Assembly (NCBI GenBank): GCA_963749975.1
Contig: CAVVOZ010000025.1
Span: forward strand, 1 to 64,000
DNA length: 64,000 nt
Direction of reading: 5' to 3'
From: an uncultured Candidatus Rokubacteria bacterium
GTDB lineage: Bacteria > Methylomirabilota > Methylomirabilia > Rokubacteriales > DASRDR01
A program made the position numbers and the translations under genes. Positions within the stretch are counted from its first letter, which is position 1. The number at the start of each line of letters is the position of its first letter. Positions 1-64,000 of this stretch are shown here, piece by piece. The notes beneath the pieces were generated by a model. That model was not told where the DNA came from. It was given only the letters and a program-made list of their open reading frames with translations, and searched no databases.

Positions 1-346
1 GCCCGCGCCGAGGGCCGCGTGGCGGTGGGGACCACCTTCGAGCTCGCGCTCACGCAGGAGCAGCAGCCGGCCACGCGACTGGGATGTTCCGGGAGCTGGT
101 CGCCGAGCACTCGCGCAGCTCCGGCGGAGCGGCGTCGATCGCGCAGCGCGGCCGCCGCGTCGACGATCCGGATCCGGGCCCGGCTGGCCACTCGGCGCTC
201 GGGGTCGCGCGACGTCGCAGCGGCACCGCACTGCACCAGCCTCGGCGTGGGCGTGGGGCTGCGGGCGTGACTGTAACCTGGGTCTAGCGCCGCCCCCGCC
301 GGCGCCGCCAGTACGGAATAGTGCACGATCCGAGAGGAGATCGGCG

Positions 347-1017
347 ATGAACCGACCGCGCGTGATGGAGATGGGCGTCGTCGTCGTCCTGGCCGGGGCC
401 CTCGTGACCGGCAGCGCCGGCGCAGTCCCCGACCCCGCCCGCCGGGAGCGCCAGCCCGCCCCGATGGGGCCCGGGATTATGCCACCATCCGATGTCCCCG
501 GTCGAATGCCCCACGGCCCGATGATGCCGAGCGGGGCCCGGCAGCCCTCCGGCCGGCGCCGACCTTACCGGGGCAGGACGCCTTCGGCGCCATCGCGGAG
601 ATCGTCGGATCCTGGATGCGGAACCGCAGACCGACTGGAGCCAAGTGGACCTCGAGCGGCTCCGTCGAGCACCTGATCGACATGAACGAGGTCGTGCTCC
701 GGGCCGCGGTGAAGACGAAGCCGGTGTCGGGCGGGCTGGTGATGGACGTGACCGGCGCCGGCCGGACGGAGCCGGCGATCGAGAGGATGGTGATCCCGCA
801 TGCGGCGGAGCTCGATCAGATGCCGGGACTCGCAGCGGAGACCGAACGGATCCGGTGGCGTGCGACTGACCGTGAGGCGCGGAACGCCGAAGACGCCAAG
901 GCCGTCGCGCGCGTGCGTGGGCTGGGGTTCATCGGCCTGCTGACGCTTGGGCGGCACCACCAGCCCCACCACCTCGCCATAGCTCGTGGCCAGGCGCTGC
1001 CCGGGCACCGCCGTTAG
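347..1017 (+). CDS. hypothetical secreted Met/Pro-rich protein (signal peptide; frame change near 560-620)
   Basis: The N-terminus MEMGVVVVLAGALVTGSAGA looks like a signal peptide and is followed by a Met/Pro-rich stretch (GIMPPSDVPGRMPHGPMMPSG). The downstream frame continues with a plausible globular sequence (…MVIPHAAELDQM…). There is a weak resemblance to DUF305 metal-binding proteins, which was not accepted. Confidence 0.3.
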
Positions 1018-1089
1018 CGCCTTGTCGTCGACGGCGAGGATGCGGAGACCCTGAACACCTCGCGGTGACGCGCGACGCGATCAGGCCAT

Positions 1090-1398
1090 CAGGCCGCCGA
1101 GGATCGGCGCCGAGGATCATCGGTCCCACCTGCGCCGCGACCAGCGCGGCCCGCCGGCTGCCGCGATGGCGCCGATCAAGGGCATGCCCGTGAGGACCGT
1201 CGCGAGGACGAAGAGCAGCGCGCCGACGACGAACGCGGGCACGAGCGCCGCGACGATGGCCGGGCGACGCCGCCCGCCTTCCGACCCCCGATCACGCCGC
1301 CCAGGAGCGGCCCGACGAAGGGAGCCAGAAGAGCAGGAGGGAGATCACCAGCATCCAGAAGGCGGCGCCGACGATGCTGTTGCGCCCGGCGTCGCTCA
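1090..1398 (-). CDS. small Gly-zipper membrane protein (frameshifted)
   Basis: Minus-strand ATG at 1398 reads MSDAGRNSIVGAAFWMLVISLLLFWLP…. With a 1-nt shift it continues as …VGPLLGGVIGG…AIVAALVPAFVVGALLFVLATVLTGMPLIGAIAAAGG. Confidence 0.3.
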
Positions 1399-2057
1399 TG
1401 GTCGCTCCCTTCGGGTTCGTGGCGGCCCGCCTTGCGGCTCGGGGGCGCCGCCTCGCGCCCGGAGCCGTGCCACCTCGGGGTGACGGAAGCAGTCGACGAC
1501 GTGATCGTTCACCAGGCCGGCGGCCTGCATGAAGGCGTAGCAGATGGTCGAGCCGACGAACGTGAAGCCGCGGTCCCGGAGGGCCCGGCTGAGCGCGTCC
1601 GACTCCGGTGTGCGCGGCGGGACGTCCCTCAGGCTCCGCCAGGTGTTCTGGCGCGGCGCTCCACCGACGAAGCCCCAGACGAAGCGGTCGAAGGTCCCGA
1701 GCTCCGGACGGAGCGCGAGGAAGGCGCGGGCGTTCTGGACCGTGCCCCGGATCTTGAGTCGGTTCCGGACGATGCCAGGGTCGGCGAGGAGCGAGCGGAC
1801 CTTGGCCGCCCCATAGCTAGCGACCTTCCGGGGGGCGAAGCGGTCGAAGGCGCGCCGGTACGCCGCGCGCTTGCGGAGGATCGTGATCCAGGCGAGGCCC
1901 GCCTGCGCGCCCTCGAGGACAGGAGCTCGAAGAGACGCCGGTCGTCGTGGAGCGGCACGCCCCACTCGCGGTCGTGATACGCGCGATAGAGGGGATCGGT
2001 CGCGCCCCAGGCGCATCGAACGCGATCGGTCGGGTCGGGCGGGGAGCGGCGTGCCAT
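1396..2057 (-). CDS. tag: DNA-3-methyladenine glycosylase I (Tag), needs one frame correction near 1900-1930
   Basis: The N-terminal part, in ORF 1629..2057, reads CAWGATDPLYRAYHDREWGVPLHDDRRLFELL. The C-terminal part, in another frame of ORF 1396..2472, reads EGAQAGLAWITILRKR…FVGSTICYAFMQAAGLVNDHVVDC. Both are canonical Tag motifs. Confidence 0.75.
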
Positions 2058-3397
2058 GGCGTGCTATTATGCAGCTACACCAATGGCTCGCGGTGGGCGG
2101 GGTAGGTCTGTCGCCGGCCGTGTCCTGGCCGGCTTCGTCCTGGGGCTCGCGCTGGTCACGGCGGCCGGGGCGGAGACGGTCTCCACACTCGAGATCGACG
2201 GCGTCATCAGCCCCGTCACGGTTCGCCTGGTCTCCACGGCGATCGAGCGGGCGCGGGCCGACGGCGCCGCGGCACTGGTGATCCTCCTCGACACCCCCGG
2301 CGGGCTCGAGCGATCGATGCGCTCGATCGTCCGTGAGATGCTGAACTCCCCGGTGCCGGTGATCGTCTACGTGGCCCCCACCGGTGCCCGCGCGGCGTCG
2401 GCCGGCGCCTTCATCACGATCGCCGCCCACGTCGCCGCCATGGCGCCGGCCACCAACATCGGCGCCGCGCATCCCGTCGCTGCCGGCGGCGGGAGCATGG
2501 ACAAGGAGTCGATGCGGAAGGTGGAGAACGACGCGGCCGCCTCATCCGGAGCGTGGCGCGCGAGCGCGGGCGCAACCAGGACTGGGCGGAGAAGGCGGTG
2601 CGCTCCAGCGTGTCGGCCACCGAGCAGGAGGCGCTCAAGCTCGGGATCATCGACCTGGTCGCCGAGAGCCTCCCCAGCCTCCTGGAGAAGGTCGACGGCC
2701 GGCAGGTGAAGACGTCCCGGGGGGCGGTCACTCTCCACACGCGCGGGGCGACGGTCCAGGCCATCGCCGTCGGGTGGCGCGACCGGTTCCTCGCGCTCAT
2801 CACCGACCCGAACATCGCCTACATCCTGCTCATGCTCGGCATGCTGGGTCTCTTCTTCGAGCTCGCGAACCCGGGTGTCATCCTTCCGGCGCCATCGGCG
2901 GCATCTCGCTCATCCTCGCGTTCTTCGCCTTCCAGAGCCTGCCGATCAACTGGGCGGGACTCCTTCTCATCCTCTTCGGGATCGTGCTCCTGATCGCCGA
3001 GATCAAGGTCGTGAGCCACGGCGTCCTCACGATCGGCGGGATCATCGCGATCCTGCTCGGCTCGATGATGCTGGTGAACACGCCGGAGCTGCCGCTCCGC
3101 GTCGCGTGGACGGTGATCATCCCGGTGGTGGCGCTGACGGCGGGCATCTTCGTGTTCGCCGTCTCGGCCGGGGTGCGGGCCCAGATGCAGCGTCCCACGA
3201 CCGGCACGGCGGGGCTGCTCCACGCGACCGGCGTGGCGAAGACGCCGCTCGACCCGGAGGGTCAGGTGCTCGTCCAGGGGGAGCTGTGGACCGCGGTGGC
3301 GGACGCCCCGGGCATTCCCGCGGGCGAGCGCGTCCGCGTCGTCGGCGTCGATGGACTCAGGCTTCGGGTGGAGCGCGCGTCCGGCCCGCCGGCCTGA
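2056..3397 (+). CDS. NfeD-family membrane-bound ClpP-class serine protease (two frame corrections, near 2540 and 2880)
   Basis: It has a signal/TM N-terminus and a ClpP-like core (VILLDTPGG…[21 protein letters not shown]). The C-terminus has TM helices followed by an OB-fold ([31 protein letters not shown]). The pieces are spread over three frames. Confidence 0.75.
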
Positions 3398-3414
3398 CGC
3401 TGCCAGGAGGACGC

Positions 3415-4194
3415 ATGGAAACCGCCTTCTACGTCGTGCCGGTCCTGATCCTCGCGCTGTTCATCCTGTCGTCGTCGGTCAAGATCCTGCGCGAGACGAG
3501 CGGGCCGTCATCTTCCGGCTGGGGCGCCTCGTCCCCAACAAGGGCCAGCGGCCCGGCGTCATCCTGCTGATCCCCTTCGTCGACAAGATGGTGAAGGTGA
3601 GCCTCCGCACGGTCACCCACGACGTGGCCGCCTCAGGACGTCATCACGCGGGACAACGTGTCGATCAAGGTCAACGCCGTAATCTTCTTCCGGGTCATGG
3701 ACCCGCGTCAGGCCGTCGTCCAGGTGGAGGACTACCTCTACGCGACGTCGCAGATCGCGCAGACGACGCTCCGGAGCGTGCTCGGGCAGGTGGAGCTGGA
3801 CGACCTCCTCGCCTCGCGCGAGCAGGTCAACCAGCGGCTGCAGCGAATCATCGACCAGCACACGGACCCCTGGGGCGTGAAGGTGACGGCCGTCGAGGTC
3901 AAGCACGTCGACCTCCCGCAGGACATGCAGCGGGCGATGTCGAAGCAGGCCGAGGCCGAGCGCGAGCGGCGGGCGAAGGTCATCAACGCGGAGGGCGAGT
4001 ACCAGGCGGCGGAGAAGCTGGCCCAGGCGGCGATGGTCCTGGCCCAGACCCCCATCGCGGTCCAGCTCCGGTTCCTCCAGACGATGCGCGAGGTCGCCTC
4101 GCGAGCGAAGCACGACGACATTCTTCCCATCCCCATCGACCTCTTCACGCCGTTCCTGAAGGGCATCGCGGGAGCGGACGCTCCGAAGCTCTGA
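3415..4194 (+). CDS. stomatin/SPFH (band-7) family protein (frame corrections near 3470 and 3630)
   Basis: An AGGAGG Shine-Dalgarno sits at 3405-3410 ahead of ATG 3415. The protein has a TM N-terminus. [15 protein letters not shown]…[20 protein letters not shown] is in a second frame, and …[39 protein letters not shown]… is in ORF 3658..4194. This is the classic NfeD-stomatin operon. Confidence 0.75.
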
Positions 4195-4271
4195 CCGCTT
4201 CATCCGGAGCGCTGGGCCCGCCAGGGCCAGAAGAGGATTCCGGCGCAGACGGAGCGATTGCGCGAGGCGAC

Positions 4272-6337
4272 GTGCCCTTGTCCGCCGCCGCGATCGCGCT
4301 CGGGGCGCTGCTCCTATTCGGGATCCAGCCGATCGTCGCCAAGCGGCTCCTGCCGTGGTTCGGCGGATCGGCGGCGGTGTGGATCACCTGCCTCGTCTTC
4401 TTCCAGACGGCGCTGCTCGCCGGTTACCTCTACGCGCACGCGCTCAACCGACGGCTCTCGGCGCGAGCGCAGTCCGCCGTCCACCTCGGCCCTGCTCCTG
4501 AGCCTGCCCGCGCTAGCCTGCTCCTCTGATGTCGAGCCCGCCCGCGCGCCTGGACGGCGCCCCGATGCTGGGCGTCCTGCGCCTCCTCGCGGTGACCATC
4601 GGCCTCCCGTACGTGCTGCTCGCCAGCACGAGCCCGCTCCTCCAGGCCTGGCTGGCGCGGCGGCCCGGCGCCGCCCTGCCGTACCGGCTCTACGCCCTGT
4701 CGAACCTTGGCTCGCTCGTGGCGCTCCTCGGCTATCCCGTCCTCGTCGAGCCGTTCGTCCCCTGGCACCGCCAGGCGCTCGGCTGGGCGGTGGCCTACGC
4801 GGACTTCGCCTGCTCTCGGCCGCGCCGCGCTGCGCGCGGCCAGGGGGACTGCGTCGATACCGTCCGCGGCGCCCACGCGGGACGATGCGGGGGAGGCCCC
4901 GCCGCACCGAGCCGGGCCGAGCGGAGTCTCTGGACCGGGCTGGCCGCCTGCGGGACCCTGCTCCTGCTGGCGGTGACGGCGCACATCACCCAGCAGATCG
5001 TGCCGGCGCCGCTCCTGTGGGTCGTCCCGCTCGGGGCGTACCTGCTGACCTTCGTGGTCTGCTTCGAGTGGCCGCGGCTCTACTGGAGGCCGCTCTGGAT
5101 CGGCCTGCTCCCGATCGCGCTCGTGGGCATCGCGTACCTGACGAGACAGGGGATCAACCAGCTCGCCGTGACGTGGCGGGTCGCCCTCTTCGTCGCCGGG
5201 CTGTTCGCCTGCTGCATGGTGTGCCATGGCGAGATCGCACGGCGCCGTCCGGGCGGGCGCCATCTCACGGCGTACTACCTCCTGATCGCGCTCGGCGGCG
5301 CGGTGGGGGGTCTGTTCGCGGGGGTGGCGGCGCCGCTCCTGTTCCGTCACCTGGTCGAGCTCCCGCTGGGCCTCATCCTGACCGGGCTGCTCGGGATGCT
5401 GGTGAGCCTCCAGGCCCTCTGGCCGAGGCTCGGGCGCCACGGGCGCCTCGTGGTGGTCGCCGTGCTCCCCTTCGCGCTCGGGCTGTACGCCACGTACGTC
5501 GTCGAAGGTGCCCGGGCCAGCACGCGAGCGTACCGGGTCGTGGTCCGGAGCTTCTACGGCCAGCTCGAGGTGCAGGACGACGGGGAGCCGGGGGACGAGA
5601 CTGCCTCGCGCACGCTCGTCCACGGCGGGATCATCCACGGCATCCAGTGGCGGGACGCCGCGCGGCGGCGATACCCGACGACCTACTACTGCGAGACGTC
5701 CGGCGTGGGCCGCGCCATCGCCCTCCTGCCGACGGATCGAGGGCGACGGGTCGGCGTCGTGGGCCTGGGAGCGGGCACCCTCGCCGTCTTCGGGCGTCCC
5801 GGCGACGTGTACCGGATCTACGAGATCAACCCGCTGGTGATCCAGCTCGCCGGGACCGAGTTCACGTACCTCCGGGAATCGGCGGCCGAGGTCGCCGTCC
5901 TGCTCGGCGACGCCCGGCGGCGGCTCGAAGAGGAGCCGCCCCAGGCGTTCGATCTCCTCGCCGTCGATGCGTTCTCGGGCGATTCCGTCCCCGCGCACCT
6001 CCTGACCCAGGAGGCGCTGGCGCTCTACGCGCGCCACCTGGCCCCAGGGGGAATTCTCGCCGTCCACGTCTCGAACCGATTCGTGGACTTCGATCCGGTC
6101 CTGGCCGCCGGAGCGCAGGCCCTCGGGCGCCCGGCGATCAACGTGCTCGGCGACCCATCCGAAGCCCGACGCTGCTACCACTCGCAGTGGATTCTCATCC
6201 CGCCGAGGGAGGGCCAGGCTCAATACTCGGCGCTCTGGCAGTTCGGCGCTCCGCTGGAGCCCAGGCCGGGATTCCGCCTGTGGACCGACGACCTCTGGAG
6301 CTTCTACCCCGTGCTTCTCGGCAAGGGTCACCGCTGA
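4272..6337 (+). CDS. membrane-fused spermidine/spermine synthase-like protein (polytopic N-terminus plus aminopropyltransferase-like C-terminus); frame change near 4500-4530
   Basis: The N-terminus, starting from GTG 4272, reads [32 protein letters not shown] 4529..6337 contains about 7 TM helices and then a SpeE-like domain ([12 protein letters not shown]…[10 protein letters not shown]…[23 protein letters not shown]…[13 protein letters not shown]). Confidence 0.7.
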
Positions 6338-6356
6338 CGCCGTTGCGGTTCGGGCG

Positions 6357-6388
6357 GCTCAGCCCGGGAGAGCGCTGGAATCGCACTC
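6357..6388 (+). repeat. partial copy of tRNA-Ala, D-arm through anticodon loop (32/32 identical to 7346..7377)
   Basis: gctcagcccgggagagcgctggaatcgcactc matches the intact tRNA exactly. The flanks do not form a tRNA. Confidence 0.65.
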
Positions 6389-6666
6389 TTTTCGCCGCGC
6401 GCCACCGACGCACCACAAATCCCTGTGCTGACAGGCGATTCGCGCACCATCCTCCAGGCGGTTGACGGCCTTGCCGAGCGGGTCATCCCCAACCTGAGAA
6501 CAGCGTCGAACCCCGAGTGTTACTGGTCGGACCTGGAGGCCTTATGGAAAACCACAACAGGGGGGCGCTGAGTCTTGCGGCCACGGTGACCGACTCCGTG
6601 GAGCAAAGCTGGCCCCGGTGACGCTCGCGCTGCGGATGGCGGCGGCGCTGGCGCTGGAGCTGTGAG

Positions 6667-6789
6667 CCGTCGAGGGTCCCGGCTACTCGTTGTCGACGGT
6701 CACCAGCCCGGCGTACTGGACTTCGCGCGCCAGGTCGTCCGGGGTCAGGACGTGCTCGATGCGCGGCGGCTCATAGGGTGGGGGGATCG
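6667..6789 (-). CDS. conserved 40-aa protein, copy 1 (MAETPSIPPPYEPPRIEHVLTPDDLAREVQYAGLVTVDNE)
   Basis: ATG has GGAGG upstream. It is homologous to the ORF at 14466..14588, with many synonymous third-position differences between copies. The upstream ~80 bp (…CCGTGATAGCCTGCCCCC…) is also conserved. Confidence 0.5.
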
Positions 6790-7336
6790 AGGGCGTCTCG
6801 GCCATGCGACGGTCCTCCGAGCGTGGGGTGGTCACGGGGGCAGGCTATCACGGTGTCGCGGCTCGGGCGAAGAGGAGAGACTGATGCGGAGCGTGTACCA
6901 GGCGAGGTCCGTCTGGTAGCTCAAGTACCGGGCGAACCACCGGCTCATCCGCGAGTCGAGCGGCTCGACGCAAGGAAGCCGACCCGAAGAGTCTCCTCAA
7001 GCGGCGCGACGGGGGGGGCCGGCCGGTGGTCCCCTGCGTCGAGAAGGTCACCTCGGCCAGTCTCGTCGACGGGCGGAAGGCGGTGTACGAGGCGAAGGGG
7101 CTCGCCTCACGCTCAGCCTCGCCCACACCGTCACGTCGGCGGCTGTCACGTGGACCGGCGCGCCGAGGTCCGAACACGTCTGCATCACGGCTCGCCAGGC
7201 GGCCAAGGCCGCCAACGCGACGATCAATCCTGAGCTCGCCGCGCTCAAGGACGCGTATGCCCTCGCGCTGGCAGCGGTGGTCGACGAATGGGCACAGTGG
7301 ACGAAATCCAGCGCGCCGTGTATCGTAACTCCGCGC

Positions 7337-7413
7337 GGGGGGTTAGCTCAGCCCGGGAGAGCGCTGGAATCGCACTCCAGAGGCCGAGGGTTCGAATCCC
7401 TTACCCTCCACCA
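7337..7413 (+). tRNA. tRNA-Ala (anticodon CGC)
   Basis: Cloverleaf read by hand: acceptor GGGGGGT/ACCCTCC with a G3:U70 Ala identity pair, U8 A9, and D-stem GCTC/GAGC. The anticodon stem CTGGA/TCCAG has loop ATCGCAC, giving anticodon CGC. The T-arm is GAGGG-TTCGAAT-CCCTT, followed by discriminator A and an encoded CCA. Confidence 0.85.
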
Positions 7414-7423
7414 CTTGTGACGC

Positions 7424-7452
7424 CGCCCCCGGGGCGGCGTTTCTTCATCGTG
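7424..7452 (+). terminator. GC-rich hairpin plus T-tract immediately 3' of the tRNA
   Basis: GACGCCGCCCCCGGGGCGGCGTTTCTTCAT. A second hairpin follows at about 7460-7495. Confidence 0.5.
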
Positions 7453-7639
7453 ACGGGCGGTTCCGGGGTGATCCTGGGGCCGCCCGTTACCGTCTGTATG
7501 GTGCCCACCGATGCCCACCGATGCCGGGGAATGTGGCAAAGACGGAGCAAAGACAACTCCGAGTACGGGCGTGGGGAGCCGGCTCCCGTAGGCCAGGCGA
7601 GCGCGCTGGGCGCTACCGGGCTAAGGCGACCGGCGGCGA

Positions 7640-7930
7640 GGCGCCGCGCGCCGTCGGGCCGACTTTTGGCCACGGCGCTCCCGGGCGCGCTGAGCGGCTG
7701 AGCACGCCTCGCTGCGGTAGACTTGCCGGCGCTTCGTGATGAACGCGCGGTCGGGAGCCCTGGCTGCTCCCCGACCATCCGGCAGCGCACGTTGCGGCAG
7801 AACCGCAGCCGGTAGCGCTCGCGCCAAAGCTCCCGGAGCGCCGTCAGGGTTTGGTGCTGGAAGCCTTCGGGCCACTTGAGCGCCCACGTGAAGAGCGTCT
7901 CGATGACGACCCCAATGACGTGGCGGAAGA
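7640..7930 (-). pseudogene. possible C-terminal remnant of a DDE transposase (IS4/IS5/IS701-like 'RWxIE..F..LK' region)
   Basis: The minus frame reads …RWAIFRHVIGVVIETLFTWALKWPEGFQHQTLTALRELWRERYRLRF…. Stops lie upstream and the fragment runs into the tRNA, so it is not intact. Confidence 0.25.
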
Positions 7931-8247
7931 TGGCCCATCTCGGCTTCGAACCGGTACGGGAAACCCGGTTCCCTGGCGGCGCGGTCTCGGGCCGCTTCTA
8001 CCGCATTCCTGTCAACCGGTTCGCGGGGGGCTGACGCGGGTCGGGACACCCCGCGTGCCGCCTCAGCGGCGACTCGTCGGGTTGCCCGGACGGGCCCACG
8101 ATGCTGCGTAGCCGTCAGAAAGATGGTCACCGAGGCAGTTCGACCAACGTCGGAGCCGGCGCGGTGGGCCACCCTCCCTCAGACAGGGGGCTCTGGCGGA
8201 TGACCGCCCCGCGTTTCACCGCCGGGTCCAGGTCTAGGCTCCAGAGG

Positions 8248-8499
8248 TCAAGACCCCATGCCCCGCTCTTGCTCGCAGAGGTAGAAGCACTCGACGTGCA
8301 GTCGCATGGGTGGCCGGCCCGCAGCGAGGGGCATCCCCTCGATCACCAGCTCGCCCTTGGCCATGACCCTATCGCAGGCGTCACAGGTTTCGCCGTGACC
8401 GGGCCTGCCCCAGACTCGGGGGATGCTCTGGCGCGGCAGCCGACCGTCCGAGAGCTTCTCACGAATGAGCTGAAGGGCTTGCGGGTGCATAGAGATCAC
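8248..8499 (-). CDS. hypothetical small Cys-containing protein (CDAC…HVECFYLC)
   Basis: 83-aa ORF with globular-looking composition. No family recognised. Confidence 0.35.
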   Translation of the reverse strand: MISMHPQALQLIREKLSDGRLPRQSIPRVWGRPGHGETCDACDRVMAKGELVIEGMPLAAGRPPMRLHVECFYLCEQERGMGS

Positions 8500-8754
8500 C
8501 TAGTCGGGTGCAGCCCGCGTGCCCGGACTCGTCCTCGGCCAGGTTCCGGCAAAGGATCATGGATTCAGCGATGCCTCCCCGCGTCCGCCAAGAAATCACC
8601 GCAGGGCGCGAGGGCAAATGCCCCTCCGCCGCAGGTCAAATGACCGAGCAACCGTCTGGCGCCGAAGGCGGGGGCTTGGTAGGGTCAGAACGGTCTCCAG
8701 CCGGGTCCCGGCGGAACCGGCACCGCTCTGGCCTCCGAGACGACGGAAGGATCC

Positions 8755-9251
8755 TATGAGGCTCGCCCGGCTCGCAGCCCCCGCCACCTTCGGCCCTGGC
8801 CTTCGTCGTCGCGCCGCTCGCTGTCGAGGCACAGACGCCGCAGCGAGTCTTCCGAATCGGGATGCTGAGTATGGCGGCCCGGCCTCCCGATATCTCAACG
8901 TACCCTCCGGGGTTCATCTCAGGACTACGAGCCCTCAGGTGGGTCGAGGGTCAGCACTACGTGCTGGAATACCGGTTTGCCGACGGAAGAGCCCGGTTGC
9001 CCGTCCTCGCTGCCGAACTAGTGGCTCTTCCCGTGGACGTGATCGTCGCTGTTTCGACTCCCACGGCGCTGGCCGCCAAGGCGGACGATCGGCGAATTCC
9101 CGAGCTATATGAACGTTGGTGGACTGCTCTACTACGGACCGAAGCCCGGGCAGGGTGTCGCGAGCACCGCGAGTCGGCAAGATTCTGCGAGGTGCCAAGC
9201 CAGCCGACCTGCCCGTCGAGCAACCCACGAAGTTCGAGCTGGTCATCAACC
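8755..9251 (+). pseudogene. ABC transporter substrate-binding protein remnant (5' part plus penultimate exon), with frameshifts and an internal deletion
   Basis: A signal peptide is followed by …RVFRIGMLS…LRALRWVEGQHYVLEYRFADGRARLPVLAAELVALPVDVIVAVSTPTALAAKA…. Then GKILRGAKPADLPVEQPTKFELVIN ends exactly at the intron 5' GTGCG. Confidence 0.55.
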
Positions 9252-11191
9252 GTGCGTCCAGAGAAAGCTGACGTGTTCAGCGGGAGTCAGTCCCGCCGGG
9301 GTAAGAGCCAGAGCCCCGTAACGCGGATGGCAGCGTGGAGGGGAACCGAGACGCTGAAGCCCATCGACCAAGCCCTCGGAAGGAGGGTGAGTGAGTCCCC
9401 GGGCCGTAACGAAAGTGAACGCAGAGGTGGCCCAGAAAGACTACAGCCCCGGAGGCCGAGCCCCATGGTTGAGAGGCGAAGGCCGCATGGCCCGTCGCAG
9501 CTGGCCGACGCGGCGGGACACTCCGGCGGGGTGAGAGCGACGGCACGGTGACGAGGACACGTCGAGCGACTGGAGAAGCCCTCCTCGCCCCACCGCGAAA
9601 GCGGCGGAGCCATGTCCAAGCTATAACCAGTGTCCCTGGGAAGTGGGCGGACGGCGAGAGGGTGGCGGACGGGTTCGCAGTAGCGGGGAAGCGGGGTAAT
9701 GCCCGTGGAGCGAAGGGGCCCGACTGGTCGGCACGTCCTCCGACAACATGGGAGGCAGGGGCGCCATGACAGCGGCGCCCATCAGTCTGCAAGACCTGAG
9801 GCGGAGGATCTACGTCAAGGCGAAGGCCGAGAAGCACTGGCGGTTCTGGGGCCTGTACGTCCATGTGGGCAAGCTGGAGACTCTGCGCGCGGCCTATGCG
9901 ATGGCCAAAGAGAACAACGGCGCCCCGGGCATCGATGGGGTGACGTTCGAGGCGATCGAGGACGCGGGCGTCGAAGGGTTTCTGGTGCAGCTCCGGGACG
10001 AACTGGTCACACGCACCTATCGGCCACTGCGGAACCGGCGCGTCGAGATTCCGAAGGGCGAGGGCAAGGTCCGCGTCCTGGGGATTCCGGCAATTCGGGA
10101 CCGGGTGGTCCAAGGGGCGCTCAAACTCATCGTGGAACCGATCTTCGAGGCGGACTTTCACGACGGGTCGTATGGGTATCGACCGAAGCGGACAGCCGCG
10201 CAGGCGGTCGACCGGGTGGCCGAGGCGATCGTGCGGAACAAGACGCGGGTGATCGATCTGGATTTGGCGGCCTTCTTCGACAGCGTGCGGCACGACATGC
10301 TGCTGGCGAAGGTGGCCCGGCGGGTCCAGGACGTCGAAATCCTGCACGTGTTGAAGCTGATCCTGAAAGCCTCCGGCAAGCGAGGAGTGCCTCAGGGCGG
10401 GGTGATTTCGCCCCTTCTCAGCAACGTGTACCTCACCGAGGTGGACGCGATGCTGGAGCGGGCGAAGGCCGTGGCACGGACCGGCGCACATGGGTACGTG
10501 GAGTACGCGCGCTGGGCCGACGACCTGGTGGTCCTCGTGAACAACGATCACCGGCAAGACTGGCTGGTGGAGGCGATACCCCGGCGACTCCGAGAAGAGT
10601 TCGCCAAGCTCGACCTGCAAGTGAACGAGGGGAAGAGTCGGATCGTGGACCTGAGTCGGGGGGAGAGCTTCGGATTCTTGGGCTTTGACTTCCGGCGCGT
10701 CCGCTCGCTGCGGGGGCGCTGGCGGCCGCAGTACATGCCGCAGCTGGCGAAGCGAACGGCGGTGCTGCGGAAGCTCAAGGCGGTGTTCCGGCGCTACGTC
10801 TCATGCTCGGTGGCGCGGGTGATCGCGGAGATCAATCCGATCCTCCGAGGGTGGGCCAACTACTTCCGGATCGGGCACGCGAGTCGGTGCTTTGGCTTCG
10901 TGCGCTGGTGGGTCGAGAAGCGGGTGCGGCGCCACATGATGCGGGCGAGGAATCGACGGGGCTTCGGCTGGACGAGGTGGAGTACGGCCTGGCTCTACGC
11001 CACGCTCGGGCTCTATGCGAACTACCGAGTGCGGTATGTGCCCCGGCCGGACAGTGCTCCCAGCCGATAGGTCGCATAACCCATGACGCGAAGCGATCAG
11101 GAAAGCCCGGTGCCGGAAATCGGCACGCCGGGTTTGATGCGGCGGGGGCTGGAAACGGGCCGACAGGTACCGCGCCAGTCCTCGACCCTAC
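9252..11191 (+). mobile_element. bacterial group II intron (about 1.94 kb) with the intron-encoded protein in domain IV
   Basis: The 5' end is GTGCG at 9252. The RT ORF lies at 9766-11070. A domain V-like hairpin, aAGCccggtgccggaaatcggcacgccggGttt, is at about 11103-11140. A D6-like hairpin has a bulged A at -7. The 3' end is …ccctAC. Exon 1 and exon 2 (at 12725) join in frame as FELVIN|LKTAK. Confidence 0.8.
9766..11070 (+). CDS. group II intron reverse transcriptase/maturase (no En domain evident)
   Basis: RT motifs are present: GIPAIRDRVVQ, YGYRPKRTAAQA, FFDSVRHDML, PQGGVISPLLSNVYL and YARWADDLVVL (the YADD box). A maturase X region follows (RGWANYFRIGHAS). Confidence 0.9.
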   Translation: MTAAPISLQDLRRRIYVKAKAEKHWRFWGLYVHVGKLETLRAAYAMAKENNGAPGIDGVTFEAIEDAGVEGFLVQLRDELVTRTYRPLRNRRVEIPKGEGKVRVLGIPAIRDRVVQGALKLIVEPIFEADFHDGSYGYRPKRTAAQAVDRVAEAIVRNKTRVIDLDLAAFFDSVRHDMLLAKVARRVQDVEILHVLKLILKASGKRGVPQGGVISPLLSNVYLTEVDAMLERAKAVARTGAHGYVEYARWADDLVVLVNNDHRQDWLVEAIPRRLREEFAKLDLQVNEGKSRIVDLSRGESFGFLGFDFRRVRSLRGRWRPQYMPQLAKRTAVLRKLKAVFRRYVSCSVARVIAEINPILRGWANYFRIGHASRCFGFVRWWVEKRVRRHMMRARNRRGFGWTRWSTAWLYATLGLYANYRVRYVPRPDSAPSR

Positions 11192-12724
11192 TGATATGGA
11201 AGGACCGGCGTCAAGCGGTGGCGTGAGGTCCGGACTTCTGGTCCGGGTGTCCAGTGTGTGGGACACAGTCCCGAGGGGGGCGGCGCCGAGACGATGAGGC
11301 GGCTTCGACGACGAATCACCCTGATATGCGCGGGTTGCCCCGAAGGGCCGAGCCGCATGACCGTGGTTCGTCGGGAGCTGCCTCCGTCTCAGGGAGCGCG
11401 AGTCGCCGGAGAGGGCGTCGCAGAGGTTGAGTCGAGGGCTCTCCAATCGTGCCTGCATCGTCCTGGCGCCGCCCGTCCTCGGGAAGCTCATGCAACTCTC
11501 AGTGGGGGAACGCGGGCCATTGCCTACGCCGCGACTCCCTGGGGGTCGACCCGGGTCATCACCGCCCAGAGAAAGCCGAGCAGTTCCCGGGCGACCGCGA
11601 CGACCGCGATGGGCGCCCGTTTGCCATGCCCGACGAGGTGCCGGTAGCGCCGATGGAGTCGCTGCTGGGCTTTCCAGGCGTGGGCCACGATCTCTCGGGG
11701 CTGGTGCTGGATGCGGAGGGCAATGGCGCGACCGAGGCGGGGACCGTGCCGATAGTGCCAGGCCGCTTCGACGAGGATCCGCCGCACGTGGGCGTTCCCA
11801 GCCTTGGTGATCCGGCCCTGGCGGTGGGTGTCGCCCGAGGAGTGCTCACTCGGCACCAGCCCCACGTAGGCCATGAGCTCGCGGGGCGTGCGGAACCGCC
11901 GGAAGTCCACGAGCTCGGCGAGGAGAATCATCGCGCCGAGCGTGTCGATGCCGCGGAAGCACCGCAGCCAGCCGACCGGCTCGCGGTACGGGGCGCGCTC
12001 GGCGAGGGCCTCGATCTCCCGGTCGAGCTCGGCCAGGCGCACTTGGGCCTGCTCGACGGCGAACAGCGTGGCGTCGAAGGTGCGCTGCAGCTCGGACAGG
12101 TCGAACCGCTGCGCCCGGAGCCACGTCCAGTGGGGCTGTCGCCAATGGGTGCCGGTGCGATAGACCCGACCATGCCGGAAGAGGAACTTGACGAGCCGAT
12201 GGCGCCAGCGCACGACATCCTCGCGGATGTCGTCCCGGCAGCGCAGGAGGTCCCGGACCGCTTCCTCGGCCTCGTTCGGCACATGGATCGGGGTGAGCTC
12301 GCCGGCGCGATAGAGCCGGACCAGCTTGGCTGCGTCGCGGCGATCCGTCTTGATCCGCTGCCCAGGGCGTCGCGGCGTCAGGGCTGGGGCGATCACATCG
12401 CACGGCACGCCGACGGCCGTGAGCTGCCGGTGCAGGTCGTAGCCGGACACGCCGGCCTCGTAGCAGACGCGGACCGGGCCCTCGCGCATGAGGCGCTCGA
12501 CGAGCCGGCGGAGGAGCCGCGGCTCGTTCGGGATCTGCCGCAGCTCCGGCTCGCGTTCCCCTGGCCGCAGGATCCCCGCGGTGATCGTCCGCTTGCTGTC
12601 ATCGAGGGCCACGTAGGTAGTATCCTTCTCCATGACCGGCCTCCTTTCGCCTGTGGCTCTGTTCTTCCCCCAAGGGGAACAACCCACGTATACGCGATAG
12701 GTAGGCCGGTCCTTCCATATGGTC
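11192..12724 (-). mobile_element. IS110-family (IS1111-like) insertion sequence, about 1.53 kb, abutting the intron 3' end
   Basis: A 16-bp perfect inverted repeat, ATATGGAAGGACCGGC, lies at 11194-11209 and as the reverse complement at 12705-12720. A DEDD transposase is encoded inside. The element sits between intron nt 11191 and exon-2 nt 12725. Confidence 0.7.
11524..12633 (-). CDS. IS110-family DEDD transposase
   Basis: The N-terminus reads MEKDTTYVALDDSKRTI (DEDD_Tnp_IS110 motif). The C-terminus has the transposase_20 region (…RFRTPRELMAYVGLVPSEHSSGDTHRQGRITKAGNAHVRRILVEAAW…). Confidence 0.85.
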   Translation of the reverse strand: MEKDTTYVALDDSKRTITAGILRPGEREPELRQIPNEPRLLRRLVERLMREGPVRVCYEAGVSGYDLHRQLTAVGVPCDVIAPALTPRRPGQRIKTDRRDAAKLVRLYRAGELTPIHVPNEAEEAVRDLLRCRDDIREDVVRWRHRLVKFLFRHGRVYRTGTHWRQPHWTWLRAQRFDLSELQRTFDATLFAVEQAQVRLAELDREIEALAERAPYREPVGWLRCFRGIDTLGAMILLAELVDFRRFRTPRELMAYVGLVPSEHSSGDTHRQGRITKAGNAHVRRILVEAAWHYRHGPRLGRAIALRIQHQPREIVAHAWKAQQRLHRRYRHLVGHGKRAPIAVVAVARELLGFLWAVMTRVDPQGVAA

Positions 12725-12786
12725 TCAAGACCGCGAAGACGCTCGGCCTCACCATCCCGCCCGTCGGTGTTGGCGCGGGCGGATGA
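12725..12786 (+). pseudogene. 3' exon of the ABC substrate-binding protein gene (…LKTAKTLGLTIPP-SVLARADEVIQ*), with a 1-nt frameshift
   Basis: It continues exon 1 in frame. The C-terminal motif matches the paralogous fragment at 15468..15884 (…[23 protein letters not shown]). Confidence 0.5.
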
Positions 12787-12827
12787 GGTGATCCAGTGAT
12801 CGGGCCGCTCATCCGCTGTCGTCTGGG

Positions 12828-13292
12828 GTGGACGCTGGTGGCGAGGACGACCGCGTGCGCCTGGTGATGGTCGGAGGCACTCGGAACGTCTGGGTCTGGC
12901 TCGAAGCGGAGACGGCGGAGGAGATGGTAGCCTTGCAGGCGTGTGCCGCCCGGGCAGAGTGGACAAACGGACGCGGGGCGGAGGCCATCGCAAGGCTCCG
13001 TGCCCTGGCGGAGCGATTAGGTTACCCGGTCAGGGACCCGAATCACCAGGTACGCCCGGTTCCGCCGTGTCTGGTCATCGTACGGCGTGGCGAGGGTGCC
13101 CTCTACGAGCGACTGACCACGATCGCGCGGGACAACGTCACGGTGGTCTGGGACCGACGCCAGAGCCAACGCCGGAGTGCGGATCGGCCGGCCGCGGCCG
13201 AGCGTCGACGGCAGGACCGGCGGCAGTCGCCGCCGCCCACGTGGGCCACGCTGGGCTTCCTCCTGGTGCAGTTCGAGGATGCGTCCCCATGA
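12828..13292 (+). CDS. hypothetical protein with an Arg-rich DRRxxxRR…ERR repeat tail
   Basis: …LVIVRRGEGALYERLTTIARDNVTVVWDRRQSQRRSADRPAAAERRRQDRRQSPPPTWATLGFLLVQ. It is a paralogue of 13437..13925. Confidence 0.5.
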   Translation: MDAGGEDDRVRLVMVGGTRNVWVWLEAETAEEMVALQACAARAEWTNGRGAEAIARLRALAERLGYPVRDPNHQVRPVPPCLVIVRRGEGALYERLTTIARDNVTVVWDRRQSQRRSADRPAAAERRRQDRRQSPPPTWATLGFLLVQFEDASP

Positions 13293-13436
13293 CCCCGCCC
13301 ATCTGGCTCGACGCCGCTCGCCGGCCGCGTCCCACGCGAGCCTGCTGGACCTGTGGCCGGGGGCCACGCTCGTCGGCGTCATTCTGGCCATGATCGTCCT
13401 CAAGTTGATGGACGTGGGCCGCTCGCGGGGGCGGAT

Positions 13437-13925
13437 GTGACGCCGGAGCGGCCGCGATGGGTGATCGTTGCCGAAGCGGATCGGCCAGAGACGTATCCGG
13501 TCCTCCGGCGCAACTTCGCCGGATCGGCCTGGGTCGACGTCGTCGTCGACCGACGCCAGGGGGAGCGACGTCAAGGCAGCCGCAGGCAGGCGCCGACGGG
13601 GGAGCGCCGCCTTGCCGGGCGCCGAAGTGTGGACCGGGACCCAGCGCAAGTGCCGCTCTTTCGCTTCGCCCATCAGGGGGACGGCTTTGCGGTCTACGAG
13701 GCCACCGCCCCCGTACCGGACCGATGTCCTCAGTGCGGCGCGATGGTGAGCGTGGAGATGCCGCGCTTCGCCGAGCCGCCGGTCCGGCTCGACCTCACCG
13801 TGGTGCATGAGCCGATACAGCCAGACCGCGCGCGTCACGTCGTCGACTTACAGACGTTCTCAGCGACCGGGCGAGTGCTGCTCGCCTCGCGGCTGTTCGT
13901 GCGGACCCGCACGGAGCCGCCGTGA
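13437..13925 (+). CDS. hypothetical protein, paralogue of 12828..13292 (VVVDRRQGERRQGSRRQ…ERR…RR), with a CPQC element
   Basis: GTG start. …WVIVAEADRPETYPVLRRNFAGSAWVDVVVDRRQGERRQGSRRQAPTGERRLAGRRS…CPQCGAMVSVEMP…. Confidence 0.5.
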   Translation: MTPERPRWVIVAEADRPETYPVLRRNFAGSAWVDVVVDRRQGERRQGSRRQAPTGERRLAGRRSVDRDPAQVPLFRFAHQGDGFAVYEATAPVPDRCPQCGAMVSVEMPRFAEPPVRLDLTVVHEPIQPDRARHVVDLQTFSATGRVLLASRLFVRTRTEPP

Positions 13926-14187
13926 TCCGAGCCGACCAGGTGGCTAACCTGCTGCGGCGGTCCGGGCCGCCCGAGCCGCACTGACGTCCATGGCGATCCG
14001 CCGGGTCCAGCGTCCACCCCACCCGATCGCGCTGGCCACGCCGTCCCTGGCGCTCTACGAGGTCGCACTCAGTGCGGTTCCCTCGCGGGTCTGGCGCACC
14101 GCCTTTCTCCGGCCCGCTGGTTAGCATTGGGTTTCGTCATTCTCGTTGCCGGGATGATTCACACTGCTGGAATGAACGGACGGGAAC

Positions 14188-14373
14188 CATGAAGCCATTC
14201 ACCCGGATTGCGGTGGTCGTGTTGTGGCTGATTGCGCTGCTGCAGCTCCTGCGGTTCATCGCGGGCTGGCAGATCACCTTGAACGGGCGCCCGTGCCGCT
14301 CTGGCTGAGCGGGCTCGTGGCGGTCGTCGCCGCCGGCTTGGCGATCATGGTCTGGCGGGAACGATCGCGGTAA
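14188..14373 (+). CDS. small two-TM membrane protein (needs a 1-nt correction near 14290)
   Basis: MKPFTRIAVVVLWLIALLQLLRFIAGWQITLNG, then in the +1 frame APVPLWLSGLVAVVAAGLAIMVWRERSR*. Confidence 0.3.
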   Translation, partial: HEAIHPDCGGRVVADCAAAAPAVHRGLADHLERAPVPLWLSGLVAVVAAGLAIMVWRERSR

Positions 14374-14465
14374 AGAACCAAGACGCCCCCGCGCGGTGCG
14401 CCAACACCGCCGGGGGCTGTTGCGCTGCGCCGCGGATGCAGGCGCTGGAGCTGTGAGGCTAGGTT

Positions 14466-14588
14466 GGCGGGGAGCCCGCATCTGTTGGCCCCGCGTAGAG
14501 GAATTCGCGCTCCAGATCCTCCGGTGTCAGGACGCGTTCGATGCGGGGCGGCTCGTAGGGTGGGGCGATCGGGGGCGTCTCGGCCATG
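14466..14588 (-). CDS. conserved 40-aa protein, copy 2 (MAETPPIAPPYEPPRIERVLTPEDLEREFLYAGPTDAGSPPT)
   Basis: GGAGG lies 9 nt upstream of the ATG. It is homologous to 6667..6789 and shares a conserved upstream region. It is divergent from the integrase fragment. Confidence 0.5.
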
Positions 14589-14669
14589 GGGGCGATCCTC
14601 CTGGAGGTGGGGTGGTTGGGGGCAGGTTATCACGGCGTCGCGGTTCGGGCGACGAGGGGAGGAGAGACG

Positions 14670-14912
14670 TCGGAGCTCCGGTCGCGCCAGTGGCGTCACG
14701 TTGACCTGGCGGCGGGCTGGATGCGCCTCGAGCCGGAGGAGACGAAGAATCGGGAGGGGCGGCAGTTTCCCCTGGTCCCTGAGCTCCGCACCGTCCTGGC
14801 GGCCCAGCGGGCTCGCGTGGAGGCGGTCCAGCGGGAGACCGGCCGCGTGGTGCCGTGGGTGTTCTGCCGCGACGACGGCGCCCCGGTCGGCGACTTCAGG
14901 ATGAGAACATGA
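14670..14912 (+). pseudogene. tyrosine recombinase (phage-type integrase) internal fragment
   Basis: [49 protein letters not shown]…[16 protein letters not shown] resembles the start of an integrase catalytic domain. The N-terminal domain and the C-terminal HxxR…Y region are absent. Confidence 0.7.
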
Positions 14913-15328
14913 AAAAGCCGGGCGCGAGCCAAGGCCAGTCGGCATCGGAGCTCATCTCGAAAAGAATCGCCGAACTCGGGGACTGGCGCGGGGAAACCCT
15001 CAGCAGAATGCGCAAGCTCATCAAGGAAGCAGACCCGGACGTCGTCGAGGAGTGGAAGTGGATGGGCACTCCGATTTGGTCGCACGACGGCATCATCTGC
15101 ACTGGCGAATCCTACAAGAATGTCGTGAAGCTTACCTTCGCCAAGGGCGCGTCTCTGAAGGATCCGGCCCGTCTCTTCAACTCGAGTCTCGACGGAAACG
15201 CACGCCGCGCGATCGACATCCACGAAGGAGAAGAAGTTGACGAGTCCGCCTTCAAGGCGCTCGTTCGCCAAGCGGTCGCCCTCAACAGTTCTGGCAAGTC
15301 GAAACCTTCGAAGAAAGCGAAGTCCTAG
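14909..15328 (+). CDS. DUF1801 (YdhG-like) domain protein; the gene is markedly lower in GC
   Basis: [86 protein letters not shown]…. It ends at the partial tRNA copy. Confidence 0.7.
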
Positions 15329-15332
15329 AAGC

Positions 15333-15378
15333 AATCGCACTCCAGAGGCCGAGGGTTCGAATCCCCGACCCTCTACCA
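15333..15378 (+). repeat. partial direct copy of the tRNA-Ala 3' portion (anticodon loop to CCA), an attR-like island boundary
   Basis: aatcgcactccagaggccgagggttcgaatccccgaccctctacca against tRNA 7368..7413 has 3 mismatches, all in the T-stem/acceptor region. A hairpin follows it (GGCCCTCAAGGGG…CCCTTGGGGCC). Confidence 0.65.
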
Positions 15379-15467
15379 TCGAAAACACCAAGGCCCTCAA
15401 GGGGTTAGTCGCGCCCTTGGGGCCTTCGTGTGTGAGGCTGTTCGCCAGTACCACTTCCGGGGCGGCG

Positions 15468-15884
15468 TCACTGGATGATCTCGTCTGCGCGCTGCAGCAG
15501 CGACTGCGGGATTGCGAGCCGGAGCGCCTTCGCGGTCTTGATGACGAACTCGAACCTCGTCGGCTGCTCGATGGGGAGATCGCCAGGCTTCGCGCCATTG
15601 AGAATCCGGTCCACGTAGCTCCCGACGCGCCGGTAGAGATCCGCCTGATGTGCCCAGTAGGACATGAGGCCGCCGGCGTCCGTGAACGACCGCGTACCGT
15701 ACATGGCGGGCAGGCGATACTTGGCCGCGAGGTCTGCCAGCTGGGTTCGATGAAAGAAGCACAGCGGGTCTGCCACGCGGCACCCCTGACGTCGACACGG
15801 CCCGCGGTACGCCGACCTTGGCGTGCACCGGCTGGCCATCCAGCCGCACACGATGGAGGGATCCGCCATGGATGAGCTGATCAC
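15468..15884 (-). pseudogene. ABC transporter substrate-binding protein C-terminal fragment (paralogue of the 8755/12725 remnant)
   Basis: …[90 protein letters not shown]. The N-terminal part is missing. Confidence 0.6.
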
Positions 15885-16241
15885 GCGGGTTGGCGGGACG
15901 CTCGTCGGGCGGGTCTGATCGGCCGGCTCCCGGCGGGGCGGGGCAGGGCGCCGACGCGCGTCACTCGCCCAGACGCGAGCGCATCTGACAGGCCAGAACG
16001 TCCGCGTGGGGGCGCACTCGAGCGCGCGGGGGCGCCCTGTCCGGGAAAATCAGATGCCACTGTGGCATGGTATTTCCGGCACGGCGCGCCCGCCTCCGCC
16101 AGGAGCGGCTGCCGGATCGTCTCCCGGAAGTGCCCAAGTCGGATGATCCGGCTGGTGACCGTGGGGGGGGGGCGAGTTGCCGCTGCTCGGGGGCCGATGC
16201 CCGGACATGGCCCTCGAGCTCCACGGCCCCAGTCTTTGTGT

Positions 16242-16655
16242 CTAGGCCGCGTTCGACTCGAGAATCTTGACCTCGACCATGTCGTGTCCCAACTCCTGGG
16301 CCACGAGGTACGCGGCGTACTCGTCGTACATCACGAGCGCGCCGCTCGCGTCGCGGTAGACGTGCCACACCATTGCTCCCGCCAAGACGCGCTGGACGAT
16401 GGCCGCGTGGAGCGAGGGCTCCTCACGGAGCGATGCGCGGACGCGATGGAGGGTCTGAGGGTGATGCACCCGGAGCGACGCCAGCGCGACCGTGGTCCGA
16501 ATGACGGCCACGGTTCCTTGAATCAGGCCGACCTCGAGCGCCACCAGACGCTCATCGCCAGGTGAGTTGAGATGGGCTGGCGCCCCAGGGTTCTTGGCGG
16601 CACTTCTTCTCGGCGCCCGATGCTGAAAGTTCTGAGGTTGACGCCTCCGACGCAT
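16242..16655 (-). CDS. hypothetical protein
   Basis: 137-aa ORF (…IVQRVLAGAMVWHVYRDASGALVMYDEYAAYLVAQELGHDMVEVKILE) directly downstream of the HTH gene. No family recognised. Confidence 0.35.
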   Translation of the reverse strand: MRRRRQPQNFQHRAPRRSAAKNPGAPAHLNSPGDERLVALEVGLIQGTVAVIRTTVALASLRVHHPQTLHRVRASLREEPSLHAAIVQRVLAGAMVWHVYRDASGALVMYDEYAAYLVAQELGHDMVEVKILESNAA

Positions 16656-16677
16656 AAGATCCTTCTTTCCATGAGGG

Positions 16678-17242
16678 TCATTCCAGCAGCGCGGTCACTG
16701 GCACACCGAGGGCTTTGGCCAGCGCGCTGATCGTGGTCAGGGACGAATCCTGCTCTCCCGCTTCCAGCTTGTTCACGTATTCGCGGGTCAGGCCTGGACC
16801 TCCTTGGTCAGGGCCGAGATGAGGCCCGAAACCGGGCCCGTCTCGGCTAGGGCTTGGGAGCGCGCTCCTGGAGTACGACCAAGGCGGTCGACAGCTCGAC
16901 GGCCGTCCATTCGAGGTCCTCGATCGGGACCGACAGGGTCGGCCGTACCGCGACGGGCCCGGTGCGGGCGAGCCGCTCCAGCATCTCCTGGGCATCGCGG
17001 ACCGCGTTGAGGACCCGGCGCAGGCGATCCACGGCGGCGGCGTGTCGCGAGAGGGGCGGTGGCGTGGACGCGAGTCGAACGAAGCGGGTGGTCAGCGGCA
17101 TTTGGCAGCCTCCACACGCGCCCCGAGGGTCGGAGCGCCATGCGAACGGAGGGGAGTACCCGAGCCAAATACCATGGGGGCCGTGACGTCCGGAACGTCT
17201 ACCCCGCGACCCCGTGGAAGGCACCTCCCAGTGTACGCTCAA
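16678..17242 (-). CDS. protein with a C-terminal XRE-family helix-turn-helix (needs frame corrections near 16850)
   Basis: The C-terminus reads …ISALTKEVQ-GLTREYVNKLEAGEQDSSLTTISALAKALGVPVTALLE (HTH_XRE). Upstream ORF 16847..17242 (…RRVLNAVRDAQEMLERLARTG…) is probably the same gene. Confidence 0.4.
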
Positions 17243-17294
17243 ACGGAGATGTCGGCACCCCAGGCCGTGACACCTCGAGCTCCGCGGTCACTCA

Positions 17295-18745
17295 TAAGTC
17301 TGGGTTACCCTCCGAGACCTGTCAGATCAGAAGTCAGGGTTACCAGGGGCCGGGGAGCGAGGGAGCCGCATGAGGGCGCGGGGCGTGGGTGTCGGGGGCG
17401 GTGAGGAGATCGGATCGGCGGGCCCGGGTGGCGGCGCGGGCCGCTGGGTGCCCGTAGGAGCGCGAGTTGGGCGCGAGGCCATATCGGGCTATCCCCCTGC
17501 CGAGGTGTTTTCCGGGCTGGTGGGTGGGACCGCCAAGGTCCAGAGGCGCTCCAAGGCGGCCTCGAGCTGACGGCGAAGATGCAGCGGGTTCAGGCGCTGA
17601 TACACCGCCTCGAGCTCCTGCCGACGCCGGGTGGAGAGCACGCCCGTCGCCCCGAGCCGCTGATACGGGGTGCGGGCGCGATCGTACACGCGATGCACGC
17701 GCGGGCCACGGCGCTCCTTGCGCACGAGCTGCTGGACCGGTTGGAAGAAGTTGATGTGCAGGCGCGCGAGGTCATACACGCGAGCGAGCTGGGCATAGGC
17801 GGCCTTGGAGGCGTAGCGATCATAGCCGATGAGGGGGCGGACGATGGCGCCGTTCTTCTGCTCGACATGGGCACTGTCGTTCTTCTGGTACGGGCGACTG
17901 CGGGTGAAGGTGATGCCCTCGCGCTGGCACCAGGCATACAGGTCGTGGTTGATGAACTCGGAGCCGTTGTCGCTGTCCAGGCCGCGCAGGGGGATCGGCA
18001 GGCGCTGGCGGACGTGGTGAATGGCGGTGCCGACCCGTTTCTGGCCCTTGCCCCAGACGGCTTGGAGGTCGACCCACGTGGTCGCGACATCGACGGCGCA
18101 GAGGGTGTAGAGGTAGAAGCCCTGGTGGTGGGGCCGCAGTGGGCGACCAGGTCCAGTTCGAGGAAGCCGGGCTGGGCGTCGGTCCACTCGGCGAAGGTGC
18201 GGACGGGGATCTGGTGCTTGAGCCAGGCGCCGGGGCGGGTCGTCGTGAGACCCCGGTGCGGCAGGGTGCGCCGAAAGGGCGCCAAGAGGCGGGCGAGGGT
18301 GGCGGGGCTGACCTGGCGCAGGTGCTTGTCGACTTCGGGCGTGACCCCCACGTCGCCACTCCGGGTCAGGCGATCGAGCAGCTCGGGGAGGAAGGGGTGC
18401 CAGCGGTGCGGGCCGATGTGGCCCGTGGCCTCGGAGAGGAGCTGGGCCGCGGCGGCCACGGCGGGGCCGTATCGGCGCGGGCGGCCCGAGCGGGGGCGAC
18501 TCGTGGCCGGGCGCAGCGGGCGCCGCAGCAGGCGGATGGCCGCCTTGCGATGCAGGCCCGGTGACCGCCACCACCTCGTTCAGCAGCCGGTGCTTCTCCG
18601 CCCGCGGGGCGCGCAGGTAGCGCTCCCGCTGCACGGCGGCATACTCCCGCAGACTGGCTCGGGTCACGGTCACCTCCTGGCTGGGGTTGGTAACCGTGAC
18701 TTTTGATGGAGCCCCCTCCGTTCGGTAACCGAAATTTTGATCCGA
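17295..18745 (-). mobile_element. insertion sequence with an rve-type DDE transposase (IS481/ISNCY-like), with doubled sub-terminal repeats
   Basis: The ends carry paired copies of an AAGTC(A/G)GGTTACC-type motif. At the left end, 17300-17345, these are taagtctgggttacc and gaagtcagggttacc. At the right end, 18695-18740, they are ggtaaccgtgacttttgat and ggtaaccgaaattttgat. The left and right copies are in inverted orientation. Confidence 0.55.
17489..18673 (-). CDS. DDE (integrase-core, rve) transposase, split over two frames (central part in ORF 17590..18459)
   Basis: The N-terminus has an HTH-like region (MTVTRASLREYAAVQRERYLRAPRAEKHRLLNEVVAVTG). The core reads …LCAVDVATTWVDLQAVWGKGQ…GLDSDNGSEFINHDLYAWCQREGITFTRSRPYQKNDSAHVEQKNG…. 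Confidence 0.75.
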   Translation of the reverse strand: MTVTRASLREYAAVQRERYLRAPRAEKHRLLNEVVAVTGPASQGGHPPAAAPAAPGHESPPLGPPAPIRPRRGRRGPAPLRGHGPHRPAPLAPLPPRAARSPDPEWRRGGHARSRQAPAPGQPRHPRPPLGALSAHPAAPGSHDDPPRRLAQAPDPRPHLRRVDRRPARLPRTGPGRPLRPHHQGFYLYTLCAVDVATTWVDLQAVWGKGQKRVGTAIHHVRQRLPIPLRGLDSDNGSEFINHDLYAWCQREGITFTRSRPYQKNDSAHVEQKNGAIVRPLIGYDRYASKAAYAQLARVYDLARLHINFFQPVQQLVRKERRGPRVHRVYDRARTPYQRLGATGVLSTRRRQELEAVYQRLNPLHLRRQLEAALERLWTLAVPPTSPENTSAGG

Positions 18746-18855
18746 TGCGGCCTCTGGCGCCCATCGCCGGCTTGCTGTAGGGTCGGGCGCGATCGCCCGC
18801 AGTCAGTTCTCCCGAGGCGGGCACCTCGCCACGTGCCAGACGACGGAGGACTTCA

Positions 18856-19290
18856 ATGAGGCTCGCCCAGCTCACGACCCTCACCGGCCTCGCCCTCGTC
18901 GGGTGTCTGCTACAGCCGTTCGTCGGGCCGGCCGTCGGCGAGGTGGATGTGGCCGCGTCCCTGACCGGACGCTGGGAAGGGGCGGCGGAGGTCCCGAGCC
19001 CCCAGTACCTGCCGACGCGGGTGCTGCTCATCAAGAACGTCGCTCGGGACGCGACGGCGCAGGGGATCGCCAAGTGGAAGGCGGACGGCGCCTACGGGGT
19101 CACGGCCGACAAGGTCGGCCGCGTCGACCTCGTCATCACGGTGGTGGAGCCCATGGTCACGGTCGAGTTCACGACGCCCTTGGCCCTCCACGCGACGCTG
19201 AAGCTCGTGAAGCCGAACGTGCTCGAGGGCACCCTCTCCGCCGGCGGCGGCGGGCGCGCCTATCGGATACACCTGGAGCGGCGCGAGTAA
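18856..19290 (+). CDS. hypothetical lipoprotein
   Basis: Signal peptide with a lipobox (LALVGC), then a globular domain. Confidence 0.6.
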   Translation: MRLAQLTTLTGLALVGCLLQPFVGPAVGEVDVAASLTGRWEGAAEVPSPQYLPTRVLLIKNVARDATAQGIAKWKADGAYGVTADKVGRVDLVITVVEPMVTVEFTTPLALHATLKLVKPNVLEGTLSAGGGGRAYRIHLERRE

Positions 19291-19459
19291 CCGCGCACCG
19301 GATGGCCCCGCCGATCTGGCCCGACGCCACCGGTTGGCCGCGCCCCCCGCGGGCTTGCTGGACGTGCGGCTGGCCGCGACGTCGTGCCGATGCGCCTCCG
19401 GGCCGGCGACACGCGGCGCTCCTGTCCTTCCGCGGTCGCCCGGCCGCATCGTTCCAGGC

Positions 19460-20353
19460 GTGATCGTCCATCTCGTCGACGGGACCTTCGAGCTGTTCCG
19501 CTACTTCCTCTCGCCGGCGGCCGCGTTCGGCCGGAGCACTCCCGAGGAGCTGCGAGGGGTGCGCGGCGTGGTCGCGTCCATGCTGGGGATGCTCGAGGAG
19601 GGGGCGACGCACGTGGGCGTGGCCACCGACCACGTCATCGAGTCGTTTCGCAACGCGCTCTGGCCCGGCTACAAGACGGGCGAGGGCATCGACCCGGTGC
19701 TCTACGCGCAGTTCGCGCCGCTGGAGGAGGCCCTGCGCGCCCTCGGCGTGGTCGTCTGGCCCATGGTCGAGTTCGAGGCCGACGATGCGCTGGCCGCGGC
19801 GGCCGCCATGGCCGCGGCCGATCCGCGGGTCGAGCAGGTGCTGGTGTGCACGCCGGACAAGGACCTGGCGCAATGCGTGCGAGGCGACCGGGTCGTGCAG
19901 CTGGACCGGCGCACTGGCGAGCGACGCGACGAGGCGGGGGTGCGCCGGAAGTTCGGCGTTCCACCCGCGTCGATTCCCGATTGGCTCGCGCTGGTGGGCG
20001 ACAGCGCCGACGGCTACCCCGGTCTTCCCGGCTGGGGGAAGACGTCCGCGGCGACGGTGCTCGCTCGCTATCAACACATCGAGCGTATTCCGACGCTCGC
20101 CACCGAGTGGGACGTGTCCGTGCGTGGCGCCGCGCGCCTGGCCGCGACCCTCGCGGAACAGCGCGATCGCGCGCTGCTGTTCCGGGAGCTGGCCACGCTG
20201 CGCACCGATGCGCCCATCGGCACCGACGTGGACGCGCTGCGCTGGACCGGGCCGCGCTCCGAGTTCAAGGGATGGTCCGAGCGCCTCGGCTCGGCCGAGC
20301 TTCACGAGCGCGCTTCTGTGCTGGCGGCCGGGCGCGCGGCCAGCACGCGTTGA
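19460..20353 (+). CDS. 5'-3' exonuclease / flap endonuclease-like (Pol I 5'-nuclease, PIN-like domain)
   Basis: VIVHLVDGTFELFRYF…VGVATDH…FRNALWPGYKTGEG…VEFEADDALAAAA…VLVCTPDKDLAQCV…KFGVPPASIPDWLALVGDSADGYPGLPGWGKTSAATVL (H3TH region). Confidence 0.75.
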   Translation: MIVHLVDGTFELFRYFLSPAAAFGRSTPEELRGVRGVVASMLGMLEEGATHVGVATDHVIESFRNALWPGYKTGEGIDPVLYAQFAPLEEALRALGVVVWPMVEFEADDALAAAAAMAAADPRVEQVLVCTPDKDLAQCVRGDRVVQLDRRTGERRDEAGVRRKFGVPPASIPDWLALVGDSADGYPGLPGWGKTSAATVLARYQHIERIPTLATEWDVSVRGAARLAATLAEQRDRALLFRELATLRTDAPIGTDVDALRWTGPRSEFKGWSERLGSAELHERASVLAAGRAASTR

Positions 20354-20491
20354 GCCAAATCCTCGCGACCGAGCCGGACGCCTTACGCCCCTGCGATTAA
20401 CCGTGGGCCGACGGTCTCGTGGGCGGCCTTCGGAGACCTCCTGATGACCAGACCCACTTCGACCGGCAAGCTCCTCCCGATCGACATGCTC

Positions 20492-20779
20492 CTAGGCGCC
20501 GTTGCAGCCTCCGCACACACTGAAGTCACAAGTGTGTGCTCCCGAACACGTCCACGTCTGCGGATCGCAGCGAGTATTGCGGCTGTTACACGTGCAGCCA
20601 GCAGGTTGACCGTTGACCGTGCGGCAAGTGCTGCTTCCGGTGATGGTTACCACCGGTGGTCCCACGGTCGGCTCGCCACCATCCCCGCCGCCACCGCAGC
20701 CTGCCAGCATGACGAGAGACAGCCAAACCGCAAGACCGGAGGCGACCAGTTGGACGACCATCCCACAGAGGCGTGTCAT
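20492..20779 (-). CDS. small Cys-rich lipoprotein (8 Cys in a ~70-aa mature part)
   Basis: MTRLCGMVVQLVASGLAVWLSLVMLAGCGGGG…CRTVNGQPAGCTCNSRNTRCDPQTWTCSGAHTCDFSVCGGCNGA. Confidence 0.5.
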   Translation of the reverse strand: MTRLCGMVVQLVASGLAVWLSLVMLAGCGGGGDGGEPTVGPPVVTITGSSTCRTVNGQPAGCTCNSRNTRCDPQTWTCSGAHTCDFSVCGGCNGA

Positions 20780-21267
20780 GGGCGTATCTCCTTTCCCGAG
20801 ACGGCGCCGGTAGGTCGACTCGCGGACCACGGTCTCGCGAGCCCGTAGCCGAATGGGTCCAGGGCCCGGTCGAGGATGCGACTGAACATTGCGCATCCTC
20901 TGAGGTCGCGTCCTTCAACTCTCACCCACGTCCTGACACGATCCAGGACCTCGCTGCCAGCAGGCATCTGCAGGTGTCCGCCGCCCTCAACTTCGTGTGA
21001 GAGCATGGTCACAAGGACCTGGTGCATGAACGTGGCCACGCGTAGCCGCGCGTCCGGGCGGAACACGGACATGAGATCGCTGTCAGGAGCGAGGCGTCGC
21101 GACCCCAGTGGGGCGGCGACGGGGCAGCTGCCGGCGCCGAAGCTCGCCGCGTCGGGCGTTTCCACGAGCGAGAGCCGCCGAAGCCCGCCTGGCGTGGGTG
21201 TTGCACCAAGGCGCTAGAAGCGCGGCCGCCGCTCTGCCGGCGACCTGAAATCTCAGGGAGGTGGACC

Positions 21268-21774
21268 ATGGGTAGAGGCTGGCTGTATCCAAGTGTTATC
21301 GCGGTAGTCCTGGTGGTGGGCGTTCCAGGCGCGGCCGTCGCCCAGGAGAAGTCGAAGCTCTCGGATCAGCTGATCGAGCAGCTCGCGACGGGACTCACGC
21401 GGATTGCCGAAGCCGGGAGTGCCCGGATGGCTGCCTACTTCACCGCGGAGCCCACACCCGAGGTCCGGGCGTATCTCGAGGGCCAGGGCGTCGAGGTCAT
21501 CGTCGCCGCTGCCGCCGCGCCGGCCCCGGCCGGGCCGCCGCCCGGCAGCCCGATGCCGCCGGCGCCGGGCTTCACCACGATGCCGGCGCCCGGCTCCGCT
21601 CCCGGCCCTTACGGGATGATGGGCATGCGGGTGCCCGAATCGAAGAAGATGATCCAGGATTTCCTCACGGGCGTGCGCGAGCTGGCAGCGAGCCTGCCGG
21701 CGGACAGCCCGCTCGCGATCGACGTATTCACGGTGGACCTGCCCGGGGGCAGCATCACGTTCCGGCTGCGGTAG
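21268..21774 (+). CDS. hypothetical secreted protein
   Basis: Signal peptide (VVLVVGVPGAAVAQE) and a Pro/Ala-rich linker. Confidence 0.5.
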   Translation: MGRGWLYPSVIAVVLVVGVPGAAVAQEKSKLSDQLIEQLATGLTRIAEAGSARMAAYFTAEPTPEVRAYLEGQGVEVIVAAAAAPAPAGPPPGSPMPPAPGFTTMPAPGSAPGPYGMMGMRVPESKKMIQDFLTGVRELAASLPADSPLAIDVFTVDLPGGSITFRLR

Positions 21775-21798
21775 GAAGACCTGGCGACTCGGGGCGTC

Positions 21799-22152
21799 GT
21801 GAAGAGAGGGAGATCGGACATGAAGCGAGTGATCGTCGCGGTGATTGTGCTGGCCCTCGCCTCGCTCGTCCTGGCACCCGTGCCCGCCCAGGCCAACGGC
21901 CGTTTCTGGGGGGCGTTCGTGGCCGGAGGCCTCGCAGGGGTGATCATCGGCGGGGCGCTGGCCGCACCGCAGTACGTGCCGCCGACCGTGGTCTACCCGT
22001 ACCCGCCATACGCGCAGCCCCCGGGCTACTACGCCGCGCCGCCGCCCGGGTACGCGCCCGGCTACCCGGGCGCCGGACCCGTCTACATCCCGCCGCAGTG
22101 GGTATGGAACGGCTATCAGTGGGTGTGGCAGCCGGGCTACTGGCGATACTAG
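21799..22152 (+). CDS. secreted Pro/Tyr/Trp-rich small protein (…WVWNGYQWVWQPGYWRY)
   Basis: Signal peptide plus low-complexity YPYPPY…GYxW repeats. A terminator hairpin follows. Confidence 0.5.
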   Translation: MKRGRSDMKRVIVAVIVLALASLVLAPVPAQANGRFWGAFVAGGLAGVIIGGALAAPQYVPPTVVYPYPPYAQPPGYYAAPPPGYAPGYPGAGPVYIPPQWVWNGYQWVWQPGYWRY

Positions 22153-22222
22153 GCGGAGCGTGACGGCTCCGCCTCCCTGCTAGCGCAGCGTCAGGTGAGC
22201 CGTTTCCTGGAGGCAAGTATCG

Positions 22223-22247
22223 GAAACGCAGTCTGCGTTTCTTCGCG
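22223..22247 (+). terminator. perfect 9-bp hairpin GAAACGCAG-TC-TGCGTTTC followed by TTCGCG
   Basis: Located directly after the 21799..22152 CDS. Confidence 0.4.
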
Positions 22248-22762
22248 ACCTGACAGGTCGCTGCGGGCCCGCGTCTTGGGCGGAGGGCGAAGAGCATGAG
22301 ACCCAACCGTCAGGCATCCCGCGCGGCCGCGCAGCCCGGGTCACGTGCGCGGCGCCGCGCGTCGCCGCCGCCCGGCCCGCACCGGCGCCCGCGGCTCGGT
22401 TGGCAGACGGTGTCGCCTGGCGAAGCCGTCACGCCTCCTGAGCTGGAGGGCGATACCGTTGCCGTGCTGGTGCGTCTTCTCGAATGGGCCGCTCCCGCGG
22501 GTGTGGACTTCGAGTCGGCGCTGCGCCGCGCTCGCACAGTCGAGGCCGAGCGCCTCCAGAAACCTGCGCGATGAGTTGCATGGTGCCGTGGCTCGGCAGT
22601 CCGGCGGAACCCGGCGGCGGCTGATCGAGGGCCCCCTGCGCCGCCTGGGCGGCGATTCGACCGGTCCACCCTCTGGCCACTTGCTCGCCACCGAGCGTCC
22701 AGGAGTGAGCGAGCGTTTCGGGATGTCGCCGGTTCCACAAAGGGCGTAGTACCGTTCTCTCG

Positions 22763-23041
22763 ATGGCCCTGGACGACGAGCGCTGCTGCTTCTGCCGACG
22801 CGCCGTGCTGGTCGGGGAATGGCCTGCCCGCCCGGGCTGGCTGGAGATCGAGTGCCCCGTCTGCGGTCTCTATCGAGTGGAACGACAGTTCTGGATCACC
22901 GCCCACTACAAGAAGGCGAGAGAGCCGGTTCTGTATCGACGGCTGGCCCGCTGGCTCGAGGAGTCCCGGGACCGCGCCCAGCCGCCGGAGATCCCGTTCG
23001 AGGGCTGGGAGCGGGTCGCGGGGTCGCATCCGGGCGCGTGA
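22763..23041 (+). CDS. small zinc-ribbon-like protein (CCFC…CPVC)
   Basis: 92-aa ORF with two Cys pairs. No family recognised. Confidence 0.4.
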   Translation: MALDDERCCFCRRAVLVGEWPARPGWLEIECPVCGLYRVERQFWITAHYKKAREPVLYRRLARWLEESRDRAQPPEIPFEGWERVAGSHPGA

Positions 23042-23077
23042 ACCCGTTCCACCTCTCCGGGACGCGGGTGCGGGCGG

Positions 23078-24394
23078 TCAGCCTCGCGTGATGCGGGCGC
23101 CGAGGGCCCTCAAGCGCTCGTCGATCCGCTCGTAGCCGCGGTCGATCTGGCGCGTGTTGCGGATGAGGGAGGTCCCGCGCGCGCAGAGAGCGGCGGCCAG
23201 GAGCGCCATGCCCGCGCGGATGTCGGGCGACACCATCGTCGCTCCGTGGAGCCGGCTCGGCCCGGCCACCACCGCCCGGTGCGGGTCACACAGGACGACC
23301 CGCGCTCCCATGTCGATCAGCCGATCCACGAAGAACAGGCGGCTCTCGAAGAGCTTCTCGTGGATGAGCACGGTGCCCGCGCACTGGGTGGCCAGGACGA
23401 GCGCCATGGGTGTGAGGTCGGCGGGGAAGCCCGGCCAGGGGGCGTCGTCGACGGTGGGGATGGCGCCGCCGAGGTCGTCGGACACCGCCAGCCGCTGGCC
23501 GCCCGGTACCACGAGGACCGTGCCCTCCAGCTGCGTCTCCAGGCCGAGCCGTGCGAAGACGAGCCGGATCATCCGCAGGTGCTCGGGCGCCACGTCGAGG
23601 ACGCGCAGCTCGCCGCCCGTCATGGCGGCCAGCGCGACGAACGAGCCGATCTCGATGTGGTCGGGCCCGATCCGGTGGGTGGCGGGCGCGAGCGCCTCCA
23701 CGCCCTCGATCTCGAGGGCGTTCGTCCCGATGCCCCGGATCTTCGCGCCCATCGCGTTCAGCGCGTGGCAGAGGCCCTGGACGTGAGGCTCGCAGGCCGC
23801 GTTGAGAAGCCGCGTTCTCCCGCGCGCGAGCACGGCGGCCATCACCGCGTTCTCGGTGGCGGTCACGCTCGCCTCGTCCAGGAACACCTCGGCGCCCTTG
23901 AAGCGCCCGGGCAGTGTCAGGCGGTAGACGTTGTCACCCAGCTCGATCTCGGCGCCGAGCTGGCGGAGCGCGAGGACGTGGGTATCGATGCGCCGCCGGC
24001 CGATCTGGTCGCCGCCGGGGCGGGGGAGCACCGCCTCGCCCCGGCGCGCCAGGAGCGGCGCGGCGAGCAGAAAGGACCCGCGAATGCGCGACGCGAGGGC
24101 CGGGTCCGGCGCGCCGCTCGCGAGCCCGGAGGCGTCGATCCGGACCGTCCGCTCTCCCACCAGCGCGATGCCTGCCCCCAGACCGCGCACCGCCTCCAGC
24201 AGGGTCTCCACGTCGCCGATCTGGGGGAGGTTGTCGAGGACGACCGGTCCTGACACGAGCAGCGACGCCGCGATCACGGGGAGGGCCTCGTTCTTGTTGC
24301 CGGCCGGCCGGAGCGCGCCCTGGATGGGACGCCCGCCCTCGACGGTGAACTGATCGCCGGGCAGCGGCTCGACGAAGAGTGCCACGGATCCCAT
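23078..24394 (-). CDS. murA: UDP-N-acetylglucosamine 1-carboxyvinyltransferase
   Basis: [18 protein letters not shown]… and the EPT-family fold run the full length. It ends …[16 protein letters not shown]. Confidence 0.9.
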
Positions 24395-24697
24395 GCTACC
24401 CGGAGAACCCGCCCGGACAGGTCAACAACCTTGCGGAACTCCTCAGCGCGTCTTCTCGCGTGTCTCTCGGGACCCGCGGACCTCGTGGCGGCTGTCCTCC
24501 TGCACCGGCGTGAGCGCGGCACAGCCTGTGTTGAGCGCACGAGCGGTGTTGGGCGGGGTGGCGGACCCTGAAGCCCGTCTGGTGCCCGGGGCCGCCTTCC
24601 TGTAGGGTCGGGCGAGGGGACTCCCCGCCACGGCCGCGCGGGATGGGCGGGGCCCGACGGATCACGGGCGAGATCATCGAGTGATGATCGGTTCGAG

Positions 24698-25048
24698 GTG
24701 ACGATGAGACCGGCAGGACGGTACCGGTTCACGCTCTTCTGGGCCTCGGTGCTGGTCGGTCTTGGCGTTGGTGTCATGGCGATGGGTGTCGTCTGCGCGG
24801 GCCTGCTCTTGCTCCTGCCCGATCGGATTCCGGTCCCGTATCCGTGGCCACGCCTCCTGGCGGCGGCCGTCGCGGTGGTCGGAGGCCTGCTCGTGGGTGC
24901 GCCGCTGATCATGATCGGTCAGCTGGTGCAGGTCTTCCTCGACCAGCGCCGGCTCCTGGGCCGCATTCACCACCGGCTCCGTCGCTGGGAGGACGAGCGG
25001 GAGTCGGAGCGGACCCACCCCATGCGCGGCCCCGTCCGGCCGCCGTGA
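24698..25048 (+). CDS. hypothetical membrane protein (3 TM)
   Basis: Hydrophobic helices FTLFWASVLVGLGVGVMAMGVVCAGLLLLL and AAAVAVVGGLLVGAPLIMIG. Confidence 0.5.
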   Translation: MTMRPAGRYRFTLFWASVLVGLGVGVMAMGVVCAGLLLLLPDRIPVPYPWPRLLAAAVAVVGGLLVGAPLIMIGQLVQVFLDQRRLLGRIHHRLRRWEDERESERTHPMRGPVRPP

Positions 25049-25363
25049 CTCCTGGCGCGGTCGATCGCACCGGGCCAGGGGGGATCGCGCCCGTGCCGCG
25101 GGGTCGCCCGGGGACCACTCGGTTATCGTGGTCGGCGGTCCCGATCAGACCCTCCCGGGCTTGCCTTCGGGGTGTCCGCGACCGACCCCGGGCGTCAGGG
25201 GCAGCTTCCGGCTGAGGTGGTCCCGGGGAAGGGCCCCCTCGAGGAGCCTCGTGGTCGCCGAAGGTGCTGCCCGGTGGAGCCCGATTCCTGCCTTCCAGGC
25301 TAGGACAGGTGTCCGGGGCTTCCGTGCTAGGCTATCCCCCATGATTCCGCACGGTTCGGCGCC

Positions 25364-27892
25364 GTGGTCTCTCTCCGGGGGTTCCCGGGGCTGACGATGG
25401 CGAGCCCCGGCGCGGCTCCGGCGAAGGGCAAGCCGCGTGAGGGTGGAGCCACCGGCTCCCTCCGGCGCGCATTCATCGGCGCTGCCCTCGCGACTTCCAT
25501 CCCGTTCCTGCTCCTCATCGCCTACCTGATCTGGGGACAGATCAGCCGCGAGCACAGCCGGGTCGAGCGCGAAGCGTTCGCCCAGGCCAGCCTCCTCAGC
25601 GCCCAGGTGGAGAAGCACTTCGGGGCGCGCATCGAGGCGCTCACCGGAGCCGCGAGTCTACTCGGGGCGGGCGGGGCGAGTCCCTCGGCCGGCGAGGCCC
25701 AGGGACGGCGGCTCCGGCAGGCGTTCCCGGACGTCGACCGCGCCGTCCTGATCGACGAGCTGGGGGTGGCCGCGGCCTCGGTTCCGGCCCTCGCCGAGGG
25801 CAAGCGTCTCGCGGTCGGTGACCAGGAGTGGTTCAAGCGGGCGGCGACGTCGACGGATCCGTTCGTCGGCGCCCCCTGGCGAGCCGGTCCGGAGATCCTG
25901 GTGGGGATCTACGCGCCGGTGCGGACCACCGAGGGACAGCTCCGGGGCGTCCTCGCGCTCGATCTCCTGCTCAAGCGCGTCCAGGATCTCCTGGCCCAGG
26001 CGAAGCTCTCCCCGGGGACCGCGGCCGCGCTCGTGACGGACCGGGGTGTCGTCGTCGCGCGCCAGCCGGCGCTCTTCCTGATGGCCAACGTCTCCGGGCT
26101 TGCCGGGTACGGTGACCTCCTGTCGCGGGGCGGCACGGGTGAGGCCGTCTTCGAGGACGGGGAGTCGCGCATTGCCGGCGCGGTCCGGATCCGTCCCCAG
26201 GGCTGGACTCTCGTCGTCGGGGTTCCGTCGGCCGAGGTCACGCGCGAGACCCGGAGCCAGCTCCTCCTCGTCGGCGGCGGGGGCCTGGCGCTCACGGCGC
26301 TGGCGATCCTTGCCGGGGTTCGGCTGGCTGGCCGCCAGGCCGAAGGGTTCGGGCGGCTTCGTCAGGCGATGGGGCGGCTCGAGACCGGGGACTTGCCGGC
26401 CACGCTGCCGGTCACCGTGGGCGGCGAGGCGGGCGCTCTCACGGATAGCTTCAACCGGATGCTGAGCTGGCTCCGTGGAAAGCTCCGGGAATACGAGGTC
26501 GTGACTCAGCTGGACGACGCAGCCGGTCGCGTGGTGACCGGGGACCGCTCGGGGGACGCGGCATTTGTCGGCCTCCTTCGCCGGGTGGTCGGGGGCGTCG
26601 GGGCGGACGTCGGAGTTCTCGTCCTGCCGGACGAGTCCGGCCTGGTGGCGCGGGCCGCGGTGGGCTTTCACGGGACCCAGGTCGAGGGCAGCCGTCTCCG
26701 GAGAGGCCAGGGACTGGCGGGAGCCGTCATGTCCGCGCGCGAGACCATGGTCGTGGCCGACGTGGAGGCGGACTACCGGGTCGAGGAGCCGTATCTCAAG
26801 GACGGAAGCATCCGCTCCATGGCCGCCTTCCCCCTCCTGGCCGGCGACGAGCTGCTGGGAGTGGTCGCGGTCGGGTATCGCACGGCCCATGCGTTTCCCC
26901 CGGACGAGGTGGCGCGGCTCGAGGCGATCGTGCGCCGGACGGCCCAGGCCATCGAGCGCGCGCAGGCCCTCGACTCGGTGCAGCGCAGCACCCAGGGTCT
27001 CGAGGCGCAGATCGCCCAGCAGATGGAGGCGCTCCAGAAGGCCGCGGTCGAACAGGCGGAGGCCAACCGCCAGACGCAGGAGGCGCGAAAGCAGGCGCGG
27101 GAGATGGAGCAGCGCATGAAGCTCCAGGCCGCGCAGGCGCCGCAGGTCAAGGAGGTCATCGTCGAGCGCGAGGTCGTGCGCCAGGACCCGGCGAGCGAGC
27201 AGGCCGCGCGATTCCGCGGGGAGATGCAGAAGACGGTCAGCGAGGAGCTGCGCGCCCCGCTCACCGCGCTCCTCGACCTTCCGCGGCTCCTGGTCGACGG
27301 GCTCCAGAAGCCGCTCGGCGACACCGAGCGGGGCCAGCTCGAGATCCTGCAGGAGCGCGGGCAGGAGATCCTGGAGCTGATCGAGGGCCTCACGGCGCTG
27401 AGCGGGCTCCAGGCCGGCGGGCTCAAGCTCACCAAGGCTTCGACGGATGTGCCCACGCTCGTCCAGCGGGTGGTCCGCACGCTCCAGCCCCGCGCCGCGG
27501 CGAAGGGGAACCGGATCGAGACGGACATCAAGCCCGGGGTGGCGCCCGTCGTCACGGACTCGCGCCGGGTCGAGCAGGTCCTCGGGAATCTGATCCTGTC
27601 GGCCGTCAAGTACACCGAGGTCGGGGAGATCCGCGTGACCTGCTACCAGCGCGACCGCGAGGTCGTCATGACGGTGGCCGACGACGGCGTCGGCTTCACC
27701 CAGGAGGAGCAGGGCCGGATCTTCCGGCCGTTCTGTCCGGTCGGCCCGCGGGACGGCCGGACGCTCCCCGGCACGGGCCTCCTCCTGACGGTGGCCGAGC
27801 GGCTCGTCATCGCGCTCGGTGGCAAGATCAAGATGGAGAGCGAGCCGGACCGCGGCTCGTGGGTCACCGTCACGCTGCCGGTGCAGGGATGA
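25364..27892 (+). CDS. sensor histidine-kinase-like protein: two TM helices flank a periplasmic Cache-like region, then HAMP, GAF, DHp and a catalytic ATPase domain. The H-box His is replaced by Glu.
   Basis: GAF (…ETMVVADVEADYRVEEPYLKDGSIRSMAAFPLLAGDELLGVVAVGY…). The DHp helix reads TVSEELRAPLTALLDL where the consensus is SHELRTPL. The N box (LGNLILSAVKYT), G1 (DDGVGF), F (FRPF) and G2 (GTGLLL) are all present. Confidence 0.85.
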   Translation: MVSLRGFPGLTMASPGAAPAKGKPREGGATGSLRRAFIGAALATSIPFLLLIAYLIWGQISREHSRVEREAFAQASLLSAQVEKHFGARIEALTGAASLLGAGGASPSAGEAQGRRLRQAFPDVDRAVLIDELGVAAASVPALAEGKRLAVGDQEWFKRAATSTDPFVGAPWRAGPEILVGIYAPVRTTEGQLRGVLALDLLLKRVQDLLAQAKLSPGTAAALVTDRGVVVARQPALFLMANVSGLAGYGDLLSRGGTGEAVFEDGESRIAGAVRIRPQGWTLVVGVPSAEVTRETRSQLLLVGGGGLALTALAILAGVRLAGRQAEGFGRLRQAMGRLETGDLPATLPVTVGGEAGALTDSFNRMLSWLRGKLREYEVVTQLDDAAGRVVTGDRSGDAAFVGLLRRVVGGVGADVGVLVLPDESGLVARAAVGFHGTQVEGSRLRRGQGLAGAVMSARETMVVADVEADYRVEEPYLKDGSIRSMAAFPLLAGDELLGVVAVGYRTAHAFPPDEVARLEAIVRRTAQAIERAQALDSVQRSTQGLEAQIAQQMEALQKAAVEQAEANRQTQEARKQAREMEQRMKLQAAQAPQVKEVIVEREVVRQDPASEQAARFRGEMQKTVSEELRAPLTALLDLPRLLVDGLQKPLGDTERGQLEILQERGQEILELIEGLTALSGLQAGGLKLTKASTDVPTLVQRVVRTLQPRAAAKGNRIETDIKPGVAPVVTDSRRVEQVLGNLILSAVKYTEVGEIRVTCYQRDREVVMTVADDGVGFTQEEQGRIFRPFCPVGPRDGRTLPGTGLLLTVAERLVIALGGKIKMESEPDRGSWVTVTLPVQG

Positions 27893-27896
27893 GGGC

Positions 27897-28919
27897 ATGA
27901 AGCGACCGTCTCGTCGCCCTCATGAGAGCATGAGCCCGTCCACGCGCAGTCCTTCCACCCTCGGGCACGTGCTGATCGTCGACGACGACCTCCTGGTCCG
28001 GGAGACGATGCGGGACTACATCGATCACCTCGGCTACGCGGTGCGCGACGTGGGATCCGCGGAGGAGGCGCTCAGGGAGATCGCCAAGGAGGCGCCGGAC
28101 CTGGTGCTGCTCGACGTCCGGATGCCGAGGATCACCGGGATCGACCTGTGCCGGCAGCTCAAGAGCGACCCGATGACGCACCTGATTCCCGTGGTTCTCC
28201 TGACCGCCGAGCGCGAGCTGGACTCGCGGGTGGCGGGGCTCGCGGCGGGCGCGGACGACTACTTCACGAAGCCCGTCCACCCGCGGGAGCTGGACGCGCG
28301 TCTCCGATCGCTCATCCGCCTGAAGCGCGTCCTCGAGGAGCTGGAGGAAGCCGAGAGCCTGATCACGAGCCTCGCGCTCACGATCGAGGCGCGGGATCCC
28401 TACACGGCCGGCCACTGCGTGCGGCTGGCGGCCTGGGCGATGGCCTTCGGCGAGCGTCTCGGGCTCAGCGAGGAGGAGCAGAAGGCGCTGCGCCTGGGAG
28501 GGTTCCTGCACGATCTCGGCAAGATCGCGGTGCCCGACGGCGTCCTCCTCAAGGCCGGCCCGCTCAGCGCGGAAGAGCGGCGGCTCATGGAGGAGCATCC
28601 GGCCGCGGGCGACCGGCTCGTCGTGCCCATGCGGACGCTCGGCCTCGTGCGCCCCATCATCCGGCACCACCACGAGCGGTGGGATGGGCATGGGTACCCG
28701 GACCGGCTGGGCGGGGAGGAGGTGCCGCTCCTCGCGCGTCTCATGGCGATCGTCGACGTCTACGACGCGCTCTGCACGCAGCGCCCGTACAAGGGTCCGT
28801 TCGGCGAGGAGGAAGCGCTCAAGAGCCTCCGCGAGGGAGCCCGGACCGGGCAGTTCGACCCGGAGATGGTCCGCGTGTTCCTGGAGCTCCGGCAGGCCTC
28901 GACGGACCTCCGCCGCTGA
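27897..28919 (+). CDS. response regulator with an HD-GYP phosphodiesterase output domain (RpfG-like)
   Basis: REC domain (LIVDDDLLVRE…LVLLDVRMP…ADDYFTKP). HD-GYP domain (…YTAGHCVRLA…GGFLHDLGKIAVPD…HHERWDGHGYPDRL…). Confidence 0.85.
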   Translation: MKRPSRRPHESMSPSTRSPSTLGHVLIVDDDLLVRETMRDYIDHLGYAVRDVGSAEEALREIAKEAPDLVLLDVRMPRITGIDLCRQLKSDPMTHLIPVVLLTAERELDSRVAGLAAGADDYFTKPVHPRELDARLRSLIRLKRVLEELEEAESLITSLALTIEARDPYTAGHCVRLAAWAMAFGERLGLSEEEQKALRLGGFLHDLGKIAVPDGVLLKAGPLSAEERRLMEEHPAAGDRLVVPMRTLGLVRPIIRHHHERWDGHGYPDRLGGEEVPLLARLMAIVDVYDALCTQRPYKGPFGEEEALKSLREGARTGQFDPEMVRVFLELRQASTDLRR

Positions 28920-28935
28920 GCCTCCGTCCGCGCTG

Positions 28936-29286
28936 ATGGCCGACTGCGTCTTCTGCGAGATCGTCGCCGGCCGGAACCCCGCGACGATCGAGTACCAGGA
29001 CGACGAGATCCTCGCGTTCCACGACATCTACCCGAAGGCGCCGGTCCACCTCCTGATCATCCCGAAGCGCCACATCGAGTCCGTGATGGCGCTCTCTCCG
29101 GAGGACGCGCCGCTCGTCGGCCGCATGGTCCTGGCCGCGAAGCGGATCGGAGAGGCGCGAGGCCTGGCCGAGCGCGGCTACCGGCTCGCCATCCACTCCG
29201 GACCCGAGGGAGGTCAGGTCGTGTACCATCTCCACCTTCACTTCCAGGCCGGTCGCCGCGACGAGCGGAAGGTCGAGCGGCGATGA
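28936..29286 (+). CDS. HIT-family (histidine triad) protein
   Basis: CVFCEIVAG…APVHLLIIPKRHI…VVYHLHLHF (HxHxHxx motif). Confidence 0.85.
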   Translation: MADCVFCEIVAGRNPATIEYQDDEILAFHDIYPKAPVHLLIIPKRHIESVMALSPEDAPLVGRMVLAAKRIGEARGLAERGYRLAIHSGPEGGQVVYHLHLHFQAGRRDERKVERR

Positions 29287-29371
29287 CGCCACAGGCCGCC
29301 GCAGGCCCTTCACGCGGCAGGCCGTCGCGTCAGGCGCCCAATCAGCTCGAGCGCGGAGCGAGGGAAGCGCC

Positions 29372-30652
29372 GTGAGCCCACAGGCCGAAGGCCGTCCGAT
29401 CAGTTCCCGGCCCGAGCGGGTCCGCCTCGCGAACGGCCTCACGGCGGTGCTCCAGCCCCACGATGCGGCCGAGGTCGCGGCGGTGCAGCTCTGGGTCCGC
29501 GCCGGAGCGCGCGACGAGGGCCCGGACGAGGCGGGGCTCTCTCACTTCATCGAGCACCTGCTCTTCAAGGGGACACCCACGCGGGGACCCGGCGTGATCG
29601 ACCAGACGATCTCCGGCCTCGGGGGCGAGATGAACGCCGCGACCTCCCAGGACTGGACCTACTTTCACGTCGTCCTGCCCGCCGGGCGCCTCGACACCGC
29701 GCTGGACATCCTGGCCGACGCGGCGCAGCACGCCGCGTTCGACCCGGTCGAGGTCGAGCGCGAGCGCCACGTGGTGCTGGAGGAGATCCGGCGCGCCGAG
29801 GACACGCCCAGCGCCGCCCTCTGGCGGGTGCTGGCCCGCGGGCACTTCGGCGAGCACGCGTACGGTCGGCCGGTCCTCGGCTCCGCCGAGTCCATCGCGG
29901 GAGTGCCCCGCGAGAAGATCGTCGACTACTATCGCCGCTCCTACGTGCCGAACAACGCGACGGTGGTGGTGGCGGGCAGCATGCCGGCGGAGCGGAGCCT
30001 CGACGCCGTGCGTGAGGCGTTCGGGAGCTGGGCCCCGGGCCCGCTTCCGGAGCGGCCGCGGCGGGCTCCCGCGCCGCCGCGCGCCCCGCGGCGGATCCAG
30101 GAATCGAAGACGCTTCACCAGACGTACCTCGGGTTCGCGTGGGCCGGCGTCATTCCGCCCGATCCGGACGTCTATGCCCTCGACCTCGTGACGACCGTGC
30201 TGGGCCAGGGACGGTCGTCGCGGCTGGTGCAGGCGCTCCGGGAGCGGCTCGGGCTCGTGTCGGGGATCGGGAGCAGCTTCTACCTCCAGCACGACGCGGG
30301 GATGATCGCGATCACCGCCCGGACGACGACGGCGCGCTACGCGGAGATCGAGGCGGCGGTCCTGGCGGAGGTGGGGCGCCTGTCCGAGGAGCTCGTCACG
30401 GAGGCGGAGTTCACGCGGGCGATGACGTCGGTGGAGGCGGAGCACGCGTTCAGCGGAGAGACGGCGGAAGGCGCCGCCTACACGCTCGGCACGGCGGACA
30501 CCGTGTGGACGCTCGAGTTCGAGCTGGGCTACGTCGACGCCGTCCGGCGGGTGACGCGCGAGGCCATGCGCGAGGCCGCCCGGCGTCACCTTCGGCCCGA
30601 TCGCTTCACGGGCGCCGTCATCGGCGCCGCGGCTGCCGGGGGAGGCGAGTGA
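29372..30652 (+). CDS. M16-family zinc peptidase (active subunit, HxxEH)
   Basis: GLSHFIEHLLFKGT… zinc-binding motif. Domain architecture runs the full length. Confidence 0.85.
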   Translation: MSPQAEGRPISSRPERVRLANGLTAVLQPHDAAEVAAVQLWVRAGARDEGPDEAGLSHFIEHLLFKGTPTRGPGVIDQTISGLGGEMNAATSQDWTYFHVVLPAGRLDTALDILADAAQHAAFDPVEVERERHVVLEEIRRAEDTPSAALWRVLARGHFGEHAYGRPVLGSAESIAGVPREKIVDYYRRSYVPNNATVVVAGSMPAERSLDAVREAFGSWAPGPLPERPRRAPAPPRAPRRIQESKTLHQTYLGFAWAGVIPPDPDVYALDLVTTVLGQGRSSRLVQALRERLGLVSGIGSSFYLQHDAGMIAITARTTTARYAEIEAAVLAEVGRLSEELVTEAEFTRAMTSVEAEHAFSGETAEGAAYTLGTADTVWTLEFELGYVDAVRRVTREAMREAARRHLRPDRFTGAVIGAAAAGGGE

Positions 30653-31968
30653 GCGCCGACCAGGGACACCCGAAGCCCGGCGCGCCGCCGCGGGAGCCGG
30701 GGCTCCGCCCGGAGTCGAGCCGTCCGGCCGCGGCCGACCTCGGTCCGGTCACGCGTCTCGTCCTTCCCAACGGCCTGACGGTGCTGGTGCGCGAGAACCG
30801 GGGCGCCCCGGTCGTCGCCGTGACCCTCCTGTCCCGGCGCGGTGCGGCGGACGAGGCGCCGGAGCTGAACGGGGTGACGGCCCTCCTCGGGCGCGTGCTC
30901 CTCAAGGGGACGCGGGCGCGAACCGCCGTCGAGGTCGCGAGCGCCGCCGAGGACGCCGGGGGCGGGCATCGAGAGCGGGGCCGATCAGGAGTACGGCGAG
31001 CTGCGGACCTGGGGTCTCGCGCGACACTGGCCCCGCCTCCTCGCGCTGCTCCACGAGGTGGCCACCGAGCCGCGCCTCGCGGACGACGAGATCGAGCGGG
31101 AGCGCGGGGTGCTCCTGGCCCAGATCCGTGGTCTCGAGGACCAGCCCGCCCAGGTCGCCAACCGCGTCCTCGCGCGGGCGCTCTTCGGCCCGCGGGGGTA
31201 CGGGTTGCCGACGAGCGGAGAGGAGGCGACGGTCGCGCGGATCACGCGGGCGAGCCTGCTCGAGCGGTTCGGGGAGGCATACACGGCCGACCGGCTCGTG
31301 CTCGCCGTGTCCGGGGCGGTGACCGCCGACGACGTGCTCGGCGAGGTGGGACGGCTCTTCGAAGGGCTCCGGCGCGGCGGGCCGGTGTCCGCGCCGCCGC
31401 CGCCGCCGGAGCGGCCCGTGCGCCTCCGTGAGCACGAGACGTCGCCGACCCAGCAGGCCCACGTCTTGCTCGGCTATCTCGCGCCTCCCGTCGCCGCGCC
31501 GGACCACGTCGCCCTCAAGGTCGCGAACGGCGTCCTGGGCGGCGGGATGTCGAGCCGGCTCTTCCGGACCCTCCGGGACGAGGAGGGGCTCGCCTACTCC
31601 GTGGGGTCTGCCTACCCCACCCGGCGGGGCGCCGGCCGCGTCGTGCTTCACATCGGGACGGCGCCGGAGAACGTGGCGGCGGCCGAGGCCGGCCTCCGGC
31701 GAGAGGTCGATCGCCTGTCCGGCGAGCCGGTGCCCGAGGACGAGCTCGCGCGCACGAAGGCCTACCTCTCCGGATCCTTCGTGCTGGACCGCCGGACGAA
31801 CGGCCGCCAGAGCTTCTATCTGGCGTTCTACGAGGTGATGGGGGTGGGCGCCGAGTACGTGCTGCGCTACCCGAGCCTCCTCGAGGCGGTCGGCGCGACC
31901 GACGTGCTGCGCTCGCGCGCGCCGCCATCTCGTCGAGCCGGCGGCGGTGGTGGTCGGCCCGGCTTGAG
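30648..31968 (+). CDS. M16-family peptidase-like protein (non-catalytic partner; no HxxEH); needs about 2 frame corrections (around 31000 and 31920)
   Basis: …VTRLVLPNGLTVLVRENRGAPVVAV…ALLGRVLLKGT…, then in ORF 31058..: …ERERGVLLAQIRGLEDQP…GLAYSVGS…. The C-terminus is restored in the +1 frame as …ARRHLVEPAAVVVGPA*. Confidence 0.7.
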
Positions 31969-31982
31969 AGCCGGCAGGCGCC

Positions 31983-32727
31983 GTGCTGCCGCTCAAGGAC
32001 AACGTTCCGACCCGCTCCTTCCCGGCCGTCTCGGTCGCCCTGATCGCCGTCAACGTCGTCATCTATCTCTACGAGTTCTTTCTGTGGTTCGACCCGGCGA
32101 CCGCCGGCCGGCCGTCGCTGGGAGCCCAGCTCTACGGGCAGTTCGTGGTCGAGTTCGGCCTGATCCCGTGCCGGTTCGGGGACATCTGCCCGCCGGGGCT
32201 CGACACGGTGCTGGCGGGGGCCCCCGCGCCGGCGCTGACCATCTTCACGTCGATGTTCGTCCACGGGGGGCTGCTTCACGTCGGCGGGAACATGCTCTAC
32301 CTCTGGATCTTCGGCAAGAACGTCGAGGACTCGATGGGGCACGGGCGATTTCTCGTCTTCTACCTCGTGTGCGGGCTGGCGGCGGCGGCCGCGCAGTACG
32401 CTCCAGGATCCCGCGTCGGCCATTCCGATGGTGGGCGCGAGCGGCGCGGTCTCGGGGACCCTGGGCGCGTACCTCCTGCTGCACCCGCGCGCGCGGATCT
32501 GGACCCTGGTGATCTTCGGCTACTTCGCGCGGATGATCCCGGTGCCCGCCATGGTCGTGCTCGGGTTCTGGGTGGTCCTGCAGTTCGTGAACAGCGTCTT
32601 CACGTTCGCCCGGGGTGGCGCCGAGGGGGTCGCGTTCCTGGCCCACCTGGGCGGCTTCGTCGCCGGTCTCGCGCTCATCGGCCTCTTCCGGCGCCCGCGG
32701 ATCCGCCGCCGGCGACGATGGGCCTGA
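31983..32727 (+). CDS. rhomboid-family intramembrane serine protease (frame change near 32410)
   Basis: …FVHGGLLHVGGNMLYLWIFG… and …GASGAVSGTLGAYLL…AHLGGFVAGL (GxSG and His catalytic dyad). Confidence 0.75.
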
Positions 32728-32862
32728 CGTCGGGCGGCCCGCGGACGGGTGCCGCAATCCATCGGCCGTGGCGGCCGATTGGCGGCCGATCGGCGCCGCG
32801 GTCAGCTTCCGATCAGCCGGAGGACTGCCGCGGCCTATAATCGGGCGGAGGCAAGGACACGG

Positions 32863-34284
32863 GTGAAGGCCGGGCTCGATCCGATCAAATTCGGCACGTC
32901 CGGGTGGCGCGCGCGGATGGCGGACACCTACACGTTCGCGAACGTGCGGCGTCTCACGCGGGCCATCGCGGACCATCTCAAGGAGACGGGCGAGGCGGAG
33001 CACGGTGTCGTCGTCGGGTACGACACGCGCTTTCTCTCCGAGGATTTCGCCGCCGCCGCCGCCGGGACGCTCGCGCAGGCGGGCGTCCGGTGCCGGCTCG
33101 CGGTCGCGGCCGTGCCGACGCCGACCGTGGCCCACGCCGTCCTCCATCATCGGGCGGCGGCCGGGATCACGATCACGGCCAGCCACAACCCGGCGCCGGA
33201 CAACGGACTCAAGCTGTCGGGCTCGACCGGCGGGCCGGCCCTCCCCGAGGTGACCCGGGCGGTCGAGGCGCGGGTCGCGGGCCTGGCCGATCCCGGCGGA
33301 ATGCCGATCGCGGAGGCGCGGGCGACGGGGCTCGTGGAGCCGGCGGATTTCGCGCCGGCGTATCTCGACCAGTGCCGGCGGATGATCGATCTCGACGCCA
33401 TCCGCCGGGCTCGCCTTCGCGTGGTGGTGGACGTCATGTACGGGCCCGCGCGAGGCTACCTCGACCGCCTGCTCGGAGAGGCGGGCTGCGAGGTCACCCT
33501 CCTCCACGGGACGCGTGACGTCACCTTCGGCGGCCACCCGCCGGAGCCGGCGGAGGAGTACCTCGGCGAGCTGATCGGGACGGTGCGCGAGCAGGGGGCG
33601 CACCTCGGTCTCGCCACGGACGGCGACGCCGATCGCTTCGGCGTCGTGGACCGGGACGGGACGGTGCTGGCGCCGAACCCGATCCTGGCGCTCGTGCTGC
33701 GGCACCTCCTCGGCCACCGCGGCTGGCGCGGTGGCGTGGCGCGGAGCGTGGCGACGACCCATCTCCTCGATGCGCTGGCGGCCCGTCACGGCTCGGAGCT
33801 CCACGAGACGCCCGTCGGCTTCAAGTACCTGGGCGACCTGATCACGCAGGGCCGCGCCATGTTCGGGGGCGAGGAGTCGGGCGGCATGAGCCTCAGAGGG
33901 CATCCCCCCGAGAAGGACGGGATCCTCGCCTGCCTCCTGGCGGCGGAGGTCGCGGCGGTGGAAGGCGCGGCGCTCGGCGCCGTGCTGGAGCGGCTCTACG
34001 CGGAGGTGGGGCGACTCCTGTCCATCCGCGTGAACGTGCCCCTCTCCGAGGGAGTGCGCCGGGCGTTGCCGGGTCGGATGGCCGCGCCCCCGGCGGTCCT
34101 CGGGCCGTGGGCCGTCAAGCGCATCCAGACCACGGACGGGCTCAAGCTTCACCTGGACGGCGGCGCCTGGGTCCTCGTGCGGCCGTCCGGCACCGAGCCC
34201 GTGGCGCGGCTCTACGTGGAGGCGCCGGACGCCCGGACCCTCGAGGCGCTGCGGGACGCCGCCCTGCGCCACTTCTTCGCATGA
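32863..34284 (+). CDS. phosphoglucomutase/phosphomannomutase-family protein
   Basis: GTSGWRA…, the active-site loop TASHNPAPDNGLKLSG, …GLATDGDADRFGVVD…, and GGEESGGMSL. Confidence 0.85.
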   Translation: MKAGLDPIKFGTSGWRARMADTYTFANVRRLTRAIADHLKETGEAEHGVVVGYDTRFLSEDFAAAAAGTLAQAGVRCRLAVAAVPTPTVAHAVLHHRAAAGITITASHNPAPDNGLKLSGSTGGPALPEVTRAVEARVAGLADPGGMPIAEARATGLVEPADFAPAYLDQCRRMIDLDAIRRARLRVVVDVMYGPARGYLDRLLGEAGCEVTLLHGTRDVTFGGHPPEPAEEYLGELIGTVREQGAHLGLATDGDADRFGVVDRDGTVLAPNPILALVLRHLLGHRGWRGGVARSVATTHLLDALAARHGSELHETPVGFKYLGDLITQGRAMFGGEESGGMSLRGHPPEKDGILACLLAAEVAAVEGAALGAVLERLYAEVGRLLSIRVNVPLSEGVRRALPGRMAAPPAVLGPWAVKRIQTTDGLKLHLDGGAWVLVRPSGTEPVARLYVEAPDARTLEALRDAALRHFFA

Positions 34285-35135
34285 GCCCCGCCGGGACCGC
34301 TCGCCCAGCCCGGATTCGCCTGGACGAGCTGCTCGTGACGCAGGGGCTCGCGTCGAGTCGCGCCGAGGCTGCGCGGCTGATCCTCGCCGGGCGGGTGCGG
34401 CTGCCGGGCGGGGTGCCCGCGAAGGCCGGCCGGCTCGTGGCGCCTGACACTCCGGTGGAGCAGGTCGCGGCGGCGCCCTTCGTCGGGCGGGGCGGGGAGA
34501 AGCTCGCGGCGGCGCTCGAGGCCTTCGACGTGGACGTCCGGGGGCGCGTGTGCCTCGACGTCGGCGCGTCCACGGGCGGGTTCACCGACTGCCTGCTCGG
34601 CCGCGGTGCCCTCCGCGTCCACGCGGTGGACGTGGGGCACGGCCAGCTCCACCCCCGCCTCCGCGACGACGCCCGCGTCGTGGTGTGGGAGGGGCTGAAC
34701 GCGCGCCATCTCGATCCCGCCCGGTTCCCCGATCGCCCGAGCCTCGCCACCGTCGACGTGTCCTTCATCTCGCTCGGCAAGGTTCTGCCCGCCGTGGCCG
34801 CGTGCCTCGACGACCCGGCTGAGATCGTCGCCCTCGTGAAGCCCCAGTTCGAGGTCGGCCCCGCTCAGGTGGGCAAGGGAGGCGTGGTCCGAGCCTGGGA
34901 GGCGCGCCGGGACGCCGTCCGGGGCGTCGCCGGCGCCGCGCTCGAGATGGGGCTCCGCATCGGGGGCGTGGCCGCTTCGGTGCTCCACGGTCCGAAGGGG
35001 AACCGCGAGGTCTTCCTCTATCTCGCGCGCGACCTCGGGCCTCGACCGTCGCTCGCGGGCGCGATCTTCGAGGCGGCTCTCGCCGCGGCCGTCCCGGTCG
35101 AGAGCCGTTCGGATGCAGGACGGACAGCTCGGTGA
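34281..35135 (+). CDS. tlyA: TlyA-family rRNA 2'-O-methyltransferase (S4 plus FtsJ-like domains)
   Basis: RLDELLVTQGLASSRAEAARLI…VCLDVGASTGGFTDCLL…VHAVDVGHGQL…. Confidence 0.8.
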   Translation: MSPAGTARPARIRLDELLVTQGLASSRAEAARLILAGRVRLPGGVPAKAGRLVAPDTPVEQVAAAPFVGRGGEKLAAALEAFDVDVRGRVCLDVGASTGGFTDCLLGRGALRVHAVDVGHGQLHPRLRDDARVVVWEGLNARHLDPARFPDRPSLATVDVSFISLGKVLPAVAACLDDPAEIVALVKPQFEVGPAQVGKGGVVRAWEARRDAVRGVAGAALEMGLRIGGVAASVLHGPKGNREVFLYLARDLGPRPSLAGAIFEAALAAAVPVESRSDAGRTAR

Positions 35136-36028
35136 GCGAGACGCAGGGCGAGGGCGGGAGGGGGAGGATGCGGCGCGTCGGAGTGATCGCGCGGCGGGAC
35201 CGGGCCGAGGCGCGCGATGTGACGCGAGGGCTGGTCCAGTGGCTGACCGCGCACCGGCGGGAGGTCGTGGTCGACAGCGAGACCTCCGGGGCCCTCGGGC
35301 TCCCCGGTGTGACGGTGGTGGAGCGGCAGGCTCTCCCCGGCAAGGTCGACCTCATCGTCGTGCTCGGGGGCGACGGAACGCTGCTCGCGGTCGCGCGCCT
35401 CGTCGACGGTCTGGACGTGCCCATCCTCGGCGTCAACCTCGGAGGCCTCGGCTTCCTGACGGCGACCACGCTCGAGGCGCTCTTCCCCACGCTCGAGGCA
35501 GTCCTCCGAGGGGAATACGCCGCGGAGGAGCGCCTCGTCCTGGTGGCGGGGCTGACGCGGGGCGGCACCCTCCTGGCGGAGCAGCTGGCGCTGAACGACG
35601 TCGTGGTGGCGAAGGGGGCCCTCGGCCGGCTGATCGACCTCGACGTGCGCGCCGACGGGCAGCCGATGACGGCCTACCGCGCCGACGGGCTCATCATCGC
35701 GACCCCCACCGGCTCGACCGCCTACAACCTCTCGGCGGCCGGGCCGATCCTCTTCCCCACGATGGACGCGGTGGTCCTGACCCCGATCTGCTCGCATACA
35801 CTGACGAACCGGCCGATCGTGCTGCCGGCGACGATCCGGCTGGAGGTGACCCTCCTGACGGAGGCGCCCGACGTGGTCCTCTCGGTCGACGGCCAGCCGG
35901 GCCCGCCGGTGGCGGCGGGGGACGTGGTCCACGTCCGGCAGGCCGGCGCCCGGATCCGCCTGATCCGGGACCCGCGGAAATCCTACTTCGAGGTGCTGCG
36001 CACGAAGCTAAAATGGGGCGAACGCTGA
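35132..36028 (+). CDS. nadK: NAD+ kinase
   Basis: …VDLIVVLGGDGTLLAVARL…NDVVV…ADGLIIATPTGSTAYNLSAAGPIL…. Confidence 0.85.
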   Translation: MSETQGEGGRGRMRRVGVIARRDRAEARDVTRGLVQWLTAHRREVVVDSETSGALGLPGVTVVERQALPGKVDLIVVLGGDGTLLAVARLVDGLDVPILGVNLGGLGFLTATTLEALFPTLEAVLRGEYAAEERLVLVAGLTRGGTLLAEQLALNDVVVAKGALGRLIDLDVRADGQPMTAYRADGLIIATPTGSTAYNLSAAGPILFPTMDAVVLTPICSHTLTNRPIVLPATIRLEVTLLTEAPDVVLSVDGQPGPPVAAGDVVHVRQAGARIRLIRDPRKSYFEVLRTKLKWGER

Positions 36029-36044
36029 TCGTTCCGGAGGGCGG

Positions 36045-37757
36045 GTGCTCAGAGAGCTCAGGGTCCGTAACCTCGCAGTCATCGAGTCGCTGACGGTCCC
36101 TTTCGGCCCGGGCCTGAACGTCCTCACGGGCGAGACGGGCGCGGGGAAGTCGATCCTCATCGACGCGCTGACCCTGCTTCTCGGCGAGCGCGCTCAGCCG
36201 GCCGAGACGATCCGCGCCGGGGCCGAGAGCGCCACCATCGAGGCGGTGTTCGACGCGCCCCGGAAGAGCCCGGTGGCCACGCTGCTCCAGGAGCACGGCA
36301 TCACGCTGGAGGACGGCCAGCTCGTGGTGCGCCGGGAGCTCGTGCGCGGGGGCCGCGGGCGGGTGTTCCTGAACGACGCCAACACCACCCTGGCCCTCCT
36401 GGAGAGACTCGGCGAGACCCTGGTCGAGGTCCACGGCCAGCACGAGCACCAGGCGCTGCTCCGGCCTGCCCGCCACCTCGACCTGCTGGACGCCTTCGCG
36501 GGGCTCGGGATCCTCCGCGACCGCCTGCGCCAGCGTCACGAGGAATGGCGCAGCGCCTCGGCCGAGCTCGACGCCCTCCGCGTGTCGGCTCGCGACCAGG
36601 TGGCCCGGACCACCCAGTACCGGGAGACGATGGCGGAGATCGACGCCGCGCGGCTCCGGCCGACCGAGGAGGAGGAGCTTCGCGAGGAGCGCCGGCGGCT
36701 CGTGAACGCCGAGCGTCTGGCCGAGGGCGCCACCGGCGCCTACCGGGAGCTCTACGACGATCCCGCCTCGGCCGTCGAGCGGGCGGGGCGCGCGGCGAGC
36801 TTGCTCCGTGACCTCGCGCGGATCGACCCGGGGATCCAGCCGACCATTCAGGCGCTCGACACCGCCCTGGTTCACCTGGACGAGACCGCGCGGGCCCTCC
36901 GGAGCTACCGCGATGGCGTCGTCTTCGACCCGCCGCGGCTCGAAGCGATCGAGCGGCGGATGGACGAGATCGGGCGCCTCAAGCGGAAGTACGGGGAGAG
37001 CGTGGAGGCGGTCCTGACTCTCCGGGCGCGGCTCGAGACCGACTTGGAGGGGCTCGCGCGCGCCGGCGAGGACGAAGGCAAGCTGGTGGAGCGCGTGGAG
37101 CGGCTCCGCACCGAGCTGGTCACGCGCGCCACGGACCTCGCCGAGCGGCGCGATCAGGCCGTGGGCCGGCTCGAGACCTCCGTGCTGGCGGAGCTCGCCG
37201 CGCTCGATCTCGAGGGCGCGGTGTTCCGGGTGCGGCTGGTCCGGGAGCGGGCTGGCCAGGGGGAGCTCGGGGTCGGTCCCGAGGCGTGGCGGCTCGGTCC
37301 CAAGGGCGTCGACCAGGCCGAGTTCCTCTTCTCGGGCAACGCGGGGGAGGATGCCCGGCCGCTCGCCCGCATCGCCTCGGGCGGGGAGCTCTCGCGCACG
37401 ATGCTCGCCCTCAAGGTCGTGCTCGCGGCGACCGACGCGGTGCCGGTGCTGATCTTCGACGAGGTGGACGTCGGCATCGGGGGCAAGACGGCCGACACCG
37501 TCGGCAAGAAGCTCCGCCAGGTCTCGCGGACGCGGCAGGTCCTCTGCGTCACGCACCTGCCGCAGATCGCGGCCTACGCCGACCAGCACTTCCGCGTCGA
37601 GAAGCGCGAGGACGACGGGCGCACGGCGACGACGGTCGCCGCCCTCGTCAAGAACGACCGGGTGCGGGAGGTCGCGCGCATGCTCGGAGGGGAGTCCGTC
37701 ACCGACACGAGCCTCCAGCACGCGCTCGAGCTGATCACCCAGGCTCGGGGGAGGTGA
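36045..37757 (+). CDS. recN: DNA repair protein RecN
   Basis: The N-terminal Walker A is LNVLTGETGAGKSILIDAL. A coiled-coil region follows. The C-terminus has LSGGELSRTMLALKVVLAA…LIFDEVDVGIGG. Confidence 0.9.
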   Translation: MLRELRVRNLAVIESLTVPFGPGLNVLTGETGAGKSILIDALTLLLGERAQPAETIRAGAESATIEAVFDAPRKSPVATLLQEHGITLEDGQLVVRRELVRGGRGRVFLNDANTTLALLERLGETLVEVHGQHEHQALLRPARHLDLLDAFAGLGILRDRLRQRHEEWRSASAELDALRVSARDQVARTTQYRETMAEIDAARLRPTEEEELREERRRLVNAERLAEGATGAYRELYDDPASAVERAGRAASLLRDLARIDPGIQPTIQALDTALVHLDETARALRSYRDGVVFDPPRLEAIERRMDEIGRLKRKYGESVEAVLTLRARLETDLEGLARAGEDEGKLVERVERLRTELVTRATDLAERRDQAVGRLETSVLAELAALDLEGAVFRVRLVRERAGQGELGVGPEAWRLGPKGVDQAEFLFSGNAGEDARPLARIASGGELSRTMLALKVVLAATDAVPVLIFDEVDVGIGGKTADTVGKKLRQVSRTRQVLCVTHLPQIAAYADQHFRVEKREDDGRTATTVAALVKNDRVREVARMLGGESVTDTSLQHALELITQARGR

Positions 37758-37820
37758 GGGCCGCCCGGCCCCGGCTCCCCGCCGGCCCGGCTTGATCCGG
37801 GGGAGTACAATGAGCCCGTC

Positions 37821-40607
<2,787 letters not shown>

Positions 40608-40761
40608 GGGTTCCCCTCTCCACCGCCTGAGCCTCGGCCGGGCGGCTGCCCGGGCCGGATTCGCCGCATCAACATGTAGGTGTCGGGACCGCGAAAGCGC
40701 CCACCCCTGGTATTTTTTCCTTGGACGGGCCCCGGGGCCGTGCTATCAGTCTTTGACAGTC

Positions 40762-43700
40762 ATGCGGCTCCAGGGAGTGACGCTGTTCGGCTTCAAGTCC
40801 TTCGCGGATCGCACCGAGGTGCGCATCCTTCCCGGGATCACCGCCATCGTCGGCCCCAACGGCTGCGGCAAATCGAACATCTCGGACGCGCTCCGGTGGG
40901 CGCTCGGCGAGCAGAGCCCCAAGGCCCTCCGCGGCCACCGGATGGAGGACGTGATCTTCCACGGGTCGGCCTCGCGGCGGCCGCTCGGGCTGTCCGAGGT
41001 CCTGCTCACGTTCTCCAACGACGGCGAGCTGAGCGTGCCGTGGAGCGAGGTGGGGGTCGGACGGCGCCTCTACCGGGACGGCGAGTCCGAGTACCTCCTC
41101 AACAAGACGGTCTGCCGGCTGAAGGACATCCACGATCTCTTCCTGGGCACGGGCGTGAACCCGAAGGCCTACGCGCTGATGGAGCAGGAGCGTCTGGCCC
41201 ACATCCTCACCGCGAAGCCGCTCGACCGGCGGGTCTTCGTGGAGGAGGCGGCGGGCATCACCCGGTACAAGCTCCAGCGGGCCGAGACGCTCGGCAAGCT
41301 GGAGGCGACGCGCCAGAATCTCCTCCGCGTGCGGGACGTGATGGACGAGGTCAAGCGGCAGCTCGGCTCCCTCGAGCGCCAGGCGAAGAAGGCGCAGCAG
41401 CACAAGGCGCTCCAGGCCGAGCGGCGGACGATCGAGGTCGCCCTCCTGGCGGCCGAGCATGCCACGCTGACCGGGGAGGAGGAGCGCCTCGGCGGGGAAG
41501 AGGCGGCCGAGCGAGCTGCGGGTCGAGGTGGGCCAGACTCGCGTGGCCGCGCTGGGGGCGGCGCTCGAGCTGGCACGCGCCGACGTGATGACGGCCGAGC
41601 AGCGGGCGGCCGAGTCGCGACACACGCTCCAGCGCGCGGAGCTCGAGCTCGAGGGGTGCGTGGGACGGGCCGAGCAGCTCCGCCTGGTCGAGCGCGATCT
41701 GGGTGCCGAGGTCGACCGGCTCGGCGAGGAGGCGGAGGCCCTCTCGCTCAGGCTGAAGGCGCTCGCCGAGGAGCGGCGCGCCAAGGGCACGCTCCTCGAG
41801 GCCATCCGCCGCGACTTCGCGGCCCTCCAGGCGCGGGCGCAGGCCGAAGAGGCGGCGCTCGACGAGCTGCGCGTGCGCCTCCGGGGGGCCCGGGAGGCGG
41901 CGGAGACGCTCCGCCACGATCAGGTGGGTCTCGCGGGACACCGGACCGAGCTCGGGCAGATCCTGGGCGCGCTGGACGAGCGGCAGGAGCACCTTCATCG
42001 CCGGCTGGATCGCCTCAAGGCGGAGCGCGGCGAGGCCGATGCCGAGCGGGCCCGCATCGAGGCCGCCCGGGGAGTCGCCAGCGCCCGCGTGAGCGCCGCC
42101 GCGGCTCGCGTCGCCGCGCTCGAGGTCGAGCTCCGGGATCTGGCGACGGATGCGGGGGCAGCGGCGGCGGAGCGGACTGCGGCCACGGAGGCGGCGGAGA
42201 CGTGCCGGGTGACCCTTGCGTCTCGGCGGTCGAGCCGGGCCGCGCTGGAGGAGCTCGAGGCCCAGCGGGCCGGCTACGCCCGGGGCGTGCAGGCGGTCTT
42301 CGCGGCCGCCGGGGAGGCGCGCCTCCGAGGGGTCGTGGGTACGGTCGCCGACCTCCTCGACGTGCCGCGGGAGCTCGAGCGCGCCGTCGAGGCGGCGCTG
42401 GGCGAGCGGCTCCAGTGGGTGGTGATGGAGACGTTCGAGGCCGCCAAGACGGCCCTCGGCTACCTCGGCCGCTCCGGCGGCGGGCAGGCGACGTTCCTGC
42501 CGCTCGACTGGCTGAACGGCAGTCCGGAGGCCCACGTCGGCACGGACCCGGGCGTGGTGGGGCTGGCGGAGGCGCTGGTCGCGTCGGGCCATCCGCGCCT
42601 GGTCGCCAACCTGCTCGGCTCGGTCGTCGTGGTGCGGGATCTCGGCGCGGCGGAGCGCCTGTACGCCCAGAACGGTCACGGCACGAGCTTCGTGACCGTC
42701 GGCGGCGAGCTGCTGAGCCCTCCCGGCGCCCTCGGCGGCGGGCGGGCCGCGGGCGGCGGCGACGCCTCGCTCCTCGCCCGGAAGCGCGCGATCCGCGACC
42801 TCGGCGCGGAGATCCTGCGCCTGGAGCTCGAGGTGGAGGAGGCCCAGGAGCGCGGGCGCCGGGCGGAGGCGCGCGTCGCCGCGCTCGACGACACCCAGCG
42901 CGCGCGCGCCACCGCGCGGGAGGCCGCCGAGGCCGAGCGGCTGACGGCGTCGAAGGATCTCGAGCAGGTCGTGCGCGAGGCCGAGCGGGTCGGCCTGGCG
43001 GCGGAGGCGCTCCGCACGGAGGTCGCCCAGCTCCGCGCGGACGCCGCCGGCGTCGAGACCGAGGCGCGGACCCAGCGCCAGGGGCTCGCCGAGGTCGAGG
43101 CGAGGGCGGCGCGCGTGGCGTCCGAGATCGCGGAGCTCCTGGGACGCATCGAGATCGACTCGCAGGACGAGGCTCGGCGCTCGCAGGCGTTCCTGGACGC
43201 CCAGGTGGAGCTGGCGGCCCTGGCGGGGCGCATCGACACGATCGAGTCCGACCTCGTGCGGAACCAGGCCGACGAGGGCGAGGCAGAGGAGCGGATCCAG
43301 GCTGGGCGAGGAGCGCCTCGCGACGCTCCGGGGCCGCCTGGAGGAGGGCTCGGCGGAGCGCCGCCGGCTCGACGCCCGCGCCGAGGCGGTCCGGGCCGAG
43401 CGGGACCAGATCGAGGCCGTCGCTCGGGTCACCGCCGAGACCGTGCGGGAGCGCACGGAAGCGGTCACGCGTGCCGCCGACGACCTCCGCGGCAGCGAGG
43501 CCGAGCTCCACCGGGCGACGCGGGCGGTCCAGGAGCACGCCATCCGGCTGGCCGAGCTCCGGGTGAGGCGCCAGGATCTGGAGGCCGACGTGCGGCGCCG
43601 CTTCGAGGTGGAGCCGGACGGGCTACGGCTGGCCCACGATCCGGAGCGCGACCTCGAAGAGGCGCGGGCGCGGCTCGAGGCGGTCGCCCAGCGGATCACC

Positions 43701-44306
43701 GCCCTCGAGCCGGTCAACCTCATCGCGGACGAGGAGTACCGGGAGCTCGACGAGCGTCTCGCGTTTCTCCGGACGCAGCACGACGACCTGTCCTCGTCGA
43801 TGCGCGACCTGGAGAAGGCGCTTCGCGGGATGACGCGGACCGCGCAGGAGCGGTTCCTCGAGGCGTTCGAGGCCATCAACCGGAACTTCCAGGACCTCTT
43901 CACGCGGCTCTTCGAGGGCGGGCGTGCGGAGCTGCGCCTGGTCGAGGCGCCGGAGGGAGGCGACCCGCTCGAGACCGGCATCGAGATGGTCGCTCAGCCA
44001 CGGGGGAAGCGGCTCCAGGCGATCTCGCTCCTGTCCGGAGGCGAGAAGGCGCTGACCGGCCTCGCGCTGCTCTTCGCGATCTTCTACTACCGGCCGAGTC
44101 CCTTCTGTCTCCTCGACGAGGTGGACGCGCCGCTCGACGACGCGAACATCCACCGGTTCACGCGGGTCCTCCGGGAGCTGTCGAGCCAGACCCAGTTCAT
44201 CGTGATCACCCACAACCGGAAGACCATGGAGGCGGCCGACGTGCTGTACGGCGTCACCATGGAGGAGCCGGGTCTCTCCCGGATCGTCTCCGTCAACCTC
44301 GCCTGA
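40762..44306 (+). CDS. smc: chromosome segregation protein SMC (needs about 2 frame corrections, near 41500 and 43300)
   Basis: The N-terminus reads FKSFADRTEV…IVGPNGCGKSNISDALRWALGEQ. Long coiled coils and a hinge (…GVVGTVADLLDVPRELERAVEAALGERLQWVVMET…) follow. The C-terminus has LSGGEKALTGLALLFAI…LDEVDAPLDDANI. Confidence 0.85.
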
Positions 44307-44357
44307 CCCGACGGCGGGCCGGTGCCGGCCGGCCGTGTCCGTCGTGGCCGCTCAGGG

Positions 44358-47300
44358 TTAGGGCACGACGATCGTCAGGTTCTTCGTCGCCACGCCCTGG
44401 CCGGAAAACCAGGTGACGAGCTCGTGGACCATGTCCCACTGGAGGGTGTAGGTGCCGGCTGAGGGGGGCGCCTGGACGGAGGCCTGCAGGGTAAGGCTGC
44501 CGCCCGGGCCCACCGCCGCGGGGAGGATCGTGCGGAGCCCGGCCCAGGTGACGAGGGTGGAGCCCTTGTACCAGTGATAGGCCAGGCGGAAGGCGCTGTT
44601 GGCGTCCCAGGTGAGGGAGCCGGTGTTGGTGACGGTGACGGGGACGGTGATCATGGTGCCGGCGCCGATGGCGAAGGTGGAGGCCTGGTAGGTCGCGCCG
44701 TAGGGGCGAGTCGGAGCGGCGCCGACGTTGATGGAGACGGCCGCCGGGGTCACGCCCTGGCTGGAAAACCAGGTGACGAGCTCGTGGACCATGTCCCACT
44801 GGAGGGTGTAGGTGCCGGCTGAGGGGGGCGCCTGGACGGAGGCCTGCAGGGTAAGGCTGCCGCCCGGGCCCACCGCCGCGGGGAGGATCGTGCGGAGCCC
44901 GGCCCAGGTGACGAGGGTGGAGCCCTTGTACCAGTGATAGGCCAGGCGGAAGGCGCTGTTGGCGTCCCAGGTGAGGGAGCCGGTGTTGGTGACGGTGACG
45001 GGGACGGTGATCATGGTGCCGGCGCCGATGGCGAAGGTGGAGGCCTGGTAGGTCGCGCCGTAGGGGCGAGTCGGAGCGGCGCCGACGTTGATGGAGACGG
45101 CCGCCGGGGTCACGCCCTGGCTGGAAAACCAGGTGACGAGCTCGTGGACCATGTCCCACTGGAGGGTGTAGGTGCCGGCTGAGGGGGGCGCCTGGACGGA
45201 GGCCTGCAGGGTAAGGCTGCCGCCCGGGCCCACCGCCGCGGGGAGGATCGTGCGGAGCCCGGCCCAGGTGACGAGGGTGGAGCCCTTGTACCAGTGATAG
45301 GCCAGGCGGAAGGCGCTGTTGGCGTCCCAGGTGAGGGAGCCGGTGTTGGTGACGGTGACGGGGACGGTGATCATGGTGCCGGCGCCGATGGCGAAGGTGG
45401 AGGCCGGTAGGTCGCGCCGTAAGGCGCGCGAACCAGGCGATACACCGCGCCGCTCAGATCCGCCACGTAGAGCTCGCCTGTTGCGTCCTCGCCGAACGTG
45501 CTGATGCTGAGGCTGGTCGACAGCAGGTCGGCCCGACTCCAGGTCCCGGCGGGCGACTGCACGCCGATCCAGATCTTCTCGCTGCAGTAGTCGCCGAACA
45601 CGTACGCGCCGTAGAGCGCCGGGAGGGCCGTGCCGCGGTAGCGATATCCGCCCGTGATCGAGCAGCCCTCGGCGTGCGAGTAGTCCAGGATGGGAAGGAC
45701 GAGGCTGCCGGTCTGGCAGCCCGACGTCGGCTGGTAACAAGCCGTTCCTTCCATGCGGGGCCAGCCGTAGTTCTCGCCGCCGGGGCTGCCGGCGGGCTGC
45801 AGGTTCACCTCCTCGCGGCTGCTTTGGCCCACGTCCGCGACGAAGAGATCGCCCGTCATCCGGTCGAAGCCGATGCGCCAGGGGTTGCGGAGACCGAAGG
45901 CCCAGATCTCGGGCCGTGCGCCGGGGGTATCGACGAACGGGTTGTCCGGCGGGATCTGGTAGTACGGCGCCACGTCATCCAGGACGTCGACGTCGAGCCG
46001 AAGGATCTTGCCGAGGAGCGTCCCGAGGCTCTGGCCGCTGCCGAGCGGGTCGCCGCCGCCCCCGCCGTCGCCGACCGCGGCGTACAGGTACCCGTCCGGC
46101 CCGAACACCAGACCGCCTCCGTTGTGGTTCCCGTACGTCGAGTGCGGGATCGTCAGGAGGATGCGCGCCGAGCTGTGGTTGCTGGTGTTCGCGCCGGGGG
46201 TCGGCGCCTGGTAGCGCGCGAGCACGACGTCGCCGTCACCGGCCCGCGTGTAGTACACGAAGAAGTATCCGTTGGTCGCGTAGTCCGGGTGGAAGGCGAG
46301 GCCGAGGAGCCCACGCTCGCCGCAGCAGTTGATCAGGCCGCGGATGTCCAGGAACGTGTCCAGGAACGTGGCGGAGCCCGCCTCCGTGAGCTGGTACGCG
46401 AGGATCCGGCCGTCGGCCTCGACGACGAAGAGCCGCTCGTCCCCCGCGTTGACGATGCCGACCGGCCGCGTCAGGCCCGAGATGACCTGCTTGAGGGCCA
46501 CGCGCCGCGCGCTCTCGAGCGGGGCGGTGTCGCTGGACCACTCGGGCCCGGCAGGGGCGCCGCCGTACCGGCGGACTCCGTGGCTGCCGCCGCCGGATGA
46601 ATCGGTGACGGCGTCACCGGTTCCCTCGTCGAGGTGGTAGAGGGCGGCGGTGCTGCCATCCGAGGAGAAGAGGCTGAACGGTCGCGTGAACGCCGTTCCC
46701 GTGTACCGCTGGATGGTGGAGAGCCGGACCTCGTCGATCCACCCGTGATAGGAAGGGTAGGCCGCCCCGGCGTCGTGCTTCTCGGCGCCGATCACGAGAT
46801 AGGGGTCGGATAGGGGATGCGTGGTCGCCCGGTTGTCCTGGTAGCTGACGTCCCGGTTGGAACCGACATTGCCGGAGCCCTCGGCGTCGAGCACCCCGTC
46901 GACGTAGATGCGGAGCCGCCCGTCCGACCGGCGGCGCGTGACGGCCACGTGATGCCACACGTCGTCGGTCACGCTCGTCGTCCCGCAGATCGTGTTCCCG
47001 CTGCTCCCGACGCTCACGCCGAAGGCAATCCGGCCTCCGGTGAGCGACACCCCGAAGTCGCCGTGCTCACCGCTCCCGTAGACATCGCGATCGAAGAGGA
47101 TGTTGCCCGTGACCCAGCCGTCGTTGGCGTCGCAGGTGACGTCGTCGGACGCGTTCTCGCCGGGGACGGCCCGCATCCACCACTCCAGGGTGAAGTCGGT
47201 GGCCCCGACGTCGGCGGGCCGGGCCGGGCTGTCGATCTTGACCTTGACGCGGTCGATGTCGCCCGCACCGTTGCCGAAGACCCGGAGGGATGTGGTGGAC

Positions 47301-47422
47301 GCGCGCTCGGGGAGCAGGAGGACGAGCAAGCCGATCAAGAGGAAGAGGACCGCCGCCCGTCGGGAAGCGTGGCGCGGGTTCCGGCTGCCGATGCGGGGTG
47401 GAGGCGTCGTTCCGGGGCTCAT
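44358..47422 (-). CDS. large secreted multidomain protein: signal peptide, LamG-like jelly roll, PQQ-dependent sugar dehydrogenase (SGDH)-like beta-propeller, and 3 tandem Ig-like (CARDB/NBR1-FW-like) domains. One 1-nt frame break at about 45410.
   Basis: The LamG region reads …DFTLEWWMRA…RIAFGVSVG…GRLRIYVDGVL…. The propeller reads GLLGLAFHPDYATNGYFFVYYT…HNGGGLVFGPDGYLYAAVGDGGGGGDP…GLRNPWRIGFD…. The C-terminus has three identical 120-aa repeats (…TVTNTGSLTWDANSAFRLAYHWYKGST…GTYTLQWDMV…). Confidence 0.75.
44399..45425 (-). repeat. 360-bp tandem repeat, about 2.85 copies, essentially 100% identical (one 1-nt deletion in the last copy)
   Basis: Blocks 44399-44750, 44751-45110 and 45111-45425 are identical in sequence; for example 'taggggcgagtcggagcggcgccgacgttgatggagacggccgccggggtcacgccctgg' recurs at +360. 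Confidence 0.85.
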
Positions 47423-48044
47423 TCTTTGCCAAGACGCCGCACAACCTTGGCAGGGGCTGCCACAGTCGGGCCGCATGCGGCCGACGCCCGAGCCCGGGCC
47501 TGGGTGGCGAAACGGCAAGAATGGTCGACGGTTCTGGCCGGCCTGGGCCACCGGTTCGGTCGACGGACCCCGCGCCCAGGCAGGCTGATGTCCATGGCGG
47601 CGGAATCCAATGCAGCGCTCATGCCAAGGGCCCCGCCCCGGCGGAGCTACGCTCGGCGAGGAGAGGCCAAATGGCTCCATCCGGGACGACGCCGTGAGGC
47701 CAGAAGCTGGGGAACTCCTCAGTTGCCAGGACTACGAGCCCGCGCTAAGTACACCGAATCATGAATTCGTTCCGGGTTTCGGCGCCGGCGCAGAGCCCGG
47801 GGCCCGCGAGCGATCAGGCCGGCCGCGTCGGTGAGTCGGGCTCGATGGGTCCCTGCGGTCCTTCGCCGGCGTCGAGCCACTCGAATATCGCGACTTCGAC
47901 GGAGCCTGGGGCTGCTGCGGACACCGCACGAGATCGCGACGTCGATGCGAGATTCGGGAAGGTGCTGCCGCACGACGTTGGCCCCGCCGGAGGGGGATGA
48001 CCTGGCCCTCATGGCCCACGGGATATGTCGTGGGTGGACGGGTA

Positions 48045-49100
48045 CTAGTCGTGATAGCGCGGATCGTTGTCCAGGCCATTGATCCGGACTAGCTCGCAGA
48101 GCGTAGACCGGATCGCCGCCTTGTCGTCCTCGGTGAGCACCCCGAACTCGAGCGAGACTGGCTCGCCCCTCGGCTCGGGCAGTTCGCTCGCGAAGAAGTC
48201 CAGGTAGGGGCGGAACCCAAGGTGTCCGGCCACCTCGAGCGCGGTCTGGTGAGCGCGTGTCGCGAGCTCGTGACTGATGACCGGGTAGCGCTCGCGATCC
48301 TCTGCGAAGCGGAGGTGCCTACCTTGCACCGCGGCCCAAAGGTGGTAGCGCCGGACGTCGAAACCAAGCTCCTGGGACAGCCGGCGGTGGTGAACGAGCG
48401 CTACCTGGCCCTTCAGGGAAAATGTCTCGTTGACGACGGGCGGCACCCTGGGACCCGCATATCGTCCAGCCGTGAGCCCGAGCGCATCGAGCATGGCCTC
48501 GAAGAAGTGCTGGGCTCGCTCGAACTTGACTAGGTGCACGGACTCGGGACCAAGCGTGTCCTGAACGAGCTGCAGGGTCTCGAACCACTCCGGCACGCGT
48601 TCCGTCGTGTAGCGCACGTATTCCGTCGGAGTCAACGTCAAGTCCGTCGACCGGATCTCCTGGCAGTAGACGGATTCGCAGTATTCATCGACGCGTCGCA
48701 AGGCGAAGACGAAACGCGTTCGGCGCCGGCGCTTCATCTCGCCGAGGAATTTCAGCAAGGTTCGCCGCTGCACTCCGAAGCCGTAGATGGCGGCCTCGGA
48801 TGAGACGATGACCTCGGCCCTCTCGGTCTCCAGGAATCGTAGGAACTCCGCCTCCAGGAAGCGCCGCTGCCGGCCGGACAGGACGTCGCGCACTAACGCG
48901 TGGTGGGCCAGGGCCTCGCTGTCTCTCCAGCGGTCCGGATAGACAAAGCCGGCGTCACGCAATACGGAGGGGTTCGCGGCGAGCAGCGTTTGCAGGGCCG
49001 TGGTCGCGGTCCGCGGCATACCGGCGTGAAGGTAGACCGTTTTGCCTCGGCTGGCTCGGAACCGCAGTATCCCGACGCCGAGGGCGGTCACGCGAGCCAT
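48045..49100 (-). CDS. sulfotransferase-family protein
   Basis: A 5'-PSB-like P-loop (VYLHAGMPRTATTALQ) sits near the N-terminus of a ~350-aa cytoplasmic protein. Confidence 0.65.
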   Translation of the reverse strand: MARVTALGVGILRFRASRGKTVYLHAGMPRTATTALQTLLAANPSVLRDAGFVYPDRWRDSEALAHHALVRDVLSGRQRRFLEAEFLRFLETERAEVIVSSEAAIYGFGVQRRTLLKFLGEMKRRRRTRFVFALRRVDEYCESVYCQEIRSTDLTLTPTEYVRYTTERVPEWFETLQLVQDTLGPESVHLVKFERAQHFFEAMLDALGLTAGRYAGPRVPPVVNETFSLKGQVALVHHRRLSQELGFDVRRYHLWAAVQGRHLRFAEDRERYPVISHELATRAHQTALEVAGHLGFRPYLDFFASELPEPRGEPVSLEFGVLTEDDKAAIRSTLCELVRINGLDNDPRYHD

Positions 49101-49331
49101 CCCTTATCCGGGTGGCTCACCGGATCGACTCGCCGACCGGCCCAAAATCCCCCCGATGGTTCGCCGTGCTGTGCGGGTGGCGCGCGTGGCGCGCCGACCA
49201 ACCAGGCGCAGGGTGCAGCGTTAGCATCCCAGCTTGCCTGGTCCGGCAGGAGTCCACCGTCTCGCGGTTGTGTGGAATGCGCCCGTGCACTGTTGACCAA
49301 TGTCCCACGGCAGGTCGCTGACCGCCAATTG

Positions 49332-50482
49332 TCATTCGGAGTGTGGTGGCCGGTGACCCCGCGACGGGGGACGCGACCCGTCCGGGCCCGGCTGGGTTCC
49401 GGGGCTCCCGGTCCGCGAGATGTCATCACGAGTCGGGGGGCGAGCCGAGGCGCTGAGGGTCCGGTGCGCGCACAGGAAGAAGCTCGACCCTCGATCGTGA
49501 GCCCGGGGATTCCCCGGGAGCTCGGCCCGGGCCTCCTCCAGGACGCGCCAGCCAAAGTCCTCGAGCCGGGTCCGGAGCCACGCGTGGGTGAAGCGGCACC
49601 CATGCTGCCAGCCCCTGGCCGGCTGCACGAAGTAGCCGGGGTCCTCGGTCTCCAGCGTGACCACGCTCTGGACGACGAGATAGTCGCGGACGATCGGTTT
49701 CACGGCCTGAAGGAGTCGGGCCGGGTCGCTCACGTGATAGAGCCCGCCGGCGCACAGCACGAGATCGTAGGCGCGATTCGACCGGCCGACGAATGACCAC
49801 ACGTCCGCCTGGTGGAAGGTCACATCGCGGAACGCCAGCCGGCGGGTGATGGTCTCGGCGCGCCGGACCTGCTCGGGGTCGAGCTCCACGCCCGTGACCC
49901 TCGCCCGGGGCGACAGCGCCTTGATCCGGCAGCTGTAGTAGCCGTCGGCGCTGAACAGCTCCAGGCAGTCCGGACCGGGGCCGAGGCCCGCGAGGGCGCG
50001 AGCGACGAGCCTCATGAGGTGGTGTTCCTTGACCGGCTGGTTGAGGAGATGCGAGGTGGGAGCACGTCGCAGCACGTCTCGAATCGAGCGGGGCCGCTCC
50101 CGGGGGACCGGGGTGGTGCGCCGGCCTCGGAGGAGCCGCATCAAGGCAGGAGGCGAGTCACCTCGTAGGCCAGACGAACTCGCTCCTCGAGGGTGAAGGG
50201 GACCCCGAGGAAGGCCGTGTCGAAGCCGAGCGAGCTGAAGTCGTGGTACCAGGGTCGCAGCGCGTAGAGCTCGGGGTCGACCTGAGACAAGTGGGTCTCC
50301 CAGTGTCCTCTCGCGAGGACGCGGAACTCGGTCCCCAGCACATATAGTGCGAAACCGCACGCCACACAACCGGCCACCACTGGCGGCGGGACGGGACGCA
50401 GGGAGGCCGTGCGGGGACGCGCTCTCCGGATCGTCCAGTAGACGTGACCGCGGCTCACCGGGTCGAGAGTCAGGTGCCGCAT
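49332..50482 (-). CDS. class I SAM-dependent methyltransferase (CmoB/DUF1698-like N-terminus); frame change near 50140
   Basis: …LRPWYHDFSSLGFDTAFLGVPFTLEERVRLAYEV… in ORF 50141..50545, then …DCLELFSADGYYSCRIK…YDLVLCAGGLYHVSDP…. The C-terminal boundary is uncertain. Confidence 0.5.
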
Positions 50483-50585
50483 CGCCTGGTGCGCCGAGCG
50501 GGCTGTGCTAGACTCGGGCGAGCAGCAATATGGTAGCGGTCTCACGGCGGCCTATCGCCTCGGTGGCCGTGCGCAGGAGCCGGCA

Positions 50586-51731
50586 ATGGAGGGGACGTTG
50601 GCGGTGAAAGTGCCCCTCAACGATCCGGGTCGGATCTTCGCCGAGTTCCGGGACGAGTTGACGAACGCCATATCGACCACGCTCGGCTCCGGCCGATGGT
50701 TGACTGGGCCGCGGATCGAGGCGTTCGCCGCGTCCTTCCGCCGCTATGTCGGCGACCGACCATTGCGTTCCTGTGGCCAACGGCACCGACGCGCTCGAAC
50801 TGGCGATGCGGGCGCTGCTCCACAACCGGCGCGCCCGCGGGCGCGAGGCGATCACGGTGGCCAATGCGGGCGGCTACGCCGTTACCGCGTGCCGTCTGGT
50901 CGGACTGACGCCAGTCTTCGCGGACATCGACGCGACACACGCAACTGATGTGCATTCCCGCGGCGGTCGCCGCGCTACGGTCCGGAGACGGCGCTGATCG
51001 TGGCCACCCATCTGTATGGATCGATCGTCGACGTTGCGGCTCTTCGCCGGGCGGTGGACGCGGCAGGCTTTGGACATGTGCCGATCCTCGAGGACTGTGC
51101 GCAGGCTCATGGCGGTCGGCTCGGCGGAGCGCCGTGCAGGCTCGCTCGGCGACGTCGCGACGTTCAGTTTCTATCCAACAAAGAACCTGCCGGCAATGGG
51201 CGACGCCGGAGCGGTCGTGACCTCGGATGCGGAGCTCAACGCGACGCTGCGCCGACTCCATCAGTACGGCTGGTCCGAGAGGTATCGAGTGACGATCCCC
51301 GGCGGTCGGAACTCGCGTATGGACGAGATGCAGGCGGCAGTGCTCACGACCTTGCTGCCGTACCTGGACGAGATGAACGCGCGGCGACGCGCCATCCTCG
51401 CGGCCTACCGGCAGGCCGGCGCGTGACCGACTGTGTTTTCTTGCGGACGACGATGGATCGGCGGCTCATCTCGCCGTCGGGCTATCGGACAGGCGCGATG
51501 AAGTCCAGAGGTTCATGTCCGAGCGAGGAATCGCGACGGACGTCCATTACCCGATTCTCGACTGCGACCAGAGCGGCTGGAGTGATCTGCCGCAACGGAT
51601 CGGCCCGGAGGGCTTGAATGTCTCTCGGCAGGCCGTCGCTCGGATCGTCACGTCTTCCGTGCTTTCCATCGATGACCGAGGAGGAGATAGAGTGGGTCGT
51701 CGAGGCGGTGCAAGCGTGGACGGCGCGATGA
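50586..51731 (+). CDS. DegT/DnrJ/EryC1/StrS-family PLP-dependent sugar aminotransferase (FdtB/QdtB-like); at least 4 frame corrections needed
   Basis: …ANGTDALELAMRAL…ATHLYGSIVD…ILEDCAQAHGG…SLGDVATFSFYPTKNLPAMGDAGAV…, …GIATDVHYPI…, and the C-terminal …LPCFPSMTEEEIEWVVEAVQAW in a shifted frame. Confidence 0.7.
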
Positions 51732-52719
51732 AGGATGTCCCGGAGTCGCTCGGAGGCCGAGACGCTCTCGAGGGGCAGGCGACGGGCCGCGGCGTTCGCT
51801 GGTCATCCCGGTCTATCGGAATGCTGAGACGATCGCCCCGCTGATCGATGCGCTGATCGAGCTGAGCCGCACCCTGGGGCCGCATCTCGAGATCGTCTTC
51901 GTGATCGATGGTTCGCCCGACGACTCGGCCGCGCGGCTGATCGACGCGACGGAAGCGCCTGCCGTGCCCATCGAAGATCGTGTTTCACAGCCGCAACTTC
52001 GGGTCGTTCACGGCGATCCGTACGGGCCTCGAGCTGTCCGGCGGCGACCACTTCGCTGCGATGGCGGCGGACCTGCAGGAGCCGCCCGAGCTTGATCGTC
52101 TCGTTTTTCGACCGACTGGAGAAGGACGAGGCCGACATCATATTCGGCCAGCGCATTGGACGCGACGATCCCCCGCTCCGTGCATTCGTCTCGAATCTGT
52201 TCTGGTGGGCGTACCGTCAACTGGTGCTTGCCGGACATCCCGAGAGGCGGGGTCGATCTCTTCGCGTGCAACCGGCGGGTTCGCGACGAGATCCTGCAGA
52301 TCGCGGAGCCGAACAGCTCGCTGATCGCGCAGCTCTTCTGGGTTGGCTTTCGGCGGAGCTTCGTGCCCTACGTCCGCCGGCGGCGCGCGCACGGCAAGAG
52401 CGGGTGGAGCTACTCGCGCCGCCTTCGCTACATGATGGACAGTATCTGCTCCTTCTCCGACGCGCCGATCCAGTTCGTGCTCGGGCTCGGGCTGTTCGGG
52501 TGCGCCGTCAGCATCGTCCTTGGCGGTGACCACCTTCTTCGCACGGCTAGCCGGACTGATTCACGAGCCAGGCTATGCGAGCCTGTTCCTCGTGATCCTC
52601 TTCTTCGGCTCGGCCATTCTGGTCGCGCAGGGGATCGTCGGCTCCTATGTGTGGCGCGCGTTCGAGAACACCAAGAAGAGACCGCTCCGGATCATCTCGC
52701 GCGTGATCTCGGACTGACT
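51727..52719 (+). CDS. GT2 polyprenyl-phosphate hexose transferase (GtrB/ArnC-like); multiple frame corrections needed
   Basis: …LVIPVYRNAETIAPLIDAL…LEIVFVIDGSPDDSAARL…VVLHSRNFGSFTAIRTGLELSGGDHFAAMAADLQEPPEL…. The C-terminus has 2 TM helices (…GYASLFLVILFFGSAILVAQGIVGSYV…). Confidence 0.7.
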
Positions 52720-52733
52720 GCCGATGAACGCGA

Positions 52734-53200
52734 GCGAGGCGATCCCCGGCGTGTTCGTCCACGAGCGGGGACTCTGCGAGAGCCGGTCGGTCGGCGCGGA
52801 ACCCGGATCTGGGCCTTCGCTCATGTGCTCCCCGGCGCTCGTATCGGCCGGGACTGCAACATCTGTGACCACGTCTTCATCGAGAACGACGTGATCGTCG
52901 GCGACGCCGTGACCGTGAAGTCCGGCGTCCAGCTGTGGGACGGTGTGCGGCTGGGCAACCGGGTCTTCGTCGGGCCCAACGCCACGTTCACGAACGACGT
53001 CGTTCCCCCGATCGAAGCGGCAGCCGGAGCGCTTCGCCGAGACGGTGATCGAGGACGATGCGTCGATCGGCGCCAACGCCACGATCCTTCCCGGGTCTCA
53101 GGATTGGCCGGGGGGCGATGATCGGGGCCGGCGCGGTGGTGACCAGGAACGTGCCCGCCCATGCCGTCGTCGTCGGGAATCCGGCAGTGATCAGGGGATA
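52734..53200 (+). CDS. left-handed beta-helix (hexapeptide-repeat) acyl/acetyltransferase, FdtC/WxcM N-domain-like; frame corrections needed; 3' end uncertain
   Basis: …[60 protein letters not shown]… …[12 protein letters not shown]… …[23 protein letters not shown]…. Confidence 0.6.
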
Positions 53201-53334
53201 TGACATCGGCCGGGCCTGGACAAGGACGCGAGGCGCGGCCGGCTCCGACGGGATGCGCTCGCGCCAAGGCGGGGACCAGGGTGGCGGTGGGCGTCGGAGG
53301 GTGCGCGCTCTGGCGCCTCCCGCATTTCGCCGAC

Positions 53335-53704
53335 ATGCGGGGCGAACTCGCGCCGCTCGAGTTCGGGACCGACCTGCCGTTCAGGCCGCAGCGGTCGTTT
53401 CTGGTCTATGGCGTGCCGAGCGAGGACGTCCGCGGCGAGCACGCTCACCGCGCGCTGCGAGCAGCTCCTGGTCGCGGCGCACGGCCGCCTCTCGGTGCTT
53501 CTCGACGACGGACGGTCGCGAACCGTCGTCGTGCTCGACGACCCGACCCTCGGCCTTTACGTGCCCCCGATGATCTGGGCGATCCAGCACAACTTCGAAG
53601 CGGACGCGGTGCTCCTCGTCTTCGCCTCGGAGCCATATGACGCCGACGACTACATCCGCGACTACGAGGTCTTCCTGGCCGCCGTGACCTCGAAACGCTC
53701 GTGA
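53335..53704 (+). CDS. FdtA/QdtA-like sugar 3,4-ketoisomerase (WxcM-like C-terminal cupin domain); one frame correction near 53450
   Basis: …[19 protein letters not shown]… then …[71 protein letters not shown]…. It may be fused to the upstream acetyltransferase, as in WxcM. Confidence 0.65.
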
Positions 53705-53812
53705 ACGACGGGCCGAGGCAGGTCGCTGCCCGTGTCGGCATTGGTGCCGGCGCGGCGTGACCGCGGCGCCGGGACGGATCCGACGCCGATCGCTCCGACG
53801 AGCGTGGGCGCG

Positions 53813-54289
53813 ATGAAGCTCTCGGTGGTGATCCTGAACTGGAACGCGCTCGAGGACACCGCGGCGTGCGTTCGCGCGGTGCAGGGGTGGGAGGCGACGG
53901 GCGTCGTCGAGCGACCGACGATCTGGGTGGTCGACAACGGCTCACGCCCGCCCGGCGTCGAGCCGCTGTGCCTGGAGTATCCTGACGTGAACGTCATCCG
54001 GAGCCCGGCGAATCGCGGGTTCGCGGGAGGGAACAACCTCGGCATCGAGGCGGCCCTCGCCAGCGGCGCCGACGCGGTTCTCCTGCTCAACAACGACGCC
54101 GCCCTGGACGCGAGGAGCGTCGCGGCGATATGCGAGACGCCGGGGTCCAACGGGTACGCGTGCTGGCTCGTGCGGGCCGGCCTGACGGCCGGGCAGGCGC
54201 TGTGGCGGCGGGCTCGGGCGGCCGCGCTGGGGGGGCTTGACGGAGTCCGTGGCCGGTTCTCGGGGCAGAACCAGCGAGTGCTCTCGTGA
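53813..54289 (+). CDS. GT2-family glycosyltransferase, N-terminal part (apparently truncated or frameshifted)
   Basis: MKLSVVILNWNALEDTAACV…VVDNGSRPPG…ANRGFAGGNNLGI…VLLLNNDA…. Confidence 0.55.
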   Translation: MKLSVVILNWNALEDTAACVRAVQGWEATGVVERPTIWVVDNGSRPPGVEPLCLEYPDVNVIRSPANRGFAGGNNLGIEAALASGADAVLLLNNDAALDARSVAAICETPGSNGYACWLVRAGLTAGQALWRRARAAALGGLDGVRGRFSGQNQRVLS

Positions 54290-54399
54290 CGGCTCGGGTG
54301 GGCCGCCGCCACGAGGGGGTCGTGCACCGGCCGCGACGTCAGTGCGGCACGACCCGACCGATCCAGGCGATGAGCGGCTGGACGGGCGGTCGGGACGGT

Positions 54400-55425
54400 T
54401 GCGGCGCTGAGGGTCCTCTATCTTCTGACGACACCGCCGCCGGTCGTAGCCGGGACCGACGCGGTGGTGCAGGAGGTCGACCTGCTGCGCAAACGGTTCG
54501 GCGGCGAGGCAATCTACCTGCGTCCGTCGTGGCGGGCTCGCGCCTGGTATCCGAGCCGGCTCCTCGGGCTCCATCGCCTCCGGGCCATCAGGCGGCGGGA
54601 CAGGGACGTCGACCTTCACCACGTCTACGCCTCTCAGCTCTTCGACTTGCCCCTGCTGCGCCTCGTCGAGCGGCCCGTCGTCTACACGGTCACCTCGGGC
54701 GTGGGGCCCGCGCACCGGATGCCACCAGTGTCCTATCTGCGTCGACTGCGGGCGATCGTGGTCCCGGGTCGGGCCGATCTGGATGCCCTGACGCGGCTCG
54801 GGCTGGAGAACGTGTGCGTGGTCCCGCCGGGCATCGACGTGAGCCCATTCATCGACACGCCCGCACCGTCTGGATCGGAGTTCATCCTGCTCGCGGGCTC
54901 CGCGCCGTGGGCGCGCCAGCAGTTCCGGACCAAGGGCGTCGACGCCCTGCTCGCGCGTGGCGCGCGCAGATGGAGGACGTACGCCTGGTGTTCCTGTGGC
55001 GAGGGCGTGCTGCTCCGCGGAGCTGATCGCGCGGGTGAGGGACGCAGGGCTGGCCGAGCGAGTGGAGATTCTCCGGGACCGGGTCGACGTGAGCCGGGTG
55101 CTGACGCGGGTCCACGCGGCAGTGGTGCTCGCGGAAGGGCCCGGGCTCGTCAAGGCGTACCCGCACTCGCTCCTGGAGGCCCTCGCCGCTGGCCGACCAG
55201 TCGTGATCAGCGATGGGAACCCGATGGCCGCAGTACGTCCAGGCGACGCGGTGTGGCTGCGTCGTGCAGGGCGTGGACCAGGCGAGCCTGGGCCAAGCCA
55301 TTCGGGAGCTCCGGCGGAACTACGGCGTATACCGCGCGCACGCCACCGAGGTGGGAAAGCGGGACTTCTCGCAGGAGGCGCTCGTCTCCGCGTACCGCGA
55401 TCTGTACTGTGGGCTCGTCGGCTGA
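54400..55425 (+). CDS. GT4 (glycosyltransferase family 1 fold) protein, spread over at least 3 frames
   Basis: …LRVLYLLTTPPPVVAGTDAVVQEVDLL…, …GSAPWARQQFRTKGVDALL…, and …LVKAYPHSLLEALAAGRPVVISDG… (the EX7E-like region). Confidence 0.55.
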
Positions 55426-55701
55426 GGATCGGGCGCGCGATGGGCACCAAGCCGGGAGAGAGCCCATGCGGGGCGGCGCCGGGCCACGGTGTTCGAGGTC
55501 GCCAATGAGCATTCAACTGGTCGCCTTAGGCAAATGCCGAGCAACTTGGCGTAGCGGGGATCGCATCGCTTGTACCGGCCCTACTTGGTCTCATCCTCAT
55601 CCACGGGCCGTTGTTGCGGCCGGAACTCTTCTATGCTCCATGGCACCCCGATGACTTTCGCGCGCTGACGGGAGACCTGGCGCGGCACCCCCATCCGTCC
55701 C

Positions 55702-57027
55702 GTGTCATCACGGTTTGTGTATCACTTCGGAAAGCTCGGGGAGGCCTCATACTACACACTCTTTGTTCTCGTGTGGATGTTTGCCCTGATACTGACATGC
55801 GCTTTGGCTTGTCGGGTGTTCGGGCTCGCGGCGCGGCTGAGGCGTTTCATGTGTCTGACGTTCGTAGGCTCTTTCATCTGGTATGCGCAAGCGGCCTCGT
55901 TTCAGAACGTGCAGTATCTGGGCCTCGTCCCGAACAGCGTGTCGTACTTATCGGGTGTCTCCGCGGCAATCGCCTTGTTGGGTCTCACGGACGGATGGCG
56001 CGGCGTGTGGAACTCGCGGCTAGGCTTGGTCGTGTTCGCCGCGCTGACAATCGTCTCAGCGTTCGCGAAGGAGGACATGCCCGTCTTTCTGCTCGCGACT
56101 GCGATCTACGGAGGCGTCCGTCTCCGTATGCAGGGTGTGGCGCGTGATGAAGCAGTGCGCTTCTCTGCCGTCGCGGCTGGCGTCATCTGCGGCAGCTACG
56201 CGCTATCGTTCGCGTCCGCCATCCGAAACGCGTCCCCCTTTATCGGCAACATGAGTGGCAGCGGACCATACGATCTCAGCAACATATGGGTGAACATCCC
56301 AAGAAACGTCTGGTTCTACGTGACGATCTCCCCCGCAACGATTCTGCTGGTGAGTGGGTTCGCAATCGCCGCGACCGTGGCAGCCTTGCGGCCACTGCGC
56401 CCATTCACTGCCGCCATAGTCTTCGTGTTCGTGTCGTTCTTCGCATTAATGGCGCCGTACCTCATACTTCCACGGCACTTTGATTTCTACGCGATGAACT
56501 TCGTGCCAATCCTGGCGTTCAGCGTGGCGCCGGTCATGATGATCGCCTGCAGTGAAAGGATCCGTCCAGCCGCGGTGCGAACACTAGTCGCATTGGCGTT
56601 GATCGTAGCCGTCATGGCCACCCTGTATTGGGTTGACTACCGTCCGCGGTACAATTCTCTCTACTGGATACGGCACATTCGGGAAATGGCGAAGCGCCAG
56701 CTTGACGAGGTGCAGCGTGCCGGCGATCTTGGACTGCGGGCCTGCTCATCGGTGCGGGTGACTGGTGCAACGGACCTCGGCCCGTTCCTGGATGGGTCTG
56801 CCGCCTATCTCACGAGAGGGCTTGGCCGCCGGCTTCGCTGGACGATCGTGACTGAGCCGGGAACACGTATCGATGGTTGGTCCAGGAGCCGACCCTTCCG
56901 GGACACAAACTGGCGCTATGTCGCTGGGGGCGAGGCCGGTCCTCCGTTGCCGAGCGAGTGCCGGCTCGTCTTTGACCCGAAGACATTGCGGGCAACCTTC
57001 TATCCCGCTCAGGGCGCCGGTAGCTGA
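55702..57027 (+). CDS. polytopic membrane protein (about 10-11 TM plus a ~120-aa C-terminal soluble domain); putative glycan polymerase or GT-C-type transferase; lower GC than the flanks
   Basis: 441-aa ORF with many hydrophobic helices. GC is visibly lower than the neighbouring genes. Confidence 0.6.
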   Translation: MSSRFVYHFGKLGEASYYTLFVLVWMFALILTCALACRVFGLAARLRRFMCLTFVGSFIWYAQAASFQNVQYLGLVPNSVSYLSGVSAAIALLGLTDGWRGVWNSRLGLVVFAALTIVSAFAKEDMPVFLLATAIYGGVRLRMQGVARDEAVRFSAVAAGVICGSYALSFASAIRNASPFIGNMSGSGPYDLSNIWVNIPRNVWFYVTISPATILLVSGFAIAATVAALRPLRPFTAAIVFVFVSFFALMAPYLILPRHFDFYAMNFVPILAFSVAPVMMIACSERIRPAAVRTLVALALIVAVMATLYWVDYRPRYNSLYWIRHIREMAKRQLDEVQRAGDLGLRACSSVRVTGATDLGPFLDGSAAYLTRGLGRRLRWTIVTEPGTRIDGWSRSRPFRDTNWRYVAGGEAGPPLPSECRLVFDPKTLRATFYPAQGAGS

Positions 57028-57029
57028 AG

Positions 57030-59034
57030 AGAGCCGGGCTGCCGTCGGCGCCGGCGGCGGTTCGGAGAGCCGGGTGGCCTTGCGGGTCTTCCGCGCGATT
57101 ATGGCGAACTGAGGATCGCCGTAGTAGCGAAGCCGCCGCGACCAGTAGGTGACCACCTCCGCCTGCGCGAAGCGATCCGCGGGTGCCCATCGGCTCCTAC
57201 AGCAAGTCAGGCGTTCCGGTGCCTTCTGCGCGATCAGAAGCACCTGTGGATCGCCGTAGTAGCGAAGCTGCCGGGACCAATATGTGACCACTTCCGGCTG
57301 CGTAAAGCCGACGCTCCTCAGGTCGTCCAGGAGACGCCAGCCGAAGGTTCGAAATGCCAGGGATCCAGCCTTGTTCACCGGATTGCCATGGTACTCAGGC
57401 TCCATGAGATGTGTGACCATACCGCGTCCGTCCATCACTGCCCTGACCTGGTACTCGTGGTGGTCAACCGAGAAGGGCGCGGTGAGCAGGAGATAGCCTT
57501 CGGGGCGAAGAGTCCGAAAGAATTCTCGCAGCGCCTGATGTTCATCACCGACGTGTTCCAGCACGTCGAATGACAGGATGTAGTCGAAGGCTCCGTCGGG
57601 GAAGGAGAGTGCCTGGATGTCTTCGTGTCGAATGCCATCGACCACGGTGCCGTGCTGGTGCGCTGCGCCGAGATACTCGCTTCCCACGATGTTGGGGAAG
57701 CGCTGTTTCAGGCTCGCGAAGAGGGACGTGACCTGCTCGGTGATGTAGATGCGACTGTCGGCCCTGGGCCGGATCTCCTGGCGGAAGATCTGGAACGCGC
57801 CGCGGAGCCGCGTCACCAGACGGCAGCCGAGACAGTCGAGATGTTCGCGCCAGTTCGGTATTGCTCGGCCGTCTGGCAGGTTGCGCTGTGAGTACATCGC
57901 GCTGACGCGGAAGTCGCTAGGCTCCTCGCAGAAGGCGCAGAACCCGGAAAGGGTGAACACGTTAGCGGCCGGGATGTCGAGTGTCTCGACAGCGAGGCGC
58001 CTCGCAGAAACCGCCTGGGACACGGTGCGCCACGCCTGATAGTCATCCTGGCTCGACCAGCGCATCACGGGAAGATACGGAACCGCACTGTCGGGCTCCC
58101 GACGGCCAGCCGCCACCGCGGGCGGGGTGTGAGGATTCTGGCCGCTCGCACCCAGCCAACCGAAGGCGTACGGAATTGCCTTGAAGTACCCATGCCCCCG
58201 TGCGATCACTCGGGCGCGGTATTCGTCCAGCAAGGCGCGGAGCCCCCCAATGTTGTGGGCTTCGAACTGGGTGCTGTGACGAGAAAAGACGTCTTCGTCC
58301 TCGATCTTGTTTCCGCTGAAGTGGACAAACCGCAGCGGGCGATCGTTGACGAGCCAGGAGTCCTCGACTCGCGACACCCGACGCTGAGCAAGGTTCCAGT
58401 AGCCGACGTTGTACCCGGGGTGACGCAAGAGGACAGAGCGCTCGATGAACGCCGGAAGCAAGTCTGCCCACTTCTGGTCGACGAACAGGCCGCTGTCGAG
58501 GTCGATGGTGCAGTGGAACTCGAGTCGTCGTGCCCACCACCAGACGGCGCGCCGCACCTCCGGAGTGTCGCGAAGGGTGCAAAAACCGAGATTGTTGATT
58601 CCGTAGCGGAGAGCCTGCTGATCGCCGAACTCCGCGTATTCCGCCGGTTCGGTGATGTGGGGGGTCAGGACGCATTCCACCCCGCTCTTCAGGAGGTCCA
58701 GCAGCTCGGCGAATCGGCTCACGACCAGAATATCAGGATCGAGGTACAGCACCGTCTCGCCGGGATGGAGGTCAAACAGAGAGAGGAAGGCGAACGGCTT
58801 CAGAGCCGTGTTGAGCTCGGTGATGTTGTACCGCTCGCTCATGGCCTCGAAATTGGGCACACTCAGATCGTCGGGACTCAAGATCTGGAACGGGAAGGCG
58901 TCCGCGTCGAAATCGGTGGGCTCGTCCGCGAGGATCGCATAGAAGGGCACTTCGGGGTGAAAGTGCCTGAAGGTGTCGTGGAGCGTCTGCGTGTAGCCAT
59001 AGAAGTTTCGAGAGCTGATCGTGAACGCGATCAT
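57030..59034 (-). CDS. bifunctional GT-A-fold glycosyltransferase (DxD) plus class I SAM-methyltransferase fusion; the 3' end is uncertain and overlaps a duplicated segment
   Basis: N-terminus: …FYAILADEPTDFD…VLYLDPDILVV…. C-terminus: …AFDYILSFDVLEHVGDEH…LRPEGYLLLTAPF…. It starts at an ATGA overlap with the upstream GT4 stop. The C-terminal ~30 aa (…VVTYWSR(Q/R)LRYYGDPQ…IA(Q/R)K) occur twice. Confidence 0.6.
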
Positions 59035-60240
59035 TCCCGGGTCGTCGACACGGTACGTGGCGATGACTCGGCGCTGACGTGCTGACCGGTCGGCGCCCCG
59101 ATGGCGCGAAGGGTGCTGATCAACTGGCGCGCTCCGACCTCGAGGGAGTGGGTCCGGGCCACCCAGGCCATGCCGCAGTTGGACAGCGATGCCCACCTGA
59201 CGGGATCAGCGTAGAGGTCCAGGACTGCCGCGGCGAAGGACTTGGGATCATTGGCGACCACGATCTCCTCTCCGGTGAATCCCATGCCTTCGGCCGCGAT
59301 CTGGGTGAGGACGCAGGGGACGCCATGAGCGAGACTGGTAATCACCTTGCCCTTGGCGCCAGCTCCGTAACGCAGGGGCGCAACAGTGAGGCGAACTTGC
59401 GCAAGCCGGGTCGATAGGTCCTGCACATGTCCGATCGGCACGAAGCCAGGGTCCGAGCGGGCGGATAGGGACTCGGGGATGTCCGGTCCGATAGCATAGA
59501 AACACATGCCTGGGGACGATGCTCGAATCAGAGGCCAGATCTCGTCGAGGAAGTACTCGACCGCATCCACGTTGGGGCGGTGAAGAAACCCTCCGAGAAA
59601 GGCCAGGCCGCTCCGACGTTCGTAGCCATGCGTGCACCCAGGGACATCATGCATCAGGGGCATCCAGACGACGCATGCGCCCGGAGCTGCTGACTCGAGC
59701 AGCGACTTCTCGGCCGTCGACACGACGAACGTCGCGTCGGCCATTCGCGCCACGTAAATCTCGCGTTCCCGGGTCGCCATGGCGCGGTACATCGCTATTC
59801 GATTATGCGACAGCGTGGCCTCTCGCTCCTCCCTCAGCCAATGAAGATCGACGGTGTTGAAGAGCACCTTCGCCTTGACGCAGTAGTGGCGCACGTCATC
59901 GATGTATGTCCCACCGGAGTCGACTCTCGACAGTAACGCCACATCGACACGACTGCCGATACGCGCGAGAAACTCGGGGATCGACCGAGTGTACGCTCGA
60001 CGCGGGACCGTCACGCCCAGCGCCAGAAGCCGCTGCGGATCGCCAATCGACGTTCCACCGGCAGCCGGCACGTAGATCACGTGATAGCCGAGGGCCTGAA
60101 ATAGCCTCACGAAGTTCAGCGCGAGGATCGAACCGGCGTCACGGTCCGGACGCGGGTAGTCGTCGTCGATGGCGAGAACCACTGGCGCATGCTCCGGGAC
60201 GCCGGCTAATGGACCGGGGCCCAGGACTACACGCTCCATC
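59031..60240 (-). CDS. GT4 glycosyltransferase
   Basis: …VVLAIDDDYPRPDRDAGS… at the N-terminus. …GAKGKVITSLAHGVPCVLTQIAAEGMGFTGEEIVVANDPKSFAAAV… at the C-terminus. Confidence 0.7.
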
Positions 60241-60399
60241 TGGTGCCGCAGTCTCGACCGGGTCGGGGCGGGGTCGGAGTGTCGGCCACGCGCGGGAGCC
60301 AGGAGCGCCCGCGCGAGAGCCATTGGGCGAGGGGAGGCGGCGCTCCCGCATCCCGTGCTTCAGGTAGTGAAGGAGTGGATTCACACCCGCGTCGCGTAC

Positions 60400-60780
60400 A
60401 TCCGGGTACCTTGATCGGTACCAGGCAGACCGGAATAGCGGACTGGGATCGCGCCCCTCGAATCCGCCATAGAAGTAGTAATGATCCAGAGGGTTGAGCG
60501 ACTTGGCGGCCGCGACATCCGCGTAGGTTCGGAGATACCAGGAAGTCCGGAATAGGGCGTTCGGGTTTCGACCCTCGGTGACCCCGTGCCGTCGGTAGTG
60601 GCGCTCCGGATGAACTCCGGCGCGCGCGACATCCGGGTATTGCGCGAGATAGAAGTGGCTATCAAACAGCGGGTTGTGCCAGGAGTAGGAGAGCACCGGT
60701 TCCGGGATCGTTCGCACGAGGATCCGGCTGGCGACGTCGCGCCCTGTCCGAAGACGATTCCGCCAGCGCCATTGGTTCAC
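60400..60780 (-). CDS. protein with 3 tandem ~35-aa repeats (F..xYLxxYPDVAxAGVxPxxHYxxHGxxEGRxP); possibly the N-terminal module of the downstream GT4
   Basis: FDSHFYLAQYPDVARAGVHPERHYRRHGVTEGRNP, FRTSWYLRTYADVAAAKSLNPLDHYYFYGGFEGRDP and FRSAWYRSRYPDVRDAGVNPLLHYLKHGMRERRLP. The 3' end is unclear, with ORF overlap. Confidence 0.45.
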
Positions 60781-60867
60781 GATGAGGCACCCTGCGCGAA
60801 ACTCGCCGCTCGCCCGTGGAGGTTACCCACCATGGTGCTCGTTGTCAGTGCCCCGCAGACCACACCG

Positions 60868-61890
60868 TCACGCCGGCCGCCGCCCCTTCCTGAGTCGTCG
60901 GCGGAACTTTCGGGCGAAGGGGTAGGGCTGGAGCCAGCTGCGCAGGCCCGCGTCAGTGCCGACCAGGCGGCGGCTCTGAATCTGCCGCCGGGTGGACATG
61001 GCATGGGGCAGGAAGCGCAGCATGTCAACGTATCCAGAGAGTCCTGTCGGGTGACTGAACCCATAGTCAACGAACCGGAGAATCTCCGTGATGAGGATCG
61101 CGCCCAGATCCGGGAGGAGGTCCGCCGGCCGGTCATTGCGTAGCATCATCAGATAGCGGTTCTTCAGCGAGTGGTGGATTTCGAGCACGCTTTGCCGCCA
61201 CCGGTCGCCCCTGTGTCCGCGCTCGTGCTCAGCGATCGCGGCGGGGACGTAGTAGGCCTTCCAGCCGCGAAGGCGTGCGCGCCAGTCGAGATCAACGTCC
61301 TCTAGATAGGCGAAGAACGTCGAATCGAAGTATTCGTTGCCGAGTCGCACGTCGTCGAGCATCGCGCGCCGATACAGAGCTGCCGCCGCACACACGCCGA
61401 ACACCTCGCCGGCAGAATCGTATTGGCCGTGATCGGGCTCGTTTTCCCCTCTGTTCGCCGCCACGCGGTTGCGGTGGAGTACGTGGCCCGTCGAGTCGAG
61501 AAGGGCAACCTCGCCGCCGCGAGCCGGCCGGAGCAGCTTACCGGTCACACTTCCAATGGTGGGATCGGCTTCCGCCGCCCGCTCCAGGCGCTCGATGTAG
61601 CGGGGCTGGAGATACGCGTCGGGGTTGAGCAGCAAGACGTAGGGCGTCGGCGTTCGCCGGATTAGTTCATTGGCAGCTTGCGCGAAGCCGACGTTCTCCG
61701 AAGCGCGCATGACCACCGTCGCCCCCAGCTGCTCGGCCAATGCGGCTGACTCGTCGCGGGAGGCATTGTCCCACACGAGGATGCGAGCGGGCCTCCAGGT
61801 CTGAGTACCGAGCGCGTCGAGGCATCGACGGAGGTACCGCTGGCTGTTGTACGTCACGATGCAGGCGGTGACCTTCTCGGTCACGGCCGC
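60868..61890 (-). CDS. GT2 glycosyltransferase (rhamnosyltransferase-like)
   Basis: …VTACIVTYNSQRYLRRCLDAL…ILVWDNASRDES…VLLLNPDAYL…YFDSTFFAYLEDVDLDWR…. Confidence 0.75.
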   Translation of the reverse strand, partial: AAVTEKVTACIVTYNSQRYLRRCLDALGTQTWRPARILVWDNASRDESAALAEQLGATVVMRASENVGFAQAANELIRRTPTPYVLLLNPDAYLQPRYIERLERAAEADPTIGSVTGKLLRPARGGEVALLDSTGHVLHRNRVAANRGENEPDHGQYDSAGEVFGVCAAAALYRRAMLDDVRLGNEYFDSTFFAYLEDVDLDWRARLRGWKAYYVPAAIAEHERGHRGDRWRQSVLEIHHSLKNRYLMMLRNDRPADLLPDLGAILITEILRFVDYGFSHPTGLSGYVDMLRFLPHAMSTRRQIQSRRLVGTDAGLRSWLQPYPFARKFRRRLRKGRRPA

Positions 61891-62540
61891 CATGTCCCGC
61901 GTCCGTCCGGCCTGTTGGGGGATGTTGGGTCCTGAGTGGTGGGAGGCCGGAAGACCTGGCCAGTCTGGGACTGCACGCGGGGCGCGTCGGCGAGCACGGC
62001 CAGCGCGAAGGCCAGCCCCAGCGTGAAGACCAGGTGCGACACGAGCACCGGCAGCACGAGCGCCATCCGCCACGAGGGATCGATGCCCGAGACGATCATG
62101 AGCGTCGGGAGGAACACCGCCAGCGCCAGCAGGAACTGGGTGAACGCGAACAGCACCGACGCGATCGGAAGGATCTCCCGAGGGAAGTACACTCTTCTGA
62201 TCAGGCCGGCGTTCTCCACGATGACCTGGGTCGAGGTCCTACGGGCGCCCGCAAAGAAGATCCAGGGCAGCAGGCCAGCCATGACGAAGTACGGGTAGTT
62301 CTCCGTCTGGACCCGCAGAACAATCTTGAACGCGAAGATGTAAGTGGCCAGCATGAGGGCCGGCTTCAGAAGCGACCGGGCAAACCCGAGGAAGGAGCCG
62401 CGGTATTTGAGCTTGAGGTCCTTGGCGACCAGACTCCCGAGGAGGAACCGGTAGCGGAAGAGGCCGGGCGTCTCCAGGGGTGCTGCACCCCCAAGGCTCG
62501 GAGTCACCGGGGCGTTGGTCACTCCACGGCCCGTGGGCAC
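61881..62540 (-). CDS. ABC-2 type polysaccharide/O-antigen export permease (Wzm-like); appears 3'-truncated or frameshifted
   Basis: …LLGSLVAKDLKLKYRGSFLGFARSLLKPALMLATYIFAFKIV… plus about 5 TM helices. The usual C-terminal ~50 aa are not found, and no cognate Wzt ATPase gene is adjacent. Confidence 0.6.
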   Translation of the reverse strand: MPTGRGVTNAPVTPSLGGAAPLETPGLFRYRFLLGSLVAKDLKLKYRGSFLGFARSLLKPALMLATYIFAFKIVLRVQTENYPYFVMAGLLPWIFFAGARRTSTQVIVENAGLIRRVYFPREILPIASVLFAFTQFLLALAVFLPTLMIVSGIDPSWRMALVLPVLVSHLVFTLGLAFALAVLADAPRVQSQTGQVFRPPTTQDPTSPNRPDGRGTWRP

Positions 62541-62544
62541 GAGC

Positions 62545-63483
62545 CTAGCGACGCGCTGCCCACAGCGCCTGGACGGACCGTAGCGCCAGACTGGCCAGGA
62601 GTCCAGCCCCCACCAGGATCGTCCGCGGGTGGACTGCCGAAAGCACGCGGTGCTTGCGGTAGTAGCGATAGGCGCTCACGTGGAAGTCCAGGACGGAGCC
62701 CAGCGGACGTCCCGCCCGGCTGACTCCGACTAGATGCGTGCCGCTTGCTGCCGGCACGTAGTAGACACCCCAGCCAGCCCGTCGAAAGCGGAGGCACCAG
62801 TCCGCGTCCTCCCAGAAGAGGAAGAACCGCTCGTCGAGGAGCCCGACTTGCTCCCACGCTGTCCGGCGCACGAGGAGACAGGCGCCGGACAGCCAGTCGA
62901 CCGGGACCGGCGCGTCGCCCGCGGCCGAGAGAGCGGGCAGCTCGCGCTTGCTCACGGGGTTGTTGGGAAACAGTCGGGTCAGCGGCGCGGACCGCCCGAA
63001 CAGGGCAGTCCAGGCGGAAGGGTCCCGGCGGGCGGAGCCTTGCACCGTCCCGTCGGGATCGAGCAGCCTTGGGCCCGCGATGCCCGCTTCCGGGTGGGTG
63101 ATCATGAACTGCATCAGCCGGGACAGGCTCGTCGGGTGGAGGATGACGTCCGGGTTCAGGACCAGGGCGAACTGGCCCTTCGCCGCCCGGAGTCCCTGAT
63201 TCACTCCGCGCGCGAAGCCGACGTTCTTGGCGTTTTGGATGACTTCGAGTGCCGGATACGCGGAGGTCAGCCCGGTCTGGCTTCCGTCCGTCGACGCGTT
63301 GTCGACGAGGATGACCTGATGCGGCTCCTCCCCCTCGCTGGTGAAAAGCGCGGTGAGGCAGGCGCGCAGCGCTGCGCCTGCATTCCAGTTCACGATGACG
63401 ACTGAGACGTGCTCTATTGGGGCACCGTCGATCGTCGGCCGAGGTCTCGAACATCTATCATCAGATTCCCTCAACTGGACCAT
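62545..63483 (-). CDS. GT2 glycosyltransferase
   Basis: …VSVVIVNWNAGAALRACL…VILVDNASTDGS…NAKNVGFARGVNQGL…ALVLNPDVIL…FFLFWEDADWCLR…. Confidence 0.8.
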   Translation of the reverse strand: MVQLRESDDRCSRPRPTIDGAPIEHVSVVIVNWNAGAALRACLTALFTSEGEEPHQVILVDNASTDGSQTGLTSAYPALEVIQNAKNVGFARGVNQGLRAAKGQFALVLNPDVILHPTSLSRLMQFMITHPEAGIAGPRLLDPDGTVQGSARRDPSAWTALFGRSAPLTRLFPNNPVSKRELPALSAAGDAPVPVDWLSGACLLVRRTAWEQVGLLDERFFLFWEDADWCLRFRRAGWGVYYVPAASGTHLVGVSRAGRPLGSVLDFHVSAYRYYRKHRVLSAVHPRTILVGAGLLASLALRSVQALWAARR

Positions 63484-63720
63484 TTTAGTCCGTTTCGCCG
63501 ATTCTGAGGCAGGGAGGATTTCCCTGTCTCTGGTGACTGCCGGGACGTCCCCGATGCGCTTCGATTCGCTCGGTCATCCGTTCTGAGGGCGGGCCGTCTG
63601 AGGGCGGGGAGAAGGGTGGCGTCTCCAACCGGATACAGTGCAGGTTTTCCCTGTGTCCATGGTCCTTTGGCGTCCCCTCGGGCTCGACCCGTGTGCTAGA
63701 CTACGAAGCGAATTCACCAC

Positions 63721-64000
63721 ATGAGCGCCAAGTACACCCTGGGTGCGTATCTGCGTCGAGGCCGTGAGCGGTCTGGCCTCTCCGTGGAAGCCGTCTCGAC
63801 CGGGAGCCGGATCGTGCCCCGCCTCGTGGACGCGCTCGAGTCGGACCGTCAGGATCTGTTGCCGGCTCCCGTCTATGTCCGCGGCTTCATCCGCGCCTAC
63901 TGCGAGCAGATCGGCGCCGATGCGGACGAGGCTCTTCGCCTCTACGACGAGCAGGCGGTTCCGCCCCCGCCGCTGACCGTCCACGCGCCGCCTCCTCAAG
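63721..64000 (+). CDS. RodZ-like HTH protein (N-terminal part; continues beyond the window)
   Basis: MSAKYTLGAYLRRGRERSGLSVEAVSTGSRIVPRLVDALESDRQDLLPAPVYVRGFIRAYCEQIGADADEALRLY is the typical RodZ/XRE N-terminus. Confidence 0.5.
   Translation, partial: MSAKYTLGAYLRRGRERSGLSVEAVSTGSRIVPRLVDALESDRQDLLPAPVYVRGFIRAYCEQIGADADEALRLYDEQAVPPPPLTVHAPPPQ

Follow-up and report, generated by a model that had tools for sequence, protein, structure and literature searches.

The tRNA-Ala(CGC) gene in the window, the whole stretch of 64,000 nucleotides that was analysed, was probably entered by two related tyrosine-integrase elements, which came into the anticodon-loop region of this one gene from opposite sides and both decayed. 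The 8-kb stretch 3' of the tRNA gene is a decayed classic island, "E_R" (about positions 7368-15378). The tRNA piece upstream of the gene (6357-6388) is not a stray fragment but marks where another element remnant of about 1 kb, "E_L" (6357-7377), ends on the side away from the gene. The polarity of E_L is opposite to that of the downstream island, and it carries the 5' half of the tRNA plus a promoter. Both flanks of the tRNA gene are homologous to the insides of intact, repeat-bounded elements found elsewhere. A preliminary description of the sequence had suggested serial integrations or rearrangements at this site; this wording was too vague and missed the element of opposite polarity with its own integrase pseudogene.

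The tRNA-Ala(CGC) gene and its partial copies

The intact gene at 7337-7413 (plus strand) was the only tRNA found by ARAGORN in the window, was also recognized by Rfam with 62.8 bits, and is 100% identical in the related loci L001, L005, L006, and L008. Its positions 10-41 are the repeat of E_L and its positions 32-77 that of E_R. The displaced 3' piece at 15333-15378 (plus strand, linear tRNA positions 32-77, attR of E_R) matched 7368-7413 in 43 of 46 positions (blastn within the window, E = 7e-14), and the displaced 5' piece at 6357-6388 (plus strand, linear positions 10-41, proposed attL of E_L) matched 7346-7377 in 32 of 32 (E = 1e-10). The 5' piece is without tRNA positions 1-9 and without the native promoter. 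The two outer pieces overlap by 10 nt, AATCGCACTC, which in linear tRNA numbering are A32, the 7-nt anticodon loop (33-39), and T40-C41; this overlap is the anticodon loop, the crossover zone common to both elements. The intact gene, the 46-nt copy with three mismatches, the third piece, and the 10-nt overlap had all been read correctly from the letters alone.

The two element remnants

As attL and attR, the tRNA gene and the 46-nt 3' copy downstream of it delimit an integrase-inserted island, which has an integrase remnant just inside the right repeat. This remnant, int_R (14669-14901, plus strand; previously given as a tyrosine-recombinase fragment at 14670-14912), is a 77-codon internal fragment with integrase residues about 194-269. 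The N-terminal part is gone via a deletion of about 450 nt, and the catalytic C-terminal part is replaced by a DUF1801 gene. At the DNA level, int_R is 83% identical to the integrase of locus L093 and 82% to that of L094; its protein identity to the L008 integrase, P0008, is about 56%, and the closest database proteins include one with PF00589. The DUF1801 gene (14909-15328, plus strand, 139 aa; Pfam PF08818, E = 1e-22) fills the gap between the truncated int_R and the right repeat. It has a GC content of 0.59, in agreement with its earlier designation as a low-GC gene, and shares 92% identity with a gene that lies at another locus in L008, with homology limited to the gene itself.

On the other side of the island, the P' arm (7414-7570, plus strand) contains a terminator-like hairpin (7420-7440) and the candidate arm-type sites GTGGCAAAGAC (7533-7543) and GGAGCAAAGAC (7544-7554). 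It is 78% identical to L094 and, over 224 nt, 70% identical to the L093 sequence just 3' of a tRNA-Val gene, inside an island of 7.2 kb that is bounded by a perfect 45-nt repeat from the anticodon loop to the tRNA-Val 3' end. The L093 repeat begins at the first base of the anticodon loop, 34 nt past the integrase stop. L093 shares with E_R the architecture, the homologous P' arm next to the tRNA, the GTGGCAAAGAC motif, and a cargo gene for an SBP, and is the intact 3'-half analogue of E_R, which bears out the earlier reading of an attL/attR island in the tRNA 3' end. To the right of the island, a C-terminal fragment of an SBP gene (15471-15776, minus strand; tblastn, 94% to the intact SBP of L001) is truncated relative to L001 by a 1.6-kb deletion.

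The cargo of E_R starts with two hypothetical ORFs without family matches, 7621-8172 (183 aa) and 8248-8499 (83 aa, with relatives in L008), both on the minus strand. They are followed by an SBP (ABC_sub_bind-type) pseudogene, assigned by tblastn with the intact SBPs of L093 and L001; the L093 island has its intact SBP at the matching place. The pseudogene, which also carries an internal deletion, has its 5' part at 8793-9251 (plus strand), is broken between 9251 and 9252, and resumes at ...LKTAKTLGLTIPP... with its 3' end (12724-12796, plus strand). Comparison with L001, from which the whole block 9252-12723 is missing, gave the exact insertion junction of a group II intron (9252-11195, plus strand, 3' end approximate; Rfam, Pfam RVT_1 and GIIM). 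This intron opens with GTGCG at 9252 and contains D1-D4 at 9278-9414, an RT/maturase ORF at 9748-11070, and D5/D6 at 11101-11191. Between D5/D6 and the 3' junction is an IS110-family element (11200-12723, left boundary approximate; transposase on the minus strand, Pfam DEDD_Tnp_IS110 and Transposase_20). The remaining cargo (12797-14437, no strand assigned) is degenerate, 98.6% identical to L001, and without recognisable domains, and no mobility or phage genes were found in the cargo. The SBP pseudogene, the intron, and the IS element had been named before; no "DDE transposase remnant" turned up in the ORFs examined, and the "Arg-rich proteins" would be explained most simply by translation of DNA with 70% GC in the wrong frame.

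Upstream of the tRNA gene, the int_L pseudogene (6884-7277, plus strand) was identified by six-frame translation, by its DNA match to the L008 integrase, and by tblastn. It starts with an ATG at 6884, reads into the tRNA gene, and covers residues 1 to about 146 of a tyrosine integrase, fused to the last few codons; an in-frame TAG (6917-6919) and frameshifts break it. Its DNA aligns with that of the full-length P0008 from the start codon on, with 72% identity, in agreement with tblastn. Decay is lineage-specific: L001 has kept the complementary C-terminal, catalytic half, with HDLRR and IYRRY and 93% amino-acid identity to P0008. The 258-nt E_L interior (6389-6646, no strand assigned), which contains no ORF and gave no family match, is kept in L001 and missing from L005 and L006.

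Between int_L and the tRNA gene, an element-type tRNA promoter and P arm (7290-7336, plus strand), conserved in L001, L005, L006, and L008, aligns with the int-proximal (attR) side of L009 and not with the displaced native promoter of L009. In L009, a perfect 41-nt repeat (tRNA position -1 to loop+2) brackets a 6.2-kb element, the last gene of which encodes a full-length integrase and precedes tRNA-Ala(CGC); L013 contains a perfect 40-nt repeat of positions 1-40 of tRNA-Leu(TAG). Both are intact 5'-half analogues of E_L. Their repeats end just past the anticodon loop at the tRNA position of the E_L piece, the terminus of which, ...AATCGCACTC, is the end position of the 41-nt repeat in L009. 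The left neighbour of E_L is a fused MFS/spermidine-synthase gene and not the tag gene that had been expected.

The history of the locus and its alternatives

At both sites, an integrase remnant reads toward a tRNA piece. The repeats, these remnants and their orientation, the homology of both flanks to the insides of intact elements, and the lineage-specific decay are seen directly. The recombination events themselves, their order, and the composite nature of the tRNA gene, 5' from E_L and 3' from E_R, we infer. The attP of E_R would have contained the tRNA 3' half (anticodon loop through CCA) and, behind it, the terminator and the arm with the GTGGCAAAGAC sites. Insertion would have rebuilt the tRNA at the left end and moved the original 3' half of the host 8 kb downstream to 15333-15378, just beyond the outward-reading integrase. 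Subsequently, int_R lost 150 N-terminal codons, the DUF1801 gene replaced its catalytic C terminus, and the SBP cargo gene decayed and was struck by the group II intron and the IS110 element. E_L would be the mirror type: downstream of its integrase, the attP would have carried a promoter together with the 5' half of the tRNA, so that after insertion the integrase would read into the rebuilt tRNA and the original 5' half of the host would come to lie further upstream, at 6357-6388. This piece would later have lost positions 1-9 and the native promoter. Of E_L, only about 1 kb is left today, with the int_L pseudogene and its divergently oriented small ORF. As the sequence on either side of the tRNA is of element type, two elements probably contributed to rebuilding the gene seen today. 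Neither integrase is intact, so that E_L and E_R are immobile relics.

An empty site, which relatives had been expected to provide, was not recovered: in every relative recovered (L005, L006, and L008), the tRNA is already flanked on either side by element-type sequence, and insertion is therefore deduced from the analogues and not seen directly. Several of the comparison contigs, and perhaps also the window, may be long-read assemblies, so that small frameshifts should not be over-read, although the large deletions are robust. Further points count against two elements. The 5' piece, without positions 1-9 and promoter, requires an extra deletion; the DUF1801 gene occupies exactly the place expected for the P arm of E_R; the cargo is without mobility or phage genes; and a small-ORF module present on both sides is missing from the intact analogues.

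This module, the copies of which are 84% identical, also indicates that sequence was exchanged between the sides, as would be expected if only one classic island (7368-15378) existed and the upstream piece, the left module, and the left integrase remnant had originated from local duplication or rearrangement of its right end. Such an origin is nevertheless unlikely. The integrases int_L and int_R are different paralogues: the pieces of int_L match the L008/L009 type and have no match to L093 or L094, and int_R is about 56% identical (protein) to P0008 compared to 83% (DNA) to the L093 type. A duplicated right end would yield a 3' and not a 5' piece, and L009 and L013, the intact 5'-half elements, show the same integrase-promoter-tRNA geometry and the same end-point of the 5' repeat.

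A single insertion, via the 10-nt core AATCGCACTC, of a composite circle of about 8.9 kb, which contained a complete tRNA-Ala gene and split an ancestral tRNA into the two outer pieces, would explain why these pieces overlap by exactly this core, form tRNA-like positions 10-77 when joined, and enclose the intact tRNA; it predicts a circular junction ...DUF1801-AAGC-AATCGCACTC-TTTTCGCC.... The joined sequence, however, has no 5' acceptor stem, and the intact analogues L009, L013, and L093 are separate elements, each with a tRNA and a single half-repeat. L005, which contains neither outer tRNA piece, and L008, which contains an intact int_L-type integrase but no 3' piece within reach, hold subsets of the structure, which fits independent histories of the two sides. 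One insertion event is quite improbable. It would be extraordinary if the partial copies were chance matches or assembly artefacts. Only the general caution due to metagenome assemblies favours this, and the E values of both within-window matches argue against it. Moreover, the three tRNA-derived pieces are present at the same relative positions in L001, an independent assembly with 93-98% identity, which makes an artefact very unlikely. The 3' piece of L001 matches the tRNA in 44 of 46 positions and is one base apart from that of the window, as expected of real diverging DNA; this difference indicates neutral decay.

Known systems and the duplicated module

Two elements at one tRNA gene would be a tidy example of known biology and not a new mechanism. 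The nearest systems for E_R are classic tRNA islands with displaced 3' tDNA and an anticodon-loop crossover (Williams 2002 sublocation class; Islander "A" sites, PMC4383910). As in these, the boundaries of E_R are an intact tRNA and, in the same orientation, a 3' copy that spans the anticodon loop to CCA; a tyrosine integrase inside adjoins one end, and the island restores the tRNA. E_R differs by an integrase at the end distant from the intact tRNA and reading outward, by the reduction of this integrase to a 77-codon fragment with the DUF1801 gene in place of the catalytic part and P arm, and by having no mobility genes left. In a survey of about 40 loci of the integrase family, the tRNA was located 55-200 nt past the integrase stop in most cases and at up to 1.1 kb in a few; the integrase and tRNA were co-directional at 13 loci and convergent at 27, where, unlike in E_R, the integrase adjoins the intact tRNA.

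Of the 3,919 islands in Islander, 3,760 have a 3' fragment and a known minority of 159 have a 5' fragment (PMC4383910). Like E_L, the latter have an upstream co-oriented 5' piece and an integrase that reads into the rebuilt tRNA, with the element supplying the promoter and the 5' half. In contrast to them, only about 1 kb of E_L is left, and its integrase is a pseudogene; with its internal displaced piece (positions 10-41) and this length, E_L would be rejected by the internal-fragment and 2-kb length filters of Islander. The locus also resembles the 125 tandem cases at tRNA hotspots in Islander (PMC4383910) in more than one integration at the same tRNA and in related integrases. The elements do not, however, form a same-side array: each flanks the tRNA on a different side and carries a different half of it, so that one displaced piece is 5' and one 3', with the intact gene between them.

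The 174-nt duplicated module and the second integrase pseudogene directly 5' of the tRNA had been overlooked in the preliminary description. The left copy of the module (6706-6879), 84% identical to the right copy (14488-14661; no strand assigned to either), comprises a small ORF, a divergent intergenic region, and the ribosome-binding site of the integrase; the right end of the right copy (14650-14668) matches the sequence just 5' of the L093 integrase start. Because the copies are more alike than the integrases of E_L and E_R, a later copying event is needed, for instance, gene conversion. The small ORF is divergent from the integrase on both sides, with 40 aa (MAETPSIPPPYEPPRIEHVLTPDDLAREVQYAGLVTVDNE) at 6683-6805 and 42 aa at 14459-14587, both on the minus strand. 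The left copy had no Pfam, NCBIfam, or PHROG match. Across the window, L001, and L005, five copies of the small ORF were found, and their substitutions favour third codon positions (22 of 39).

The tRNA-Ala(CGC) gene and its partial copies

The single tRNA gene of the window, tRNA-Ala(CGC) at 7337-7413 (ARAGORN; Rfam, 62.8 bits), was accompanied by two co-oriented partial copies, both found by blastn within the window. The upstream piece at 6357-6388 repeats tRNA positions 10-41 with 32/32 matches (E=1e-10), positions 1-9 being missing, and the downstream piece at 15333-15378 repeats the last 46 nt through CCA with 43/46 matches (E=7e-14). Counted linearly along the tRNA, C41 is the last base of the 5' piece and A32 the first base of the 3' piece. 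Their overlap is the 10 nt AATCGCACTC, made up of the 7-nt anticodon loop with 1 nt added before it and 2 nt after it. The anticodon loop is a recognised crossover sublocation, and the 3' repeat begins 1 nt before it; the end point of the 5' piece, loop+2, is also that of L009, a JGI contig with a left flank (NfeD-Band_7) 78% identical to that of the window.

The same three tRNA pieces in the same order were present in L001 (ENA ERZ25039492), an independent assembly 93-98% identical to the window, with one base different in the 3' piece. Because L001 contains all three pieces and differs at this base, they appear to be real DNA in neutral decay and not an artefact, which bears out the partial tRNA repeats of the preliminary description. 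The unpaired T-stem of the 3' piece could have indicated a chimera; since L001 differs at one of the three mismatches, plain neutral decay suffices and this explanation was dropped.

The downstream island, its arms, and its insertions

The downstream island E_R (~7368-15378) contains the integrase remnant int_R at 14669-14901, an internal fragment (residues ~194-269) without catalytic residues that shares 83% identity with the L093 integrase; L093 is an intact 3'-half analogue of this island. Compared to L093, about 450 nt are missing at the N-terminal end (window 14668|14669 = L093 9457|9907), and a DUF1801 gene replaces int_R from 14902 on. The analogue has tRNA-Val(CAC) at 3226-3301 and after it a stretch 70% identical to window 7343-7555, small minus-strand ORFs, an intact ABC_sub_bind SBP gene, an HTH_3 regulator, and an outward-reading integrase at the far end. 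Past the stop codon of this integrase, at a distance of 34 nt, positions 32-76 of tRNA-Val (first anticodon-loop base to CCA) are repeated perfectly over 45 nt.

In the window (7533), L001, L005, L008, L093, and L094 (a locus with an integrase 82% identical to int_R), the motif GTGGCAAAGAC is found some 120 nt past the tRNA, with one mismatch in L005 and L008; L093 has two more copies just before the right repeat. This distribution would fit arm-type integrase sites in both arms of attP. GTGGCAAAGAC and GGGCACAAT are candidate arm sites. Because of the L093 homology and the motif, the DNA directly downstream of the window tRNA is element DNA, a P' arm, and the earlier interpretation of 7368-7413 and 15333-15378 as attL and attR is supported. 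The circular junction of E_R would be predicted as ...DUF1801-AAGC-AATCGCACTC-CAGAGG...ACCA-CTTGTGACGCC.

The DUF1801 gene (59% GC) fills exactly the interval from the truncated int_R to the right repeat. A gene 92% identical to the window copy is found in L008 at 18683-19119 (-), at another locus and in opposite orientation, with homology extending from about 12 nt before the ATG to the stop codon. Because the homology is confined to the ORF and these ~12 nt, the gene behaves like a cassette. A DDE transposase remnant, which had also been assigned to the island, was sought in a set of window ORFs and none was found. The island ORF of 83 aa at 8248-8499 (-) is a member of a small repeated family that occurs twice in L008 (4042-4299 and 4431-4661; 73-81% DNA identity), and three small minus-strand ORFs occupy the equivalent position in the L093 island. 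A short frame MIAA[IV]Y[TA]R[KR]ST..., resembling a serine recombinase N-terminus and perhaps a relic or a leader ORF, is present at ~9400-9460 in L093, where its stop overlaps the integrase start as TGATG, and at ~5400-5460 in L005, to the left of the small ORF.

At the same relative position as the L093 SBP gene (tblastn), E_R carries an SBP pseudogene that is split exactly at 9251|9252 (...ELVIN|LKTAK...) by a group II intron in sense orientation. This intron has a GTGCG 5' end at 9252, D1-D4, an RT/maturase with RVT_1 and GIIM, and D5/D6 at 11101-11191; the Rfam scores were 112.8 bits for RF02003 and 38 bits for RF00029, the latter just under the gathering score of 40. An IS110 element lies between D5/D6 and the 3' junction, up to 12723. 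The block 9252-12723 (3.47 kb) is recent because it is absent from L001. Also missing from L001 are 1.47 kb at 17281-18752, with a 433-aa stop-to-stop ORF at 17405-18706 without a Pfam match, which may be another insertion. At ~15777, the window has lost 1.6 kb relative to L001 11064-12690, a segment that covered two thirds of the flanking SBP gene, from the N-terminus on, and a Bac_luciferase-like gene. Outside the island, the right flank contains a partial HTH_3 gene at 16678-16995 (-), inverted and with 87% DNA identity to the HTH_3 gene of the L093 island, which may point to another element remnant past attR.

The upstream remnant and the duplicated module

A second integrase pseudogene, int_L, is located at 6884-7277 and reads toward the tRNA. 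In the six-frame translation, its frame starts with the ATG at 6884 (MRSVYQARSVW*LKYRANHRLIRESSGS...ATINPELAALKDAYALA) and aligns from the start codon on, with 72% DNA identity, with P0008, the full-length 345-aa integrase of L008 that matches PF00589 and the PHROG 1 integrase. The window has kept residues 1 to ~146 only, with an in-frame stop and frameshifts; L001 has kept the complementary residues ~207-345, including HDLRR and the IYRRY tyrosine, with an end 60 nt before the tRNA; and L005 retains yet another subset. Because these three loci keep different parts, a full-length int_L reading into the tRNA was probably present in a recent common ancestor and then cut down separately in each lineage. 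The catalytic domain (PF00589, R..HxxR..Y) is missing from both integrase copies of the window, which on this sequence comparison are remnants of tyrosine recombinase members and not functional members.

Intact elements with this polarity are present in L009 and L013. In L009, a perfect 41-nt repeat (tRNA -1 to loop+2) is located at 5917-5957 and 12138-12178, the second copy being inside tRNA-Ala(CGC), and it ends with ...AATCGCACTC exactly as the window does at 6388. The 6.2 kb enclosed by the repeats hold small genes, among them one for an HTH_3 regulator; the last substantial gene there encodes a full-length integrase that shares 77% identity with P0008 and reads toward the tRNA. The same layout occurs in L013 at tRNA-Leu(TAG), with a perfect 40-nt repeat of positions 1-40, the integrase at 6867-7886, and the tRNA at 7980. 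Elements of the L009/L013 type carry the tRNA 5' half, so that they must supply the tRNA promoter. The 47 nt upstream of the tRNA (7290-7336) in the window, and those in L001, L005, L006, and L008, align with the element-borne attR-side region of L009 and do not align with its displaced native attL-side region, with which only the -35/-10-like boxes are shared. Because the upstream region matches the element-borne side of L009 and the repeats match L009 and L013, the region 6357-7377 is read as a ~1-kb remnant of a 5'-half element, E_L, with 6357-6388 as its putative attL. Positions 1-9 and the native promoter of the 5' piece would have been lost by a later deletion, and the predicted circular junction of E_L would be integrase-promoter-GGGGGGTTAGCTC...AATCGCACTC-TTTTCGCC. 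In L006, the segment between an MFS gene and the tRNA was considered as a PDZ fragment, which Pfam did not confirm, and no integrase homology was detectable in it.

A 174-nt module occurs twice (6706-6879 and 14488-14661, 84% identity), each time upstream of a tRNA piece. The preliminary description had proposed a tRNA-bounded island with an extra upstream tRNA fragment, taken as a sign of serial integrations or rearrangements; its observation was confirmed and its interpretation partly supported, and this module and the left integrase frame had been overlooked. Both module copies have a small ORF on the minus strand, 40 or 42 aa long (MAETP.I.PPYEPPRIE.VLTP.DL.RE..YAG), and end with a Shine-Dalgarno-like GGAGAGAC. 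The substitutions in the small ORF fall on third codon positions in 22/39 cases, and this bias suggests a real but uncharacterised small gene. The module is common to E_L and E_R in the lineage of the window and absent from the intact analogues, and the 84% identity suggests a later exchange between both sides. Assignment of the small ORF as a lasso-peptide or RiPP leader was dropped without NCBIfam, Pfam, or PHROG support, and an excisionase gene on the plus strand was rejected, stops breaking all plus frames. A third module copy at 6337-6356 (18/20 match to the module tail) was likewise rejected as chance, the L001 version being much less similar. Both element types share the 17-mer GGCGCTGGAGCTGTGAG some 220-270 nt before the integrase start (window 6650-6666 and 14441-14457, L008 9720-9736, L094 1141-1157); it may be a regulatory site or the terminal part of an upstream gene since lost.

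A proposed composite tRNA gene and its integrase clade

An empty site was not found among L001, L005, L006, L008, and L009. L006 does not qualify as one with respect to the right island, since the genes downstream of its tRNA lack synteny with the right flank of the window, and L002 and L003, the contexts of weaker integrase-fragment matches, showed neither a tRNA nor synteny. Both flanks of the tRNA are of the element type and both crossovers are in the anticodon loop. Because of this, the present tRNA should consist of the E_L promoter and 5' half joined to the E_R 3' half and terminator, whatever the order of events, and the outer pieces would be the two halves of the original host tRNA gene. 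The damage to int_R is common to the window and L001 and that to int_L is lineage specific, while mismatches exist in the 3' piece and not in the 5' piece, which suggests that E_R died before E_L. What is preserved at this single tRNA are the remnants of two dead integrative elements with opposite polarity, both of known kinds.

For a survey of the family, 23 full-length relatives were aligned (A4), and a search with this alignment yielded 80 metagenome loci. About 40 of these have a tRNA downstream of the integrase stop, usually within 55-200 nt and up to 1.1 kb away in a few. The tRNA was convergent with the integrase in 27 loci (Phe, Leu-CAA/TAA, Ser, Lys, Cys, Asp) and co-directional in 13 (Leu-TAG, Thr, Arg, Asp, Ala-CGC). 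Most loci without a tRNA call had a convergent T-arm/CCA remnant, and L045 and L093 a co-directional 3' remnant. One integrase clade thus shows all these geometries, which fits a symmetric anticodon stem-loop core, as reportedly described by Williams in 2002. Within the clade (L013-L092), the orientation follows tRNA identity, Asp being found in both orientations.

The chances seem evenly balanced that tRNA-Ala(CGC) has been wholly rebuilt from mobile-element DNA, with promoter and 5' half from one element, 3' half and terminator from another, and the host halves left as relics 9 kb apart, and that a single integrase clade can switch the 5' or 3' half and the orientation because the anticodon stem-loop core is symmetric. 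Islands of both kinds are already known: Islander lists 3,760 islands that have a 3' fragment and 159 that have a 5' one, besides 125 tandem cases (PMC4383910). No new mechanism is revealed by the dead elements described here. The locus is a clear worked example of a tRNA hotspot recording its history, two displaced half-genes that overlap at the anticodon loop marking the crossover zone. The co-directional share of the tRNA-adjacent loci (13/~40) means that 5'-fragment islands occur regularly in this soil integrase clade; standard island finders mostly filter out or under-report them. For annotation, the lesson is that the true end of an element can be marked by an internal 5' tRNA fragment when the DNA before a tRNA also holds an integrase remnant.

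The same tRNA species is used in another phylum. On the Myxococcota MAG contig JAVEVO010000038 (L004, 975-1021; L007, 7466-7541), a tRNA-Ala(CGC) has a perfect 47-nt copy of its 3' half elsewhere on the contig, and an integrase-like ORF is convergent with the tRNA, as in an island of the classic type.

What the first reader, a model, noticed from the sequence alone, without database searches (positions are those of the whole stretch)
9170..12790. Nested mobile elements: group II intron plus IS1111-like element precisely between two in-frame exons of a substrate-binding-protein gene
Exon 1 ends …ACGAAGTTCGAGCTGGTCATCAACC at 9251, encoding …PTKFELVIN, immediately before the intron 5' GTGCG. After the intron 3' end (…CCCTAC, 11191) an IS110-family element follows directly. 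It has 16-bp inverted repeats (ATATGGAAGGACCGGC at 11194-11209 and 12705-12720) and a DEDD transposase. Exon 2 then starts at 12725 (TCAAGACCGCGAAG…). Joining exon 1 and exon 2 gives the family-typical …FELVIN|LKTAK(T/A)LGLTIPP…ADEVIQ*, exactly as in the paralogous fragment at 15468. So the IS occupies the intron/exon-2 junction to the nucleotide. Either the IS inserted at the splice junction, or the intron homed next to a pre-existing IS. Both mobile-element ORFs are intact although the host gene is decayed.
Basis: seen in the sequence. Interest (0 to 1): 0.7.

Follow-up and report, generated by a model that had tools for sequence, protein, structure and literature searches.

The report
Intron and IS share one target
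A self-splicing group II intron and an RNA-guided insertion sequence sit side by side in a dead transporter gene because each homes, on its own, to the same nucleotide of a conserved motif in that gene family, and the insertion sequence most likely arrived first.

Summary
A 1,940-nt group II intron (9252-11191) is followed directly by a 1,533-bp IS110/IS1111-type element (11192-12724). Both lie between two remnants of a decayed PF04392 substrate-binding-protein (SBP) gene, and the joined exons read ...FELVIN|LKTAK...

At least eight near-identical intron copies sit at ...ATCAACC|T(C/G)AAGACC... in different SBP genes, with no IS. Six independent insertions of the closest IS relatives (80-94% transposase identity) sit at ...TCAAC-CT-CAAGAC... 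in other SBP genes, with no intron. So both elements use the same site. The intron inserts between the C and T of the IS's duplicated CT core.

Covariation across 75 relatives located the IS's guide RNA (seekRNA/bridge RNA type). In the window its first guide reads CUCAAC-CU. That matches the end of exon 1 (5/6 positions) and not the end of the intron (1/6).

The IS therefore most likely entered an intron-free gene. The core duplication kept exon 1 plus a following T, and the intron then homed there. Both elements are ordinary members of known kinds.

The parts
8756..9251 (+). 5' remnant ('exon 1') of a decayed PF04392 ABC-transporter substrate-binding-protein gene. It has a signal-peptide frameshift, an internal deletion of about 150 codons and a further frameshift, and it ends ...PTKFELVIN(C).
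   Evidence: Residues encoded around 8844-9050 are 46% identical to residues 7-75 of the SBP in L171 (E 2e-12). 9116-9250 matches PF04392 positions 242-270. Frames were read.
9252..11191 (+). Group II intron, 1,940 nt, 5' GUGCG ... 3' CCCUAC.
   Evidence: Rfam hits. Identical ends in 8 or more copies with different flanks.
9278..9414 (+). Intron domain I-IV motif (Rfam group-II-D1D4-4).
   Evidence: 112.8 bits against gathering score 49, full model 1-138.
9467..9472 (+). Candidate EBS1 (GGUUGA), complementary to IBS1 UCAACC, the last 6 nt of exon 1.
   Evidence: It is the only 6-mer complement of the exon 1 end within the first 520 nt of the intron. Its place in the domain I fold is inferred, not modelled.
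9766..11070 (+). Intron-encoded protein, 434 aa (440 aa from the ATG at 9748): reverse transcriptase plus maturase, with no room for a DNA endonuclease domain.
   Evidence: RVT_1 at 4.6e-29 and GIIM at 9.1e-16; the protein ends 30 aa after GIIM. The identical 434-aa protein P0121 is in public data.
11101..11191 (+). Intron domains V and VI. The AGC triad stem starts around 11104, and the bulged branch-point A is at 11185, 7 nt from the 3' end.
   Evidence: RF00029 full-length alignment ending at 11191: 38.0 bits, E 3.8e-5.
11191..11192 (+). First copy of the CT core. The C is the last intron nucleotide (formerly the last nucleotide of exon 1). The T serves as the +1 nucleotide of the intron's 3' exon.
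   Evidence: Comparison of IS-only sites (TCAAC-CT-G-ATATGG) with intron-only sites. The AG core, which reads CT on the + strand, occurs at both ends in 75 of 76 relatives.
11192..12724 (-). IS110/IS1111-type insertion sequence, 1,533 bp including one core copy. The transposase gene is antisense to the SBP gene.
   Evidence: Homology with relatives starts and stops at these positions. Ends were defined in 87 loci.
11194..11209 (.). Subterminal inverted repeat at the right end of the IS (ATATGGAAGGACCGGC on the + strand).
11303..11446 (-). Predicted guide RNA (seekRNA/bridge RNA type) in the 330-nt non-coding region 3' of the transposase gene. It has two stem/internal-loop modules, one target-binding and one donor-binding.
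   Evidence: RNAalifold consensus over 62 distinct relatives; pairs are kept in 58-62 of 62, with a few compensatory changes. Guide-flank covariation. No Rfam family matches it.
11424..11432 (-). Guide 1 (5' strand of the target loop), ACUCAAC-CU. It equals the sense strand of the exon 1 end plus the CT core.
   Evidence: The columns aligned to 11426-11429 are complementary to flank positions +1 to +4 in 95, 93, 88 and 71% of 75 relatives, MI up to 1.40 bits. In the window the match is 5/6 with exon 1 and 1/6 with the intron.
11386..11396 (-). Guide 2 (3' strand of the target loop), CUCCCUG-AG-AC. On the gene sense strand it specifies CT-CAgG, against the actual exon 2 start CT-CAAG.
   Evidence: Flank positions -1 and -2 are identical to the guide in 97% and 92% of relatives. 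Alignments.
11320..11329 (-). 3' strand of the donor loop, GCAUAUC-AG-G. It matches the IS right end plus the core, followed by a handshake-like base.
   Evidence: Sequence. The column at 11320 equals flank position +1 in 73% of relatives. In the window it is G, which fits exon 1 (G) and not the intron (T).
11524..12633 (-). DEDD transposase/recombinase gene, 369 aa, intact, with an AAGGAGG ribosome-binding site upstream and the motif GLVPSEHSSG.
   Evidence: PF01548 at 1.2e-12 and PF02371 at 8.5e-22. Translation. Thousands of homologues.
12705..12720 (.). Subterminal inverted repeat at the left end of the IS.
12724..12725 (+). Second copy of the CT core. The T is the first nucleotide of exon 2.
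12725..12799 (+). 3' remnant ('exon 2') of the SBP gene: (L)KTAKTLGLTIPP, then a 1-nt insertion at 12760-12762, then SVLARADEVIQ*.
   Evidence: Sequence. The joined peptide scores 41.5 bits on PF04392. 79-88% DNA identity to the exon 2 of other SBP genes.

Best explanation
Two unrelated site-specific mobile elements, each of which finds its target by RNA-DNA base pairing, have the same target. The target is the conserved DNA ...GTCATCAAC-CT-CAAGACC..., which encodes ...VIN-L-KT... near the C-terminus of PF04392 substrate-binding-protein genes. Relatives of both elements come mostly from Rokubacteria/Methylomirabilota-like soil and groundwater metagenomes.

The group II intron has an RT/maturase protein without an endonuclease domain. 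It recognises exon 1 through EBS1 GGUUGA pairing with IBS1 UCAACC, and it inserts between the C and the T.

The IS has a DEDD recombinase, 16-bp subterminal inverted repeats and a 3' non-coding region that encodes a two-loop guide RNA. It recombines at the CT core, with guide 1 (CUCAAC-CU) reading one flank and guide 2 (C(C/U)UG-AG-AC) reading the other.

In this gene copy the IS most likely inserted first, into an intron-free site. Because the CT core is duplicated, the left junction still read ...ATCAACC|T..., that is, the whole 5' exon plus the invariant +1 T. The intron could therefore retrohome there, giving exon 1 - intron - IS - exon 2.

The reverse order is disfavoured, because an intron already in place removes the five flank nucleotides (TCAAC) that guide 1 reads.

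Shown here: both target sites, the boundaries of both elements, the core duplication, and the guide positions with their match to exon 1.

Inferred: the order of arrival; that the intron can still splice onto the IS sequence; and that the intron now prevents the IS from excising, because the target-derived flank that excision needs is gone on one side.
For: Intron target. WIN and L163, L164, L165, L168, L169, L171, L172 and L173 carry the same 1,940-nt intron at ...GT(C/G)ATCAACC|T(C/G)(A/C)... in different SBP genes. None has an IS, and +1 T is invariant. IEP identity is 94-100%.

IS target. L161, L162, L136, L166, L175/L177 and L176 have 80-94% transposase identity to the window copy. All sit at ...TCAAC-CT|IS|CT-CAAGAC... 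of different SBP genes, and none has an intron.

Guide RNA. Across 75 non-redundant relatives, flank positions +1 to +4 are complementary to four adjacent non-coding-region columns in 95, 93, 88 and 71% of cases (MI 1.40, 1.37, 1.32 and 0.78 bits). Flank positions -1 and -2 are identical to two other columns in 97% and 92%.

Specificity of the guide. 69 of 74 relatives pair at 3 or more of the 4 positions, against 14.5% when flanks are shuffled. L167, a relative at 82% identity with different guides (CGUCUGCU), sits at a matching different target...CGTCTG-CT.

The window copy. Guide 1 pairs at 4/4 (5/6) positions with the exon 1 end and at 1/4 (1/6) with the intron end. The handshake-like base at 11320 also fits exon 1.

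Relative age. The intron is 99.8-99.9% identical to other copies, so it arrived recently. The nearest IS copies are only 87-90% identical in DNA.

An IS-only homologue. L161 shares 636 nt of exon 2-side flank with the window (79.6% identity) and has the IS but no intron.

3' exon requirement. L174 shows the intron inserted head-to-tail against another intron copy, so an authentic 3' exon is not required.

Literature. IS1111/IS110 elements need the correct target-derived flanks to excise (PMC11187229, Discussion; PMC13626964, Main).
Against: - The order of events is inferred from guide-flank complementarity and relative divergence. It was not observed.
- How many guide mismatches this particular recombinase tolerates is unknown.
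- Guide 2 of the window copy mismatches exon 2 at one position (CAgG against CAAG).
- The intron's EBS2, its EBS3 and the requirements of its protein were not modelled. Homing into a site whose 3' exon is IS DNA is plausible but untested.
- L174 could be an intron circle or an assembly path and not a genomic tandem.
- RF00029 is 2 bits below its gathering score.
- All data come from metagenome assemblies.
Confidence: 0.8

Rival explanations
1. The intron came first. The IS later inserted into the intron/exon 2 junction CCCTA-CT-CAAG, using only the CT core and the exon 2 half-site.
For: The CT core is present at the intron/exon 2 junction too. Guide 2 and the core would still match. 5 of 74 relatives sit at sites that pair with guide 1 at 2 or fewer of 4 positions, so poorly matched insertions, alignment errors or later mutations do occur.
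Against: Guide 1 pairs with the intron end at 1 of 6 positions and with exon 1 at 5 of 6. All six other independent insertions of this lineage are in intron-free sites. None of the other loci fetched through the transposase carries this intron: the only reverse-transcriptase hit was a 35%-identical fragment in L051, and 15 of them searched with Rfam gave no group II intron. The intron copy is much younger than the IS copy (99.9% against about 88-90% identity to the nearest copies).
Confidence: 0.1
2. The two elements are functionally associated. Either the IS specialises in intron 3' ends, or the intron specialises in IS ends, so that they travel as a unit.
For: They abut exactly in the window. 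The DNA that encodes the IS's guide 1 (GACTCAACC|TCTG, minus strand, 11424-11437) mimics the intron's IBS1 plus +1 T.
Against: Each element is found many times without the other at the same site. No other composite was seen in 177 loci. The flanks of the wider IS family are diverse genomic sites that follow each copy's own guides.
Confidence: 0.03
3. The assembly is chimeric: an intron-bearing SBP gene and an IS-bearing SBP gene were joined wrongly.
For: Both elements are multi-copy repeats in metagenomes, and SBP paralogues are similar to one another.
Against: The two kinds of locus share at most 4-5 nt (C|TGA) at the junction, far too little for a k-mer or overlap mis-join. Exon 1, the intron, the IS, exon 2 and the downstream flank are collinear in one contig, with consistent decay of the host gene. 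Reads were not available.
Confidence: 0.03

Closest known systems
IS1111-family insertion sequences with a seekRNA (ISEc11, ISPa11, ISKpn4/ISPst6; Siddiquee et al. 2024, PMC11187229)
   Same: DEDD transposase with the PF02371 C-terminal domain and a GLxPxxxxSG motif. Subterminal inverted repeats. A long non-coding region 3' of the transposase gene. A guide RNA in which the top-strand match lies 5' of the bottom-strand match. A single specific target per lineage, with natural re-direction by changed guides (L167 against the SBP-targeting clade).
   Different: The repeats are 16 bp, against the usual 11-13. The terminal extensions are 3 nt and 1 nt (5 and 3 with the core), not 7 and 3. The transposase is 369 aa, against 330-350, and is only about 29% identical to the ISKpn4-type protein. 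The closest named relatives are ISEc45 (42%) and ISSso6 (41%). The target is a conserved coding motif of a paralogous gene family, whereas the best-known targets are REP, attC or transposon-end sequences.
IS621 / IS110 bridge-RNA recombinases (Durrant et al. 2024, cited from my own knowledge and not read here; Hiraizumi et al., PMC13626964)
   Same: A CT core dinucleotide at both junctions. A two-loop RNA with target-binding and donor-binding loops, each reading both flanks. Handshake-like positions. A predicted dependence of excision on target-derived flanks.
   Different: Here the RNA gene lies downstream of the recombinase gene, not in the left end upstream of it. The order of the guides is reversed. 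Subterminal inverted repeats are present. No biochemical data exist for this element.
Endonuclease-less bacterial group II introns that retrohome using mainly 5'-exon base pairing (for example RmInt1 of Sinorhizobium meliloti; comparison from my own knowledge)
   Same: An RT-plus-maturase protein without a D/En domain. Many near-identical copies at one conserved site. An invariant +1 nucleotide and a variable remainder of the 3' exon.
   Different: The homing site is a conserved coding motif in a multi-copy SBP gene family, not an IS element. The phylogenetic class of this intron was not determined here.
IS1111-attC elements and group IIC-attC introns, which both target integron attC sites (PMC3001079)
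   Same: This is a precedent for an IS1111-type lineage and a group II intron lineage converging on the same repeated target sequence, in a fixed orientation.
   Different: At attC sites the two insert near each other in a structured recombination site. Here both use the same dinucleotide in a protein-coding sequence, and both occupy one gene copy in tandem.

Membership tests
Group II intron | Conserved 5' GUGYG and 3' AY boundaries | tested here: met
   GTGCG at 9252 and ...CCCTAC at 11191. The same ends occur in 8 or more copies with different flanks.
Group II intron | Ribozyme domains: domain I-IV motif, domain V with the catalytic triad, domain VI with a bulged A | tested here: met
   RF02003 scores 112.8 bits against gathering score 49. 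RF00029 aligns over its full length at 38.0 bits, E 3.8e-5, which is 2 bits below gathering; the bulged A at 11185 is 7 nt from the end. A full six-domain fold was not modelled.
Group II intron | Intron-encoded reverse transcriptase/maturase in domain IV | tested here: met
   RVT_1 at 102 bits and GIIM at 58 bits.
Group II intron | EBS-IBS pairing with the 5' exon | tested here: inconclusive
   A unique 6-nt EBS1 candidate, GGUUGA (9467-9472), is complementary to UCAACC. EBS2 and EBS3 were not identified, and the position of EBS1 in the fold was not verified.
Group II intron | Splicing and retrohoming activity | not testable with these tools
   Indirect only: copies 99.8-99.9% identical sit at the same site in different genes.
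IS110 superfamily (DEDD transposases) | N-terminal DEDD RuvC-like domain plus the C-terminal PF02371 domain with a conserved SG | tested here: met
   PF01548 at 48.3 bits and PF02371 at 77.8 bits. GLVPSEHSSG is in the translation.
IS110 superfamily (DEDD transposases) | Site-specific insertion with a short shared core and no ordinary target-site duplication | tested here: met
   A CT (AG) core at both junctions in 75 of 76 relatives and in the window.
IS1111 family (sensu Siddiquee/Partridge and Hall) | Subterminal inverted repeats | tested here: met
   A perfect 16-bp pair, conserved in 87 loci. It is longer than the usual 11-13 bp (PMC11187229).
IS1111 family (sensu Siddiquee/Partridge and Hall) | Terminal extensions of 7 (or 6) bp and 3 bp beyond the repeats | tested here: not met
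   The extensions are ACC (3 nt) and C (1 nt) beyond the repeats, or 5 and 3 nt if the core is counted.
IS1111 family (sensu Siddiquee/Partridge and Hall) | Long non-coding region downstream of the transposase gene, encoding a guide RNA with the top-strand match 5' of the bottom-strand match | tested here: met
   A 330-nt region 3' of the transposase gene. Covariation places the top-strand-complementary guide about 35 nt 5' of the bottom-strand guide. Expression of the RNA was not tested.
IS1111 family (sensu Siddiquee/Partridge and Hall) | Transposase related across its full length to that of IS1111 | tested here: inconclusive
   No IS1111 reference sequence was at hand. The ISKpn4-type protein (IS1111 family) is 28.6% identical over 72% of the query. 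ISEc45 and ISSso6 are 41-42% identical over 96-97%. No phylogeny was made.
PF04392 ABC-transporter substrate-binding protein (host gene) | Match to the family profile running continuously across the exon junction | tested here: met
   The joined, frame-corrected peptide scores 41.5 bits (cut-off 25.9) over profile positions 245-293. Without frame correction it scores 30.2 bits. The N-terminal remnant is 46% identical to an SBP.

The most novel reading that the evidence does not exclude
The identity of the two target sites may not be chance. The intron lineage and the IS lineage would then be competing for, or exploiting, the same dinucleotide of a multi-copy gene family. The interaction would be asymmetric: an IS-occupied site stays open to the intron, an intron-occupied site is closed to the IS, and intron arrival strips the IS of the flank it needs to excise and so immobilises that copy. 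On this reading the intron acts as a natural 'lock' on an RNA-guided recombinase. In addition, the DNA encoding the IS's guide 1 (UCAACC|U) is a built-in decoy or pseudo-homing site for the intron's EBS1.
Probability: 0.15. Interest if true: 0.65.

Novelty: new member of a known kind. Interest (0 to 1): 0.5.

Why it matters
This is a natural case in which two RNA-guided DNA-insertion systems read the same 12-14 bp of a conserved coding sequence: a group II intron RNP and a seekRNA/bridge-RNA recombinase.

- It shows that IS110/IS1111-type elements can be programmed in nature onto a conserved codon motif of a paralogous gene family.
- It supplies about 75 guide-target pairs from uncultured soil and groundwater bacteria that define the guide positions of this subfamily.
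- It yields testable rules for how two such elements interact at one site: only one order of arrival is allowed, and the intron is predicted to block IS excision.

For genome annotation, it explains why PF04392 genes in these metagenome-assembled genomes are so often interrupted at FELVIN|LKTAK.

Tried and rejected
1. Exact-protein look-ups of the window's transposase and of the 440-aa IEP found nothing. The 434-aa form of the IEP was found later.
2. I suspected that several relatives (L010, L085, L099, L095 and others) also sat beside intron 3' ends, because their flanks looked like domain VI. An Rfam E-value search of 15 such loci found no intron, and their flanks are ordinary diverse sequence. 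I rejected the idea. The apparent similarity reflects related guides or chance.
3. Folding the non-coding-region RNA alone was not more stable than shuffles (z = 0.53). The structure rests instead on the family consensus and on guide-flank covariation.
4. No intact copy of the 18-nt target occurs elsewhere in the window, even with 3 mismatches allowed.
The organism is inferred only from the relatives' record titles.
6. Synteny of L161 with the window holds only on the exon 2 side, so it is weak support for an ancestral IS insertion and not proof.
7. EBS2 candidates (GACCA at 9366, ACCAG at 9626, CAGCT at 9498) could not be told apart.
8. The intron's phylogenetic class was not determined.

Full report
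**1. What is there**

The window is 70% G+C. A decayed PF04392 (ABC_sub_bind) substrate-binding-protein gene runs on the + strand from 8756.

- Its N-terminal remnant is 46% identical to residues 7-75 of an SBP from locus L171.
- About 150 codons are then missing and the frame shifts.
- 9116-9250 encodes ...ILRGAKPADLPVEQPTKFELVIN (frames).

At 9252 a group II intron starts with GTGCG.

- Rfam RF02003 (D1-D4) matches 9278-9414 at 112.8 bits.
- RF00029 (DV-DVI) aligns end to end with 11101-11191, at 38.0 bits and E 3.8e-5, 2 bits under gathering. It places the bulged A at 11185 and the last nucleotide at 11191.
- The ORF at 9766-11070 carries RVT_1 and GIIM and has no room for an endonuclease domain.

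From 11192 to 12724 lies an IS on the minus strand.

- It has perfect 16-bp subterminal inverted repeats at 11194-11209 and 12705-12720.
- It has a 369-aa DEDD transposase gene at 12633-11524, with PF01548 and PF02371 and the motif GLVPSEHSSG.
- A 330-nt non-coding region lies 3' of the transposase gene.

Exon 2 resumes at 12725 (TCAAGACCGCGAAG...). It has one extra C at 12760-12762 and ends at the stop 12797-12799.

The joined, frame-corrected peptide scores 41.5 bits on PF04392, contiguous over profile positions 245-293. Exon 1 alone scores 17.8 bits. The exon continuity is therefore real.

**2. Boundaries and the shared core**

I fetched 160 loci that encode relatives of the transposase. 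Homology to the window's IS begins and ends at window 12724/12725 and 11190-11192.

In 87 loci with both repeats the element reads as follows, in the transposase orientation: AG-AC(A/C)-ATATGGAAGGACCGGC ... GCCGGTCCTTCCATAT-C-AG. The dinucleotide AG, which is CT on the window's + strand, occurs at both junctions. This is the CT core known from IS621 (PMC13626964).

In the window the junctions read CCCTA[CT]G-ATATGG ... CCATAT-GGT[CT]CAAGACC. The first core is made of the last intron nucleotide and a T. The second ends with the first nucleotide of exon 2.

The uninterrupted gene would read AAC[CT]CAAG. The core alone therefore cannot tell which element came first.

**3. Where each element normally goes**

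*The intron.* The IEP has 94-100% identical relatives in public metagenomes. Their contigs carry the same 1,940-nt intron, 96-99.9% identical.

- Its 5' flank is ...TTCGAGCTGGT(C/G)ATCAACC and its 3' flank is T(C/G)AAGACCGCCAAGG... in eight further SBP genes with different flanks: L163, L164, L165, L168, L169, L171, L172 and L173. None has an IS.
- The +1 T is invariant. Position +2 is C or G.
- A unique 6-mer in intron domain I, GGUUGA at 9467-9472, is complementary to the last six exon nucleotides.

*The IS.* The closest relatives are L161, L162, L136, L166, L175/L177 and L176, with 80-94% transposase identity (look-ups).

- They are all inserted at ...(A/G)TCAAC-CT|IS|CT-CAAGAC... in six further SBP genes, in the same orientation. 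None has an intron.

So both elements use the same site, and the intron's insertion point lies inside the IS's core dinucleotide.

**4. Reading the IS's guide RNA**

IS1111-type elements encode a seekRNA in the 3' non-coding region. It has a segment complementary to the top strand of the target, followed by a segment that matches the bottom strand (PMC11187229).

I aligned the last 360 nt of 75 non-redundant relatives and computed mutual information between flank positions and alignment columns.

- Flank positions +1 to +4 on the right side, in IS orientation, are complementary to four adjacent columns (window 11426-11429) in 95, 93, 88 and 71% of loci. MI is 1.40, 1.37, 1.32 and 0.78 bits.
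- Left-flank positions -1 and -2 are identical to two other columns in 97% and 92% of loci.

The alignment shows the architecture ...CCUCG-[guide 1, ending in CU]-AUGCGAC...hairpin...GACUCGCG-[guide 2: NNN-AG-AC]-GGAGGC. A second module follows, whose 3' strand reads CAUAUC-AG-N. That is the IS right end, the core and a handshake-like base.

A consensus fold over 62 distinct sequences supports two stem/internal-loop modules. Rfam has no family for this RNA.

69 of 74 relatives pair at 3 or more of the first 4 positions. With shuffled flanks the figure is 14.5%. Natural re-direction is visible: L167 (82% identical transposase) carries guide 1 CGUCUGCU and sits at ...CGTCTG-CT, whereas the SBP-targeting clade carries CUCAACCU.

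**5. Order of events**

The window's guide 1 is ACUCAAC-CU (11432-11424, minus strand).

- With the flank as it stands, the intron end ...CCCTA, it pairs at 1 of 6 positions.
- With the exon 1 end ...TCAAC, it pairs at 5 of 6, and at 4 of 4 for the covarying positions.
- The handshake-like base at 11320 (G) also fits exon 1 and not the intron.
- Guide 2 (CCCUG-AG-AC) fits exon 2 (CT-CAAG), with one mismatch.

The IS was therefore aimed at the uninterrupted gene. Once it was in, the left junction read ATCAACC|TGATATGG, which keeps the entire 5' exon and the invariant +1 T. A reverse transcriptase without an endonuclease domain needs little of the 3' exon; this statement rests on established knowledge of En-less introns, not on a test here. 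L163 and L171-L173 have TGA at +1 to +3, as the IS junction does. L174 shows the intron directly abutting another intron copy in front of exon 2, so the 3' exon can be replaced.

Supporting but weaker evidence:

- The intron copy is 99.8-99.9% identical to other copies, whereas the nearest IS copies are 87-90% identical in DNA.
- L161 shares 636 nt of the exon 2-side flank with the window at 79.6% identity, and has the IS without the intron.

I put 'IS first, intron second' at about 0.8 and the reverse order at about 0.1.

An assembly chimera is unlikely. The two kinds of locus share only 4-5 nt at the junction. Reads were not available to check this.

**6. Consequences (inferred)**

- The intron can probably still splice, joining exon 1 to antisense IS RNA, so it can stay a source of mobile RNPs if it is transcribed.
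- The IS copy has lost the target-derived flank on the guide 1 side. [quoted passage not shown] For IS621, the excision complex pairs the right-target guide with the core-RT flank (PMC11187229 Discussion; PMC13626964). This copy is therefore predicted to be unable to excise, although it may still supply protein and RNA in trans.
- The model predicts that composites occur only as exon 1 - intron - IS - exon 2.

**7. Comparison with known systems**

Each element is an ordinary member of a known kind.

The IS has IS1111-type organisation: subterminal repeats, a 3' non-coding region, and the same order of guides. It departs from the canonical family in four ways:

- repeat length: 16 bp against 11-13;
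- terminal extensions: 3 and 1 nt against 7 and 3;
- transposase length: 369 aa against 330-350;
- sequence: 29% identity to the ISKpn4-type protein, and 41-42% to ISEc45 and ISSso6.

I therefore call it 'IS110 superfamily with IS1111-type organisation' and do not assign it to the IS1111 family proper.

A precedent for an IS1111-type lineage and a group II intron lineage converging on one repeated target is the attC site of integrons (PMC3001079). There the target is a structured recombination site and the two do not use the same dinucleotide.

Given a conserved block of about 50 nt, the chance that the intron's insertion point falls inside the one CT the IS uses is roughly 1 in 50. This is a post-hoc estimate. 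The coincidence is notable, but it could be chance.

**8. Verdict**

The elements lie in tandem at a shared target and are not nested, and the either/or is resolved in favour of the intron homing next to an IS already in place.

Novelty: new members of known kinds, with an instructive interaction. Interest: 0.5.

Noticed in passing
window 15468-15884 (- strand): A second, truncated PF04392 fragment, of which only about the C-terminal 90 aa match the profile. It reads ...[12 protein letters not shown]... and lacks 6 nt (one TCAACC/CCTCAA unit between TCAA repeats) at exactly the site used by both the intron and the IS. The deletion removes the CT core and IBS1, so this copy would be immune to both elements. 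Whether it is a slippage deletion or a scar is unknown.
   Followed up: partly
L174 1-2059 (JGI Ga0376049_0213934): The last 99 nt of an intron copy are followed directly by a complete second copy (junction ...CCCTAC|GTGCG...), and then by exon 2 (TGAAGACGGCG...). This is either a head-to-tail tandem made by homing into an already occupied site, or reads from an intron circle.
   Followed up: partly
L165 2643-3530: This copy of the intron (96% identical) is itself interrupted after intron nucleotide 44 by an 888-bp insert with no convincing ORF. Part of the insert recurs in L012 8875-9077 at 80% identity. A DDE transposase gene lies about 0.5 kb upstream of the 5' exon, which is truncated to about 25 nt. 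SBP genes in these genomes seem to collect mobile DNA.
   Followed up: partly
window 11424-11437 (- strand): The DNA encoding guide 1 of the IS (GACTCAACC|TCTG) reproduces the intron's IBS1 plus the +1 T, and is complementary to the intron's candidate EBS1 (GGUUGA, 9467-9472). The IS therefore carries a partial pseudo-homing site for the intron, and its guide RNA could pair with the intron RNA. No intron was seen at that position in any IS copy.
   Followed up: no
L010 3497-3525, compared with window 11169-11191: The flank of an unrelated IS copy shares an 11-nt identity (ACCGCGCCAGT) with intron domain VI at the same offset from the IS end. L010 has no detectable group II intron. This is unexplained and may be chance.
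   Followed up: partly
L161 4501-5129, compared with window 12725-13359: An IS-only relative shares exon 2 and about 560 nt of downstream sequence with the window (79.6% identity). That sequence includes the 154-aa ORF at window 12828-13292, of unknown function. Beyond the last 53 nt of exon 1 the upstream side is unrelated.
   Followed up: partly
L012 5103-6521 and L023 4788-7106: Two relatives of the IS are themselves interrupted, by inserts of about 1.4 kb (in the non-coding region) and about 2.3 kb (in the transposase gene). The inserts were not identified. They are not this intron.
   Followed up: no
L175 944-1941, L176 and L177: Three contigs carry the same 3'-truncated remnant of the IS, ending at the equivalent of window 11724. 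Between them they cover two different SBP sites: L175 and L177 share one, and L176 is the other. In L175 a neighbouring decayed SBP gene has an unoccupied site, GTCGTCAAC-CT-CAGAACGG.
   Followed up: partly
window 7337-7410 (+ strand): A tRNA gene (Rfam RF00005, 62.8 bits) lies about 1.4 kb upstream of the decayed SBP gene. Neither its anticodon nor any link to the mobile elements was examined.
   Followed up: no
L163 2019-2045: In this intron copy only about 27 nt of SBP exon 1 precede the intron, and they end ...ATCAATA instead of ...ATCAACC. That gives two mismatches to the candidate EBS1. The sequence further upstream is unrelated to SBP genes, while exon 2 is complete.
   Followed up: no

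Follow-up and report, generated by a model that had tools for sequence, protein, structure and literature searches.

A conserved histidine-kinase-like sensor of Rokubacteria with glutamate at the phospho-acceptor position, encoded beside a REC-HD-GYP regulator

An uncultured soil bacterium (Rokubacteria) encodes a membrane sensor that resembles a histidine kinase. The protein is a conserved dead kinase, because the phospho-acceptor His and other catalytic residues are lost in every relative examined. That it is a catalytically dead sensor pseudokinase is well supported. We infer further that it docks the response regulator encoded next to it and controls it without phosphotransfer; it is probably by binding this c-di-GMP-degrading regulator that the sensor controls it, and the reading as a whole appears reasonably probable. 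Sequence and comparison together show that the protein cannot autophosphorylate on a DHp histidine, that residues which Mg-ATP catalysis and HisKA phosphatase activity canonically require are missing from it, and that their loss is ancient and selected. The features of the locus are listed below by position in the window, which is the whole 64-kb stretch of DNA that was analysed.

25364..27892, + strand: sensor pseudo-histidine-kinase gene, 842 aa from GTG, stop TGA at 27890-27892 (ORF list)
25469..25537, + strand: first transmembrane segment (TM1), aa 36-58 (hydropathy window >1.6)
25538..26257, + strand: periplasmic double-Cache domain, aa 59-298 (Pfam, AF2, Foldseek)
26258..26464, + strand: second transmembrane segment (TM2), aa 299-320, and HAMP, aa 321-367 (hydropathy; Pfam HAMP 35 bits)
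26573..26956, + strand: cytoplasmic GAF, aa 404-531 (Pfam GAF_2 60.3 bits, GAF 58.1 bits)
27140..27190, + strand: Pro-flanked segment P593-QVKEVIVEREVVRQD-P609 (family column counts; AF2)
27188..27433, + strand: HisKA-type DHp, aa ~609-690 (HisKA profile; AF2 helical hairpin)
27242..27244, + strand: Glu627 codon GAG, phospho-acceptor His position (PDB alignments, family counts)
27254..27256, + strand: Ala631 codon GCC, Thr/Asn site of the HisKA phosphatase motif H-E/D-x-x-T/N
27557..27886, + strand: CA (HATPase_c), aa 732-841 (Pfam 77 bits; AF2 pLDDT >90 over most of it)
27599..27601, + strand: Ser746 codon TCG, in place of the Mg2+-chelating N-box Asn (PDB alignments)
27782..27784, + strand: Leu807 codon CTC, in place of the third G2 Gly, GTGLLL (PDB alignments)
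27897..28919, + strand: response regulator REC-HD-GYP (Pfam Response_reg 103 bits, HD_5 134.6 bits)
28936..29286, + strand: HIT (HinT-like) protein, 116 aa (Pfam HIT 79 bits)

Architecture of the sensor and its H-box

Translation of the sensor probably begins at the ATG at 25397; the resulting protein of 831 aa matches most orthologues in length. The domain order is dCache-HAMP-GAF-DHp-CA. Pfam assigns dCache_1, HAMP, GAF and HATPase_c, and HisKA stays sub-threshold when the full protein is scanned. The dCache_1 score of 41.9 bits narrowly misses the gathering score of 45; the AF2 model of this region has a pLDDT of 94, and Foldseek matches it with TM ~0.8 to 3lif (rpHK1S-Z16) and to the ligand-binding domains of PctA/B/C. 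These results agree with a first-pass annotation of this DNA, which had described a periplasmic Cache-like domain and a cytoplasmic GAF; Pfam adds the HAMP. Between a Q/E/A-rich coiled coil and DHp helix 1 lies the conserved Pro-flanked segment, which breaks the usual continuous signalling helix. AF2 models it as non-helical at low confidence (pLDDT 44-64), and it shows an indel of 5-6 aa within the family.

The isolated DHp segment aligns with positions 2-66 of the 66 of the HisKA profile at 27.1 bits. The in-silico change E627H lifts this score to 33.7 bits, and the addition of A631T to 38.7. The H-box reads V625-S-E627-E-L-R-A-P-L-T-A-L. When phmmer aligns the protein with PDB chains, the phospho-acceptor His of kinases such as HK853 and ShkA falls opposite E627, and the S, E, L, R, P and L around it are identical; the true H-box is not elsewhere. 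The DHp contains no His that could serve as an alternative near the H-box, and the four His of the whole protein are at positions 64, 85, 436 and 509.

The orthologues all belong to Methylomirabilota/Rokubacteria and are 51-97% identical (site counts have n=112); 111 orthologue clusters fall at 51-90% identity. Glu occupies site 627 in 110 of them, Gly and Asp in one each, and His in none. The codon is GAG in 16/16 genome loci having the site, and the adjoining codons vary synonymously. Since Glu is found in 110/112 orthologues and His in none, E627 is not a sequencing error, as had been proposed from the two substitutions that separate GAG from CAC/CAT. The change from His to Glu is thus real and falls at the exact phospho-acceptor position. 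The DivL-like pseudo-kinase of the first-pass annotation stands because His is absent from all orthologues and the H-box is correctly placed; it is further backed by additional catalytic lesions, by strong purifying selection on the dead core and by the invariant partnership with the REC-HD-GYP regulator.

Other catalytic motifs and conservation

The loss of the Thr/Asn of the phosphatase motif went unnoticed in the first-pass annotation. This residue has a role in HisKA phosphatase activity (PMC7005713). Site 631 is Ala in 76 family members, Val in 23, Gly in 11 and Thr in two, against Thr in 261 and Asn in 13 of the nearest non-family domains. The ATP-binding boxes, earlier described as intact, are so in part: the G1 box (D773-D-G-V-G777) and the F box (F787, F790) stand, and the N and G2 boxes do not. 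The N box is NLILSAVKYT against the canonical NLxxNAxKF/YT. Site 746 is Ser in 61 members, Thr in 41, Ala and Phe in four each, Trp in one and Asn in none; the equivalent is Asn in the 287 nearest domains outside the family. One branch, P0121, retains Asn at this site but has lost the first N-box Asn. In the G2 box, G-T-G-L-L807-L stands where G-x-G-L-G-L is canonical, and site 807 is Leu in 92 members, Ser in seven, His in five, Gln in three, Met in two and never Gly, which is present in 281 non-family domains. The earlier proposal that the protein still binds ATP thus loses its premise, and Mg-ATP catalysis by the sensor is unlikely. The ATP-lid has normal length; K749, Y750, N742, D773 and the general-base Glu628 are invariant, and CA residues D773, G775, G777, F790, G803 and G805 are invariant or almost so. 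Some nucleotide-dependent function may persist because the G1 and F boxes, K749, Y750 and D773 do not vary.

DHp-CA is the most conserved part of the sensor, and the H-box region 622-646 is the best-conserved stretch of the whole protein: the major-residue frequency is 0.93 in the H-box, 0.79 in DHp and CA and 0.68 in the sensor domain. In comparison with five close relatives, DHp-CA has a dN/dS ratio of 0.06-0.14; for the relative L007 the value is 0.32. AF2 predicts a confident DHp-CA fold (pLDDT 84.8), whose best matches are HK853 in RR468 complexes and DivL (TM 0.78-0.80). In a library of 1.84 billion proteins, all 287 nearest histidine kinase domains outside the family have His at the phospho-acceptor site, and no His-bearing relative with more than ~39% identity in DHp-CA was found. 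Judged from these domains, the His-less state is derived and family-specific, because 287/287 have both the His and the N-box Asn.

The regulator and possible modes of action

The regulator begins 4 nt past the pseudokinase stop and comprises REC (aa ~25-136) and HD-GYP (aa ~163-323). It has D29/D30/D31, D73 (28113-28115), T103 and K125, the HD motif at 28509-28514 and GYP at 28692-28700; the receiver DD/D/T/K and all HD-GYP metal and GYP residues are kept in the window and in 16 orthologous loci. It is conserved more strongly than the sensor, and its best NCBIfam match, the NosR family, is far under the cut-off. The order pseudokinase, REC-HD-GYP regulator, HIT is kept in 16/16 Methylomirabilota species loci, and the only invariant neighbour of the pseudokinase is the regulator. 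Stand-alone REC genes adjoin the locus in single relatives (L002/L014 and L003). Neither a second kinase core nor another receiver was found in the 64-kb window.

The HIT protein, which like the regulator had been recognized at its place in the first pass, has the His triad HLHLHFQ from 29227 and scores 92.6 bits against the NCBIfam purine nucleoside phosphoramidase, under its cut-off. It belongs to a same-strand syntenic block of HIT, M16, M16, rhomboid, PGM, FtsJ, NAD kinase and RecN present in all relatives. Because this long block is conserved, the adjacency of HIT gives no specific functional tie to the pseudokinase, and the link is one of shared synteny only. The binding of the regulator by the sensor we infer from gene adjacency and the conserved docking helix only; the adjacency has limited weight as evidence because it sits inside the larger conserved block.

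In the favoured reading, a dead pseudokinase controlling its regulator, the sensor would descend from an ordinary HisKA-type kinase that lost the phospho-acceptor His, the N-box Asn, the G2 Gly and the phosphatase-motif Thr and retained the DHp-CA fold intact under strong constraint. Ligands would be sensed by the periplasmic dCache and the cytoplasmic GAF. The DHp docking surface would still bind the receiver of the co-encoded regulator, and binding, not phosphotransfer, would tune its c-di-GMP phosphodiesterase, whether by activating it allosterically, by inhibiting it or by sequestering it at the membrane. Glu627, being invariant, would place a permanent negative charge where the phospho-His normally sits, facing the Asp/Mg2+ pocket of the receiver, and would be a natural counterpart of the phosphotransfer-state mimic DesK H188E. 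That mutant is an experimental precedent for the phosphomimetic role that the first-pass annotation suggested Glu could have. As the receiver keeps all phosphorylation residues, any phosphoryl group would have to come from another donor, and the pseudokinase may read or gate the phosphorylation state, as DivL does with DivK~P. Against this reading counts the non-helical Pro-flanked segment (aa 593-609), which parts the sensor modules from the DHp. The canonical receiver would likewise imply that phosphorylation still matters and that another kinase or donor exists, and a carboxylate could in principle be the general base in a phosphatase reaction.

It is unlikely, nevertheless, that the sensor is a dedicated phosphatase. 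Such a protein would have given up kinase activity and still dephosphorylate the regulator, whose phosphate would come from acetyl phosphate or from a different kinase, and Glu627, together with Glu628, would take over from His as the base for positioning the attacking water. The phosphorylated regulator probably exists, since the receiver is fully canonical, and N-box mutations can abolish kinase activity while sparing phosphatase activity, as in EnvZ N347D. The strict Glu (110/112), compared with the drifting residue in PsmA, suggests a chemical role. The His of HisKA kinases is dispensable for phosphatase activity, in which it serves as a water-positioning base (PMC7005713, PMC12632262). 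However, the key activating Thr/Asn of the motif is Ala, Val or Gly in 110/112 members; HisKA phosphatase activity is stimulated by nucleotide (ADP) binding (PMC7005713), whereas the family has a degenerate N box and G2 box; and of the characterised His-less proteins, DivL has no phosphatase activity and PsmA has no phosphatase motif.

A RetS-like modulator is quite unlikely. Its dead DHp would heterodimerise with, or otherwise inhibit or activate, a real kinase encoded elsewhere, and that kinase would phosphorylate the regulator, being the phosphodonor that the canonical receiver needs. Structures of the RetS kinase region turn up in both the sequence and the fold comparisons, the kinase CckA is acted on by DivL, and the extra REC genes in L002/L014 and L003 hint at wider networks. 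The sole invariant neighbour is, however, the regulator itself, the 64-kb window has no second kinase core, and the protein library has no His-bearing DHp-CA relative above ~39% identity.

Very unlikely is a still-active phosphodonor with non-canonical chemistry, whether a Glu627 acyl phosphate, Ser/Thr/Tyr autophosphorylation or direct ATP-to-Asp transfer on the docked receiver. The G1 (DDGxG) and F boxes, K749, Y750, N742 and Glu628 are all invariant, the ATP-lid is of normal length, and the degenerate kinase domains of plant phytochromes and subfamily-2 ethylene receptors have Ser/Thr kinase activity. Yet the Mg2+-chelating Asn is absent in nearly all members, the G2 box is degenerate, DivL and PsmA have no autokinase activity, and an acyl phosphate on Glu is not known to us as an intermediate in any histidine-kinase-type domain.

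A sequencing or assembly error, or a decaying pseudogene drifting after inactivation, can be dismissed: frame breaks in the nearby second M16 peptidase, rhomboid and SMC genes mean that the assembly is not error-free, but these are indels, whereas E627 is a two-base substitution in an intact ORF, and the Glu counts (110/112 protein clusters), the GAG codon fixed in 16/16 independent loci, the conservation of the H-box and the low dN/dS refute this explanation.

Comparison with known systems

A conserved His-less pseudokinase is interesting, not unprecedented. The kind of protein is already known, since His-less HisKA domains are ~0.9% of all HisKA domains, and DivL and PsmA are precedents.

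RpfC/RpfG pairs a sensor kinase with a REC-HD-GYP c-di-GMP phosphodiesterase, and it shares with the Rokubacteria locus a kinase-superfamily membrane sensor gene adjoining a REC-HD-GYP gene with intact HD and GYP motifs. RpfC, however, is an active hybrid with His, REC and HPt, whereas the Rokubacteria sensor has no phospho-acceptor His, HPt or REC. RetS of Pseudomonas aeruginosa (PDB 6DK7/6DK8) is similarly a kinase-like sensor that works with no phosphorelay output of its own. Its His is retained, and its target is the kinase GacS, with which its DHp heterodimerises, whereas the Rokubacteria sensor has no evident partner kinase.

The thermosensor kinase DesK of B. subtilis provides, in the mutant H188E, the same His-to-Glu change at the phospho-acceptor site. 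According to PMC7005713, its complex with the DesR receiver is proposed to have the phosphotransfer-state conformation, the mutant being used as a mimic. H188E is an artificial mutation in a HisKA_3 kinase with an otherwise functional ATP site; the change in the Rokubacteria sensor is natural, lies in a HisKA domain and is accompanied by the N-box, G2 and phosphatase-motif losses.

DivL of Caulobacter crescentus (PDB 4Q20) shares the HisKA-type DHp-CA fold without a phosphorylatable His, and its superposition on the AF2 model of the sensor gives TM 0.80. Kinase and phosphatase activity are both absent from DivL, its ATP binding is weak, and it engages DivK~P via the docking face for response regulators (PMC4211667). 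In both proteins the loss of His is conserved and, in DivL, functional. DivL, however, has Tyr at the site instead of Glu, and it is a cytoplasmic/polar protein with multiple PAS domains where the Rokubacteria sensor is a membrane protein with dCache-HAMP-GAF. Its partner, the single-domain regulator DivK, is not encoded beside it, and the kinase CckA is its output. At an identity of only ~26%, the resemblance is one of analogy and not of orthology.

PsmA, the histidine pseudokinase of Streptomyces venezuelae, has Glu at the H-box His position, degenerate CA ATP-binding motifs, no D/ExxT/N phosphatase motif and no autokinase activity (PMC12963549). The residue varies among its orthologues (E/D/Q/V/Y) and reversion of E to H has no phenotype (PMC12963549), whereas the Rokubacteria sensor has an invariant Glu. 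PsmA also differs in being a hybrid polarisome protein that binds DivIVA and carries a REC of its own, where the Rokubacteria protein is a membrane sensor whose REC-HD-GYP partner is separate.

The sensor gene and its catalytic motifs

The genes that form the core of the locus are all encoded on the same strand.

25364-27892, plus strand: sensor pseudokinase, 842 aa when counted from a GTG start
27897-28919, plus strand: response regulator, receiver (REC) and HD-GYP domains
28936-29286, plus strand: HIT protein of 116 aa, beginning 16 nt after the regulator (Pfam HIT, 79 bits)

The pseudokinase ORF is real, and its GC3 of 0.91 is in line with that of genuine genes in this window of 72% GC. Its true start is likely the ATG at 25397, which would give a protein of 831 aa, the same length as most orthologues.

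Pfam domains of the pseudokinase (residues of the 842-aa ORF)
aa 144-284: dCache_1, 41.9 bits, slightly below the cut-off
aa 321-367: HAMP
aa 404-531: GAF
aa 618-684: HisKA (PF00512), 20.6 bits with the full-length protein, below the cut-off of 26.9
aa 732-841: HATPase_c, 77 bits

Hydropathy places hydrophobic segments (aa 36-58 and 299-320) on either side of a periplasmic domain of 240 aa, the AF2 model of which (pLDDT 94) resembles the double-Cache sensor domains of rpHK1S-Z16 (3lif) and PctA/B/C with a TM-score of about 0.8. A Pro-flanked segment, P593-QVKEVIV(EREVV)RxD-P609 (window 27140-27190), is conserved across the family with an indel of 5-6 aa among its members. It is located between a Q/E/A-rich coiled coil and helix 1 of the dimerisation and phospho-acceptor (DHp) domain, is modelled by AF2 as non-helical with low confidence, and breaks the signalling helix leading into DHp helix 1, which is usually, and expectedly, continuous in sensor kinases. 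One metagenome protein of 505 aa (P0112) shares 94% identity with the sensor over dCache-HAMP, after which a rhodanese domain (PF00581) replaces the GAF, DHp and ATP-binding (CA) domains; the swap may be genuine, or the assembly may be chimeric or frameshifted.

The DHp domain's H-box reads V625-S-E627-E-L-R-A-P-L-T-A-L. In phmmer alignments to PDB chains it matches, residue for residue, the S-H-E-L/F-R-T/A-P-L of ShkA, HK853 and others, so that E627 (codon GAG, 27242-27244) occupies the position of the phospho-acceptor His, and the residue that defines HisKA-type sensor histidine kinases (EC 2.7.13.3) in this position is absent. The first-pass annotation had proposed exactly this substitution and codon, and both the ORF translation and the PDB-chain alignments bear it out. 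It had also raised the question of another His nearby. The whole protein contains only four His residues (64, 85, 436 and 509), none of them in the DHp domain; in the family, His is found there sporadically, at positions 648 (9/112) and 653 (16/112) only, and an alternative H-box is ruled out. The DHp domain, as translated, offers no histidine for phosphorylation. The isolated DHp segment scores 27.1 bits against the HisKA profile (gathering score 26.9; positions 2-66 of 66). With E627H introduced in silico the score rises to 33.7 bits, and with A631T as well it reaches 38.7. The full-profile match and these gains indicate a genuine HisKA domain whose score suffers chiefly at those two positions.

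The ATP-binding boxes had been described as intact. This holds for the G1 and F boxes, but the PDB alignments show the N-box (S746) and the G2 box (L807) to be degenerate. The N-box, NLILS746AVKYT, lies opposite the NLxxNAxKF/YT of the PDB kinases, and the Mg2+-chelating Asn that is a hallmark of HisKA-type kinases (N347 of EnvZ, N380 of HK853) is replaced by Ser. The G2 box reads G-T-G-L-L807-L versus the canonical G-x-G-L-G-L, and the third Gly is gone in all members of the family. N742, K749 and Y750 are present, as are the F box and G1 (D773-D-G-V-G777), the latter two being invariant. The HisKA phosphatase motif, H-E/D-x-x-T/N, reads E-E-L-R-A, its Thr/Asn being Ala631. In this motif the Thr/Asn activates the hydrolytic water, which the His helps to position (PMC7005713). 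Sequence comparison shows that the pseudokinase lacks the canonical residues for both Mg-ATP catalysis and HisKA phosphatase activity.

The orthologue family and the constraint on its core

A search over 5.8 billion proteins returned 111 orthologous clusters of 51-90% identity, and the next match falls to 30%. The named members all belong to Methylomirabilota/Rokubacteria, except for three partial proteins (P0060, P0110 and P0111; 56-88% identity to the pseudokinase) that their sources assign by name to other phyla (Vicinamibacteria, Solirubrobacterales) and that are probably mis-binned. A scan of the GTDB species genomes found 16 pseudokinase loci, all in Methylomirabilota.

Residues at catalytic positions in 112 family sequences
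627 (His site): E 110, G 1, D 1, H 0
631 (motif Thr/Asn): A 76, V 23, G 11, T 2
746 (N-box Asn): S 61, T 41, A 4, F 4, W 1, N 0
807 (third G2 Gly): L 92, S 7, H 5, Q 3, M 2, G 0

The first-pass annotation had suggested that orthologues be checked for His or Glu at the H-box position, and the column counts favour its reading: Glu is present in 110 of the 112 sequences and His in none. The codon is GAG in all 15 loci (of the 16) that cover the site, with neighbouring codons differing synonymously. An outlying representative, P0121, has retained the second N-box Asn and lost the first. Judged from these alignments, Glu at the His site is a trait of the family.

When the DHp-CA region was used as the query in an exhaustive phmmer search of 1.84 billion representatives, fragments of the family ranked first and ordinary kinases followed. 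Outside the family, the His is found in 287/287 aligned domains, as is the N-box Asn (287/287), and the corresponding motifs are MSHELRTPL and NLLSNA in P0242 and P0248, the nearest single-domain relatives (38-39% identity). The presence of both residues in all the nearest outside kinases indicates that the Glu/Ser state is derived from a normal HisKA kinase.

The DHp and CA domains are the best conserved parts of the pseudokinase. In 95 full-length members the mean major-residue frequency is 0.79 for these domains, 0.68 for the sensor domain and 0.74 for the GAF domain, and it reaches 0.93 in the H-box stretch 622-646. The dN/dS ratio of the DHp-CA region (Nei-Gojobori) is 0.06-0.14 versus five close relatives (loci L003-L006 and L016) and 0.32 versus a further one (L007). 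A sequencing error, an artefact or a pseudogene is excluded by the family Glu counts, the fixed GAG codon and the low dN/dS. Modelled by AF2 (pLDDT 84.8), aa 596-842 form an ordinary DHp hairpin and a CA domain of the Bergerat fold, and Foldseek matches them best to HK853 as complexed with RR468 and to DivL (4Q20), with TM-scores of 0.78-0.80; model and matches agree with the profile match of the isolated segment on a HisKA four-helix-bundle fold. The fold and the regulator-docking helix are strongly constrained.

His-less HisKA domains make up 722 of 76,471 (0.9%) in a census of representative proteomes, in which the class of pseudo-histidine kinases is defined (PMC12632262). With a conserved loss of the His, further lesions, a constrained core and a kinase fold retained in the model, the predicted protein fits this class, in which catalytic loss is conserved under selection, and the earlier pseudo-kinase reading is upheld in these terms. 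PF00512 is absent from the precomputed Pfam lists of most members, so that censuses based on HisKA would miss the family. The public names of the orthologues are 'signal transduction histidine kinase' or 'ATP-binding protein'; by overlooking the DHp domain or by such labels, annotation pipelines misrepresent the family, and the c-di-GMP circuit of these Rokubacteria is not to be modelled as a normal kinase-regulator pair.

The regulator and the gene neighbourhood

The regulator gene begins 4 nt past the pseudokinase stop codon and encodes REC and HD-GYP (HD_5) domains, as Pfam and the conserved residues confirm. The acidic triplet, D73, T103 and K125 of the receiver, and the His/Asp metal ligands and GYP motif of the HD-GYP domain, are kept in the window and in 16/16 loci, which predicts that a canonical receiver, open to phosphorylation, is joined to a phosphodiesterase that appears to be active. 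The regulator is better conserved than the sensor (for example, 75% versus 56% identity). The HIT gene noted directly downstream is likewise genuine: besides the Pfam match, its product carries a His triad, HLHLHFQ (aa 98-104), conforming to the HxHxHxx of the HIT superfamily. Against the NCBIfam HinT equivalog it scores 92.6, under the cut-off of 206, so the assignment stops at the HinT branch of the superfamily.

In 16/16 species loci, as far as the contigs reach, and also in two metagenome contigs, the genes follow one another as pseudokinase, REC-HD-GYP, HIT, M16, M16, rhomboid, phosphoglucomutase. Because this block runs on through unrelated housekeeping genes, the adjacency of the HIT gene carries no specific functional weight, and a specific link between HIT protein and pseudokinase is unsupported. 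By conserved gene order, the REC-HD-GYP gene is the only invariant partner of the pseudokinase. A conserved upstream partner is ruled out, MurA and a 116-aa membrane protein being restricted to close relatives. REC-only genes found upstream in some relatives are rejected as partners as well, each being specific to a single relative. Neither tblastn with canonical kinase cores and REC domains nor Pfam analysis of the large ORFs revealed a second kinase core or receiver in the 64-kb window. A promoter and terminator consensus scan of 24300-29500 gave no match, which is uninformative at 72% GC and with the promoter types of the phylum not identified.

The 116-aa predicted membrane protein (24698-25048, plus strand) is encoded 350 nt upstream of the pseudokinase and has no significant Pfam match. 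It is 70-94% identical in closer relatives only and is missing from loci of 55-79% identity. In the closest relative (L003, pseudokinase 97% identical), about 920 extra bases lie between MurA and this gene (L003 4151-5305; cf. window 24431-24666); the insert, which is not present in the window, encodes a stand-alone receiver protein on the minus strand (4521-4901). The species of loci L002/L014 has two REC-only genes immediately upstream of its pseudokinase.

Elsewhere in the window, a group II intron reverse transcriptase/maturase (RVT_1 and GIIM; 9748-11070, plus strand) lies beside an IS110-family transposase (11524-12993, minus strand); together they make up a small patch of mobile elements some 12 kb upstream of the pseudokinase locus. 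Frames are broken downstream of the HIT gene, at 30650-32840 and 40402-44416. Pieces of the second M16 peptidase lie at 30697-30966 (frame 1), 30959-31915 (frame 2) and 31917-31964 (frame 3), the rhomboid gene shifts frame near 32340-32400, and the N-terminal domain and the hinge of SMC fall in separate ORFs, 40402-43566 and 41528-44416 respectively. These breaks have the look of indels introduced in error by long-read metagenome assembly; pseudogenes are the less likely reading. The ORFs of the pseudokinase, the regulator and the HIT protein are all intact.

Proposed mechanism and known pseudokinases

The conserved core and the canonical regulator make it somewhat probable that the sensor pseudokinase binds the receiver and that this docking, not phosphotransfer, controls the c-di-GMP phosphodiesterase. 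Where other kinases carry phospho-His, a permanent negative charge would be supplied by the invariant Glu. A more tentative possibility is that the Glu is a natural phospho-His mimic which freezes the DHp domain in a phosphotransfer-like docking state, dCache/GAF sensing being passed to the phosphodiesterase purely by regulated contact or by selective binding of RR versus RR~P. As part of the same tentative reading, the sensor side of this two-component pair may have abandoned His-to-Asp phosphotransfer while the receiver stays phosphorylatable.

A dedicated phosphatase using the Glu as a base would agree with the invariance of this residue and with the canonical receiver, but the Thr/Asn of the phosphatase motif has been lost, and this alternative is unlikely. 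It is improbable that the protein acts, like RetS, by modulating another kinase, and very improbable that it retains some non-canonical kinase chemistry.

Pseudo-histidine kinases are an established concept and a recognised class, yet barely characterised: mechanistic study has been confined essentially to DivL, with PsmA a recent addition, and the present family is itself uncharacterised. It offers an invariant acidic substitute, the loss of three more catalytic positions, a dead core that is the best conserved part, and, as sole constant partner, a REC-HD-GYP regulator that is enzymatic, fully phosphorylatable and encoded 4 nt downstream. These traits make a simple reconstitution feasible, with two proteins and one enzymatic read-out, which could ask whether a His-to-Glu DHp domain can control a receiver when no phosphotransfer takes place, and whether it tells RR from RR~P.

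In the literature, no natural His-to-Glu kinases paired with HD-GYP regulators were found beyond PsmA, DivL and a DesK mutant. Orthologues of DivL are marked by Tyr at the His site, a multi-PAS sensor and the alphaproteobacterial CckA/DivK network. The present protein is not one of them: it has the invariant Glu in place of Tyr, a dCache-HAMP-GAF architecture, about 26% identity to 4Q20, a host phylum of Methylomirabilota and an operonic regulator, whereas the partner of DivL is encoded elsewhere. DivL shows neither kinase nor phosphatase activity, its binding of TNP-ATP is over 19-fold weaker than that of typical kinases, and it holds DivK~P via its RR docking face (PMC4211667). PsmA of S. 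venezuelae has Glu at the His site, degenerate ATP motifs, no D/ExxT/N and no autokinase activity (PMC12963549). It is, however, a hybrid polarisome protein in which the residue at the site is variable, whereas the present family combines an invariant Glu with a separate, enzymatic and canonical regulator. The complex of DesK H188E with the DesR receiver has been put forward as the conformation of the phosphotransfer state (PMC7005713). If the tentative phospho-His-mimic reading is true, the family would be the naturally evolved counterpart of this laboratory mimic and a second paradigm beside DivL, mechanistically distinct from it.

Follow-up and report, generated by a model that had tools for sequence, protein, structure and literature searches.

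The region between 48 and 63.5 kb of the window, the whole 64,000-nucleotide stretch of DNA that we analyzed, is a genuine and fairly ordinary surface-polysaccharide gene cluster carrying a known acetamido-dideoxy-sugar cassette. All of the genes named in a preliminary description of this DNA were found at about the same coordinates, strongly backed by HMM searches and structure comparisons, and the region is probably a modular cell-surface glycan locus, of O-antigen or S-layer-glycan type, from the genome of an uncultured, Rokubacteria-like soil bacterium. It appears to comprise a variable arm (48-57 kb), which carries a module of the wxcK-wxcL-wxcM type, and a putative conserved core (57.2-63.5 kb, minus strand) of a GT2 gene, a Wzm remnant, a second GT2 gene, a repeat-domain GT4 gene and a GT8-like/methyltransferase fusion. 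Searches with tblastn across the entire 64 kb found no RmlA, RmlB, Wzt or GtrA, upholding the earlier remark that Wzt and RmlA/B are missing here.

Genes of the conserved core

We observed synteny with a Rokubacteria MAG locus (L001) in which Wzm, Wzt and the repeat-domain GT4 are all intact. Both GT2 genes of the core are intact in the window: the one at 60868..61893 (minus strand; PF00535, E = 1.7e-19) is 99.7% identical to its counterpart in L086, a sister assembly of the same population, and has 75% amino acid identity to L001, and the one at 62545..63483 (minus strand; PF00535, E = 9e-22), 75% identical to L001 and 312 aa long in L086, closes the locus, with a RodZ-like gene adjoining. 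Between them, the Wzm permease gene described earlier is present at 61881..62522 (minus strand) as a truncated remnant, not a full permease: the 213-aa product, which matches positions 4-169 of the 211 in the ABC2_membrane profile (26.7 bits, under the cutoff of 26.9), is short of about 79 C-terminal residues. L001 has a full Wzm and, between the wzm position and the GT2 gene, a 260-aa Wzt; the same 213-aa remnant without wzt was found in L086 and a Logan contig. To judge from these sequences, a lineage-specific deletion has probably taken out wzt entirely, together with the 3′ end of wzm.

The fusion protein (57196..59034, minus strand; true length about 612 aa) joins a GT8-like GT-A domain, a four-Cys cluster and a class I methyltransferase, and its reported coupling to a GT4 gene by an ATGA overlap was verified at 59031-59034. 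This GT4 (59031..60717, minus strand; Glyco_trans_1_4, about 561 aa) has an N-terminal domain with three ~38-aa repeats; its gene is split in the window by one surplus C at 60281 and is a single ORF elsewhere, of 561 aa in L086 and, counted from stop to stop, of 592 aa in L001. What had been taken for a separate tandem-repeat module (60717-60300) is instead the N-terminal domain of the GT4. Alignment showed that the 3′ end of the fusion gene is present as two partial copies, at 57244-57294 and 57109-57159 (minus strand); equivalent copies in L084 are separated by about 1.4 kb, and those in the window (57109..57294) are probably the scar of a recombination between the conserved module and the variable one.

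Genes of the variable arm

The cassette opens with a WxcK/FdtB-like sugar C-3 aminotransferase of the DegT family (50586..51731, plus strand; PF01041, 260.7 bits with frames stitched), for which the best PDB matches were DesV, QdtB and WlaRG-type C-3 aminotransferases. Its stop overlaps, as a verified ATGA, the start of a WxcL/GtrB/ArnC-type GT2 (51728..52720, plus strand; PF00535), a polyprenyl-phosphate glycosyltransferase by type with two C-terminal TM helices; PgfS (E = 1e-40) and ArnC (E = 5e-31) matched the GT2 from end to end, at scores under the equivalog cutoffs, and the L086 copy is intact (327 aa). The third gene (52724..53704, plus strand) encodes a WxcM/FdtD-type bifunctional enzyme, with an N-acetyltransferase (52724-53201, Hexapep) and a 3,4-ketoisomerase (53296-53704, FdtA, 155 bits). 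PDB 4mzu was the top match of both halves (residues 2-149, E = 5e-53, for the acetyltransferase and 176-298, E = 9e-39, for the isomerase), intact orthologues of 323-324 aa have both domains, and thousands of homologues are annotated 'WxcM-like'. The earlier family calls for the aminotransferase, GtrB/ArnC-type GT2, acetyltransferase and FdtA isomerase thus hold in HMM searches after frame correction, except that the supposed separate FdtC and FdtA genes are two domains of one gene, as in 4mzu.

That structure belongs to Shewanella denitrificans FdtD, or 'WxcM-like protein' (PDB 4mzu, 4zu4; Chantigian, Thoden & Holden 2013, ref. 26 in PMC9271549), which has the same N-terminal LbH N-acetyltransferase and C-terminal cupin 3,4-ketoisomerase with a conserved RGEHAH motif; unlike it, the window copy is broken by surplus bases. 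The same three chemical steps are found in the FdtA/B/C and QdtA/B/C pathways of Aneurinibacillus and Thermoanaerobacterium S-layer glycans, where the isomerase (2pa7, E = 8e-27) and the aminotransferase (3frk, E = 2e-50) are homologous. In contrast to those pathways, the acetyltransferase is fused to the isomerase, and it is far closer to the FdtD N-domain (E = 5e-53), a 165-aa N-acetyltransferase (7s43) and WlbB than to the QdtC type (E = 1.5e-13).

Farther along the plus strand, the GT2 noted at 53.8 kb belongs to that family but is not a whole gene, as the fragment (53813..54289) holds the N-terminal half only (profile positions 1-96 of 168). It is also present in L084 (158 aa), L086 (124 aa) and a Logan contig, while a JGI relative has a full-length 323-aa GT2 in its place, and the fragment is probably a pseudogene. 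The following GT4 gene (54374..55425, plus strand; Glyco_trans_1_4 and Glycos_transf_1), its frames broken by surplus bases at 54956, 54965, 55006, 55017 and 55228, aligned in three frames with the intact L001 orthologue at 60-82% identity per segment. The low-GC polytopic membrane protein of the preliminary description was located at 55505..57027 (plus strand; GC 0.605, about 505 aa, intact with 505 aa in L086). We found no Pfam or NCBIfam match for it and no detectable similarity to GtrC, GtrII or DUF6311 proteins; its family is rare (51 representatives among 1.84 billion proteins) with conserved PWHxDDF and KED motifs, and we infer that it is a candidate GT-C-like transferase for a lipid-linked sugar.

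At the far end of the arm, an intact 351-aa ORF (48045..49100, minus strand) encodes a putative PAPS-dependent sulfotransferase of an orphan family with only 8 relatives found. Its Sulfotransfer_3 match is weak (E = 2.9e-4, 21.6 bits against the Pfam cutoff of 27); identity to PAPS-dependent sulfotransferases of carbohydrates and proteins (the NDST1 sulfotransferase domain, 3-OST and TPST; Pfam Sulfotransfer_3) is about 10%, at a score below the Pfam gathering threshold, and an extra C-terminal helical region of ~130 residues sets it apart from them. The protein has a sulfotransferase fold, and fold and motif, at a score below the Pfam cutoff, make it likely a sulfotransferase and not the unrelated ATPase that had been considered. 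Upstream on the same strand lies a class I SAM methyltransferase gene (49101..50482, previously given as 49332-50482; minus strand; Methyltransf_31, _23 and _25), with its frame broken near 50134-50157 and TIGR04290 as the top NCBIfam match; in the JGI relative it is intact (393 aa) and overlaps the start of the sulfotransferase gene. The SAM-methyltransferase assignment stands, but not the CmoB likeness, a match of E = 2.4e-4 over only ~100 residues.

Frame breaks and structural lesions

At least 25 single-base frame breaks fall within 50.1-55.7 kb and only a few across the other 47 kb, confirming the foreseen need for frame correction. Nearly all are one surplus base relative to L086, where the ORFs are intact and the frameshifts absent; the aminotransferase gene alone has six spurious bases (50759, 50933, 50978, 51126, 51421 and 51651) against the intact L086 gene, and its substitutions are mostly synonymous. 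Overall, substitutions between the window and L086 were chiefly third-position and synonymous (synonymous/nonsynonymous counts of 34/18, 42/12, 47/20 and 53/27 against intact L086 alleles), and the corrected frame had no stops. Because these substitutions are mostly synonymous, the genes appear to have been functional, and most of the frameshifts are probably errors of a long-read metagenome assembly in a stretch that varies between strains, the sequencing platform of the window being itself deduced. That the errors are insertion-only and locally clustered is not fully accounted for by the reading of the locus that we favor below.

If the frameshifts were genuine, the variable arm would be a recently inactivated, decaying pseudogene cluster (aminotransferase, GT2, WxcM-like gene, GT4, membrane protein and methyltransferase) left after loss of the ABC exporter. 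The tight packing of the breaks would suit such decay, as would the real lesions found here, namely the GT2 stump and the deletion at wzm/wzt, and the fragmentation of genes of this region in L084 and L085 too. Yet we hold it to be highly improbable: the breaks are nearly all single-base insertions without in-frame stops, and the third-position dominance and excess of synonymous changes are unlike neutral decay. Furthermore, indels in L085, another assembly, are at other sites than in the window, which differs from L084 by 234 gap openings over 19 kb, with more indels than mismatches in some 1-kb bins (27 versus 11); housekeeping genes in the window (NfeD, M16 peptidase, rhomboid) are likewise frameshifted, and genes are intact in L086 and a JGI contig. 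The Wzm truncation with wzt loss and the GT2 fragment, by contrast, are probably real, since more than one independent assembly shows them; with the wzm 3′ end and wzt deleted, either export would depend on a transporter from another part of the genome or the pathway no longer works in full.

Predicted route of the sugar and assembly of the glycan

The family assignments of the cassette back the earlier prediction of a dTDP-3-acetamido-3,6-dideoxyhexose. The WxcM-like ketoisomerase domain would turn dTDP-4-keto-6-deoxyglucose into the 3-keto sugar, C-3 would then be aminated by the WxcK-like aminotransferase, and the WxcM-like acetyltransferase domain would yield dTDP-Fuc3NAc or dTDP-Qui3NAc; the product may be of galacto or gluco configuration, and the sequence does not tell which.

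By analogy, the wxcK-wxcL-wxcM gene order suggests lipid-linked side-branch addition, not a stand-alone Fdt pathway. In Xanthomonas, where the O-antigen is ABC-exported, synthesis and transfer of its Fuc3NAc side branches are predicted for this region, and a wxcK mutant lacks the branches (PMC12573098). The wxc cluster of X. campestris and X. hortorum (wzm, wzt, wxcA-E; region 3 with wxcK, wxcL, wxcM, wxcN and wxcO) shares with the window the aminotransferase-GT2-bifunctional enzyme order, linkage to wzm and several GT2/GT4 genes, and the predicted Fuc3NAc side branch (PMC12573098), a likeness of gene order, families and predicted product, not of directly compared proteins. Unlike it, the window, from a different phylum (Rokubacteria-like), has no GtrA-like wxcN, no gmd/rmd and no wzt, a truncated wzm and a membrane protein of an unrelated rare family, and adds the methyltransferase/sulfotransferase pair and the fusion. 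Following the Xanthomonas wxc and Gtr/Arn systems, the GT2, given its GtrB/ArnC type and gene order, would load the sugar onto undecaprenyl phosphate, and the membrane protein would then attach it, as a side branch, to the glycan on the far side of the membrane. The resemblance to GtrA/GtrB/GtrC and ArnC/ArnT lies in the full-length GT2 alignment with ArnC and PgfS, the C-terminal TM pair and the nearby polytopic membrane protein; the differences are the lack of GtrA, the membrane protein's lack of a Pfam match and the GT2 scores under equivalog cutoffs. In a related Chloroflexia locus (L003), the same cassette is accompanied by Wzm/Wzt, RmlA, a sulfotransferase, GtrA and a membrane transferase of the GtrII type.

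The preliminary description had instead proposed that cytoplasmic FdtA/B/C enzymes supply dTDP-Fuc3NAc or dTDP-Qui3NAc to Leloir GT2/GT4 enzymes, which would build it into the backbone of a polysaccharide that is sulfated and methylated, with no lipid-linked branching step. All three activities (isomerase, aminotransferase and acetyltransferase) are indeed encoded, several soluble GT2/GT4 genes are present, and neither GtrA nor a recognizable GT-C family member was found in the window. This model is nonetheless unlikely in our judgment, given the end-to-end alignment of the cassette GT2 with PgfS/ArnC, its C-terminal TM pair typical of polyprenyl-phosphate transferases, the overlap of its start with the aminotransferase stop, the occurrence of the K-L-M order in a predicted side-branch region of Xanthomonas whose wxcK mutant has no branches (PMC12573098), and the GtrA and GtrII that accompany the cassette in L003.

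We consider it probable that the locus combines a wxc-type module with an ABC-type core, spurious insertions and a real loss of the exporter. Counting against this combination, the window has neither PAPS synthesis genes nor RmlA/B nor a GtrA-like flippase, the membrane protein shows no similarity to GtrC, GtrII or DUF6311 proteins, the sulfotransferase match is below the Pfam cutoff, and with the exporter defective here it may be that no complete surface polymer results from the locus. The loss of the exporter could also have left a stand-alone periplasmic glycosylation system like PgfS/PgfM or ArnC/ArnT, made up of the enzymes for the sugar, the Und-P GT2 and the membrane transferase, and acting on another acceptor such as a protein, lipid A or peptidoglycan. 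The GT2 is nearest to PgfS (protein glycosylation machinery) and ArnC (lipid A modification), and the exporter lesion is stable across assemblies while the cassette is under purifying selection; however, the cassette shares one locus with the GT2/GT4/fusion core, and Wzm/Wzt usually accompany relatives of that core, a second transporter elsewhere in the genome is possible, and no acceptor candidate has emerged so far, making this very unlikely.

With a wxc-type module beside an ABC-type core, the core would be the cytoplasmic assembly line for an ABC-transporter-type glycan, and the fusion would most plausibly add and O-methylate the terminal residue, capping the chain. WbdD (Escherichia coli O8/O9a) and WsaE (Geobacillus stearothermophilus) are chain-terminating methyltransferase enzymes of ABC-transporter-dependent glycans; the fusion is like them in architecture and context, with a methyltransferase joined to a second catalytic domain beside polymerizing glycosyltransferases and Wzm/Wzt, and unlike them in its GT8-like domain, four-Cys cluster and uncharacterized family. 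The divergently transcribed methyltransferase/sulfotransferase pair would probably decorate the glycan or its precursor in the cytoplasm, so that a sulfated and methylated product is predicted. This combination, earlier called uncommon, is indeed rare, though each module recurs elsewhere: among 80 loci with a member of the fusion family, the GT4 partner is present in 65, Wzt in 39, a sulfotransferase-like gene in 15 and a WxcM-like gene in 4.

Reading frames and probable assembly errors

Family scans after frame stitching bore out the gene list that the preliminary description had given for the glycan locus (48045-63483), with most of its calls right. The locus is real; it combines module types that are already known, is not a new kind of system, and owes most of its apparent damage to assembly error. 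Because the GC content of the window, about 70%, fills raw ORF lists with spurious frames, strands and frames were assigned by GC3 frame plots and stop-to-stop translations, which placed minus-strand coding at 48-50.5 kb and 56.7-63.6 kb and plus-strand coding at 50.5-57 kb. Between 50.6 and 55.7 kb the coding frame switches every 100-300 nt, and frame segments were stitched by eye before domain scanning. HMM annotation after frame correction, as called for in the preliminary description, left the isomerase, aminotransferase and acetyltransferase in their families.

Whether the locus is alive depends on how these frameshifts are read. We reached sister assemblies by cluster look-ups of the 351-aa putative sulfotransferase and of the fusion protein that joins a GT8-like domain to a methyltransferase; exact-match searches with the sulfotransferase and GT4 proteins of the window itself returned no database record. 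One sister contig from the same population (L086, ENA contig_78748) matches the window at 98.9% identity over 57.2-64 kb; its fusion protein is 100% identical, and it has intact genes for the aminotransferase (373 aa), GT2 (327 aa), a single Hexapep plus FdtA protein (323 aa), GT4 (287 aa), membrane protein (505 aa), fusion (612 aa) and repeat-GT4 (561 aa). Comparison with this contig revealed that nearly all in-gene frame breaks are one extra base in the window, not deletions: six interrupt the aminotransferase (50759, 50933, 50978, 51126, 51421 and 51651), one the repeat-GT4 (60281), and others are spread over the GT2, the GT4, the membrane protein and the WxcM-like gene. The variable-arm alleles are 89-94% identical between the two assemblies, their mismatches fall largely at third codon positions (40 of 56, 42 of 55, 50 of 73 and 60 of 91), non-synonymous codon differences are fewer than synonymous ones, and the corrected frame is free of stops.

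A third assembly (L085) has indels at other positions, and alignment with another sister contig (L084) gave 234 gap openings in 19 kb, with indels exceeding mismatches in some 1-kb bins. Housekeeping genes are frame-split too, including an NfeD-like protease (1990-3394; frames 0, then 2, then 1), an M16 peptidase (~30.9-31.0 kb) and a rhomboid protease (~32.3 kb), so the indel errors are not limited to the glycan locus. From the sister comparisons, the codon positions and the split housekeeping genes, we concluded that the small frameshifts are most probably assembly errors, concentrated in the strain-variable stretch; pseudogenisation, the other reading, was dropped after the comparison with L086 and L085 and the codon-position analysis. 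Closely spaced frameshifts can thus mimic pseudogenisation where a long-read metagenome assembly crosses a strain-variable region, and sister-assembly comparison together with codon-position statistics separates the two.

At 50.1-55.7 kb, insertions occur every ~100-300 nt, coinciding with the stretch in which strains differ by 6-12%, and the insertion sites show no obvious homopolymers. We suspect that mixed strains misled consensus calling or polishing, an explanation that does not account for the insertion-only bias. The name of a syntenic Candidatus Rokubacteria locus (L001) marks it as a Microflora Danica MAG, and its contig_N style of naming is shared by the sister contigs. Microflora Danica assemblies were made with Flye from Nanopore reads alone and polished once with Medaka (PMC12313526); the window itself probably comes from such an assembly.

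The syntenic locus, found by a genome scan with the fusion protein, has 56-75% protein identity per gene (longest aligned segments) and intact GT4, repeat-GT4, fusion, GT2, Wzm and Wzt genes. A JGI contig was also considered as a near-identical allele and rejected: its WxcM-like protein is not among the best 120 matches (down to 62% identity), and its fusion protein is only 82% identical to that of the window. Given this divergence, the JGI contig supports the gene architecture, not the sequence.

The acetamido-sugar cassette

On the plus strand, the cassette begins with a DegT-family aminotransferase (50586-51731; 260.7 bits) that has the SFYPTKN lysine motif and reaches no NCBIfam equivalog cutoff. 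Among solved structures it comes closest to DesV, QdtB and similar sugar aminotransferases; DesV and QdtB act at C-3, a regiospecificity that is not provable by sequence for the enzyme here. An ATGA overlap at 51728-51731 leads into a GT2 (51728-52720), followed by a hexapeptide acetyltransferase (52724-53201) and a complete FdtA domain (53296-53704). The latter, a 3,4-ketoisomerase domain (PF05523, 155 bits, profile positions 3-130 of 131), is an FdtA cupin that matches 4zu4 (E 1.4e-39) and FdtA 2pa7 (E 8e-27), with VRGEHAH, including the catalytic His-x-His, aligned. It resembles FdtA-type and QdtA-type enzymes alike, galacto (Fuc3NAc) and gluco (Qui3NAc) being inseparable by sequence.

The acetyltransferase (Hexapep, 81.7 bits) had been labelled FdtC/QdtC-type, a label that we abandoned: it matches QdtC (3fs8) only at E 1.5e-13, versus E 7e-29 for WlbB, E 5e-53 for the FdtD N-terminal domain and E 2e-52 for a 165-aa N-acetyltransferase (7s43). 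Both halves share their best solved structure, 4mzu, labelled a 'WxcM-like' protein, the acetyltransferase corresponding to residues 2-149 (E 5e-53) and the isomerase to residues 176-298 (E 9e-39). This structure is FdtD of Shewanella denitrificans, a bifunctional ketoisomerase/N-acetyltransferase. The paper on it is cited as reference 26 in PMC9271549. The two domains lie on one polypeptide, the acetyltransferase first, in the orthologues from L086 (323 aa) and the JGI contig (324 aa), and NCBI uses the name 'WxcM-like domain-containing protein' for thousands of homologues of the stitched protein, 316-325 aa long and up to 72% identical to it. Thus the Fdt-like trio of the preliminary description stands as a set of enzyme families, while its separate FdtC and FdtA genes give way to one bifunctional gene of WxcM/FdtD type. 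By its domain matches and gene order, the trio is the known wxcKLM-type cassette.

The embedded GT2 matches PgfS (positions 4-303 of 308, E 1e-40) and ArnC (9-313 of 316, E 5e-31) over their full length and has hydrophobic C-terminal segments visible as a transmembrane pair. Both scores are below the equivalog cutoffs, so its sugar specificity is not assignable from these matches; the enzyme is a GT2 of GtrB/ArnC/DPMS/PgfS type. Such GT2 enzymes load a sugar onto polyprenyl phosphate.

The aminotransferase, GT2 and bifunctional enzyme (50586-53704) follow the same order as wxcK-wxcL-wxcM in Xanthomonas, where synthesis and transfer of Fuc3NAc side branches are predicted for region 3 of the O-antigen cluster, and where mutation of wxcK removes the side chains (PMC12573098). 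A related Chloroflexia locus (L003) also has this cassette, accompanied there by GtrA, a GtrII-type membrane transferase, Wzm/Wzt, RmlA, the fusion and a Sulfotransfer_2 protein. The wxcKLM order, the type of GT2 and the pairing with GtrA and GtrII in the Chloroflexia locus point to a lipid-linked side-branch mechanism as the likeliest: dTDP-Fuc3NAc or dTDP-Qui3NAc would be made in the cytoplasm, and the acetamido sugar would be passed to Und-P, then flipped, and then added as a branch outside the membrane.

Unlike the Xanthomonas cluster, which has the GtrA-like small membrane protein WxcN, the window has no such gene: the GtrA of L003 gave no tblastn match within the 64 kb, and L086 has no such gene call. 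The missing Wzt, RmlA and RmlB of the preliminary description were likewise confirmed by tblastn across the 64 kb, RmlA and RmlB (dTDP-4-keto-6-deoxyglucose supply) giving no match better than E 0.3. RmlA adjoins the Chloroflexia locus, and the RmlA and RmlB genes of this organism may lie elsewhere in its genome.

Downstream on the plus strand are the N-terminal half of a GT2 (53813-54289) and a GT4 (54374-55425), both assigned by profile match, and a polytopic membrane protein of ~505 aa (55505-57027) that matches no known family and is a candidate WxcO/GtrC-like transferase. Neither this protein nor its 31 relatives matched Pfam or NCBIfam, and hhalign found no relationship with the GtrII protein of L003 or the membrane protein of L001. 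The family is rare (51 representatives in 1.84 billion proteins) and conserves the acidic motifs PWHxDDF and KED.

Putative sulfotransferase, conserved core and exporter loss

The 351-aa protein (48045-49100, minus strand), a putative PAPS-dependent sulfotransferase, has a sulfotransferase fold and the motifs GMP(R/K)TAT(T/S) and RRxDE(Y)xESxY. It lies outside curated families, its weak Pfam match to Sulfotransfer_3 (21.6 bits) falling below the cutoff of 27, with no match in NCBIfam or to PDB sequences; the sulfotransferase call therefore holds for the fold and fails for curated family membership. The neighbouring methyltransferase (49332-50482, minus strand) had been called CmoB-like. Its match to TIGR00452 (E 2.4e-4) covers residues 148-249 only and scores 20 bits versus a cutoff of 275, and its Pfam matches are the generic Methyltransf_23, _25 and _31, making it a generic class I SAM methyltransferase instead. 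A sulfated and methylated product is hypothetical. In the syntenic Rokubacteria locus, 18890-21744 (minus strand) holds a bona fide Sulfotransfer_3 protein (57 bits), a GT2-Sulfotransfer_3 fusion, SDR-type epimerase/dehydratase-like ORFs and another methyltransferase, indicating that sulfotransferases recur in such loci within the phylum.

By Pfam matches, the minus-strand core comprises the fusion (57196-59034), a GT4 (59031-60717), a GT2 (60868-61893), an ABC-2 permease (61881-62522) and a second GT2 (62545-63483). The fusion itself, as previously described, was upheld: its GT8-like N-terminal domain has a GT-A fold with a DxD motif and is followed by a four-Cys cluster and a C-terminal methyltransferase domain, and its coupling to the GT4 by an ATGA overlap was verified at 59031-59034. 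PDB sequence searches gave nothing useful for the N-terminal domain or the 351-aa sulfotransferase. An 11-13-nt indel at 57217-57220, relative to L086, L084 and P0016, removes the fusion stop in the window, where the ORF runs on through 56746-57220 (minus strand) to 762 aa; the identical protein elsewhere ends at 612 aa. Lengthened by ~150 aa, the ORF consequently overlaps the convergent membrane-protein gene by ~280 nt.

Three features, none of them explicable by single-base errors, are shared by independent assemblies. Firstly, Wzm in the window stops after ~213 aa (profile positions 4-169 of 211; 26.7 bits versus a cutoff of 26.9), the following gene beginning 13 nt ahead of that stop; at the same point the syntenic Rokubacteria locus has 79 more Wzm residues and a 260-aa Wzt ATPase, ~1 kb in all. 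The permease called previously is thus incomplete, a 213-aa remnant lacking ~79 C-terminal residues. The same remnant without wzt is found in L086 and in a further independent assembly (a Logan contig), and no Wzt ATPase occurs in the 64-kb window, whereas L001 and L003 both have one. Secondly, the window, L084, L086 and the Logan contig all have only a stump of the 53.8-kb GT2, and the JGI relative has a 323-aa GT2 in its place. Thirdly, a second partial copy of the fusion 3′ end lies at 57109-57159, downstream of the fusion gene. These partial copies (spanning 57109-57294) represent the last 50-120 nt of the gene and flank the junction of core and variable arm; in L084 (443-2030), ~1.4 kb lies between such copies, including a 234-aa ORF of no known family. 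The duplicate ends resemble a scar left where recombination joined conserved core and variable arm. Exporter loss in this lineage is a real peculiarity of the locus.

Among 80 loci carrying the fusion family, 65 have a related GT4, 39 have Wzt, 15 have a sulfotransferase-like gene and four have a WxcM-like gene, the last two occurring together only once (L003). We assign the core to glycan synthesis of the ABC-transporter type; the modules for sulfotransferase and Fuc3NAc are accessories that can replace one another, and their presence in one locus is uncommon but not unique. Like WbdD and WsaE, the fusion may cap chains. Hardly any surface-glycan locus of an uncultured soil phylum has been characterised; this one shows that a Xanthomonas-type Fuc3NAc side-branch module is swapped as a unit onto a conserved core of GT4 and GT8-like/methyltransferase fusion that is found in many phyla. 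Members of the fusion family also occur in Aminobacter, Afipia and Lysobacter. The orphan sulfotransferase, the rare membrane transferase candidate and the widespread fusion family merit biochemical study. On a speculative and rather unlikely reading, each of these three parts could hold new biochemistry: the orphan sulfotransferase and the methyltransferase would decorate a Fuc3NAc- or Qui3NAc-branched glycan in an uncultured phylum, the ~505-aa PWHxDDF/KED protein would found a new GT-C-like family transferring the lipid-linked acetamido sugar, and the fusion family would be an unrecognised chain-capping enzyme of ABC-transporter-dependent glycans.

Surroundings of the locus

The part of the window before 44.3 kb is taken up by housekeeping genes and by two mobile elements. 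Among the genes are an EPSP-synthase-family gene, a histidine kinase, M16 peptidases, NAD kinase and a RecN/SMC-type ATPase, and alignment with L081 and L084, whose gene calls include both, places SMC and SecA at ~38-44.3 kb. A phosphoglucomutase/phosphomannomutase-family gene with all four PGM_PMM domains (32728-34281, plus strand), 14 kb upstream of the locus, could feed sugar-1-phosphate precursors, although it is more likely a housekeeping GlmM/PGM. The mobile elements adjoin each other: a group II intron (9278-11067), with an Rfam D1-D4 domain at 9278-9414 (112.8 bits) and then a reverse transcriptase/maturase ORF at 9700-11067 (RVT_1 and GIIM), lies just downstream of tRNA-Ala(CGC) (7337-7413) and next to an IS110-family transposase (11527-13029, minus strand; DEDD_Tnp_IS110 and Transposase_20). 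The stretch between SMC and the sulfotransferase varies, with an Ig-like ORF and a LamG/GSDH protein (45371-47680) in the window and a PhyH gene in the JGI relatives. Within the Ig-like ORF (44361-45974, minus strand), which has N_BRCA1_IG domains, a 360-nt tandem repeat spans 44391-45421 in 2.9 copies of 99% identity.
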